IMG/VR virus record: IMGVR_UViG_3300047160_005224
Location: 1 to 32,402 of that record
Reading direction: 5' to 3' (one strand)
Length of the DNA stretch: 32,402 nt
From: a virus
Taxonomy: Duplodnaviria; Heunggongvirae; Uroviricota; Caudoviricetes
In this document: positions 1 through 32,402 of the stretch, piece by piece
Numbering within the stretch: the first letter of the stretch is position 1
Layout of the letters: every line of letters begins with the position of its first letter
Notes under the pieces: generated by a model
Databases searched by the model: none
What the model was told of the DNA's origin: nothing
Seen by the model: only the letters and a program-made list of their open reading frames with translations
Translations under genes and position numbers: made by a program

Positions 1-2382
1 AGGCAGTTCGCCGTTCGGGAACGCAATCCACTTACCAAATGTCGGATTAGGCGTCTTCATCTTCAAGAACTTGACCTTATCACCGTCACGAATCATCGGA
101 TAGTAATCACCAAGGTTCATCTTCTTGATCATGTCATTGTACGCGAGCGCACCCGCGACATGAGGAGGCACAGACTTGGTTTCGTTGCGATACTTGGCCA
201 GATCCTTCACAGAAGAATTGCGAGCGATGTCAGGAAGTGAGGCATCACCGAATTTCTGTTCAAAGGTTTCCATGTAGTTGATGAACTTGTCTTCATCCAT
301 ACCGATCAGAATCTCTGCAGCCTCTTCAATAGCACCACGGCATACTGTCGGGGTTGAAGAACGAACTGCTTCGATGCCAACCATCTTGAATTTGGCTTTC
401 TTGTAACGAACACCTTCATCATCCCATACCAGCATGATGTAACGCTTACCGCCAGTCCAGATACCACGTTCAGCAATTGATTCACGCTTCATGCGCATCT
501 TCAACTGATAACCGTTCATCAACTGGCAGAGTTCATCATAGAACTTGGTGATTTCAGGCTGCAACTTCTTACCGCAGATGGAATCCAACATGTTGACCAC
601 ATCTTCAGTCGTAGCATCCGGCTTGGAACGTTTGAATTGTTCCACAATCGCTTCTAGATGGATGTACAACGAGTCGGTGTCGGACGCAATCACATAGTCC
701 TTGCCATTTGTCTTCAACAGATCATTCAGGAAGTCATTCAGATGGCTAGCTGCCCACTGAATCACAACCTGACCAGACAACGTCACGGCTTCTGCCAGAT
801 CGTCGTTGTAGAACAAGAACCACTGGTTTGAAAGAGCACCATAGGCTGAGTTCAAAATGATCTTCATCGCCATCTGGATGTTATTGTACTGAATCTGCTT
901 TCGCTTGTATTCAGCATTCGATGGATCGTCAGCAGACTTCTGCTTGAATTCAAGCATCAAGTTCTTGTTCTTCTTACGACCATCGTAGTAGTGCTGCATG
1001 AGATAAGGCAAGAAACCCTGTTCTTCACGCAAGAACTTCGATCCAGAACCAGCAATCGCTACTTGTTCCTTCAGAGCCATCTCGTGCCAATAGTCAGCAC
1101 GCATCGGATTCAACCATTCATCAGGCGCGCAACTGTAGTCACGTTCAACGAACATCTCAGGCGAGATGTTGTATTGCATGATCAAATGCGGATACAGCGA
1201 ATCCAAGTCAAACGAAGCCAACCAATCATAACGACCAGGCTTCGGATCCTTCACATACGCACCAGCAATCGCTGCGCCTTTGTTAGCACGCTTGCGAGGA
1301 GGCATCGCGATATTCTTGGTGTTGAAGTAGTTGAGGATGATGACTTCCCAGAGCAACACGGAAGTCACAGCATCTTCAAGGTTCACGTGGGCGTCGTATG
1401 CAATAGCCAGAGCCTGTGAAATGAAGTCCATCTTCTCATCAAGCTTAACAACGATTCGTACGTCGTGAACGTTGTACTCAACAAACAACTGGTGGTTGTT
1501 CAGATACAGTTCTTCAAGGTTTTTGTAACCGAGAGACTTGTAATCAACCTTATCGATCTCAAGCTCAACCTTACCAATGTAACCGAGGCTGTATTGTTCC
1601 TGTTTGTGATACGTGAACTTGAGATATAGTTGCATGTAGTCAAGCGTCGCAATACCTTGAATGCGAACTGCCTGACACTCACGACCCATTTTGTCGAAGA
1701 ACTTGTAACGCTCGCAGTGATTCCAAGGCGACAGCTTATCGGCTTCTTCCTGACCGAGGATGTTGCACATGCGATTGTAGACATAGATCAAGTCGAACGA
1801 CTCAACGTTCCAACCAGTCACCACGTCCAAATCCATCTCGCGCCAGTGATGCAAGAAACGCGCAAGAAGGTCGGTCTCGTTCTTACAACGGATGACTTCT
1901 ACGGTCGGATCATCTGGGGTGTAATCTCCGGTTACAAACACCCAATAGTGTTTGCCATCAGAGATAGTGATTGCAGTGATTTCATCAAGAGCGCGTTCGA
2001 TGTTCGGGAAACCGTTGTTGGAACGACACTCGATGTCGAGATAACCCTTGTTGATTCGATTAAGATCGAAGTCTACAAAACCAGCATATTCGTCGGCCAG
2101 ATAGACATACTGCCACTTGGTGTAGCCGTGGATATCGAATCCACCTACATCCTCGTATTTCTGAAGGAATTCACGAGCGTCACCAATGCTCCCGAAATCC
2201 ATTCGAGAAAGAGGACGGCTTTTGTAGAGAGAGCGCCAATTGCTGGGCTTTCCAGTGCGATCACTTACGAACAGATAAGGCTTGTATGCAACTTTCTGTT
2301 GAAAGCGCTTACCATCTTTGTAACCACGAACCAGGATGTCACCACGACGCTGATATACGTGTGTGTAGAATTTGTTGCTCAC
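1..2382 (-). CDS. gp43: Family B DNA polymerase, T4 gp43-like (3' end runs off the window)
   Basis: Not in the ORF track; translated by hand. GTG start at 2382 (MSNKFYTHVYQRRGDILVRGY) overlaps the upstream stop codon. PolB motifs SFDLDSLYPHLIMQYNISPE (~1160-1220), KIILNSAYGALSN (~825-865) and YVIASDTDSLY (~665-697). Confidence 0.97.
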   Translation of the reverse strand, partial: MSNKFYTHVYQRRGDILVRGYKDGKRFQQKVAYKPYLFVSDRTGKPSNWRSLYKSRPLSRMDFGSIGDAREFLQKYEDVGGFDIHGYTKWQYVYLADEYAGFVDFDLNRINKGYLDIECRSNNGFPNIERALDEITAITISDGKHYWVFVTGDYTPDDPTVEVIRCKNETDLLARFLHHWREMDLDVVTGWNVESFDLIYVYNRMCNILGQEEADKLSPWNHCERYKFFDKMGRECQAVRIQGIATLDYMQLYLKFTYHKQEQYSLGYIGKVELEIDKVDYKSLGYKNLEELYLNNHQLFVEYNVHDVRIVVKLDEKMDFISQALAIAYDAHVNLEDAVTSVLLWEVIILNYFNTKNIAMPPRKRANKGAAIAGAYVKDPKPGRYDWLASFDLDSLYPHLIMQYNISPEMFVERDYSCAPDEWLNPMRADYWHEMALKEQVAIAGSGSKFLREEQGFLPYLMQHYYDGRKKNKNLMLEFKQKSADDPSNAEYKRKQIQYNNIQMAMKIILNSAYGALSNQWFLFYNDDLAEAVTLSGQVVIQWAASHLNDFLNDLLKTNGKDYVIASDTDSLYIHLEAIVEQFKRSKPDATTEDVVNMLDSICGKKLQPEITKFYDELCQLMNGYQLKMRMKRESIAERGIWTGGKRYIMLVWDDEGVRYKKAKFKMVGIEAVRSSTPTVCRGAIEEAAEILIGMDEDKFINYMETFEQKFGDASLPDIARNSSVKDLAKYRNETKSVPPHVAGALAYNDMIKKMNLGDYYPMIRDGDKVKFLKMKTPNPTFGKWIAFPNGELP

Positions 2383-2798
2383 TTAAGACCCTGTTGCTTG
2401 CCATACTCGAACCACTGAGTCGGACGATCATCAAGTTGCTTCTTGATTTCCGGATCAGCCTCACACATGTTCTGATACTGTTCGAGCATCAAGAGATTAC
2501 AGATCATGTGACCGATGTGGCGTTCACCAGAACCTTTTTCGCCATTATCGTAATCGTTGCCTTTCTCGATTTCCGCCAGATGACGCTTGATGCATCCAAT
2601 CACGGCAGAGTAAGGCATTCCCTTACACCAATTCCAGGCAGCGTACTTTTTCGCGCCATGCATGAAGACCTTTGCGGTCGATTCGAGAAGATGGGTAGGG
2701 ATCAATTCGTATTGAATCTTTCCTGCATTGAAACGGGCGCCTGAGCCAACTGTATTTGCACTGACGTCACCGATACCGCCGGTGTTTGCTTCTGCCAT
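2379..2798 (-). CDS. DUF5664-type dATP/dGTP diphosphohydrolase domain protein
   Basis: GARFNAGKIQYELIP...HGAKKYAAWNWCKG...RHL...SGERHIGHMICNLLML pattern is typical of DUF5664. Start placed at ATG 2798 behind an AGGAG RBS. Confidence 0.85.
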   Translation of the reverse strand: MAEANTGGIGDVSANTVGSGARFNAGKIQYELIPTHLLESTAKVFMHGAKKYAAWNWCKGMPYSAVIGCIKRHLAEIEKGNDYDNGEKGSGERHIGHMICNLLMLEQYQNMCEADPEIKKQLDDRPTQWFEYGKQQGLK

Positions 2799-2820
2799 AG
2801 AATCTCCTGTTGCGGAGGAA

Positions 2821-2861
2821 GAAATGAAAAGAGGGGACACACTAATATAGCATGTCCCCTC
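2821..2861 (-). terminator. Intrinsic terminator-like hairpin whose loop contains an extended -10 (TGCTATATT)
   Basis: 9-bp stem GAGGGGACA/TGTCCCCTC (2831-2839 and 2853-2861) followed by TTTTCATTTC on the minus strand. Confidence 0.6.
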
Positions 2862-2888
2862 AGCAAGAACACTAATTGTGAGTCAAGA

Positions 2889-3071
2889 TCAGATCAACTG
2901 TTTCTCAACGGTGATCACGATTTCCAGTTCGATGTTCTCAGCGAGCAATTCCTTCGTCTTCGCTACGACTTCATCATGATCTTCGGTTCTGAGAACCTTG
3001 TCCCACGTACCACGCGATCTGAAACCACCACGATTCACCTCAACGATGTACATCGTGCGGTAGAGCGGCAT
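2889..3071 (-). CDS. Hypothetical protein, 60 aa
   Basis: Tightly packed ORF in a small operon; GGAG RBS upstream. Confidence 0.65.
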   Translation of the reverse strand: MPLYRTMYIVEVNRGGFRSRGTWDKVLRTEDHDEVVAKTKELLAENIELEIVITVEKQLI

Positions 3072-3074
3072 GAT

Positions 3075-3323
3075 TTACTCCTTGATTCGACCGTAAGCCA
3101 GATAACCACCACGCGTATCGGTATCTAGATCGTCTACACCGACGGTTGCCGGGAACCCGAAGATGTCGTACAGAACGGTTCCCTTTTCGATCTCATTGAG
3201 CTCTTCTGGCGTGATAAGCTCAATGACCGTACCCTCAGCGATCAGGTCGGTACGACCCAAGTCTGCGTTCGGGTCACGCGAATATAGGCGCGTGACCACC
3301 CAATCACACGAATGTGTGCTCAT
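3075..3323 (-). CDS. Hypothetical protein, 82 aa
   Basis: GAGG RBS upstream; packed between its neighbours; acidic, ends in DTDTRGGYLAYG. Confidence 0.7.
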   Translation of the reverse strand: MSTHSCDWVVTRLYSRDPNADLGRTDLIAEGTVIELITPEELNEIEKGTVLYDIFGFPATVGVDDLDTDTRGGYLAYGRIKE

Positions 3324-3335
3324 AGTTTTACCTCA

Positions 3336-3659
3336 TCAATTGCTAGCGAGATTGTAGTATGGACGCAGCTGCTTGATCAGAGCGACTTCTGCGACATGCG
3401 CAGCCGCCTTTCCTCTAATCACCTGCAGCGGTTCATGCGTCCAACATTTCTCCCCATACTTCCGGATGGCGGACGGCATTGGCCAGTCCTTCATCTCAAC
3501 AAAAGCCTTGTAACAATGTCCCCGCCAACGTATGGCCAATGACCGTTTAACATTGCCTGATCGTATGACCGTCAGACCAATGTAAAAGTCGCCAGTTGCC
3601 AGATTGGTTAGCTTATAGAGGACATGGTTACGGTCGCTTCTCGGCTTCCGCTTGGCCAT
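3336..3659 (-). CDS. Minimal GIY-YIG-like nuclease domain protein
   Basis: VLYKLTN...FYIG motif, RW..H and a C-terminal E....LRPYYN; basic N-terminus RKPRSDRNH. Confidence 0.75.
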   Translation of the reverse strand: MAKRKPRSDRNHVLYKLTNLATGDFYIGLTVIRSGNVKRSLAIRWRGHCYKAFVEMKDWPMPSAIRKYGEKCWTHEPLQVIRGKAAAHVAEVALIKQLRPYYNLASN

Positions 3660-3683
3660 GTTATCCCCTGGATTCCCAAGTTC

Positions 3684-3743
3684 ATTGTACCTGGTTGTTA
3701 AGGGAAAGTAAAGGGAAGAAATCCTAGTAAAATCAACAACTTA
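3684..3743 (-). promoter_or_regulatory. Sigma70-type early promoter with an upstream IHF consensus site
   Basis: Minus strand TTTACT (3712-3707), 17 nt, TACAAT (3689-3684). AATCAACAACTTA at 3731-3743 fits the IHF consensus WATCAANNNNTTR exactly. Confidence 0.7.
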
Positions 3744-3749
3744 GCTGCC

Positions 3750-4361
3750 TCAAAGCAGCTGCAGGGACTCCGTATCAATGTCATAGCGCGCCACAAAGGT
3801 GTGATGGACGCCGGATTGATCCTTCATCGTGACGTCGTACAAACCGTCCTCGCGCGCTTCACAAGAAACGACATCCATCGTCTCCGGTTCCGGCGATCCC
3901 TGATTTTGGAACATGACATTGAACAGATCTGGCTTGAAGTAGTTCGGTCCCTTCAAGACCTTACCATCATCACGGAAGATGGGCTTTCCATCTTCGCCCA
4001 GCTTGGACATGTTGGAGGCGTGGACTTCTGCGAAGCAGGCGTCCAGATCGATACCAAAAGCGATACCTGTGCCGTACACAACATAGAGGAGATCAGAGAG
4101 TGCGTCGGCGACACCGACCACATCTTTCTCTGCAATAGCTTGCTTGAGTTCGTTGAACTCTTCCTCGATCAGGTCTTGGCGGAGCTGCTGAATGCGCTCT
4201 TCAGGGAAGCTCGGGAAGTCGCGGCACTCCTGGCCGAACACTTCCATGAACTCATAGACCTTCTTGAAATTTGAGAGAGCAAGTGCATTAACGAACAGAT
4301 CGTCAGCAGTTGCTTCTTCGGTTGCTACAAACCCACTACCATAAAATACGTCAGTCATCAA
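3750..4361 (-). CDS. MazG-like/PRA-PH family all-alpha NTP pyrophosphohydrolase
   Basis: LIEEEFNEL...VADALSDLLYVVYG...EVHASNMSKLGEDGKPIFRDDGKVLKGPNY motifs. Confidence 0.9.
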   Translation of the reverse strand: MMTDVFYGSGFVATEEATADDLFVNALALSNFKKVYEFMEVFGQECRDFPSFPEERIQQLRQDLIEEEFNELKQAIAEKDVVGVADALSDLLYVVYGTGIAFGIDLDACFAEVHASNMSKLGEDGKPIFRDDGKVLKGPNYFKPDLFNVMFQNQGSPEPETMDVVSCEAREDGLYDVTMKDQSGVHHTFVARYDIDTESLQLL

Positions 4362-4373
4362 AACCTCATCATG

Positions 4374-4679
4374 TTAAATCATCAAGATGTTCGGGAACTT
4401 TTGTGCGAACTCTTTTGTGTAGAACTGTGGCATTCCATTCAACAAATTTTTGCCAGGAACACACTCAGCATCAAACCATGCAGCATCGTTTTCAGCGATA
4501 CCAACATCGCGATCAAAGGAAAGTGACTTGATCTCAACAAGGAGATCACCAAACACTCTCCGTTCTTCCTCGTCAAAAATGACTGAGCGAAGAATGTAGA
4601 ACACCTTGATGTTCTGTGAATCAGGATGTTCTGCAAATACCTTGTTGGCTTGATCTTGGAACAATTGCGTGTAATTCAT
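4374..4679 (-). CDS. Hypothetical protein
   Basis: ATGA overlap with the upstream stop at 4676-4679. Confidence 0.65.
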   Translation of the reverse strand: MNYTQLFQDQANKVFAEHPDSQNIKVFYILRSVIFDEEERRVFGDLLVEIKSLSFDRDVGIAENDAAWFDAECVPGKNLLNGMPQFYTKEFAQKFPNILMI

Positions 4680-5023
4680 AGTGAATGTTCCCTCGCTGCT
4701 CGTGTCCAAAAGCAAGGCAGTGATCCACTCATGCCAGTGAAAATCAAATCCGATGTATCAAGAGATATAGAATTGCCTTCTTGCCAAACAAGTTTCTCGA
4801 TTTGTTTCCTAAGAGCCAAAGTTCCAGGAACTTCTTCCTCAACATAGCAAGGAGTTTGCTTACCATCAATCTCAGAAGTCATTGTTATCTGAACTGGGAT
4901 GGTCAATGGCTTCAAATCACACAGCAAATAAAACAACATTGCTACGTTCATGTTATTGCGCTTGCACACATCAATTTGCATAGCAAACAAATCGTCCAAG
5001 CTCGTCATCACTTCACTCATCAT
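4676..5023 (-). CDS. Hypothetical protein
   Basis: ATGA overlap with the regA stop codon. Confidence 0.6.
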   Translation of the reverse strand: MMSEVMTSLDDLFAMQIDVCKRNNMNVAMLFYLLCDLKPLTIPVQITMTSEIDGKQTPCYVEEEVPGTLALRKQIEKLVWQEGNSISLDTSDLIFTGMSGSLPCFWTRAAREHSL

Positions 5024-5409
5024 TTCTTTCCTATTCTGTACTTCGCAACCAACTGCCACTGATCCTTTTCTTTGAAAGGAATCACTTTGACCAATCTCAT
5101 TGGAGCAGCGTCAGCAATACGCGAAGGATCAACTACAGTCAGAAGTCCCCAATCAGAAAGCAACTGGATGATAGTGTTACGCCTCTGGACATCTTCATCA
5201 TCTAGCGATGTTGGCTTTCCATCGAGAGCGAACATTTCCTTGAAGTGGGTAATGTAGTAGCGACCACGCTTGTGCAAAATATGGCAAGACTGGTAGAGTG
5301 TTTTTGTACGTTCAGACGCAACACCGACGCGAGTCAGCGTCTCCTTGATTTTCAAGAAATCGTCTTCCTTGTTCAGCCGAACTTCTACCATTGTGTCAAC
5401 AGAAATCAT
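5020..5409 (-). CDS. regA: Translational repressor RegA
   Basis: DDFLKIKETLTRVGVAS...LYQSCHILHKRGRYYITHFKEMFALDG...RRNTIIQLLSDWGL. Start at 5409 gives an ATGA overlap with gp62. Confidence 0.96.
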   Translation of the reverse strand: MISVDTMVEVRLNKEDDFLKIKETLTRVGVASERTKTLYQSCHILHKRGRYYITHFKEMFALDGKPTSLDDEDVQRRNTIIQLLSDWGLLTVVDPSRIADAAPMRLVKVIPFKEKDQWQLVAKYRIGKK

Positions 5410-5864
5410 CGCTTCATCCCACCTGTAAATTGTTTCTCTTGAAGCTCCTCGATTTGTTCCTGAGTAAGGATCGAAGCGTATTCTTGGGCGCGACGTATGT
5501 TGCACTGGTAGTGCTTACAGATCAGCTCAATTACTTCATTTGACTCTGGCTTAAACCATTTCGAGAAGCGCTTTTCTTTTCTGACCATATTTAGCGCGCA
5601 GTCAAACTGGAGCTGTTTGTCCAAATAATGGACTTGGTTCAGGATGTTCGCTTCCATGATAGACGACATGTGGTACGAAAGTCCACGGTTCGTCAGAAAT
5701 GGGTTGTAAAGCTTCTCTGCTATCTCTGGAGTTTCGGATTGACGAATCAGATCACGTTTGTCCCATGAAACAGCATTGATGAAGTCGAATGGAGTGTATT
5801 CAGCCTTCGGCTTTTCCGATTTTGGAATTGTTTCCTTCTGTTGTTTTTGTTTCTTCGGTGCCAT
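5406..5864 (-). CDS. gp62: Clamp loader small subunit
   Basis: PFDFINAV, YNPFLTNRGLS, RKEKRFSKW and terminal GG motifs; lies upstream of regA. Start uncertain (5864 or 5882). Confidence 0.92.
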   Translation of the reverse strand: MAPKKQKQQKETIPKSEKPKAEYTPFDFINAVSWDKRDLIRQSETPEIAEKLYNPFLTNRGLSYHMSSIMEANILNQVHYLDKQLQFDCALNMVRKEKRFSKWFKPESNEVIELICKHYQCNIRRAQEYASILTQEQIEELQEKQFTGGMKR

Positions 5865-6045
5865 TATGTTGTTCTCGCTCACGTGATTTGAACACCAGAG
5901 CTATGCCGGGGTTCGCAACCAAATAATCATACAGTTCTTTGAACGCTTTGCGAGCGTCATCCATCGGTTGAACACTCAGGATCGCAGCAGCAATAGCGTC
6001 AGGAGCCGTCTTGCGGATCTCGGCGATCATCTTCTTACTGATCAT
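5800..6045 (-). CDS. Small protein (81 aa) with a major-capsid Gol-region-like peptide
   Basis: ATG 6045 overlaps the end of the upstream ORF. MIAEIRKTAPDAIAAAILSVQPM aligns ungapped to gp23 residues 76-98 of this window. Confidence 0.65.
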   Translation of the reverse strand: MISKKMIAEIRKTAPDAIAAAILSVQPMDDARKAFKELYDYLVANPGIALVFKSREREQHNGTEETKTTEGNNSKIGKAEG

Positions 6046-6226
6046 ACAGCGTAACCTTGAACAACGGAATGTATGGGGCATAGATCGAACCAGAAGAGGT
6101 TGAGATCTTCCAATATACAAATCGCTTACCTTTCCATAGAATAGATCTACGAAAAACCAGAAGTTCAGAACCGGTTTTACCAACATTCGAAGGCGTGACT
6201 ATCTTCAATTGATTGGGAACAATCAT
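6035..6226 (-). CDS. Small protein (63 aa) with a C-terminal major-capsid-like YAPYIPL peptide
   Basis: ATGA overlap with the upstream gene; GSIYAPYIPLFKV resembles gp23 GLFYCPYVPLQMV. Confidence 0.65.
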   Translation of the reverse strand: MIVPNQLKIVTPSNVGKTGSELLVFRRSILWKGKRFVYWKISTSSGSIYAPYIPLFKVTLYDQ

Positions 6227-6507
6227 GCATCAAATCCTAAGAAATTTGCTTTTGAAACAAACTTTGGATTATTTCCAGCGGCAACTTCTGCAGCATAAAT
6301 CGAATTCAATATTTCTCGATCTATTGATTTTGTCAGCTCATCAACCATACGGTCCAAGACCTTTGAATACACAGATTGTTTCTTGTCAAAGTAGACATAT
6401 TTGTGTCCCTTCCAATACTTCACTTTGCGAATGTACAACCACAATGGCGGGTCGGCCATAGAACCCAAATCGATTTTGTAAGTTTTGGTAAAGTCTACTG
6501 AAATCAT
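6223..6507 (-). CDS. Small protein (94 aa) with a major-capsid-like E...IDREIL helix
   Basis: Starts 7 nt after the gp44 stop; ELTKSIDREILNSI resembles gp23 EILAEINREVIRTI. Confidence 0.65.
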   Translation of the reverse strand: MISVDFTKTYKIDLGSMADPPLWLYIRKVKYWKGHKYVYFDKKQSVYSKVLDRMVDELTKSIDREILNSIYAAEVAAGNNPKFVSKANFLGFDA

Positions 6508-6513
6508 TTTCGC

Positions 6514-7449
6514 TCACAAGAACTCCACTTCCGTCATCACCTGCGTCAAGAACGCGACGAGGCAGACTTCGGCGTCAGCAACGAAGTTGATCTTGTACTG
6601 ATAGTCAGCAATCAAGAGAACCAATGCCGGAATGGAACTTGGCTTAACCACTTCAAATGCTTCATCATAGAACTTGCGCATCAAAGATGTTGGCTCAGAA
6701 TCCATGTTCTCGCCAACCCACTTGCGCATTTCCTTCCACTTCTTGGTCTTCACCAGTTCGACAAGACCCTTGAAATTCTCATCATTCATGTTGACAAGAA
6801 TGCCAGAATCGATCGTTCCGGTAGCACTGTAACGCTGAAGCTCATTCAGAACACGGCGCCAGTCAGGGAAGTGCTTCATGATCACAGCAGCAACCACTTT
6901 CTGATCGAACGTCACACTTTCCTGCTCAAGAATCTGAGCAGTTCGCTTCATAAACTGACCAGCGATCTTCGGCTTATCGGCTGCCTGAATCTTGAATTCA
7001 ACCACCGAACAACGTGAATGCAATGGCTGGATAATCTTGTTCTTGAAGTTACAAGTCAAGATGAAGCCACAGTTCTTGGAGAACTCCTCCATGAAGTTAC
7101 GCAAGGATGCCTGCGTCAGAGGAGGCAGATAATCAGCCTCATCCAGAATCACCATCTTGCGTCCACCAGTGAGTGAAACACTGGAAGCGAAATTCATGAT
7201 CTGCGTGCGGAGAGTATCGATGCCGCCGTTCATCGATGAGTTGATGATCATGTAGTCGATACCAAGTTCATCACACATCGCGCGCGCGATCGTAGTCTTG
7301 CCGGTGCCAGCGCCACCAGTGAGCAGAAGGTTTGGAATGTTGTTGTTATCAACAAACTGTTGGAAGGTTTTCTTCAGGTCTTCCGGAAGAATGGTCTCGG
7401 AGACTTTGTGCGGACGGTACTTCTCAACCCAAAGGAAATCATCGTTCAT
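6514..7449 (-). CDS. gp44: Clamp loader large subunit (AAA+ ATPase)
   Basis: LWVEKYRP, GGAGTGKTT (Walker A), ILDEAD (Walker B), LHSRC and HFPDWRR. Confidence 0.97.
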   Translation of the reverse strand: MNDDFLWVEKYRPHKVSETILPEDLKKTFQQFVDNNNIPNLLLTGGAGTGKTTIARAMCDELGIDYMIINSSMNGGIDTLRTQIMNFASSVSLTGGRKMVILDEADYLPPLTQASLRNFMEEFSKNCGFILTCNFKNKIIQPLHSRCSVVEFKIQAADKPKIAGQFMKRTAQILEQESVTFDQKVVAAVIMKHFPDWRRVLNELQRYSATGTIDSGILVNMNDENFKGLVELVKTKKWKEMRKWVGENMDSEPTSLMRKFYDEAFEVVKPSSIPALVLLIADYQYKINFVADAEVCLVAFLTQVMTEVEFL

Positions 7450-7464
7450 TATGTAATCTCACAT

Positions 7465-7499
7465 CAAAAGAAGAGCCGATTGCGTTGCACAATCGGCTC
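7465..7499 (-). terminator. Intrinsic terminator
   Basis: 10-bp stem GAGCCGATTG/CAATCGGCTC followed by TTCTTTTG on the minus strand. Confidence 0.7.
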
Positions 7500-7504
7500 G
7501 GTCA

Positions 7505-7702
7505 TCAGACAGACTCAGTCGGTTCTTCAATCACTTCTTCAACGAAGATATCACGATCCGAGTAAACGTGAAGGATGATTCCTTCACCAAAGGTCAGCAC
7601 TTTGACCTCTTCCTTCTTTCTACCTTTCTTCGAAACATAACCGACACGGAGCTTACCAGAAGCTCCAACATCAGTATGTTCTACACGCACAGCAATCGTC
7701 AC
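7505..7702 (-). CDS. Hypothetical protein, 65 aa
   Basis: GTGA overlap with the gp45 stop; ends just before the terminator. Confidence 0.6.
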   Translation of the reverse strand: MTIAVRVEHTDVGASGKLRVGYVSKKGRKKEEVKVLTFGEGIILHVYSDRDIFVEEVIEEPTESV

Positions 7703-8367
7703 TTGTCGTACTTCGAGTTGGTTTCGATCGCGATCCAGTACGTCAAGTCCTGCTTGGAATTCTTGAATTCAGAGATTCCCTTCGCACTGATGGCAACATC
7801 ATAGTCACCAGAAATCAGCTTGAGGTTCTCGGACTTGTAATACAGAGCAAAGGACTTGTCGCTTTCGTGATCGACGGCAATATTGAACTCGTTGGAAGTG
7901 CTTTCCTTAGAGTTGACAGCCGAAATACGAGTCTTGGCAGAACCATCAGAACGTACAGCCACTTCCGGAACCTGTAGAACCGAAGCAGCCTTGAGCAGAG
8001 TTGCGAGCTGGCTGTCGCTGAGGTTGAATTCAACATCACGAGAAGGCAGCTTCGGGACCTTAGTGGTCGTCTTGATCAGAGACGGATCGCTGTAGTAATA
8101 GCGAATCGAGCGATTGCCGCTCGAGATCTTGACGAACTTCTCCTCGAAATCGAAATCAGGATCTTCGAACAGAGAAATCGCACCCAGAAACTGGCCGAGA
8201 TCATAGATCGCGAATGGCGTATCGAATGTCTCAGCGACATTCGCAATAGCCATAATGTTGCCCTGGGCTGAAATAGTCTTGAGTTCAGAACCCGGCTCGA
8301 CAACGATGCTCGAATTGATCGAAGCAAAGTTCTTCAGAACGTTCTGAGTTGCAGCAGAAATCTTCAT
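7699..8367 (-). CDS. gp45: Sliding clamp
   Basis: MKISAATQNVLKNFASINSSI, FAIYDLGQFL, ENLKLISGDYDVAIS and LTYWIAIE. Confidence 0.96.
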   Translation of the reverse strand: MKISAATQNVLKNFASINSSIVVEPGSELKTISAQGNIMAIANVAETFDTPFAIYDLGQFLGAISLFEDPDFDFEEKFVKISSGNRSIRYYYSDPSLIKTTTKVPKLPSRDVEFNLSDSQLATLLKAASVLQVPEVAVRSDGSAKTRISAVNSKESTSNEFNIAVDHESDKSFALYYKSENLKLISGDYDVAISAKGISEFKNSKQDLTYWIAIETNSKYDK

Positions 8368-8464
8368 TGTATAGCACTTCCTCACTTAGACGCCGGGAGA
8401 CTTAGTGTAACGTCTCCAGGCTGACAAACGTAACCAGTAATGTTGACAGTCAGATCAAACGACA

Positions 8465-8701
8465 TCATTCTTCTCCAATCACGGTTTCGTACAGATCACT
8501 GAATTCTTCAGCCGTCGCCTTTTCTTCACTGTAATTTTGCTTGTGAAAGATCTTGGCGAGCTTACGAATTTGCTTCTTTGGAATCTGATGCTCTTCAGCA
8601 GCCTTATCGATGGTCTCCTTCTGATACGTCTTTTCCGCATCACCGCGAGTCATCGAGTTGCTCAGTTCCTTGACAACCTTTGCCAGCTTTTCCTTGTCCA
8701 T
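8465..8701 (-). CDS. dsbA: dsDNA-binding protein, T4 DsbA-like
   Basis: 78 aa; ELSNSMTR...KKQIRKLAKIFHKQNYSEE...LYE pattern. Start overlaps the upstream stop (TAATG). Confidence 0.75.
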   Translation of the reverse strand: MDKEKLAKVVKELSNSMTRGDAEKTYQKETIDKAAEEHQIPKKQIRKLAKIFHKQNYSEEKATAEEFSDLYETVIGEE

Positions 8702-9099
8702 TACTTGCGTGCTCCAGCAGCAATCAAAGTGTTGGCATAATGCGCATTGAGGGACTTGACGTTGCCAGTCCAATTCCAGTTGTCCATGACATATTGCTGG
8801 AAGCGTTGCTGATCCAATTCGATCACGTCATCAACCGAGAATTCCAACATGGTGATAACCGTGTCGTAATCCCGGGTGTGATTCTCCGGAAAACCACCTG
8901 GCAGGTGTGGAATACCACGCCATGGATCCGAACTGACAAACTTGCCGTGCTTGCGCACTTCTTTCAGAGCCTTGGCCAGACCTTCTTCCATCTGAAGCCA
9001 ATAACCCTTGACTGCAAGATCATACTCAGAAGCATGATCTTCGCGATTCTTCTTGAGAGTTTCAAGAAGCTTGAGACGATTAACCTTGATTACATCCAT
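8701..9099 (-). CDS. Conserved-looking phage hypothetical protein
   Basis: GAGG RBS before ATG 9099; KVNR..LLETLKKNR.DH...YD.VITMLE...F.QYVMDNW.W. Confidence 0.75.
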   Translation of the reverse strand: MDVIKVNRLKLLETLKKNREDHASEYDLAVKGYWLQMEEGLAKALKEVRKHGKFVSSDPWRGIPHLPGGFPENHTRDYDTVITMLEFSVDDVIELDQQRFQQYVMDNWNWTGNVKSLNAHYANTLIAAGARK

Positions 9100-9109
9100 T
9101 ACCAAAACC

Positions 9110-9964
9110 TCACTTTTTCTTGATTTTCGAAGGATCGACTGTTGCAGATGCACCGATAGATGCAATAGCAGCAAGCGAACCGCCAAACGTATAGGTGCCT
9201 GTGTGAGTCAACTTCATCCACGGGCACAGGAATGTCTTCAAACCGACCTTGCGTGTCCACTGGCAGAACATGTAGTCTTCTGACAGATAGCGCTTCGTTT
9301 CAGGATCGATGACTGCGTCGAAGAAAGCACAAATTTCGCGCGAACCATCGAAATGTTCTGTGCGAGCATGATCCGGACGATAGAACTGTTGTGGGTATGC
9401 TTCACCAAACTTGACGAGCGTCTCACGACGAATCATCATGAATCCAGTGCCGATCTCCAAAACTTCAGCAGGTTCATCCAGGCGAATTTCCTGGACACCA
9501 TCCTTGAACACCGGAGAGAACACGTAGTCACCGACGAACTGATCCAAATCATTCGGATTCTGATCAGCATATCCCTTGTCTACAGCAGCCTTGATCTTTT
9601 CCCAAGCAATGCACTTCTTGGGATATGGGCCACCGATGATGTCATAAGGTGACTCATCTGACTGCAGAGCCAGAAGAGCAATTACGTCATTCGGGTCGAA
9701 GCCAATGTCGGCATCAATGAACATGAGATGCGTCATTCCAGAGCGCATGAACTCATCGGCAGCGTAGTTGCGTGCACGAGTAATGAGTGATTCATTGAAG
9801 AGATAATAGCAACGCATCTGGATGCCATAGCGCATGCACAGAGCAGTCAGATCTTGCATCGAGCGTGCGAAGGCACCCGTGCACTGGCCACCATACATCG
9901 GTGTTGCTACGAACAGGGACCGCTTCTGTAGGTCCGCAATTTCAACTTTGATTTCCATTCCCAC
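9110..9964 (-). CDS. GT-A fold glycosyltransferase-like protein
   Basis: VATPMYGGQC, ESLITRARN, HLMFIDADIGF (DxD), GTGFMMIRRE and YLSEDYMFC. Confidence 0.85.
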   Translation of the reverse strand: MGMEIKVEIADLQKRSLFVATPMYGGQCTGAFARSMQDLTALCMRYGIQMRCYYLFNESLITRARNYAADEFMRSGMTHLMFIDADIGFDPNDVIALLALQSDESPYDIIGGPYPKKCIAWEKIKAAVDKGYADQNPNDLDQFVGDYVFSPVFKDGVQEIRLDEPAEVLEIGTGFMMIRRETLVKFGEAYPQQFYRPDHARTEHFDGSREICAFFDAVIDPETKRYLSEDYMFCQWTRKVGLKTFLCPWMKLTHTGTYTFGGSLAAIASIGASATVDPSKIKKK

Positions 9965-9965
9965 C

Positions 9966-10280
9966 TCAGTTAACTGGCGTCAGAAGCTTTCCACCACGAC
10001 CTGGCGTGATGATCTTGCGCGTCGCGGAGATGTAGTCGTCGTAGATCGACGGCACAGGATCAACCGGAGCAAATAGCAGGCTTGACGACCAGAGAACCAT
10101 CGAACTTGCTGCTGAGGTGTACGGCATGTATGGTACAAATACTAGCTTGCCTTCACGATGATCAATACCAATACCAAGCACATCGCTCAGAAAATACGCA
10201 CCTTCTTCTTCCTTCTCAACGGTAGCGATAATTTCTTCGCCAATAACGGTCTTAAAGACCTTCACACATACACTCATCAT
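9966..10280 (-). CDS. Hypothetical protein, possibly Sm-like fold as common in T4-like phages
   Basis: KTVIGEEIIA...FVPYMPY...IITP pattern. Confidence 0.7.
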   Translation of the reverse strand: MMSVCVKVFKTVIGEEIIATVEKEEEGAYFLSDVLGIGIDHREGKLVFVPYMPYTSAASSMVLWSSSLLFAPVDPVPSIYDDYISATRKIITPGRGGKLLTPVN

Positions 10281-10819
10281 TACCTCACAAATTGTTTACG
10301 CAAGGATTCAAGTTTCTTGCGTTTTGCCATTTTCTTCAAGGCAAGATTCCTTGCCATAGGACCAGCTAAATCCAGGAAATTCTTGCCTTCCTGATGATCA
10401 AACTCATGTTGGAAGATTCGAGCAGTCATACCCGTGAACGTGTGTGTTACCGTTTCACCATTCGGTTGAGTGAATCGAACCTTGATATTCTTTGGACGTT
10501 TGACTTTCACAAACACGCCAGGGAACGAAAGACATCCCTCATCCAACATCACTTCTTCGTTGCCAACATCAACGATCTTCGGATTGAAACAGACTGTGAT
10601 GGGATTTGTTGCCATAGCAAACACGCGATATGGCAACCCGATCTGGTTTGCAGAAATGCCAACTCCCTTGTACTTGATCAGTGCTTGTGCGAGCAGATGA
10701 GACAACTCAACAGGATCAGTGGGAGGATTAGCAAAATCAAATACGGTGGTGGGATGAGAAAGAATCGAATCACTCTCAGGCACCAGTGCAGGAATTTGGA
10801 GAACGGGTCTATCATTCAT
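10280..10819 (-). CDS. def: Peptide deformylase
   Basis: All three PDF motifs present: GVGISANQIG, EGCLSFPG and QHEFDH. Confidence 0.95.
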   Translation of the reverse strand: MNDRPVLQIPALVPESDSILSHPTTVFDFANPPTDPVELSHLLAQALIKYKGVGISANQIGLPYRVFAMATNPITVCFNPKIVDVGNEEVMLDEGCLSFPGVFVKVKRPKNIKVRFTQPNGETVTHTFTGMTARIFQHEFDHQEGKNFLDLAGPMARNLALKKMAKRKKLESLRKQFVR

Positions 10820-12153
10820 CAGAAAAATTGATCAAGTGTTTGAACCTGCTGCTTTACAGCCTCAGGATGATATTGCTCAAGGAGGGATTGTCCGCCAGCA
10901 TAGGCTGACAGATAGTCATACCATTCTTGCTGTTCGAACATAGACGGAGAAACACCGTTCCATTGCGGACGCCATTCGGGATGGCTTTCGTTCAGACGAC
11001 GGCTTTCTACATAGTCACGGCGCGCAGTTTCGTATTCCCAGCTACCAAGGTCAAGCATCTTTTCGCGAAAATACGCGACGATACTCATGCGTTCGATGCC
11101 TTCTGGATTACCATCTACTGCTTCTATCGGAGTATTGCCATGAATAGCATCGTGGTTAGCAATAAGGAGCAAATCACCAGGACGAATGTTGATAGCAACA
11201 CGATACTCAGGAAGAACGAGATAGCCACCTTTGAAATCCTTGCCAGTTGAGATGACACCAAGATTCGAAAATCCAGAGCCGAGATCGCCTGCGTCAAGGT
11301 GCGCTGCCGTGCGGAATGTCTTGTTCACCGTCAGAGTGGTGAACACCGTGTCCTCACCAACGAGGAAACGCTTGTCCAGGCGATCTGCGGCTGCTTTCTG
11401 GTTAGCAAATCGACCAGGAAGAAGTTTCTCAAAACACTTATTTAGCTTGCGCAGATAAGGAAAGCTTTTGGCAAACAACTCAGGATTTTTCGCATTGTAT
11501 GCGCAAGAGCGTCCATACGGATAGCGTGGATAGCGATCAAAGAAACCTGCCACGCCAGAATTGACTGGGTTGGCATAAGTGGTTTGGCTGATGCAGGTCT
11601 TCGCGTAGTCCCGAGCTACAACCGATCGTTCTTCAGATGGCAGATCAATTACAGACTCAAGCCACCGATCGAAGAAGCCTTCGTATTCTTCTCCGCTCTT
11701 AAGTATCTTGGAGCGAAGCCATACGAGACCGCGCGAGGAGTCCTCTTTGTACGAAGCCTTAGCCTTGATGTGAGCACGAATTGGATCTTGACCATCAAGA
11801 CGTGCAGAAGGCTTCATCAGGATGTCAAGCGCATCCAATTGCCAATCTGTAACCCATTCACGACCTTGCAACTTTTCTCCTTTCGGACCAGCGGCAAGAC
11901 CGCGATTTTGGGTCTCAATTGCTGCACCAATCAGACCTTCATGTACACCTTTCTGATCTGCTGCAGAAAACACACCTTGGCGAAACTTGAAAAGACACAC
12001 GGTCTCATCTGCACCAACTTCGCCATCAAGAGAATTCACACGAGCATAAGCATCAGTGTCAGAATCCACCAGGATGTCGTAATTGGATTGGTCTAGAAAT
12101 TTTCCTAGCAGGTGCGTGCAATCCTGCTTTTCACGAATTAGAGTCTGTACCAT
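10819..12153 (-). CDS. TET/JBP-family 2OG-Fe(II) dioxygenase
   Basis: FTTLTVNKTFRTAAHLDAGD (HxD), GGYLVLPEY, GDLLL..NH..IHGNTPI (distal His) and RMSIVAYFREKM (2OG-binding Arg). Confidence 0.88.
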   Translation of the reverse strand: MVQTLIREKQDCTHLLGKFLDQSNYDILVDSDTDAYARVNSLDGEVGADETVCLFKFRQGVFSAADQKGVHEGLIGAAIETQNRGLAAGPKGEKLQGREWVTDWQLDALDILMKPSARLDGQDPIRAHIKAKASYKEDSSRGLVWLRSKILKSGEEYEGFFDRWLESVIDLPSEERSVVARDYAKTCISQTTYANPVNSGVAGFFDRYPRYPYGRSCAYNAKNPELFAKSFPYLRKLNKCFEKLLPGRFANQKAAADRLDKRFLVGEDTVFTTLTVNKTFRTAAHLDAGDLGSGFSNLGVISTGKDFKGGYLVLPEYRVAINIRPGDLLLIANHDAIHGNTPIEAVDGNPEGIERMSIVAYFREKMLDLGSWEYETARRDYVESRRLNESHPEWRPQWNGVSPSMFEQQEWYDYLSAYAGGQSLLEQYHPEAVKQQVQTLDQFF

Positions 12154-12694
12154 TCAGCTTGTTCTTGATTATGTGAGCAATCCGAGCAGTATCTGCCGGC
12201 GTTTCATGCGTAAACTTTTCCAACACCATCATGACGTTGAAATTGGTCATGATGTTTGCGTACTTGGTTTCGCGTCCACGAATGAACTGTTCGGACTGAT
12301 TAGAACCACGTTCAGCATAACGGGCTTCACGTGTCTTAGGATCAACTTCAAGATAGAGAATCGAAGTGTCGTAATTGTCAAGGCAATGTTCAATGAACGA
12401 AAGATTCGTAAGGCGATCGCCTTCAAACAACACACCTTTAACTCCACGAACACTGCATTCCTTCAGGAATTTGACAGCTTCTGGCTGAACTGCCATACTC
12501 ATACGGTCAGTACCAGCAAAAACTTCGCCATCTTCGTATTTGCCGAGGATGACATAATTCCCAAAAGCATGGAACGGCACTAACTTGATTTGGGTGAACA
12601 TCTGTTTCCATTCACCCATTGTTTTCATCACTTCACGAACCAGTGTGGTTTTTCCAGTTCCAGGTTCGCCCATCACAATAACAACATGCATCAT
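12131..12694 (-). CDS. P-loop kinase resembling phage 5-hydroxymethyluracil DNA kinases
   Basis: GEPGTGKTT, FAGTDRMSMAVQP, FEGDRL and RGSNQSEQFIRGRETK; adjacent to an aGPT-Pplase-like gene. Confidence 0.8.
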   Translation of the reverse strand: MMHVVIVMGEPGTGKTTLVREVMKTMGEWKQMFTQIKLVPFHAFGNYVILGKYEDGEVFAGTDRMSMAVQPEAVKFLKECSVRGVKGVLFEGDRLTNLSFIEHCLDNYDTSILYLEVDPKTREARYAERGSNQSEQFIRGRETKYANIMTNFNVMMVLEKFTHETPADTARIAHIIKNKLNGTDSNS

Positions 12695-13773
12695 GTATCT
12701 CCAAAGAAACTCTCTAGAGGAAGAATTTCCGGTTTCGCATCCGAATACAGATATTCTAACCTCTGAACACCACCAAAGTCAATAAAATGGCTCATTCGTC
12801 CTTCGACAATACGTCCTTGAAGCAGTTCTGGATGTGATTTCAAGATAGGATGTTCAGTCCTAGAATCCCATAGTGGCTTCCAGAAGATACCATCCCAGCC
12901 ATCATTCGCAACAGTACTGATTTCCTCAGCCTGACGATCGAGATAGTATCCAAGATAACGACCATGCTTCACCCTGAAGATCTTCTTGAAGGAACACAAC
13001 GCTGTTTCCATCGTGAAATAATCAACAAGATGAAATGCTTCTGGACGAGTTGTCATAACTCGATCTTTGACTTCATCCAATATCAATTCAGCTTCATTTT
13101 CCATCCACTGATATTCTTCGGACGTCAGCTTCTTGTTAACCCAATCGTCCATGCCAAGAGCTAAGCATAGACCATTACGATGTGAACGAGAACCATTGTA
13201 ATCATCGAGAATGAGATTTGGTGGATCAATGTTCATTCCGCAACACTGCTTCAGTGTCTGAAGATAGAACCAAGTTGTGTATCTACCGAATTTATATAGA
13301 TGATTACTGAGTTCAGCAAACAGAACTTTGAAGTTTTCTTGCGGTGTTCTATCAACCTTTACGAATTTCGCGAAGGCTTCTTCTTGCGCCCCTCCGTTTT
13401 GGAAGACCCATTCTCGATAGGACTTGTATTGGGCTCCGAGGTGACCTTTGTTGTACTTGGTGTCGGTTTGGTATCGGAGTCGCTTGAAGTTGCTAGTGTT
13501 CCACGAATCAATTCGTGCTTGGTCCACGAGCTCAAAATCTGGGAATTCATTCCATATCACCCATGTTGTTGGAAAGTAATAAGTGGTTCCGTACAGCCAG
13601 GAAATCCAAAGCTTCTGTTCGCGATTGTGTTCAAATCGAGAAAACAGATAGTTGGTCATGAAAATAGCAGGATCGCAGTCATCATGATGAATGCTCCAAT
13701 GGAACCATCGGATGAACAGCTCCTTGCGTTCAGAATAGATCGAGTTTTGCGCCACTGGCAACGTTCTCGTCAT
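12691..13773 (-). CDS. Amino acid:DNA transferase (alpha-glutamyl/putrescinyl thymine pyrophosphorylase-like, HhH-glycosylase fold)
   Basis: FGRYTTWFYLQ, GSRSHRNGL, METALCSFKK and RYLGYYLDRQAEEI motifs; next to the P-loop kinase. Confidence 0.8.
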   Translation of the reverse strand: MTRTLPVAQNSIYSERKELFIRWFHWSIHHDDCDPAIFMTNYLFSRFEHNREQKLWISWLYGTTYYFPTTWVIWNEFPDFELVDQARIDSWNTSNFKRLRYQTDTKYNKGHLGAQYKSYREWVFQNGGAQEEAFAKFVKVDRTPQENFKVLFAELSNHLYKFGRYTTWFYLQTLKQCCGMNIDPPNLILDDYNGSRSHRNGLCLALGMDDWVNKKLTSEEYQWMENEAELILDEVKDRVMTTRPEAFHLVDYFTMETALCSFKKIFRVKHGRYLGYYLDRQAEEISTVANDGWDGIFWKPLWDSRTEHPILKSHPELLQGRIVEGRMSHFIDFGGVQRLEYLYSDAKPEILPLESFFGDT

Positions 13774-14509
13774 AGCACTTCTTGAATTGAATGGTCATCT
13801 TCAGACCAATATCGAGCGTCTGATTCTTTCCTGATTCATCCTCACGAACCTTAATGTATCGTGGATGAAGTGATTGAAGTTTGAGCATACTCGCTCGATT
13901 GTTTTCCGCTGTGCGCGTGATGGAGCAACCGCCAGGAGCGTGTGGTTTGTATTCATGCGACACATAATCGCCAGTGTAACGAAGTCGGCGACCGGATTCG
14001 ACAACAGAAATCGGAACATGGAAGTCTGAATAGAACTGAAGAACATCGTATCGAATGTTCTTCTCTTTCATGTAGTCACGATCCATGAAGAAACAGTGAC
14101 TAGGCTTTCCATAGAAATATTCTGGCGGATTCAGATGTGACAGAAATGAATTTGATGTGCCACAATAGACATCGCCTTCTTCCAACCACTTCTCCATGAG
14201 ATCAAGAACTTCGCCACAGTCCTCAAGACGAGTGCGTTTCTTGCGATTCTCTGAATCGATCTTGTAAAACGTCAGATCATCATCAAGCATGCCTACATGT
14301 GATGATTCAGACTGCGTGATGATCCATTGACGTGTCTTACAGATGGATCCGATGCATTCCTTCGGAACATCGACGCGCAATCCATCCCATTGTGGATGGA
14401 CTTCTTCTTTCGGACATACCAGGAACACGCGATCCTTCCAGCATTCCGGAATCCACTTAGTGGTGATCAGCTTGTTTTCACGCCCGAGCGTCGGGATGTA
14501 GACTTGCAT
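13730..14509 (-). CDS. GT-A glycosyltransferase resembling TET-associated glycosyltransferases
   Basis: VYIPTLGR, ICKTRQWI, MLDDDLTF and PGGCS..RT motifs. Confidence 0.75.
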   Translation of the reverse strand: MQVYIPTLGRENKLITTKWIPECWKDRVFLVCPKEEVHPQWDGLRVDVPKECIGSICKTRQWIITQSESSHVGMLDDDLTFYKIDSENRKKRTRLEDCGEVLDLMEKWLEEGDVYCGTSNSFLSHLNPPEYFYGKPSHCFFMDRDYMKEKNIRYDVLQFYSDFHVPISVVESGRRLRYTGDYVSHEYKPHAPGGCSITRTAENNRASMLKLQSLHPRYIKVREDESGKNQTLDIGLKMTIQFKKCYDENVASGAKLDLF

Positions 14510-14925
14510 CAGAGTTCCTTGATATTGTCTTCGATGAGCTGCACAACGTGATCGAAGTATGCATCGTCCTTCGAGAAGTGTGGATCTGGAACATCATCAT
14601 TTTCCAGAAATATCACGCATTTCATCGAGGCATTGAATCCAAATTCAAACATGACTCGTTCGTAATGGATTTGACCCATACAGACGATCACATCAGCCCA
14701 GTCAACCAATTCCTCGGTCAACTTTTTGGATTTGCGTAATGGAACTGCATATCCTTTACGCAGCAGCGCATCACGCATACGCTTGTTTGGAGATTTTCCG
14801 CCAGCAGTCTTTCCAGTTCCTGCGGAATCAATTTCGTAAGACGAAGGCAATCGTTCCTGCGCGATTGCATGCGCGGCATAAGAACGATTCAAATTACCTG
14901 TGCAAAGGTAAAGGATCTTCTTCAT
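14509..14925 (-). CDS. Low-molecular-weight protein tyrosine phosphatase/ArsC-fold protein
   Basis: LYLCTGNLNRS (CX5R), DSAGT, ADVIVCM and DVPDP. Confidence 0.88.
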   Translation of the reverse strand: MKKILYLCTGNLNRSYAAHAIAQERLPSSYEIDSAGTGKTAGGKSPNKRMRDALLRKGYAVPLRKSKKLTEELVDWADVIVCMGQIHYERVMFEFGFNASMKCVIFLENDDVPDPHFSKDDAYFDHVVQLIEDNIKEL

Positions 14926-15848
14926 TCTTCAATCCTACCAGTCTTCTTGTAATGCTCAATTCGACGAGCAATGTCTTTGCGGTTATTGGAATCATGGTTC
15001 GTCAACTGATAACCACATTCCAACTCATAGTTGTATTCCTGGAAATCAGGAAACTTCCATTCGCTTCGCCAGAACAATTCTTTTGGTCGTGCAGATCCAG
15101 TAATCACTGGAGCATTCAGAACGTTATCCAAATAATCACGGCACCAGCGGATGCACGATTCCATCTCAACGAGATCAGTCGTTCCAGGAAAGTGACGGAA
15201 TTCAATCGTCTCCGTTTCTTCCCACATCTGACGCAAATTGATGCCTTCGCGTGGGCTAAAGAACCACATGCGTCCTTTATCTGTCAACGGAGCGTGTTCT
15301 TCATAGAACTCTTGCACCGTCTTAGCAGCAAGAATTGCGTTGGTGCGCGAAGCAGGAAGCATGTATTGGTGTGAGCGTTGACGACGCTTGTAGCGTTTCA
15401 TAGCACCATCGTATGCTTCTTTCGACATCTTTGCAGGATTGGGAACAGGGATGGTCTCGATCACATTGAATGCTTCCTGAGCATGCTCGATGTTGTAACG
15501 CATCAATCTCTTACACATCTCCAGGTCTTGGCTTAGACCGGGAACGCGCACATGGATATGAAGATTACATCTGTAGTTAATGACTGCTGGGTAGCCAGAA
15601 TCAACCAATGCTTGATTGATCTCAGCCACCACCTGCACCTGTTCTTCAACCGTCGAAGTTGGACGCGTGTTGATTTCACCGCCGAACTCCCACAACTTTC
15701 CTTGTGGATCATTTGCGATGCCTGTAGAATTTACAATGGTGTTGTCTTTCGTATTCCACGCGCAACCTTCTGGGAGCGGTGTACCAAATTTCACGTCGGC
15801 GTATTCAAGTTCAACGCCATACGTGAATGTCGAGGGATTATATTTCAT
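14922..15848 (-). CDS. Putative amidoligase (COOH-NH2 ligase, glutamine-synthetase-like fold)
   Basis: TYGVELE, GGEINTRP, CNLHIHV and TIEFRHFPGT. Confidence 0.82.
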   Translation of the reverse strand: MKYNPSTFTYGVELEYADVKFGTPLPEGCAWNTKDNTIVNSTGIANDPQGKLWEFGGEINTRPTSTVEEQVQVVAEINQALVDSGYPAVINYRCNLHIHVRVPGLSQDLEMCKRLMRYNIEHAQEAFNVIETIPVPNPAKMSKEAYDGAMKRYKRRQRSHQYMLPASRTNAILAAKTVQEFYEEHAPLTDKGRMWFFSPREGINLRQMWEETETIEFRHFPGTTDLVEMESCIRWCRDYLDNVLNAPVITGSARPKELFWRSEWKFPDFQEYNYELECGYQLTNHDSNNRKDIARRIEHYKKTGRIEE

Positions 15849-15854
15849 TGAGTC

Positions 15855-16571
15855 TCAGTGTTGGAGATCGTTGTCAGGAAGTCTAATCTGAGTTAAACTC
15901 AAACGCAATGGCTTTTCTTCTAGAGAAACGCTGTAGTTGGCGCACGGTTGACATTCTTTGATTTGAGAAGGAAGACCTGCACCGCTCCTCAAAAGAATGT
16001 CCTTTGTAGAAGCTACTGCGATGTAGTTTTCGGCATAGACGTAATACAACGGGCGTTGTTCATTTCGCCAAAAGGAAACAGTTTCATCAATAGCATCAAG
16101 CACAATGCATGCTTGACTAGACGGAACGATGTTCAGAGGATGCCGTTCTTGTTCATAGACACGTAGCAAGATCTCTGAATCATTCTTGGTGGTGCATTCA
16201 ATTCCATAGGTGTCATTCCAAGTCGATGGATCCGCCTGACTAACGACACCATTGTGAATGAGAGCAATATCAGTCTCATAGTTTGCTAAATTGATTGCGA
16301 CCATCGGCTGATTGTAACTTAGATCAGAAGTCGAATATCGACAATGAACTATCGCCGCACGAACATTGTAACCATAAGCAAGATGTTCTAGTGGAAACAC
16401 ACTTGCAGGCACAGAAAGGACGTTGTGGTCCAAGAAGTTGTTATCATGAAGGACAGCAGCACCCGTGGCATGTTGTCCTCTGATCTGCGCTTCATTTGCC
16501 ATTGCGCGCAAGAGTTCCGTTGGGAAACTCCTGTCATAATTCAAATTGATTAAACCAATTACGCCGCACAT
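15855..16571 (-). CDS. Class II (Ntn) glutamine amidotransferase
   Basis: N-terminal MCGVIG (nucleophilic Cys2), RGQHATG, HCRYST, HNG and NDSE. Confidence 0.92.
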   Translation of the reverse strand: MCGVIGLINLNYDRSFPTELLRAMANEAQIRGQHATGAAVLHDNNFLDHNVLSVPASVFPLEHLAYGYNVRAAIVHCRYSTSDLSYNQPMVAINLANYETDIALIHNGVVSQADPSTWNDTYGIECTTKNDSEILLRVYEQERHPLNIVPSSQACIVLDAIDETVSFWRNEQRPLYYVYAENYIAVASTKDILLRSGAGLPSQIKECQPCANYSVSLEEKPLRLSLTQIRLPDNDLQH

Positions 16572-18289
16572 TATGCTGCCTTTGCCATTACAGAGAAGTC
16601 GTTGTGTTTCTCGAACTTGATCACAGAGTGGAATTTGTCGAACAATTGATCGCCACGGTGACTGATGATAAACAAGTTGGTGTCCTTAGTCAACTCCTCG
16701 ATGATCTTGAGGAATTCTTCAGTACCAGCATGGTCCATCGCACCGTCAAGCACTTCATCCATGATCAACAGATTTGTTGATGCAGAATTACGAAGCTTCG
16801 CAACCGCGCGCCAGGTGAACAAAATTGCCAAATTGATGCGCAGCTTTTCGCCTTCCGAGAAGGACTGATAGCTGAACTCATCACGAAATCGAGATTTGAT
16901 CACTTCGTTGAACTGTTCGTCAAGCTCAAAGTGAACAAAGAAGTCCATCGCAGCGAGATACTTGTTGATCAACTTGTTCATGACTGGAACATACTTCTTG
17001 ATCACAGTCGCCTTGATACCACCATCCTTCAAGATGGAAGCTGCGATAGTCTGAGTAGAAGATTCCTTCACTAGGACTTCGCGCTGCTTTTCCTTCTGTA
17101 CCAACTCATCCTGAAGTTCGAACAATTTCGATGCATCATTGTTCTGTTGTTGAGTTTTCTGCAGCTCTTCAAGCTCAGATTCCAAGGAAACCAGATGCTT
17201 CTTTTCCGCCATCAAGGAAGCCTTGATTGAGGCGAGTTGAGAATTCACGCTGTTGATGCTACGTTGAACTGCAGCAATTTCAACAGCACGATCTTGCGCT
17301 ACTTTGTATTTAGATTCAAGAAGAACCACACCAGACTTGATCTTTTCAATCTCAGCCTGCTTCTCAACGATCGTTGAGTCCTTGAAATCATGGTCGATGC
17401 CTTGTTTACAAGAAGGACAGGTATCGTTGTTATGATAGAACAACACTTCCTTATCAAGACGCTGAATACGATCCTGAACCTTTTCTCGCATGCCCTGGAG
17501 TTTGTTAATCAACTCAGAGACTTCAGAAGCATCATCAATCGAATTGATGAGGTCAGACAAATCAGCCTGACGGTGAACTCCATCTTCATTCAGTGAATCA
17601 ATGGAATGATTCGCTTGTGAAATCTTCAACTGTCGATCTGCAATAAGCGCCTTCGTATCACGATTCAGGGTCTCAATCAAGGACTCCTGCATTGTGATTC
17701 GCTCTTTCACCAAATCAATTTGGTACTTGACATCGGATTGCGCTTCCTTGTTTTGCTGAATACGGTCCTTCAACAAGCCATTCATCACGGAGAACACCTG
17801 AATATCCAGGAGGTCTTCAATAACTTCTCGGCGTGAATACGCAGAAAGCTGCATGAATGGAACGTAGGTTGCCGAACCGAGCACGACAACCTGACAGAAG
17901 GAGCGATGATTCAGTTTCAAGACGTTCTTTTCCAGATACTCCTGATAGTCCCTTGAAGAAGCATCCTGATTCAGAAGTACATCATCCTTGTACACCTCAA
18001 AGATCGCTGGACGCATTCCACGCCGAACGATGTACTCTGAACCACCAACATTGAATTTCACTTCAACAACGCAGTTCTTTCCGTTGATAGAATTGATCAA
18101 CTGTGGTTTGTTGATTTTGCGAAATGGCTTGTTGTAGAGCGCGAAACATAGCGCATCAAGGATGGTGGATTTACCAGCACCATTCATACCAACGATGAGA
18201 GTCGATCGGTGGCGATCTAGCTGAATTTCGGTTGGATGATTTCCAGTTGACAGAAAGTTCTGCCAACTGACAGATTTGAAGTGGATCAA
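16571..18289 (-). CDS. gp46: Recombination endonuclease ATPase subunit (Rad50/SbcC-like)
   Basis: NFLSTGN, GMNGAGKST, CPSC zinc hook, FSEGEK and MDEVLDG. Confidence 0.97.
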   Translation of the reverse strand: MIHFKSVSWQNFLSTGNHPTEIQLDRHRSTLIVGMNGAGKSTILDALCFALYNKPFRKINKPQLINSINGKNCVVEVKFNVGGSEYIVRRGMRPAIFEVYKDDVLLNQDASSRDYQEYLEKNVLKLNHRSFCQVVVLGSATYVPFMQLSAYSRREVIEDLLDIQVFSVMNGLLKDRIQQNKEAQSDVKYQIDLVKERITMQESLIETLNRDTKALIADRQLKISQANHSIDSLNEDGVHRQADLSDLINSIDDASEVSELINKLQGMREKVQDRIQRLDKEVLFYHNNDTCPSCKQGIDHDFKDSTIVEKQAEIEKIKSGVVLLESKYKVAQDRAVEIAAVQRSINSVNSQLASIKASLMAEKKHLVSLESELEELQKTQQQNNDASKLFELQDELVQKEKQREVLVKESSTQTIAASILKDGGIKATVIKKYVPVMNKLINKYLAAMDFFVHFELDEQFNEVIKSRFRDEFSYQSFSEGEKLRINLAILFTWRAVAKLRNSASTNLLIMDEVLDGAMDHAGTEEFLKIIEELTKDTNLFIISHRGDQLFDKFHSVIKFEKHNDFSVMAKAA

Positions 18290-18513
18290 CTAGATTTTCC
18301 TAGAAAGGGACCATGTTCCTTGATATAAGAAACAACTGCATCCATCAATTCGTTGCCAATCGCACTATGCGATTCAGATCTAATATCAATGGAGTTTGCA
18401 TTGTATTCCTGAAGGAATTCCAAAGTCAGACTCAAAGTGAAATTCAAATGTAACTTCGGTTGGTAAGTTACTTCATTCACAGTAAATTCGTGAGATTTGA
18501 TTTCAATCGTCAT
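18286..18513 (-). CDS. Hypothetical protein between gp47 and gp46
   Basis: 4-nt overlaps with both neighbours. Confidence 0.6.
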   Translation of the reverse strand: MTIEIKSHEFTVNEVTYQPKLHLNFTLSLTLEFLQEYNANSIDIRSESHSAIGNELMDAVVSYIKEHGPFLGKSS

Positions 18514-19598
18514 TGTGTCGTCGAATCCATTGTTAGTGCCTCATTATACAGAGATGTCAACAAAGCATCAAGCTCTGCCGCCTGCGAGGCATTATCGTTT
18601 ACATACGATGAAGCAAATTTGCGCATGATAGTGAGTGTATCTTCAGCTTCACTAATGATGCTATCGGCGTCTTCGAAATCAAGTGTCAGTCGATCATCAA
18701 TAACCTTGAGATCTACAACACCGAGTTTCTCAATTCGTTCAACAAGAAGATCGAACCAATATGGATTGGTCTTATTATGCACGACCAACTTCACATAACA
18801 ATCCTTTACATGATCAATCGGCATGTTCAGGATGTCATCCAGCGTGAAATTGGAATCGTTGTAGACAATCTTGTGGAACAAATTGAACGGGTTCTTTACG
18901 AACGTCAACTCGCGCGTATCAGTATCGAACACATGGAAGCCGCGAGGATCGTCGTAGTCTGACCAAGTCATCTCATATGGAGCACCGAGATAATTGATGT
19001 TACCACGAGTTGATTTGTGATGGAAGTGACCAGAACAGACAACTTCAAAACGCGAGAAGATGTCAGGAGAGTAGCCATGTTCAGTTGGCGAACCCTTGTA
19101 CATCTCGAAACCAGCAACCTCCAGGTGACCGAACAAGCACTGAGCATCAGTGTTGTTGATCATAGCCATGGCGTCAGAGAAGTTGTCGGCGCAAATCCAA
19201 GGCATCATGACGATCTTGGTTCCATCCAACACTTCTTCAGTTGGATCTTGGTACCACTTGAACTTGTCATATGAATGTCCGCGGAACAAAACGTCCATGG
19301 AATTCACTTCGTTCGTGTTTTTGTAGAAGGTGTCGTGATTGCCTACGATAACACCAACATCAAGGTCACGATCTCTACATGGATCGATGAAGTTCATGCG
19401 CATGTTTCGCGCTGTCACATAGTTGATGTACTTGCGACGATCAACAATGTCGCCCAGATGGCGCACATACTTGATGTCATGTTCATCGATGTAAGGGAAG
19501 AACACTTCACGATAGAACTTGGCCTGATGCGCCGCGATGATTTGATTATCATCACGAACGCCCCAGTGAGTGTCTGTAATCAGCGCAACCTTAGCCAT
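18510..19598 (-). CDS. gp47: Recombination endonuclease nuclease subunit (Mre11/SbcD-like)
   Basis: ITDTHWG, HLGDIVDRRK, GNHD, GHLE and SGHFH. Confidence 0.96.
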   Translation of the reverse strand: MAKVALITDTHWGVRDDNQIIAAHQAKFYREVFFPYIDEHDIKYVRHLGDIVDRRKYINYVTARNMRMNFIDPCRDRDLDVGVIVGNHDTFYKNTNEVNSMDVLFRGHSYDKFKWYQDPTEEVLDGTKIVMMPWICADNFSDAMAMINNTDAQCLFGHLEVAGFEMYKGSPTEHGYSPDIFSRFEVVCSGHFHHKSTRGNINYLGAPYEMTWSDYDDPRGFHVFDTDTRELTFVKNPFNLFHKIVYNDSNFTLDDILNMPIDHVKDCYVKLVVHNKTNPYWFDLLVERIEKLGVVDLKVIDDRLTLDFEDADSIISEAEDTLTIMRKFASSYVNDNASQAAELDALLTSLYNEALTMDSTTQ

Positions 19599-20244
19599 CG
19601 AGATTGTCCGGTTCTGGAATGACTTCCAGCTCAGCATCCAACTCCGGATCTTCTACTGTCGGCTCGATGAACTTCTCAACACCGCGCTTTTTCTTTTCGC
19701 GCTTGGCTTTCGCCGTCTTTTCCTTTGCTTCGAAGTTCTTGATGAACTCCTGCATAAATTCATTTTCAGGATTGACTTCAATGCCGAAGTCTTCGCTTAC
19801 GTCATGGTCAGAAATTTCTGCCAGACCTTCCTGAATCATGTTCTGCTTCACTTTGTATTTCGTGTACGTGTGTACCTTCTCGCGGTGAATTCTCCGCAAG
19901 AAAGCAAAGTAGACGATTTGGGTGAAGTAAGAAAAGGGCTTGCCTTTCTCAGGATCGAAGTTGTATGCATAGAGCAGGCAGTTCTCGATCCCATCAGAGA
20001 TCATTTCCTCGATGTACCAATATTTGTTGAGGAAGTTCTTGTGGCGAGCTAAACGCTGCGCGATCTGGAGAATACACTTGCCTGCATATTCCGGGAGACG
20101 GGGTTCCGGAAGACCATTTGATTTCGTATGGTCATACTTCGTTTTGTACTCAACCATCGCAGCCATGAACTTCTCTGGATCGATGTAATAGTTGGACGGT
20201 AGAGTTGGTGAAATCGGGTCTTTAACCCGAGATGAATCTGACAT
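19591..20244 (-). CDS. gp55: Late-transcription sigma factor
   Basis: EEMISDGIENCLLY..NFDPEK..PFSYFTQIVYFAFLRRI.REK. Start at 20244 lies downstream of a candidate promoter. Confidence 0.95.
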   Translation of the reverse strand: MSDSSRVKDPISPTLPSNYYIDPEKFMAAMVEYKTKYDHTKSNGLPEPRLPEYAGKCILQIAQRLARHKNFLNKYWYIEEMISDGIENCLLYAYNFDPEKGKPFSYFTQIVYFAFLRRIHREKVHTYTKYKVKQNMIQEGLAEISDHDVSEDFGIEVNPENEFMQEFIKNFEAKEKTAKAKREKKKRGVEKFIEPTVEDPELDAELEVIPEPDNLDG

Positions 20245-20274
20245 CAAATACCCTGTTCCACGAATTTCCAGCGA

Positions 20275-20304
20275 ATCATAAGTGTTTTCAGGTACCAAAG
20301 TCAA
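20275..20304 (-). promoter_or_regulatory. Sigma70-like promoter for gp55
   Basis: TTGACT, 18 nt, TATGAT on the minus strand. Confidence 0.55.
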
Positions 20305-20330
20305 CGTCAAACTAACAGTCATCAGTAATC

Positions 20331-20359
20331 TTGACTTTGGCTCAATCGCTCGCTATAAT
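20331..20359 (+). promoter_or_regulatory. Near-consensus sigma70 promoter oriented antisense to the uvsW unit
   Basis: TTGACT (20331-20336), 17 nt, TATAAT (20354-20359). Confidence 0.7.
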
Positions 20360-20395
20360 CACCAAGTGTCGCGGTGAGTGAAGTAATGCCAACAG

Positions 20396-20809
20396 TTAGT
20401 TGATAAGCTTCGACGGAGGAACTAAGGACGACAAATCCGAAGGAGAATCGTCCAAAGACTCAGCTGATGGATCCTTGGCATATGACAACATAGAATCCTC
20501 AAGCTGATTGAAAGCCTTCACCGGGAGGTTCTTCCTCCATTCGATGTAGTAACGAATCAGCTTCTGCTTTGGTGTAGCAACAGCATAGATGTTGTTCTTA
20601 TGGAACACTACCTCATCGTCTTCTGCAAAGTGCATGAATTTCGATGCATTGACGTAGACGTCTCCATCACCAGCGTCTTGGAAACTGAAGACCAAAGGAG
20701 ACTTGACCTTCAGTTCGATCTGGCTTTCACTAAGAACCTCAGCAATGATAAAAGGAGAACCACCAGCCAACTTGAACAACAAGTACAACGGCTCGTGTGT
20801 TTCTTCCAT
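20396..20809 (-). CDS. Hypothetical protein downstream of uvsW (possibly Sm-like)
   Basis: Overlaps the uvsW stop, GGAG RBS; FKLAGG..IIAEV pattern. Confidence 0.7.
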   Translation of the reverse strand: MEETHEPLYLLFKLAGGSPFIIAEVLSESQIELKVKSPLVFSFQDAGDGDVYVNASKFMHFAEDDEVVFHKNNIYAVATPKQKLIRYYIEWRKNLPVKAFNQLEDSMLSYAKDPSAESLDDSPSDLSSLVPPSKLIN

Positions 20810-22269
20810 TATATCTCCTTGGTAACGACTTTGTGATCAAAGTTCTCAGAATTGTAGATTCGGAAGCGTTCACCGAAGTGCTTTAGTGTGTAGTTCAGCT
20901 TCGACTTCCAGGAGAAATCGTCTGCGATATCATACCAAGTCGCGCTATCCTTTTCTGTTCCGATACGAAGAATACGACCGATCGACTGCAACAGTCGAAT
21001 GATGGACTTCGTAGGTGACGCTGCAATGGCGTTATGAAGGCGCTTGATAGAGATACCTGTTGAGAACACACCATACGATGCTACGATGATGGCGTCGTTC
21101 TCAGTTTCAACGATCCTTCTTACATATTCGCGCTGGTCGGCATCTGTACCGCCAGAAACAAAGAACACCTTTCTCTGATCATGAGCAAGCGTTTTGATTT
21201 TCTCAAATAGAGGTTTGCCATGCTTGTCGACGTACTGGAAGAGAACCAGAGTGTTACCAGTTCGCGTCAATGCTAGCTTCGCAACGAAGTCCAAGCGACG
21301 CTGGTGTCGCACCAAGAAGTCTACTTCCTCCTGATACGACATTTTCGAGACGAGCTTCTTCTCTTCATCTGTGTACTTCAGAACAATGCATTGCACCTGG
21401 AGCTGAGCAACCTGCTTGTTCTTCATCAGGTTCGCAGTCTTCTCGATCTGAATCACTGGACCGAATAGACCTTCAAGCACAAGTTTGTTGACAGTTGAGC
21501 CATCAAGCGTTCCTGTCAGACCAAGCTTCATTGGACAGTTCTTCAACTTCTCCATGATCTTGGTCAGAGACTTCGCCTTCCACGTATGAGCTTCGTCTCC
21601 GAAGACCGTGGTAAACTGAGCGAACCATGCAGGAGGCAGATCCACGATTGACTGCCAAGTTGTGATCGTGATAGGAGCTTCAATGATTTTCGACTTACCA
21701 CCCATGATCTTCTGGATCATTTCTTCTGGGCAACCGTAGTCAACGAAGTCGGCTGCCATCTGATTCACCAAACCAATGCTTGGTACGATGATGACAACCT
21801 TATCCTGCTTCTCCACGATGAGTCGCCACATAGAAATCATGTAAATCATGAGCGATTTTCCGGAAGAAGTTGGGCTCAGAAACACATGACGACGCGTTCT
21901 TATTGCGTGAAGTAGAGCTTTTAGCTGATAATCTCTCGGTTTATGAGGCAAATCCAGCTTCTTCACGAAACTGATGAATTCGTTCTCGGAAACCTGCGTT
22001 GTCAGCTGAATATCATCACTGACAGCCACTGAATAATCGCGCTCGCGTGCGAACTGCAAAATGTGTGATAGCAGTCCACGATAGATGATGCCAGTGTTCA
22101 GGTTGAACAAACGCATCTTGCCATCCCAGTAACGAGACTTGTAGGATGGCATGAATTTGGCGCCAGGAACAGTGAACGTGAAGAACTCGCTTAGTTCGTA
22201 AGCAAGTCCAGGTTCACAGACAACTTGAATGTGTACATCGTTTAGAGCACGAATAGTCAGATCTGTCAT
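20809..22269 (-). CDS. uvsW: SF2 DNA helicase UvsW
   Basis: WDGKMRLF, RDYQ, SPTSSGKS, GDEAH, GLTGTL and QSIGRILR. Confidence 0.97.
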   Translation of the reverse strand: MTDLTIRALNDVHIQVVCEPGLAYELSEFFTFTVPGAKFMPSYKSRYWDGKMRLFNLNTGIIYRGLLSHILQFARERDYSVAVSDDIQLTTQVSENEFISFVKKLDLPHKPRDYQLKALLHAIRTRRHVFLSPTSSGKSLMIYMISMWRLIVEKQDKVVIIVPSIGLVNQMAADFVDYGCPEEMIQKIMGGKSKIIEAPITITTWQSIVDLPPAWFAQFTTVFGDEAHTWKAKSLTKIMEKLKNCPMKLGLTGTLDGSTVNKLVLEGLFGPVIQIEKTANLMKNKQVAQLQVQCIVLKYTDEEKKLVSKMSYQEEVDFLVRHQRRLDFVAKLALTRTGNTLVLFQYVDKHGKPLFEKIKTLAHDQRKVFFVSGGTDADQREYVRRIVETENDAIIVASYGVFSTGISIKRLHNAIAASPTKSIIRLLQSIGRILRIGTEKDSATWYDIADDFSWKSKLNYTLKHFGERFRIYNSENFDHKVVTKEI

Positions 22270-22281
22270 TATGTCTTCATC

Positions 22282-22719
22282 TTATCCAATTCCCTGCTGG
22301 AACTTCATGAAATTGATCGCATTCGCAATTTGATACGAGCGATTATGAATCATCTTGAGGATGTTGTCCAGTGCCTCCAGCTTTTCGCGCTGATAAGCAA
22401 CTTTCAGGGTCATGCTAATACAGTCCTTGTCTGCCTTCAACGTGTCGTCCACGTTCGATTTGACGTGGCGTTTCAGTTGCGGTTCCCAACCAAGGGTCTT
22501 CAGTTCATCAGAAGAAAGCTCACCAAGGAGCCATAGCTTCTTGTTGTTGTAAAGGATGTCTGCGTCCGATTCCATCTTCCTGAGAAGCATGCGTTCGGTA
22601 CTCAACATCCTACAGTACTTATGGTGCAATTTAGGGATGCCTAGAGCAGCAGAATCTAGATCGAGTTTTGAAACAGTGGAATCGATGCTCCACTGTTCGA
22701 AGATTTCATCAAGAGTCAT
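22282..22719 (-). CDS. uvsY: Recombination mediator UvsY
   Basis: IPKLHHKY and NRSYQIANAINFMKF..G; sits next to uvsW. Confidence 0.92.
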   Translation of the reverse strand: MTLDEIFEQWSIDSTVSKLDLDSAALGIPKLHHKYCRMLSTERMLLRKMESDADILYNNKKLWLLGELSSDELKTLGWEPQLKRHVKSNVDDTLKADKDCISMTLKVAYQREKLEALDNILKMIHNRSYQIANAINFMKFQQGIG

Positions 22720-22726
22720 AGCGAAA

Positions 22727-23320
22727 TTATTCAGATGCCTGAAGTGGGTTGACTACCGTGAACAGTTTGTATTTGAAAGAGACCGTGCAGTTGACGAAGT
22801 TGACGTCAGTTGCGGTCGAATCAAGATCGATTGGCGACAGATCAGAAGGGATCATGTCTTCAAAATTGAAATAAACGTTCGGGTTCTTGGCATTGGAGAG
22901 GATGACTAGCTGGCCATCAGAATAGAGACCCTCGCCAATAGAGTTCTTTGCGATCAAGCGCCCACGCTGATCGAAGTCATGTGGTTTACCAATTCCGACC
23001 ATCCAGTTGTACAACTCCATCCAGTTCTGCATGTCTTCATCCACCTTGAAGGTGATCTGAAGCTCACCATATTGGAGGTGATCGCCTGGAGGATGCAGAG
23101 TCGCAAACGGTGTCTTGAATTCTGGATGGTTGATCGACAATCCAGGAAGCATCGCCTTAGTGACGAAGAAATTCGTCGTTGGAAGCTTCTTCACGGTAAA
23201 CTGGAAGCCGAGTTGAGAAAGGAAGCTCTGGTTGGGCGAGATTTGCGCGCCGCCAAGAGCTTCCTTGTCGCAATCAGGTGCGGTGTTGGCAGACATGGGA
23301 ATCTCCGAATGGGTTCCCAT
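22727..23320 (-). CDS. gp3: Tail completion/sheath stabilizer
   Basis: LPG....PGDHLQYGELQITFKVDEDMQNWMELYNWM; syntenic position upstream of uvsY. Confidence 0.85.
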   Translation of the reverse strand: MGTHSEIPMSANTAPDCDKEALGGAQISPNQSFLSQLGFQFTVKKLPTTNFFVTKAMLPGLSINHPEFKTPFATLHPPGDHLQYGELQITFKVDEDMQNWMELYNWMVGIGKPHDFDQRGRLIAKNSIGEGLYSDGQLVILSNAKNPNVYFNFEDMIPSDLSPIDLDSTATDVNFVNCTVSFKYKLFTVVNPLQASE

Positions 23321-23331
23321 GTAGATAGGCG

Positions 23332-23925
23332 TTAGAGAATACCTGCCTCGTGCAACACCAGGATCTCAAACTTGACGTCAGAAACTGCATCATGTTGCTT
23401 GTAGCCAGGGATCTGAGCACGTAGTTCTTCAGTGTTGTCGGGATAGCCATTCAACTTGCTGGACATGCCGAGGACATCTACAACTGTGCGGATGTCACGG
23501 ACCTTTCCCCAACTGAACGGAAGCTGAGCATGGATCCAACCACAGTCCATGAACAAGCTGGTGAGCCAATCGGCGTCTTTCGAACCACGTTGCCACACGA
23601 AGTCCTTGCGCTTGTCGTATTTGTTGGCTTTCAACCAGTCTTCGAAATCTTGGAGCGCGAACTCAGCTTCGATGTCATTCACCGAAGGAATGAAAGATTG
23701 CTTTTGCACATCCACGTGCTGTTCCTTCCACCACTTGATGGTTTCAGGATCAACTTTCCTACCGTGCTCATGTTGAAGCTTGGCATTCAGTTTGTAGTTC
23801 CTGATTTGAAGGTTCTCGAACAACGAATCCTTGTTGTCCGTGTTATGGAGCGCTGCAGTGATTTGAAGAATGACTGCGTCTTGATGCGTGGAAAGGGTTT
23901 CGCAGTCGATGATCAAATGATTCAT
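23332..23925 (-). CDS. dexA: DnaQ-fold 3'-5' exonuclease, DexA-like
   Basis: IIDCETL, WQRG..D, RDIRT and HDAVSD (DEDDh) motifs. Confidence 0.85.
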   Translation of the reverse strand: MNHLIIDCETLSTHQDAVILQITAALHNTDNKDSLFENLQIRNYKLNAKLQHEHGRKVDPETIKWWKEQHVDVQKQSFIPSVNDIEAEFALQDFEDWLKANKYDKRKDFVWQRGSKDADWLTSLFMDCGWIHAQLPFSWGKVRDIRTVVDVLGMSSKLNGYPDNTEELRAQIPGYKQHDAVSDVKFEILVLHEAGIL

Positions 23926-23945
23926 GATGTTCCTTGCTTAGGTTG

Positions 23946-24015
23946 AAAAGTGTTCGCGTCTCTATCACTCAACGCGACACTGCTGAATTATACCGAATGG
24001 TGATACCAAAGACAC
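23946..24015 (-). promoter_or_regulatory. Promoter (-10 TATAAT at 23992-23987) followed by a leader hairpin
   Basis: Perfect -10 in an intergenic gap, then stem AGTGTCGCGT/ACGCGAACACT with a TTTT run upstream of dexA. Confidence 0.55.
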
Positions 24016-24017
24016 CA

Positions 24018-24605
24018 TCAACTACCAAACGTGTAACCGAACCTTTCTATGACTGCCTTGTCCAATTCTGCAACTGTATCAATAGTTGCTTTCTTCTTGT
24101 AGTAATCAGCATAGCTGGCAAATTGCTTTGTTGATGTGTTGGAACGCAAGTCAGTTAGTTCTACACCGATCCTTTTGGAAATCAAAGGAAGAAAGGTAGC
24201 ACGATCTTCAAATTGAAACACCGTGTCCACTCCATTGATCCAACGAAGCTGTGGATGCTCAGAAGGATTGGCATTGATGAATTTGTTCTTCACCAAATAC
24301 ACCCATTCATCGAATGAGTACAACGCAGCGCCTCCAGGATTGGAATTCGATTTTGGCTTCGGTGCATGCGGGCTGTAGTACAGATGCTCGTACAAACTCA
24401 CGTAGCGATCCCAGGGATTCCGAACAAACGCGAACTTCCAGTATTCAGACCAAGTTTCTTGGAACAGAAACTGTTTCGCTGCTTCAGTCGATACATGTTG
24501 GAATGGATTTAGCGATTGTTCGACGTCCAACATTCTCGAAATCGAGTTGCCACCTGTTCGCGGATTATGGAAGAACACGCACTTTGATTTCTGTAGCACG
24601 ATCAT
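24018..24605 (-). CDS. Sulfotransferase family 2-like protein, copy 2
   Basis: FFHNPRTGGNSI (5'-PSB-like), KFAFVRNPWDRYVSLY (3'-PB-like) and terminal FGYTF. Confidence 0.85.
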   Translation of the reverse strand: MIVLQKSKCVFFHNPRTGGNSISRMLDVEQSLNPFQHVSTEAAKQFLFQETWSEYWKFAFVRNPWDRYVSLYEHLYYSPHAPKPKSNSNPGGAALYSFDEWVYLVKNKFINANPSEHPQLRWINGVDTVFQFEDRATFLPLISKRIGVELTDLRSNTSTKQFASYADYYKKKATIDTVAELDKAVIERFGYTFGS

Positions 24606-25033
24606 CAGAAAGTGTATCCAAATTTCTCAATGGTTTCATGTTCCAATCTAGCAATCATGTCAATTGTAGATTTGGACGTGTAGTATGATTGGTATGCTGA
24701 ATGTTGAGTTGTGTTGATTCGATCAAGAGGTTTCAACATAGGCATATGCTGTTTGATTTCCTCAATCGCCGAATCCATTTCTTCCATCTTGAACACCACA
24801 TCAGCTTCTTTCCACCAAATCGACTGGGTTTCAGAAAACCATGTTGATGACACGAACTTGTTGTAGTTCAGATAGACCCAGTCTTTGAAGTTGTTGCTCA
24901 TAGCAATTTTCTTGGATTCGACGTTGCGTCGGAAGATGTAGTCGCTCTGGCGATGGAACTCGTACAAACTCACGTAGCGATCCCAGGGATTCCGAACAAA
25001 CGCGAACTTCCAGTATTCAGACCAAGTTTCTTG
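24387..25033. repeat. Perfect 75-nt direct repeat (24387-24461 and 24959-25033)
   Basis: Base-by-base comparison: ctcgtacaaactcacgtagcgatcccagggattccgaacaaacgcgaacttccagtattcagaccaagtttcttg occurs in both. Confidence 0.95.
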
Positions 25034-25174
25034 AAAGATGAATTGCTTGGCTTCTGCTGGAGTGAAATGAGACAATCGAGTTTCTAGCTGATGCCCGAAC
25101 ACAGTGAAGATGGACAGTCCAGCAGTTTTTGGCACGTGTAAGAACACGACCTTATGACGTTGATCAATGAACAT
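24605..25174 (-). CDS. Sulfotransferase family 2-like protein, copy 1
   Basis: FLHVPKTAGLSI, KFAFVRNPWDRYVSLY and terminal FGYTF. Confidence 0.87.
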   Translation of the reverse strand: MFIDQRHKVVFLHVPKTAGLSIFTVFGHQLETRLSHFTPAEAKQFIFQETWSEYWKFAFVRNPWDRYVSLYEFHRQSDYIFRRNVESKKIAMSNNFKDWVYLNYNKFVSSTWFSETQSIWWKEADVVFKMEEMDSAIEEIKQHMPMLKPLDRINTTQHSAYQSYYTSKSTIDMIARLEHETIEKFGYTF

Positions 25175-25695
25175 TATTTGGAATACCTGGCACTTGCTTT
25201 GAGACTTTTGGAAATATTAGCTCGATGTTCGGGAGAAAGTTTCATCCCTACACGAGCAGCACGTAAAGCTGCTTTATGTTCTTCGCTAAAAGGCTTGCCT
25301 TTCTTTGCAGCAGAAATCTTAGCACCTCTTCCTTCTTCAGCTGGAAGGGATTTTCCTCTCCGTGCATCTCCTGATTTCTGAGCAATTGAACGTGCATCAG
25401 GTGTAGCAGACCAATGACCAAAGCGTCGTTTACTCATGTTGTAATATCGCTTACCTAATTCATCATTCGGTATCAGTTGCAGCCATCGGTGCTCAGCTTC
25501 TAAAAGATCTACACGAGAAGTGTAAATTCGTTCGATGACGCGTCTACGAAAATGTTCAGGATTTCGTTTGTACGCAATACGCATCCTTTCTGATGAACAG
25601 AGATATCCATCATCTTCAGTTCCCCAGTGACAACCGATGTACCATTTGTTCTTTTTGGTGTTATGCCAAATGTACACAAATCCATATTTTTCCAT
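25174..25695 (-). mobile_element. Free-standing GIY-YIG (Seg-like) homing endonuclease with NUMOD3-like repeats
   Basis: GFVYIW...YIGCHWG..DDGYLCSS; C-terminal KISAAKKGK.FSEEHK and LSPEHRANISKS. Confidence 0.87.
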
Positions 25696-25708
25696 ACCGA
25701 TCCTGAAT

Positions 25709-25765
25709 GTAATAAAGGGGCAGCCGAAGCCACCCCTTTATATAGTTCGTTCTCAGAAGAGAACG
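25709..25765 (-). terminator. gp23 terminator region with two hairpins
   Basis: TAAAGGGGTGGC-TTCG-GCTGCCCCTTTA (UUCG tetraloop, 25713-25740), plus CGTTCTC-TTCT-GAGAACG (25748-25765). Confidence 0.75.
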
Positions 25766-25771
25766 TTGGTC

Positions 25772-27076
25772 TCACATCAGGTTGTTCACGAGGAAACGAC
25801 GGTAGTAGACGTTCGAGTTGGCAACCAGAGCACCAGAACCGACAGTCAGACCCTGAGCATATGGGTTTGCCACGATGCCGTAACGAGTCTTGAAGCCGAT
25901 CTTCGGCTGGAAGCTGTCTTGACCAACAGCGCGAACCATCTGCAGCGGAACGTATGGGCAGTAGAACAGACCAGCGTCCATGGAGCTTGCGCCCTTGTAG
26001 CCGATGGTGATGTAGTTACCGATTGCATACGGGTCGATGTAGACGCGGATACGTCCGTTCAGAACACCAGCGAAGGTGTTACCGGTGTCGTCAACCTGCA
26101 GGTTGTTCGAGTTCAGAGCTGGGGTGTAGTCCAGAACGCCAGCCATCTGCAGTGCCGAAGCAACGTCAGAGGAGCAGATCAGGATGTTGCCCTTACCACG
26201 ACGAGTTGCCTTAGCAACAGCGTTCGCGTCACGTTCCAGCTGGAAGTGCAGACCCTTGAACTTTTCAACCGACCAACGACCGTTAGAGTCGGTGTCGAGG
26301 TCGAAGATACCCTGGGTAGCAGTGTTATCCTGCGCACCAGCTGTAGCAGTTACGTTGATGGTACGAATGACTTCGCGGTTGATTTCTGCCAGGATTTCTG
26401 TGGTCAGAATGTTGGCCAGCTCGGTCTCGGCGTCCAGACCATGAATTGCCTTCAGGTCCTGTGCCAGTTCCATCGTGTACTCAGCCTTCAGAGCACGAGA
26501 CTGAGCAACAACGGTTACCTTCTCGATGGAGAACGCCATCTGAGCGAAAGCAACGTTGGAGTCAGAACCGAGAGCTTCGGACTGAGCGGTGGACATACCA
26601 CCCGCGTAGTTGTAGGTGTTAACGTCACCAGCCGGCAGAGAGCCTACGTGCTTCTGACCGATGGTGTTAGCGCCAGATACAACAGAAGAGAACGCAGTGT
26701 TAACTTCGTTGTAGAAGGTTTCAGAACCAGTCTGGTTTGCGTAGCGCGAGCGCATTGCAAAGATCAGGCCAGTAGGACCAGTCATCGGCTGAACGCCGCA
26801 CAGGTCGTAAGCAACCAGGTTCGGCATTGCGCGGCGAACGAGTGTGATCAGGACCGGGTCATAGTTCGAAATGCCAGCACCGGTTGCGTTAGCAGGGACC
26901 GGATCTTCGCTCAGAAGCGACGCTGGGGCAAAAGCACCCTGTGAACGAATATCATTCAGAGTGTTTTCCAGAACTACGCCAGTGACATCACGAACCTGCT
27001 GAGACTTGAACTTCGGCATTTCGTCATTGTCAAGAACTGGACCCCACTTCTGGTTGAGTTCTTCGTTTAGATACAT
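25772..27076 (-). CDS. gp23: Major capsid protein
   Basis: LVRRAMPNLVAYDLCGVQPMTGPTGLIFAMR, SRALKAEYTMELAQDLKAIHGLDAE and FQPKIGFKTRYG. Confidence 0.99.
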   Translation of the reverse strand: MYLNEELNQKWGPVLDNDEMPKFKSQQVRDVTGVVLENTLNDIRSQGAFAPASLLSEDPVPANATGAGISNYDPVLITLVRRAMPNLVAYDLCGVQPMTGPTGLIFAMRSRYANQTGSETFYNEVNTAFSSVVSGANTIGQKHVGSLPAGDVNTYNYAGGMSTAQSEALGSDSNVAFAQMAFSIEKVTVVAQSRALKAEYTMELAQDLKAIHGLDAETELANILTTEILAEINREVIRTINVTATAGAQDNTATQGIFDLDTDSNGRWSVEKFKGLHFQLERDANAVAKATRRGKGNILICSSDVASALQMAGVLDYTPALNSNNLQVDDTGNTFAGVLNGRIRVYIDPYAIGNYITIGYKGASSMDAGLFYCPYVPLQMVRAVGQDSFQPKIGFKTRYGIVANPYAQGLTVGSGALVANSNVYYRRFLVNNLM

Positions 27077-27101
27077 GTTGCTTCTCCTAGAGGATGTACG
27101 C

Positions 27102-27109
27102 TATTTATA
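27102..27109 (-). promoter_or_regulatory. T4-type late promoter
   Basis: TATAAATA upstream of gp23. Confidence 0.9.
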
Positions 27110-27126
27110 CAAACCTGATTTTTGAC

Positions 27127-28158
27127 TTACTTTTTCTTATGACGTTCCACGAAGGAAGCAATCATCGGGTCTACTGGCTTTGTGTTCTTTGTTGCGGGAG
27201 CACCCCCAGCAGGAGGAGCTTCTTCATTCAGATCTGTTGCGGTCGGGGACGCAACAACTGGCTTTGCAACGTAGCCTTCTACGATTGTCTTGAGCTTAGA
27301 CTTGTACTCAGCGACGTCGTTGAAAGATAGGGATTCAGCAACAGCGGCAAGCTTGTCGACCTGAGTATCAGTCAGACCTTCAGCAACTTCCTTGAATGCA
27401 GCGTCGAGCTGTGCCTTCTGCTCCATTTCCTGGATTTGCTGCTGCTGTGCGATGAACTTGTTTTCGGACTCATTCAATGCAGCTTCGAGTTCCTCGACCT
27501 TATTGGTCAGAGTCTCAACTACATCAACCTTGTCTTCTGCGATTTCGATGTAGTGCTCAGTGAACAGAGTCTTCATTCCGCCGAGGAAGGACTCAAGAAT
27601 GTCAGCCTTGATGCCGGATTCAACCTGCAGGCGATTTTCTTCGAGCCACTGCTCAGCAACATGATTCAGATACTTGTCGACCTGGGATGCTAGCTCTTCG
27701 ACCGATTCTTCAATTGCTGCTGTCAGAGCAGTCTCAGATTCTTCCTGCAACTTCTGCTGGAATTCGATAGAACGAGCAACAACTGCTGCTTCAAAAATCG
27801 TGGAAGCCTTGGTCTTGAATTCTTCAGACAATTCCTGTCCGTCGAAAATCGCGTCAACATCTTCCTTGACGTGCGACTTGATCGTAGCAAGATTATGAGC
27901 CTGGGAATCGTTGCCGCCTTTTCCGAGATCCATGAAATGCTTGTAGCATGCGTCGAGCTGAGGACCGGAAAGCGTGTCCATGAGCTTCGCGACGCCAGTG
28001 ATCATTTCCGACTTAGACAGAGTTGGCATCGAACGCTCACCATCACCCTTGTCAGCTGGGCGTTTGTTAGCGTCGGCACCTGTACCGACCGGATCAGGAA
28101 CGGAAGCATCAACTCCGTACGAAGAAGTGAACTTCTCGTCGAGATTCTTCTGTGTCAT
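27127..28158 (-). CDS. gp22: Prohead core scaffold protein
   Basis: LSEEFKTKASTIFEAAV, YLNHVAEQWLEEN and LFTEHYIE; ATG 28158 follows a GGAG RBS. Confidence 0.93.
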   Translation of the reverse strand: MTQKNLDEKFTSSYGVDASVPDPVGTGADANKRPADKGDGERSMPTLSKSEMITGVAKLMDTLSGPQLDACYKHFMDLGKGGNDSQAHNLATIKSHVKEDVDAIFDGQELSEEFKTKASTIFEAAVVARSIEFQQKLQEESETALTAAIEESVEELASQVDKYLNHVAEQWLEENRLQVESGIKADILESFLGGMKTLFTEHYIEIAEDKVDVVETLTNKVEELEAALNESENKFIAQQQQIQEMEQKAQLDAAFKEVAEGLTDTQVDKLAAVAESLSFNDVAEYKSKLKTIVEGYVAKPVVASPTATDLNEEAPPAGGAPATKNTKPVDPMIASFVERHKKK

Positions 28159-28186
28159 TGGTAAACTCCTAGTAAATTGCAAACTC

Positions 28187-28194
28187 TATTTATA
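28187..28194 (-). promoter_or_regulatory. T4-type late promoter
   Basis: TATAAATA upstream of gp22. Confidence 0.9.
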
Positions 28195-28206
28195 AGATCG
28201 GCGATC

Positions 28207-28872
28207 TTACAAGGTAGACATGAACTTCTTGAACAGATCTACGCCGACCTGTTCGAAAAGTTCCTTATTTGGGTTTCGTGCTGCCTTATTTAGCTCTGCA
28301 CGGGCATCTTCGATTTGGCGTTGGTGCCAGATTCCATTCTCACAAATCCATTCGACGCCTTCCATAATTCCATTCACGAAAGCATCTGGAGCTGATGGAT
28401 CAGAGACGATGTCTGCTGGAGTTGCCAGCCAGAAATCATTCTGAACTTCCATGAGACCATTGCGGTTACGGAGTGAACCGAGACCACGAGAAGAAACGCC
28501 GAGATTTGCTCCGAGCTTTACCAGACCGACAGCGATCTTTCCACATGGAGTATCTTCAGACAGCTGAGCTTTTCCATACCAGTCGTTGCCCTGCTGTTTC
28601 AACTCAGTGATCATGTGCGATACACGATCAAGATTGATCTTGGGACCCGAAGGATGTTCCAGTTCGCCGTACGAACGGTTCTTCTTGATTTTTTCTTCTG
28701 TGTAACGATGTACTTCCGCTTCCATAATGCCGATCGGATAGACACGGCGGTTACGGTTTGGAATTCCTGCCTGCAAGAAGATACCTTCAATGAAGTACTT
28801 CTTGGTACCATCCGTTCCGACAGCTTCGGAAAGGACGCTTACATCTTCATTGAGTTCGCAAATAAGGCGCAC
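28207..28872 (-). CDS. gp21: Prohead protease
   Basis: IEGIFLQ...NRNRRVY, GELEHP, GVSSRGLGSL and DIVSDPSAPDAFV.GIME. Confidence 0.97.
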   Translation of the reverse strand: MRLICELNEDVSVLSEAVGTDGTKKYFIEGIFLQAGIPNRNRRVYPIGIMEAEVHRYTEEKIKKNRSYGELEHPSGPKINLDRVSHMITELKQQGNDWYGKAQLSEDTPCGKIAVGLVKLGANLGVSSRGLGSLRNRNGLMEVQNDFWLATPADIVSDPSAPDAFVNGIMEGVEWICENGIWHQRQIEDARAELNKAARNPNKELFEQVGVDLFKKFMSTL

Positions 28873-28884
28873 TGTTATCTCCTA

Positions 28885-29214
28885 TTAGAAGTTCTGGTCA
28901 GTTGTTGTGACTTGCTTCTTGACAACCAGAATGAGAGTTCCGCCCCCAGAAGCTGGTGCTGTGATGACCAAGCTTCCTGCATTGTCTTCACGAAGAGCGG
29001 TGACGCCTTCCAGGAACCAGTTGTCTCCATTGATCAAGCTCAAAATGACGTTCGCATCACGAGCAATGGTCCAGGAACCACACCAATAGACCTGGGTGAT
29101 ATCGATAGCCGTGACAGTTTCACCAGTCAGCTGGAAATCGGCAAGCGTGTAGCTTTCATTCGCTGTTGCGCGAATTACTGCTTGTGTGTGCAGTTTGTTC
29201 TGGATGATTGGCAT
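28885..29214 (-). CDS. Hypothetical protein in the head cluster
   Basis: Packed ORF between the putative internal proteins and gp21; beta-rich sequence. Confidence 0.7.
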   Translation of the reverse strand: MPIIQNKLHTQAVIRATANESYTLADFQLTGETVTAIDITQVYWCGSWTIARDANVILSLINGDNWFLEGVTALREDNAGSLVITAPASGGGTLILVVKKQVTTTDQNF

Positions 29215-29215
29215 A

Positions 29216-29848
29216 TCAGAATCCTGAAATTTTGAGTTCGCGCATACGCTTCTTTACGAGAGGACGCACATCTACGTGTGGATCCTTTCCAGCGAAATGC
29301 TTAATGTCGTTGAGTAGACGAACATCGTGAGCGTGAGGTTTTACCTTTTCGTGAGCTTCATGAGCCTTGAGAGGCTGACGCATCAAACGACGAAGGTGAC
29401 CAACAGCTCGACCGTGTCGTACTGGATTCGACGAGAAGATTCCACCAGTACCTGGCGAACTATCATCCTCATCAATCACTTGTCCATCAGAATCACCCAT
29501 TCCATCATCCCAACCATCGTAGGTCTCTTCAAAAAGACCTGGATTATAGGAGCGTACGAATGAATCGATGGACTTCTTAATAGAAGTCATGACAACGTCA
29601 TCAGGTTGCTTGTCCAAAAGGAGTTCGGCAAGTTGGCGTCCGCCACGAGAATCGAGGTAGTGGCTGATGACGATGTCACTGAACTTAAGAGCGGCAATTC
29701 CCTTTGTTGCCTTCTTGATCAGCGCGACTGCATGGTCGAGAAGTGTATGTGCCTCATTACCAGCCGTTCCTAGGAAACCACCATGAGTGTTCCTAGGAAT
29801 GACCGTCTCAGCGATTGTCTTCTTTTGGAATTCGCTGAAGTGGAGCAT
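29216..29848 (-). CDS. Putative head core/internal protein
   Basis: MLHFSEF...IAE leader and internal LFEE/IDE sites resembling gp21 cleavage motifs; located in the head cluster. Confidence 0.6.
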   Translation of the reverse strand: MLHFSEFQKKTIAETVIPRNTHGGFLGTAGNEAHTLLDHAVALIKKATKGIAALKFSDIVISHYLDSRGGRQLAELLLDKQPDDVVMTSIKKSIDSFVRSYNPGLFEETYDGWDDGMGDSDGQVIDEDDSSPGTGGIFSSNPVRHGRAVGHLRRLMRQPLKAHEAHEKVKPHAHDVRLLNDIKHFAGKDPHVDVRPLVKKRMRELKISGF

Positions 29849-29849
29849 C

Positions 29850-30815
29850 TTAGTCCTTAGTGAGCTTGTCTGAAGCTTTCGCGATGCCCTTCATTCGCTT
29901 GGCTGTACGAACGGCAATCTTGCCTGATTCATCATGCTTACCTGCATGCCTAGAATCAGAAATCTTGGCACCATTTCTGAATTGATCGTCAGAAGCCTTC
30001 TTGATGTAGGAGCCAAGAACCTTCTTCGAGATCTCCTGAAGCTGCAGAGTTTCTTCAGCAATCTTGTGCTTCTTCAGAACTGGCTTTAGCTCTTGTGAGT
30101 GATGCAGGTTAGCACGCTTCAATTCTTCGTGCTCATCACTGCCACGATTCATACGAGCGAACATCTTCGCGGCAGCTTTGTGATGTTCTGGCTTGAGAAC
30201 TGCCTTGGCATCTGCATAAGCGGCATGGTATGGACCTTTGACTGATTCTTCAATTTGTTCATCAGTCAAACCATCGAATGATTCTTCTAGTGCAGCAAGA
30301 GCTTCAGCGATCTTCTTGTTGTGATATGTGCCGGCTGTATCAAGTCCATTTTCAGCAGAAGCATCATCAGCGTCATCATCGCCAGTCCACTTGTCAGCAC
30401 GACGAGAAATGTCCTTGCTAGTGATGCCCTTGTAGACTTCATCACCATTCTTAGCTGGGTCCGGAATGACCTGCGCAGGATGCGCATCGGTGAATTCCTG
30501 ATCGGCTGGAGAACGCGCGTTGATTACTGGATAGACGATGGTAGATTCCGTGACATACTTCTTAGCCTTTTCGCGATGCTCATCACGGAGCTTCGCTGCC
30601 TTGGCACGATACGTGTCACTGTTTCCAATCTGGGACTGTTCGTGATAATGATCTCCCATATGCGTGTGATGCATGTGCATATGGTGCTTGAATTTCTTCA
30701 TGCCTTCTTCGCCAGTTCCACGATGCTTCTCAGCGTCTGCCAAATGCTTGTTAGCATTTGCAACATCATAGTGGGCTTCAAACAAGCCACTCTTGAATTG
30801 AGCAAACTTCTTCAT
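29850..30815 (-). CDS. Putative head internal protein, His-rich, with multiple protease-type sites
   Basis: MKKFAQFK..LFE leader, repeated [ILV]-x-E sites; GGAG RBS. Confidence 0.65.
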   Translation of the reverse strand: MKKFAQFKSGLFEAHYDVANANKHLADAEKHRGTGEEGMKKFKHHMHMHHTHMGDHYHEQSQIGNSDTYRAKAAKLRDEHREKAKKYVTESTIVYPVINARSPADQEFTDAHPAQVIPDPAKNGDEVYKGITSKDISRRADKWTGDDDADDASAENGLDTAGTYHNKKIAEALAALEESFDGLTDEQIEESVKGPYHAAYADAKAVLKPEHHKAAAKMFARMNRGSDEHEELKRANLHHSQELKPVLKKHKIAEETLQLQEISKKVLGSYIKKASDDQFRNGAKISDSRHAGKHDESGKIAVRTAKRMKGIAKASDKLTKD

Positions 30816-30824
30816 GATTGCTCC

Positions 30825-31001
30825 TTATTCGGCTGGCTTCTGAGCAGCCTCGATCTTGTCGAAGAACTCACGAATGATTGCAGGTGTTTCGTCTTCGATG
30901 CGAGCAGCAACGCGCTCTGCAATGAGCTTGTTGAATGCTTCAGCAACATCGACTGGCTTGCCTTCATGGCATGCTTCGATTAGAGAAAGAATTGTGGACA
31001 T
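30825..31001 (-). CDS. gp67: Small prohead core protein, gp67-like (58 aa)
   Basis: Not in the ORF track; hand translation MSTILSLIEACHEGKPVDVAEAFNKLIAERVAARIEDETPAIIREFFDKIEAAQKPAE. GGAG RBS; directly follows the portal gene. Confidence 0.72.
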   Translation of the reverse strand: MSTILSLIEACHEGKPVDVAEAFNKLIAERVAARIEDETPAIIREFFDKIEAAQKPAE

Positions 31002-31024
31002 GTTAGACTCCTAAATGAACCTTC

Positions 31025-31032
31025 TATTTATT
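31025..31032 (-). promoter_or_regulatory. Possible late promoter (AATAAATA) overlapping the portal stop codon
   Basis: One mismatch to TATAAATA, about 24 nt upstream of the gp67-like start. Confidence 0.5.
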
Positions 31033-32402
31033 GCTTTGATGAGTTTGACTGTTTCTTTTGAGGCAGTCCATCTGGTCCACCTGAAGTTGGCTGTTCTTGC
31101 TGCGGATTTCCATACGGAGATTCAACAGCTGCTCCAGGATCACCGCCTGGTTGTTCAGGTCCAGCATTCAAATTAGAGAACGCCGCTTCGCCCTGTTGAC
31201 CATTGATTTCGTCTTCATCCATTTCCTTCTGCATCTTCTCAATGAGTTCGTCATCTTGACGCAGAACATGCTTCTTGACATATGGAGTAGAGAAGTATTT
31301 GCCGACGTATTGGTCGATGTCATTCAACAGACCAAGGCGCTCGCGCATGATTTCTGTTTCTTTCAGCTCTGCAAAGAAGTTGTCAGAAGCAAACGTGAAT
31401 TTGACTTTCTGGAACATCGCCGGAGCTTCTTCAGCGGAAATAACGCGCTTCAGAATCAACTGCTTTTCGAGAGTCTTGTAGAACACTATCGAGAAACGAA
31501 GACGAATACGGTCAATGAACTTGGCGAACTTCAGTTCGTCACGTGAAATTTCTGTAGCACGACCGAGGTTGAACGCGCCTCCATCGTCAGAAAGACGCGA
31601 AACTGGAACCTGCAAGGAATGATAGAGACGCTGCTTGAAGTAGTTGACGTCTTCCATCTGACCGAGGTTCTGGCCACCAGGAAGCGTGGAAATTTCAGTA
31701 CCACGACCGCCTTCACGGCGTGGAAGCCAGAAGTCTTCGAGCATGGTAGCAAAGCGACGGTCGTCACGAATTTCGCCTGTCTGGGCGTCGTACACAACCT
31801 TGTTCTTATGCTTGACCATCATGTCGCGCAGATACTGCTCAGCCTTCAGCTTCGGAAGCGAACCAACGTCGATGTAGAACACGCGACGTTCTGGAGCGCG
31901 AACCAGTCGATAAATGACTGCTGCGTCTTCCATGGCACGCAACTGATTCAATGGCTTAATGGCTTTGTGCAAGTAACCCAGCACCATTTGGTTGGTTGGG
32001 TCCATAAGACCTGATGTTACAGCAACAATAGAGTCAGCAGCAATACGCATGCCCGTTGCATTGTTGTAACCAGATGTAGAAGTTTCCTTCAGAGCAAATC
32101 CACGATCGTTGTAGATGTAGTATTCGCTCTTGGTCTGAATGGTAGATGCAAGACCCTTTGCCTGCGGAATGCGGCGGATCTCGCGCACCTTACGGAGCTT
32201 ACGAGGATCGATGTAACGCATTTCCAAGATGCCGTGTTCTGGACGCTCTTCGTCAATAATGACATGGAAGTAGAGGCGTCCATCGATGTACCAACGACGG
32301 CAAAGGTCATAACCATTCATGTTGAAGTCGAACAAACGAACGACTTCATCAAATTCTTTGCGGATGCGATCCTTGATTTTCTCGGAATATCCTTCCAACT
32401 GA
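31028..32402 (-). CDS. gp20: Portal vertex protein (5' end outside the window)
   Basis: RRWYIDGR, YLHKAIKPLNQLR.MEDA.VIYR..RAPERRVFYIDVG and EDFWLPRREGGRGTEI.TLPGGQNLG. Confidence 0.98.
   Translation of the reverse strand, partial: QLEGYSEKIKDRIRKEFDEVVRLFDFNMNGYDLCRRWYIDGRLYFHVIIDEERPEHGILEMRYIDPRKLRKVREIRRIPQAKGLASTIQTKSEYYIYNDRGFALKETSTSGYNNATGMRIAADSIVAVTSGLMDPTNQMVLGYLHKAIKPLNQLRAMEDAAVIYRLVRAPERRVFYIDVGSLPKLKAEQYLRDMMVKHKNKVVYDAQTGEIRDDRRFATMLEDFWLPRREGGRGTEISTLPGGQNLGQMEDVNYFKQRLYHSLQVPVSRLSDDGGAFNLGRATEISRDELKFAKFIDRIRLRFSIVFYKTLEKQLILKRVISAEEAPAMFQKVKFTFASDNFFAELKETEIMRERLGLLNDIDQYVGKYFSTPYVKKHVLRQDDELIEKMQKEMDEDEINGQQGEAAFSNLNAGPEQPGGDPGAAVESPYGNPQQEQPTSGGPDGLPQKKQSNSSKQ

Follow-up and report, generated by a model that had tools for sequence, protein, structure and literature searches.

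Of the known triggers of bacterial immunity, the major capsid protein is, to our knowledge, the most common, and the constraints on it are too strong for mutation to remove the trigger. The Gol region of the T4 capsid protein gp23, 29 residues long, binds EF-Tu and activates Lit (PMC3014915). CmdTAC is likewise triggered by gp23, and no gp23 escape mutants are reported for it (PMC11618068). Together with Avs7/8/10 (10.64898/2026.01.04.697583) and CapRel (PMC9712102), which also respond to the major capsid protein, it belongs to the candidate target classes for the genes described here; no capsid-fragment inhibitor of any of these systems is described in the literature examined. That occupying the trigger site of a sensor can inhibit it is known from DSAD1, a small phage protein directed against DSR2 (PMC11087589).

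We describe here mini-genes, lying among the replication genes of a T4-like virus, that are built around fragments of gp23. The literature searched contained no description of such capsid-fragment mini-genes. The anatomy of the array is new, and if the decoy reading holds, its function would resemble that of DSAD1, since the array proteins would likewise occupy the trigger site of a sensor; their size and operon context would suit small accessory genes expressed before the trigger. DSAD1, however, is proven and has one target, whereas the array genes have a putative function, copy the sequence of the trigger recognizably and stand in shuffled arrays.

The DNA analysed, referred to below as the window, is a stretch of 32,402 nucleotides, the first 32.4 kb of the complete 166,771-base record of the virus, whose closest isolate by gp44 is Stenotrophomonas phage DLP6 (72%). 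Three small ORFs lie within the replication operon gp45-44-62-regA (clamp, clamp loader and regA), between gp44 and gp62, at the positions that the preliminary description had given them:

6514-7449, minus strand: gp44, large subunit of the clamp loader, upstream flank (phrog_168, E 2e-119)
6223-6507, minus strand: ORF c, 94 aa, a gp23-like strand, a hairpin module and a piece of the gp23 spine helix (hhalign, family profile, model)
6035-6226, minus strand: ORF b, 63 aa, a hairpin module and the gp23 Y-x-P-Y strand (hhalign, family profile)
5800-6045, minus strand: ORF a, 81 aa, a Gol-region piece and a family-specific helix, no hairpin module; its tail overlaps gp62
5406-5864, minus strand: gp62, small subunit of the clamp loader, downstream flank (ATG at 5864, stop at 5406; phrog_225, E 5e-39)
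25772-27076, minus strand: gp23, major capsid protein and model of the pieces (phrog_138, E 1.5e-159; T4 gp23 structures)

The gp44 stop lies 6 nt before the start of ORF c. The genes had been described as overlapping, which they are, by 4 nt (c/b, at ATGA), 11 nt (b/a) and 65 nt (a/gp62), and as translationally coupled, which we infer. Because of the 65-nt overlap, the tail of ORF a, its last 21 codons, is gp62 sequence in a different reading frame. gp44 and gp62 had been taken to be normally adjacent; an insert of at least 100 nt separates them in 78 of 153 related loci, which marks a hot spot of insertion in general; in distant phages unrelated genes mostly fill it. A scan of the window for late-promoter boxes found none near ORFs a, b and c, and the only two perfect boxes precede gp22 and gp23. 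Since these are the sole perfect boxes, and given the operon context, the three ORFs are probably expressed pre-late, as had been proposed. Sigma-70 sites occur at chance level. Directly before gp44 lies a terminator-like hairpin of 12 pairs with a T tail (7473-7499, minus strand), a possible attenuator of the transcription that enters gp44 and the array. A 65-aa ORF between gp45 and gp44 (7505-7702, minus strand) has positional counterparts clade-wide and no family match. Elsewhere on the minus strand of the window, two tandem sulfotransferase-like genes (24018-25174; phrog_3347, E about 1e-12) lie just downstream of gp23, as does a homing endonuclease gene (25174-25695; phrog_314), and one relative has a TET/JBP gene at the place equivalent to the gene run 10819-16571.

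The pieces that resemble gp23 are the following:

6466-6492, minus strand: c residues 6-14, a degenerate copy of gp23 strand 192-203, clearer in loci L255, L256 and L260
6298-6339, minus strand: c residues 57-70, like gp23 227-240, in the long backbone helix
6053-6091, minus strand: b residues 46-58, like gp23 369-381
5962-6030, minus strand: a residues 6-28, like gp23 76-98, equivalent to T4 gp23 95-117 in the Gol region
26783-26851, 26468-26500, 26357-26398 and 25934-25972, minus strand: the gp23 segments matching the pieces

As single sequences, the ORFs match gp23 weakly and in no case significantly (genome-wide E 0.9 to over 30). In a blastp comparison of gp23 with the six frames of the genome, b appeared at E 8.4 and a at E 18, and a gp23 profile of 81 sequences gave E 0.9 for a and 11 for b; c was absent from the matches listed in both. 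The Pfam family Gp23 (PF07068) reaches ORF a at E 0.011 and 15.5 bits, below the curated cut-off of 24.4, and matches neither b nor c. The significance of the likeness comes from shuffles of each ORF and from family profiles. Profile comparison with shuffled controls, suggested in the preliminary description, came out in its favour: against 300 shuffles of each ORF, none beat a or b and one beat c, and the three rank 1, 2 and 4 among the roughly 190 small ORFs of the genome. The identities to gp23 given there were recounted as 8/23 (a), 7/13 (b) and, by hand, 5/14 (c). Relatives, including 17 homologs for family a, were collected by similarity to the ORFs and not to gp23. Aligned with gp23 by hhalign, family a gave a probability of 92 (E 6e-7), family c an E of 7e-5 over gp23 192-246, and family b, which is partly circular because its members were chosen by eye inside syntenic arrays, a probability of 91 (E 1e-6). 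Of 15 core-protein families compared, gp23 came first for each of the three ORFs, two to five orders of magnitude ahead of the rest, and it was the sole match in all 15 family-profile searches of whole genomes of other T4-like phages (5/5 for each family). Judged by these comparisons, the gp23 homology of all three pieces is real.

ORF c is a two-part copy in which gp23 strand 192-203 is joined to backbone helix 220-241 and an insert replaces the intervening loop. The statement that the sequence flanking the pieces is unrelated to gp23 thus fails for c, which also retains the strand, and stands for the hairpin module, which is not gp23-derived. With the gp23/gp24 capsid family (PF07068) the mini-genes have homologous segments of 13-50 residues in common; they differ in being only 63-94 aa long, below the Pfam cut-off, non-colinear, devoid of a late promoter and probably unable to form the HK97 fold alone. 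No further gp23 fragments were found elsewhere in the 166.8-kb genome, including in a 75-aa ORF between gp47 and gp46 (18286-18513, minus strand), which sits where Xanthomonas phages X1 and BUDD have a member of family a and shows no significant match to gp23 or PHROGs. A second stand-alone gp23 fragment, in a 97-aa frame (E 1.5e-5), lies distant from gp23 in a 283-kb phage (G001:C1:229450-229566, minus strand).

Direct IMG/VR scans with ORF a or b returned no relatives. Five small unnamed PHROGs (12830, 21284, 27117, 13936 and 14392) match the same three pieces weakly, over short stretches (E 1e-4 to 0.03), which suggests that the class sits unrecognized in databases. No PADLOC defence model matched significantly, the one hit being that of c to PDC-M24A (E 0.0034, 15 bits). 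In the ESM Atlas the named neighbours of c are all capsid families (scores 0.77-0.78, a lead only) and b found nothing.

ORF a residues 6-28 align to T4 gp23 95-117, inside the Gol region, whose boundaries in T4 gp23 we take to be 94-122 and 13 residues of which are reportedly needed for activity according to scanning mutagenesis. Families d and f copy the same region and extend further; ORFs b and c copy other gp23 segments. Gol is part of gp23 and a trigger, whereas ORF a is a separate, probably pre-late gene. Its piece ends at QPM, without the C-terminal five Gol residues, and shows family-wide core substitutions, the aromatic-Asp and Cys-Gly positions of gp23 being replaced. Instead of a hairpin module, a family-specific helix follows the invariant SVQPM:

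5914-5961, minus strand: a residues 29-44, family-conserved amphipathic helix of non-gp23 origin

Members of family a are also found at the gp44-gp62 site of the cultured phage DLP6 (AAY80_039, E 4e-10), between gp47 and gp46 in phages X1 and BUDD, and before a topoisomerase gene. ORFs b and c have in common a carrier of another kind:

6391-6429, minus strand: basic-aromatic hairpin module in c (R-x4-WKG-x2-Y-V-Y)
6113-6151, minus strand: hairpin module in b, near-identical to that of family-d genes

This module of 13 residues (R-x4-WKG-x2-aromatic-V-aromatic) occurs in 23 array sequences, nowhere in the genome of the window outside the array, and recurs with swapped capsid pieces. ORF b fills the slot of family d with nearly the same module and carries the Y-x-P-Y strand where d has a Gol-type piece; the carrier is thus shared and the pieces on it are swapped. 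The module is missing from families a and e and from most of g, locus L261 retains a Y-x-P-Y piece without it, and none of the nine arrays holds a module-only gene devoid of a capsid piece. An origin of the module in the gp23 A-domain hairpin was rejected as unproven (E 0.85 for the module alignment alone). An origin in gp55 was rejected as well: c of L255 reached E 4e-6 with 30 sequences, but the profile-profile probability is 3%. A conserved stretch of gp55 (19591-20322, minus strand) weakly resembles the linker and module of c. ORF c is modelled as a confident beta-hairpin (23-44) followed by a lone long helix (46-76) with no globular core (pTM 0.42), and ORF a as three helices (pTM 0.31). 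Fold searches were uninformative and are not evidence of a new fold: the best match for c had Z 3.9, with no Foldseek match below E 0.07, and a had no match.

The array is hypervariable, genes being gained, lost and re-paired among relatives, and the three-gene cassette of the preliminary description is one state of it and not a fixed unit. In eight other loci of the clade (gp62 identity 83-88%) the gp44-gp62 interval contains from one to seven mini-genes: c only in L006 and L007; c, d and a in L005; g, c and a in L256; g, b, c and a in L260; g, c and the bare Y-x-P-Y piece in L261; five genes in L251; seven in L252-L254; at least four and a methyltransferase in L255. Family c is present in 9/9 close loci and family a in 7/9; families c and d also occur beside tRNA genes in L262. 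The arrays cover at least five gp23 segments (about 68-119, 180-233, 220-241, 272-317 and 360-383), and the Gol region is copied up to three times within one array. All 26 array ORFs tested score above their shuffles (22 beat 300/300, four of c type beat 291-299), and the methyltransferase, used as a control, gave no score. Likeness to gp23 is graded, from 17/30 identical residues in the strongest copies (E 1e-8) down to 5/22; the window copies are among the most drifted, the helix of c having 5/22 identities versus 10/22 in L255.

The methyltransferase (L255:274-930) is of FkbM type (PF05050) and is embedded in the array. Family-d genes (L005:3597-3896, L251:2847-3083, L252:3278-3523, L255:1213-1446, L260:2874-3044) overlap the 3' end of c by at least 100 nt; gene callers miss them, and b in L260. 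Two distant phages, with gp44 53-55% identical, have a gp23 191-233 piece at this position too, inside a 140-aa protein whose carrier differs (L008:3389-3814, L009:3365-3811). Genes for related, by inspection GIY-YIG-like, endonucleases lie just before gp44 in opposite orientations (L253:452-1093, plus strand; L256:1093-1656, minus strand).

The array genes are coding and evolve fast, under selection that is purifying yet relaxed. In pairwise comparisons a has a dN/dS of 0.14-0.49 and c one of 0.11-0.49, with 0.11-0.14 in close pairs (c of L256/L260, a of L251/L255); the value for gp62 is 0.03-0.08. The invariant columns of families a and b fall in the capsid piece. The capsid-like segment, whose conservation among homologs the preliminary description had proposed as a check, is not more constrained than its carrier. 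In ORF a pN/pS is 0.48 for the piece (0.32 for its last 12 residues) against 0.53 for the helix, in c 0.43 for the helix piece against 0.25 for the module, and in b 0.64 for the strand against 0.31 for the module, all values being pooled, uncorrected and drawn from few codons; arms-race change or fading ancestry could both fit them. The order of the pieces along the array (227-240, 369-381, 76-98) is not colinear with gp23, nucleotide identity to gp23 is 39-69% and confined to the pieces, and the codons of residues identical to gp23 are mostly not shared. The resemblance to gp23 goes far back and has been maintained at the level of the protein. A decayed gp23 duplicate, which the preliminary description had also set aside, is ruled out by the non-colinear order, the weak DNA likeness with diverged synonymous sites, and dN/dS below 1.

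What the mini-genes do can be read in several ways. We favour, tentatively, the possibility that they are pre-late antagonists of host factors reading unfolded capsid protein. Through translational coupling the array proteins would be made before gp23, as extended peptides and not globular domains. They would present segments presumably hidden in the folded form of gp23 and open in its nascent chain, and so bind what nascent gp23 binds, occupying its readers (EF-Tu/Lit-type, chaperone-coupled toxin-antitoxin or other peptide-reading sensors) without triggering them. A trigger may become an antagonist through the systematic family-a substitutions at aromatic-Asp and Cys-Gly and through fusion to the hairpin or helix. 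Different pieces would cover different sensors, which would account for the turnover of the array. We favour this reading because gp23 is the only protein copied, with the same conserved segments used repeatedly, and because the array turns over as conflict genes do, for which changing array content and the same carrier with different pieces would be expected; because gp23 has been established as a trigger (PMC3014915, PMC11618068); and because competition at a trigger site has a precedent (PMC11087589). The dN/dS values below 1, the invariant columns of a and b in the capsid piece and the lack of a nearby late promoter also count for it. The capsid pieces being no more constrained than the carrier, and the marked drift of the window copies, count against a simple decoy. 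Chief among the difficulties are also the usually activating effect of free trigger peptides and the recognition of the fold by Avs7-type sensors: the free Gol peptide activates Lit and does not jam it (PMC3014915), free trigger peptides at HigC compete in the activating direction (10.1101/2024.02.24.581848), and Avs7 needs the folded capsid monomer (10.64898/2026.01.04.697583). It is rather doubtful that the array is, beyond this, a modular recombining library of capsid epitopes, in which a reusable hairpin carrier bears interchangeable gp23 pieces, each neutralizing a different sensor.

The same pieces may act on the capsid protein itself, by inserting into nascent gp23 (fragment complementation) or holding its chaperonin, and so act as a poison on head assembly in T4-like phages that infect the same cell, or restrain or tune gp23 that the phage itself makes too early. 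All of them come from the conserved gp23 core and would be exposed hydrophobic faces able to pair with unfolded gp23, c is predicted to lack a globular core, being a hairpin and an isolated helix of 30 residues, and gp23 alone is copied (0/14 other core proteins). We consider such an action unlikely: T4-like phages hardly differ in these segments, and a poison would therefore also strike the gp23 of the phage that makes it, drift from gp23 weakens self-pairing, and the pre-late location speaks against a part of the virion. It is about equally unlikely that the gp23 fragments were raw material only, that the work is done by the basic-aromatic hairpin, as a binder of nucleic acid, ribosome or membrane, or else by the family-specific helix, and that the capsid likeness is a fading mark of descent. 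Within b and c nothing is better conserved than the module (pN/pS 0.25-0.31), which recurs in 23 sequences and is unrelated to gp23 (E 0.85), and the gradient of gp23 likeness fits such fading; yet families a, e and most of g are kept without the module, no array holds it alone, L261 keeps the Y-x-P-Y piece without it, and the repeated choice of gp23 alone is left unexplained. Near-neutral debris, gp23 pieces captured at the insertion hot spot and decaying there, would explain the high turnover and the pairs that reach dN/dS 0.5. We find it improbable, since purifying selection in close pairs indicates that the array genes are not debris, the frames stay open and coupled despite near-saturated synonymous divergence, family a persists in distant phages at other sites, and the fragments are always in the gp23 frame. 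More improbable still is the co-assembly of the products into a split miniature of the capsid P-domain core, a decoy at the level of the fold. The source segments of a, b and c, which we take to pack together in the HK97 fold, and the presence of c in 9/9 and of a in 7/9 close loci point that way; array content is not fixed, L006 and L007 carry c alone, and a occurs alone in DLP6, X1 and BUDD.

If the antagonist reading is true, genes built from fragments of a trigger would represent a new route of escape, pointing to the epitopes that sensors read, and if the array is an epitope library, such arrays would map the capsid surfaces read by bacterial immunity. It would then also become possible to test directly why the Gol region is so conserved, a question of long standing. 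The locus adds a syntenic series of nine loci that shows gain, loss and swapping of pieces, and the cultured phage DLP6, which carries one member at the same site, allows tests there. Even with another function, fragments of one of the phage's own proteins, kept under selection and shuffled in an array with a common carrier, represent an undescribed route of gene making.

Follow-up and report, generated by a model that had tools for sequence, protein, structure and literature searches.

A recurrent seven-gene locus of an uncultured T4-like phage: a probable thymidine hypermodification pathway with polymerase-like tails on its dioxygenase and transferase

The characterized hypermodification pathways that combine a kinase with an amino acid:DNA transferase (AADT, formerly aGPT-Pplase2) work on 5-hydroxymethyluracil (5hmU) in DNA (PMC8989533). 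Lee et al. 2021 also described metavirome contigs in which TET_JBP replaces the hydroxymethylase and 5-HMUDK, aGPT-Pplase2, amidoligase, and glutamine amidotransferase domains are adjacent (PMC8989533). O'Toole et al. 2026 showed T-dioxygenase activity for phage TET-family enzymes encoded without a C5-methyltransferase, associated GATases, P-loop kinases, and AADTs with clade C1, and reported that a C5-methyltransferase accompanies only 6% of 5mYOX pathways, 5hmU being inferred for the rest (PMC13229309). In Burke et al. 2021, several phage TETs of clades C and D were inactive in E. coli, which counts against the reading proposed below. The kind of pathway considered here is already published, and an initial sequence-only reading of the locus, which had presented a dioxygenase feeding a kinase and a transferase as undescribed, is outdated in this respect (PMC8989533, PMC13229309). 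The additions made here are a recurrent seven-gene order, swaps of the tailoring genes, polymerase-like tails, and an amidoligase–LMW phosphatase–kinase run in phage Simon.

The window analyzed, a stretch of 32,402 nucleotides, is part of the complete 166.8-kb genome of an uncultured T4-like phage. Its minus strand carries seven tightly packed, intact ORFs at 10819–16571, each assigned to a Pfam family above the curated cut-off (Table 1). Neighboring genes are separated by +6 to −44 nt in a run that is unbroken from gp46 to the peptide deformylase; the GATase start and the gp46 stop share 1 nt, and the LMW phosphatase gene overlaps its neighbors on both sides. The seven genes, abutting or overlapping, are translationally coupled. 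The cluster is separated from the clamp genes by the peptide deformylase gene and two unnamed ones. The sequence-only reading was therefore correct in describing a run of seven named domains placed between gp46 and the clamp genes, as borne out by the positions of dsbA, gp45, and gp44, and in seeing one dioxygenase together with both a kinase/transferase set and a glycosyltransferase.

Table 1 Coordinates of the cluster, its flanking genes, and the C-terminal tails in the window
Feature	Position	Strand	Length (aa)	Assignment or remark
DNA polymerase gp43, residues 1-794	1..2382	-		Pfam DNA_pol_B and its exonuclease domain
gp44	6514-7449			
gp45 sliding clamp	7699-8385	-		Pfam gp45-slide_C, E 2e-12; presumed docking partner of the tails
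dsbA	8465-8773			
Peptide deformylase	10280-10819			Flanks the TET end of the cluster
TET/JBP-family (5mYOX) dioxygenase	10819..12153	-	444	Pfam Tet_JBP, 72.6 bits, residues 221-364
Dioxygenase C-terminal tail TLDQFF	10822..10839	-		Resembles the DNA polymerase tail
Small P-loop kinase	12131..12694	-	187	Pfam Ploopntkinase3, 35.6 bits; Walker A GEPGTGKT
Amino acid:DNA transferase	12691..13773	-	360	Pfam ADDT, 87 bits, E 3e-24
Transferase C-terminal tail PLESFFGDT	12694..12720	-		
TET-associated glycosyltransferase (GT-A like)	13730..14509	-	259	Pfam TAGT, 33.1 bits, cut-off 27.5; PHROG 842, E 8e-29
Low-molecular-weight Cys phosphatase	14509..14925	-	138	Pfam LMWPc, 72 bits, E 7e-20
Glutamine-synthetase-like amidoligase (ATP-dependent carboxylate-amine ligase)	14922..15848	-	308	Amidoligase_2, 25.4 bits, cut-off 22
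Stand-alone class II (Ntn) glutamine amidotransferase	15855..16571	-	238	Pfam GATase_6, 42 bits, E 1e-10
gp46	16571-18289			Flanks the GATase end of the cluster

The same seven-gene order was identified in five or more further T4-like phages from metagenomes (loci L018, L074/L075, L076 with an ENA contig, and L077). Across these loci the six tailoring proteins share 35-87% identity (the LMW phosphatase down to 36%) and the TET protein 62-83%. Sister phages with an orthologous dioxygenase at the same locus have swapped their tailoring sets for sugar-only, amide-only, or GNAT types, and the earlier idea of a composite cluster is borne out by these separate sugar-only and amide-only sets. Relatives of the dioxygenase, 58 in IMG/VR T4-like contigs, are mostly located at this gp46-to-deformylase locus with varied partner sets.

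We propose, with a probability of roughly two in three, that the seven genes encode a post-replicative thymidine hypermodification pathway whose tailed enzymes work while docked on the gp45 clamp. Thymine in newly made DNA would be converted to 5hmU by the TET/JBP-type dioxygenase, the hydroxyl would be phosphorylated by the P-loop kinase, and a nitrogen nucleophile would displace the phosphate through the Cys260/Glu256 pair of the AADT. These three steps are the better supported ones, given the families of the proteins, their intact motifs, and the genomic setting; we infer the step order and the identities of nucleophile, acyl donor, and sugar acceptor. The class II amidotransferase may release ammonia from glutamine as the nucleophile, giving 5-aminomethyl-dU (a free amino acid is the alternative nucleophile), and the amidoligase may then attach a carboxylic or amino acid through an amide bond. 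The Cys phosphatase could strip phosphate from sites not used by the transferase or from a phosphorylated side chain, and the glycosyltransferase could add a sugar to a free hydroxyl of 5hmU or of the side chain. The product would most likely be a thymine with an amide-bearing side chain, possibly also sugar-bearing, and presumably serves to shield the phage DNA against host nucleases.

The proposed link to replication comes from the C-termini. Across 65 loci, TETs, transferases, GTs, and GNATs carry a polymerase-like terminal tail, (S/T)L(E/D)xFF, a form of which the dioxygenase and the transferase of this phage share with gp43; the full-length polymerase has 839 residues, the last 45 encoded at the opposite end of the record by a wrapped ORF, and ends in SLSDFFG. 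Polymerases of relatives end in TLDSFFA, DLSSLFD, TLEDFFG, and SLEDFFG, and in Cr30 LF replaces FF in gp43, GT, and TET alike. In the dioxygenase, a variable linker precedes the tail residues L440, F443, and F444, which show little or no variation, and the pLDDT is low at the terminus. Tails were counted as L[DES]x[FL][FLMW]x{0,3}$, a pattern composed after the polymerase and enzyme tails had been seen, so that the following enrichment figures are partly post hoc: it matched 39 of 45 distinct TETs, 18 of 25 distinct ADDTs, 7/9 GNATs, 13/15 TAGTs, both GT1 proteins (2/2), and all six gp43 proteins (6/6). No match was found among 25 kinases, 20 GATases, 13 amidoligases, 2 phosphatases, 25 deformylases, 26 gp46 proteins, and others, and the single match among 284 other proteins was a transferase fragment. 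With the same partly post hoc pattern, 4 of the 263 ORFs in this genome were tailed (TET, transferase, gp43, and a 61-aa ORF) against a shuffle mean of 0.385. The GT of the window has a partial tail, AKLDLF, outside the strict pattern, and RLSFD is the C-terminus of its relatives in the remaining seven-gene loci. The motif was absent from the very end of the gp55 homologues of this phage group. The precedent is T4, whose gp43, gp55, and gp33 have similar C-termini, hydrophobic and acidic, that bind gp45 and can stand in for one another as epitopes (PMC2988020). Since the dioxygenase and the transferase, as well as GTs and GNATs of sister clusters, share the polymerase tail, these enzymes probably dock on the gp45 sliding clamp and act just behind the fork.

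The ADDT transferase is present as a single copy in the genome. Its motif METxLCSFKK contains the invariant C260 and the nearly invariant E256, and both residues aligned with those of orf187 of the Ackermannviridae (Limestonevirus) phage PP35 (28% identity over 309 aa). In M6 gp51 and ViI gp247, both a conserved Cys and a Glu close to it are essential (Lee 2021, PMC8989533). The kinase is presumed to be a 5hmU-DNA kinase and shares 29% identity over approximately 100 aa with the P-loop portion of the phage Simon HMUDK. Its earlier assignment as a P-loop kinase holds at the level of Ploopntkinase3, but it showed no match to the characterized 5-hmdU DNA kinase (5-HMUDK) family and has no HMUDK helical domain.

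The best NCBIfam matches of the GATase were the N-terminal domains of purF and asnB. It begins with MCG, and C2, R31-G32, R78, N107-G108, D131, and a C-terminal D-L-Q are invariant among 18 homologues. GATases also occur alongside GNAT, transferase, and kinase in clusters that lack an amidoligase (L036, L045-L049, L052/L053, and L069), and the GATase role is therefore independent of the amidoligase; in these clusters GNAT acetyltransferases seem to take over the role of the amidoligase. In the amidoligase, E13, E15, E58, H97, H99, R200, E216, and R218 are invariant. Its AF2 model (pLDDT 88) yielded weak Foldseek matches (best E 1.5e-3), the top 50 of which were all YbdK, glutamine synthetase, gamma-GCS, or PafA, and it has more than 1271 relatives in metagenomes. 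In a 7-deazaguanine precursor cluster of Vibrio phage 2.275.O, a homologue is encoded next to an Ntn hydrolase.

The phosphatase has the active site C8-X5-R14-S15 with D114-P115, in which all five named residues are invariant. Signature sequences of the phage subfamily are CxGN(L/I)NRS, with Asn in place of the second Cys of bacterial LMW-PTPs, and DP(H/A)F instead of DPYY. The gene occupies the identical position in L018 and L074-L077. In the unrelated 61-kb phage Simon, which derives its 5hmU from the nucleotide pool, it stands in an amidoligase–LMW phosphatase–5-hmdU kinase run without a recognizable GT. This run was the only other phage context found for the phosphatase, which is therefore not simply a component of a sugar branch. 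The GT carries DDD at residues 86-88 and is 58-84% identical to the GTs of the other seven-gene loci, but only 22% identical to that of the sugar-only, DLP6-type clusters.

This low identity suggests that the acceptor may differ, and it would suit a single linear pathway instead of two branches, in which the side chain put on by transferase and amidoligase bears a phosphorylated hydroxyl that the phosphatase exposes and the GT glycosylates, yielding one doubly decorated thymine. The amidoligase, phosphatase, and GT genes are also consecutive and overlapping, their order being kept at 35-87% identity. However, the phage Simon run has no recognizable GT, and TAGT relatives in clusters without kinase and transferase are restricted to a 5hmU acceptor; we regard a linear pathway as possible but doubtful.

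Unlikely in our view is a scheme in which the tail-less amidotransferase, amidoligase, and phosphatase build or trim a small-molecule donor (such as an amino acid amide, a gamma-glutamyl amine, or a dephosphorylated phospho-amine) rather than act on DNA, and the transferase adds this donor to 5-phosphomethyl-dU in a single step, much as PhiW-14 gp109 adds free putrescine. Their uniform lack of the tail, the acceptance of free amines and amino acids by AADTs (PMC8989533), and the pairing of amidoligase and Ntn hydrolase in Vibrio phage 2.275.O are in line with this. Nevertheless, the kinase is likewise tail-less though expected to act on DNA, and tail absence therefore cannot separate DNA-acting from small-molecule enzymes; moreover, the amidotransferase occurs without the amidoligase in GNAT-type clusters, and the cluster includes no transporter or other small-molecule enzyme.

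DNA modification might also involve TET, kinase, transferase, and GT only, the phosphatase, and possibly also the amidotransferase and amidoligase, being host-takeover or metabolic genes that happen to reside in the same operon. Proteins are the usual substrates of LMW-PTPs, and in NCBIfam the phosphatase best matched Etp and Wzb. This arrangement is nonetheless improbable: the in-cluster positions are fixed and the codons overlap across phages down to 36% identity, the phosphatase again has amidoligase and 5-hmdU kinase neighbors in phage Simon, the derived active-site loop is common to these phage copies only, and amidoligase and amidotransferase domains have already been noted in T-hypermodification clusters in the literature.

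The entry step of the proposed hypermodification pathway was examined in the complete genome. The sequence-only reading had noted neither a C5-methyltransferase nor a dUMP hydroxymethylase in the window and left thymine and 5-methylcytosine (5mC) as alternative substrates. The genome-wide search it suggested extended both absences to the complete genome: there was no match to PF00145 (C5-cytosine methyltransferase; the control search was positive in 9 of 14 reference genomes) and none to PF00303 (ThyA-type hydroxymethylase). The genome does encode a dCMP deaminase and ThyX, the phage's own dTMP route, and its DNA should therefore contain thymine. On these grounds JBP-like thymine hydroxylation is the likely entry step, and 5mC is an unlikely substrate. 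Oxidation of 5mC made by a host or an unrecognized phage methyltransferase, with the downstream enzymes decorating 5hmC, is very improbable: clade A and B phage TETs do oxidize 5mC, Burke et al. 2021 raised the possibility of 5hmC phosphorylation by P-loop kinases in some contigs, and the TET fold does not reveal the substrate, but the genome lacks PF00145 and encodes its own dTMP route, published AADT characterization concerns only 5hmU-derived substrates, and C5-methyltransferases are rare among 5mYOX pathways (O'Toole et al.).

The TET/JBP-family protein is presumed to be a thymine dioxygenase. Its motif residues H285xD287, H338, and R355 are present, and H285, D287, H338, and R355 are invariant among 31 homologues. 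The AF2 model had a pLDDT of 82.5, and VIA-align with model residues 1-387 gave Z scores of 20.4 against human TET2 and 19.2 against NgTET1. Because these scores span residues 1-387, the N-terminal half of the protein belongs to the fold.

A complete IMG/VR record of 166,771 bp, with direct terminal repeats of 97 bp, opens with the window (32.4 kb), whose T4-like content comprises gp43 (DNA polymerase), regA-side genes, gp44, gp45 (sliding clamp), dsbA, gp46, and gp47. Seven ORFs fully occupied the cluster region. In the order of transcription, they encode a class II glutamine amidotransferase (GATase), an Amidoligase_2 protein, an LMW phosphatase, a TAGT glycosyltransferase (GT), the transferase ADDT (also called AADT or aGPT-Pplase2), a Ploopntkinase3 P-loop kinase, and a Tet_JBP dioxygenase (TET). 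The gene run was unbroken from gp46 through the cluster, peptide deformylase, two unnamed genes, and dsbA to gp45. All seven proteins exceeded their Pfam cut-offs, the intergenic distances within the cluster were +6 to -44 nt, i.e. the genes abut or overlap, and the catalytic motifs were intact in the window proteins and conserved among their homologues. The seven-gene cluster described in the sequence-only reading is therefore real and looks functional, as its domains, gene packing, and catalytic motifs were all verified. Megablast of the cluster region in a set of 50,697 phage records gave zero matches, indicating that it has no close cultured relative at the nucleotide level. A promoter and terminator scan of positions 8000-21000 gave counts no higher than chance, and one promoter-like element, listed in the table with the other features, is only a possibility. 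MazG-like genes, one of which lies near the polymerase in the window, were also found directly upstream of the dioxygenase in the compared loci L054, L057, L058, and L060-L064.

Positions of the cluster and of other features in the window, the complete genome, and compared loci
Feature	Source	Position (strand)	Remark
Seven-gene cluster	window	10819-16571 (-)	
GATase C-terminal D-L-Q motif	window	15855-15866 (-)	
orf284	window	9110-9964 (-)	
gp43	window and genome	window 1-2382 (-); genome 166537-166674	gene spans the record ends; window copy lacks the last 45 codons
dGTP_diPhyd_N gene (PF18909)	window	2379-2840 (-)	near the polymerase; pyrophosphohydrolase type; overlaps gp43 start
PRA-PH/MazG-like gene	window	3750-4361 (-)	near the polymerase; pyrophosphohydrolase type
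TTGACT-17-TATCAT	window	16693-16665	candidate promoter within gp46 end
ThyX gene	genome	162481-163482 (-) (= L014:6481-7482)	long, 333 aa
T4_baseplate gene (PF12322)	genome	70899-71612 (+) (= L009:899-1612)	
Cluster c24 protein	L063	5397-6857	eight relatives; 421-486 aa
Phage Cr30 locus (L003)	KF301602.1	about 51.8-60.7 kb	
Phage DLP6 locus (L002)	KU682439.2	24.0-28.5 kb	
Vibrio phage 2.275.O locus (L085)	MG592671.1	332-337 kb	

The dioxygenase matched Tet_JBP with 72.6 bits (Pfam cut-off 34.9), and the matched part was limited to residues 221-364. Its AlphaFold2 model, built from 31 homologues (pLDDT 82.5), aligned with human TET2 (Z 20.4 over 265 residues, rmsd 4.0) and Naegleria TET1 (NgTET1; Z 19.2), and scores for AlkB and FTO were lower (12-15). 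As the alignment with TET2 and NgTET1 covered model residues 1 to about 387, the N-terminal half is a TET fold with insertions and no fused domain; we accordingly discarded the view that residues 1-220 are a separate fused domain such as ParB. The HxD...H iron triad (H285, D287, and H338) and the 2-oxoglutarate-binding Arg (R355) were invariant in the 31 homologues. ParB_N (PF02195) was not detected at E <= 0.1 in the phage's own genome or in those of DLP6, Cr30, and C48C1 (in the control, 11 of 14 reference genomes gave a match). Hence, as far as Pfam detects ParB, the dioxygenase counts as ParB-less by the terminology of O'Toole et al. 2026. Its closest cultured relatives in tblastn were found in Stenotrophomonas phage DLP6 (67%), phage C48C1 (49%), and Caulobacter phage Cr30 (46%), and 58 full-length relatives were found on T4-like contigs of IMG/VR.

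The sequence-only reading had proposed thymine or 5mC as the base hydroxylated in DNA, having seen neither a C5-methyltransferase nor a hydroxymethylase gene in the window. A search of the complete genome extended both absences: PF00145 (C5-cytosine methyltransferase) was not found, although the same search detected it in 9 of 14 reference genomes, and PF00303, the ThyA family to which dUMP and dCMP hydroxymethylases belong, was not found either. Genes for dCMP deaminase and for a divergent ThyX, whose motif is THRLFSRNAASSR, are present in the genome. This ThyX scored 52.5 bits on TIGR02170 (cut-off 87.9), and its signature starts with THR, not RHR. The presence of the two enzymes indicates that the phage makes dTMP and that its DNA should contain thymine. 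Given these two enzymes, the missing PF00145 and PF00303, and an ADDT that is present in a single copy genome-wide, we favour JBP-like hydroxylation of thymine in DNA and regard 5mC as an unlikely substrate. Thus, the proposal of thymine was strengthened by ThyX and dCMP deaminase, and that of 5mC lost ground in a genome without PF00145.

The central inference of the sequence-only reading, a dioxygenase feeding a kinase and transferase, is an already published hypothesis, and its first step is experimentally supported. Lee et al. 2021 (NAR, PMC8989533) proposed that 5-hydroxymethyluracil (5hmU) is made in DNA by the TET_JBP enzymes of metavirome clusters, and noted amidoligase and glutamine amidotransferase domains without an assigned role in these clusters. 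O'Toole et al. 2026 (PNAS, PMC13229309) showed that phage 5mYOX (TET/JBP) enzymes are post-replicative T-dioxygenases. For clade C1, they described GATases, P-loop kinases, and AADTs as "consistently linked", and 31% of neighbourhoods contained GTs. Like those clusters, which occur in uncultured phages, the window cluster has a TET without C5-methyltransferase in place of a dUMP hydroxymethylase, adjoined by a P-loop kinase, an AADT, a glutamine amidotransferase, and an amidoligase. It differs from them in that no ParB partner was detected, in the length of the TET (444 aa), its conserved C-terminal extension, and its polymerase-like tail, in the LMW Cys phosphatase and TAGT placed between the amidoligase and the transferase, and in its fixed location in the T4-like replication module.

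We then examined the tailoring enzymes one by one. ADDT matched PF18724 with 86.7 bits (cut-off 26.2) and was 28% identical over 309 aa to orf187 of the Ackermannviridae (Limestonevirus) phage PP35. Among 17 sequences, C260 was invariant and E256 was conserved in at least 90%, and both aligned with the E and C of PP35 orf187. In M6 gp51 and ViI gp247, a conserved Cys and a Glu close to it proved essential (Lee et al. 2021, PMC8989533). The kinase is a protein of 187 aa with the Walker A motif GEPGTGKT and a Ploopntkinase3 match of 35.6 bits, and it showed distant similarity (29% identity) to the P-loop part of the HMUDK of phage Simon. At Pfam E <= 0.01, it matched neither of the two families of the HMUDK type with helical domain (PF18748 / PF18723), whereas the Simon kinase matched both. 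It therefore lies outside the characterised 5-hmdU DNA kinase family (5-HMUDK) and represents another P-loop family, which may have the same task.

The GATase (GATase_6, 42 bits) starts with MCG and stands alone as a protein of 238 aa without a fused synthase. Its nucleophile and glutamine-binding residues (C2, R78, N107-G108, and D131) were invariant in 18 sequences, and it has all the features of a glutamine-hydrolysing Ntn enzyme. The GATase family has its own conserved C-terminal D-L-Q motif with invariant D235 and Q237, which is unlike the polymerase-like tail and might mediate docking to a different partner. The amidoligase exceeded the PF12224 cut-off (25.4 bits, cut-off 22), and E13, E15, E58, H97, H99, R200, E216, and R218 were invariant, including acidic and His metal ligands as in the GS/GCS2 superfamily. 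Its predicted model was confident, and all of the top 50 Foldseek hits with it belonged to the GS/YbdK/gamma-GCS/PafA superfamily, with weak scores (best E 1.5e-3). More than 1271 relatives of the amidoligase were detected in metagenomes (E <= 1e-5).

In the phosphatase, C8, R14, S15, D114, and P115, corresponding to CX5R(S/T) and DP, were invariant in 12 sequences including bacterial LMW-PTPs. The phage P-loop reads CTGNLNRS or CHGNINRS and the bacterial one CxGNICRS, Asn replacing the second Cys, and the pocket is DPHF or DPAF in the phage enzymes versus DPYY or DPYF in the bacterial ones. Owing to this altered P-loop and pocket, the substrate may not be phosphotyrosine. The TAGT protein was assigned by PF20691 (33.1 bits, cut-off 27.5) and PHROG 842 (E 8e-29), and has an acidic DDD at residues 86-88. 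Its identity to the GTs of DLP6-type clusters was only 22%, by which a recent exchange of a GT module with such clusters was rejected.

Another putative GT was observed outside the cluster. The gene orf284 was the most conserved in the neighbourhood, with a mean column identity of 72% and values of 92-93% where TET reached 84%. It contains the motif FIDSDIGF, one phage record names a homologue "dpG-synthase-like", and one of its 30 Atlas rows was a nucleotide-diphospho-sugar transferase cluster (score 0.98, Anp1 in 32% of members). A PDB profile search gave no match. The gene is also present in the records of Sinorhizobium phages phiM12, phiN3, and phiM19, none of which was among the TET tblastn matches. 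That orf284 is a hidden ParB was rejected by the FIDSD motif, the sugar-transferase neighbour in the Atlas, and the occurrence in Sinorhizobium phages outside the TET matches; it is probably a GT-A glycosyltransferase.

The neighbouring ORFs of TET loci were clustered, and the clusters were then named by Pfam. TET-clade loci lay mostly between gp46 and peptide deformylase and in some cases after gp41, and their partner sets alternated among six types. Type A, which includes DLP6, has a cytidylyltransferase-like protein, TAGT, a HAD_PNKP phosphatase, and an NTP_transferase; type B has a cytidylyltransferase-like protein and GT1; and type C has TAGT alone. Type D consists of GATase, amidoligase, an uncharacterised protein of ~430 aa or a GNAT, ADDT, and kinase, and type E of GATase, GNAT, ADDT, and kinase without amidoligase. 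Type F, the set of the window, consists of GATase, amidoligase, LMW phosphatase, TAGT, ADDT, and kinase. By this comparison of gene content, the window cluster is a D-type cluster with phosphatase and GT in the variable slot, which backs its earlier description as composite. In D-type sister loci, the slot of phosphatase and GT is taken by the cluster c24 protein (in L063 and eight relatives), which gave neither a Pfam nor an NCBIfam match and has no polymerase-like tail.

The exact F order was also found in locus L018, the JGI contigs L074 and L075, a Logan contig and an ENA contig (L076), and a 160,890-bp JGI contig (L077). The last was 35-36% identical to the window in the phosphatase, 58% in both the GT and the amidoligase, and 62% in the dioxygenase. 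Retention of the order despite such divergence indicates that the arrangement is under selection as a unit, and the more than 1271 amidoligase relatives indicate that the broader D-type module is common. In L054 and L055, TET was followed by the kinase only and ADDT was not found within the locus; their product could be phosphorylated 5hmU, or the transferase could be encoded elsewhere.

Here, we propose a pathway model for the cluster, whose product is most likely a hypermodified thymine. In the simplest reading, ammonia derived from the GATase would be the nucleophile of the transferase and yield 5-aminomethyl-dU, the amine of which would be acylated by a GNAT or by the ATP-dependent amidoligase. 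The GATase occurs in E-type clusters, which have GNAT, ADDT, and kinase and lack amidoligase, and its task is thus independent of the amidoligase. We infer the order of ammonia transfer and subsequent acylation; the GNAT route would parallel that of PaMx11, where a 5-aminomethyl-dU intermediate is acetylated (PMC8989533), and PaMx11 thereby resembles the route proposed for the window cluster. The phosphatase would convert unused 5-phosphomethyl-dU to 5hmU or remove a side-chain phosphate, the two roles rated most likely, and the GT would cap a free hydroxyl with a sugar. In the fullest form of the model, a line of enzymes tethered to the clamp just behind the fork would produce at least one undescribed thymine derivative, namely 5-aminomethyl-dU bearing an amide-linked side chain, together with a glycosylated form of it or a separate glycosylated 5hmU, and the Cys phosphatase would edit the kinase-activated intermediate. 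We give this full model a probability of roughly one in three.

By analogy with the HAD phosphatase beside TAGT in DLP6-type clusters, the phosphatase might be an obligate partner of the GT. This was weakened by phage Simon (L084, PQ683277.1), the sole phage context of the phosphatase found outside F-type clusters. As in the window, an amidoligase (42% identical) is directly followed there by a CxGNxNRS LMW phosphatase and then a kinase, with ADDT nearby, and the run has no recognisable GT. The phosphatase is therefore tied to the phosphate/amide route as much as to the GT. The Simon cluster, in an unannotated record, is ordered ADDT, unnamed ORF, amidoligase, LMWPc, HMUDK with helical domain, Nmad5, and ThyA-like. 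Unlike the window phage, Simon has a genome of 61 kb, a family A polymerase, and 5hmU made by the ThyA-like enzyme, and the 19 kb examined contained no TET and no recognisable GATase or GT.

The model shares the kinase-then-transferase logic, the catalytic Cys and Glu, and the co-clustering of tailoring enzymes with M6, ViI, PaMx11, PhiW-14, and SP10. Those phages make pool 5hmU with a ThyA-type hydroxymethylase, which is absent in the window phage, and their kinases carry the HMUDK helical domain, which is missing in the window kinase. For tailoring, they rely on PLP, radical SAM, FAD, and acetyltransferase enzymes, in contrast to the amidoligase, GATase, phosphatase, and GT of the window. 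The dioxygenase step that makes a hydroxymethyl pyrimidine in DNA, with a possible GT cap, resembles base J synthesis in kinetoplastids (JBP1/2 and JGT) and 5hmC glycosylation by phage TET and GT (Burke et al. 2021, PMC8256090). Unlike in these systems, one dioxygenase in the window is common to the GT and a kinase/transferase route, and neither a C5-methyltransferase nor a J-binding domain is present. Only TET, TAGT, and sugar-nucleotide genes occur in DLP6, a sister phage with an orthologous TET, and in many IMG/VR contigs.

The tethering in our model is suggested by the C-termini. The phage's own gp43 (839 aa) ends in SLSDFFG, and those of relatives end in TLDSFFA, DLSSLFD, TLEDFFG, and SLEDFFG. 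Similarly, the dioxygenase ends in TLDQFF, the transferase in PLESFFGDT, and the GT in AKLDLF, the last being only a partial fit. Using the pattern L[DES]x[FL][FLMW]x{0,3}$, written after the tails had been seen, on the distinct proteins of 65 loci, we found it in TET (39/45), ADDT (18/25), GNAT (7/9), GT1 (2/2), two TAGT clusters (5/7 and 8/8), an uncharacterised protein between TET and ADDT (2/2), and gp43 (6/6). In the same loci, it was missing from the kinase (0/25), GATase (0/20), amidoligase (0/13), and phosphatase (0/2), and from all deformylase, gp46, gp47, gp45, gp44, nucleotidyltransferase, and HAD phosphatase proteins; the single match among 284 other proteins was a transferase fragment. 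Genome-wide, 4 of 263 ORFs matched, namely TET, ADDT, gp43, and an ORF of 61 aa, and shuffled C-termini gave a mean of 0.385 matches, with four or more in 1 of 1000 shuffles. In Cr30, LF replaces FF in the polymerase (DLSSLFD), the GT (DLSKLF), and the dioxygenase (ATLF) alike. As a positive control, gp55 failed, its motif not being at the extreme C-terminus in this phage group. A T4_baseplate protein of the genome ends in GLQDFFG, nearly the gp43 end; this could be a coincidence or point to another use of the motif.

The tails resemble the gp45-binding epitopes of T4 gp43, gp55, and gp33, which are short, acidic, and hydrophobic and follow a variable linker (Geiduschek and Kassavetis 2010, PMC2988020); unlike these, they are located on DNA base-modifying enzymes and are known here from sequence. 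A full-text literature search brought up no description of such clamp tails on base-modifying enzymes of phages. We propose that the base-acting enzymes ride on the sliding clamp. If the tails bind gp45, this would explain how post-replicative enzymes match the pace of T4-type replication, and tethering of base modifiers to gp45 via polymerase-like tails would, if true, be a new principle in phage DNA hypermodification.

The kind of pathway, with T-dioxygenase, kinase, AADT, GATase, and amidoligase, is already known, and the more than 1271 amidoligase relatives indicate that the class is abundant in nature. New aspects are that a phosphatase and a GT occupy the tailoring slot, that the clade of ParB-less 444-aa dioxygenases has a set place within the T4-like replication module, and that polymerase-like tails are present. 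The window provides a compact, complete seven-gene version of a T-hypermodification cluster. Hypermodified DNA lets phages defeat the nucleases of restriction and CRISPR systems, and such hypermodifications also supply enzymes for use in DNA chemistry and in sequencing methods.

Among the cultured relatives with a TET, DLP6 has a sugar-only set, and Cr30 has a transferase, a GT, and an inositol-phosphate synthase. The DLP6 locus, at the same location, encodes TAGT, a HAD_PNKP-like phosphatase, a 563-aa NTP_transferase-like protein that is called an ADP-ribosyltransferase in the DLP6 paper, and a TET annotated as "SNF2 DNA repair protein". ADDT was absent genome-wide, and the cytidylyltransferase-like gene of type A was not found in the locus. 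The Cr30 locus encodes TET, ADDT (409 aa), TAGT (308 aa), and myo-inositol-1-phosphate synthase, with a P-loop kinase a few genes beyond; except for the synthase, the set is annotated as hypothetical or as "SNF2 DNA repair protein". No report on DNA modification in Cr30 was found in the literature searched, and its gene set hints at an inositol-related or sugar-bearing thymine. In Vibrio phage 2.275.O, an amidoligase homologue (29% identical) lies beside 7-deazaguanine genes, the neighbours being QueF-like, a queuosine biosynthesis protein, GTP cyclohydrolase I, and a "nucleophile aminohydrolase". The pair of amidoligase and Ntn-hydrolase may serve purine modification as well.
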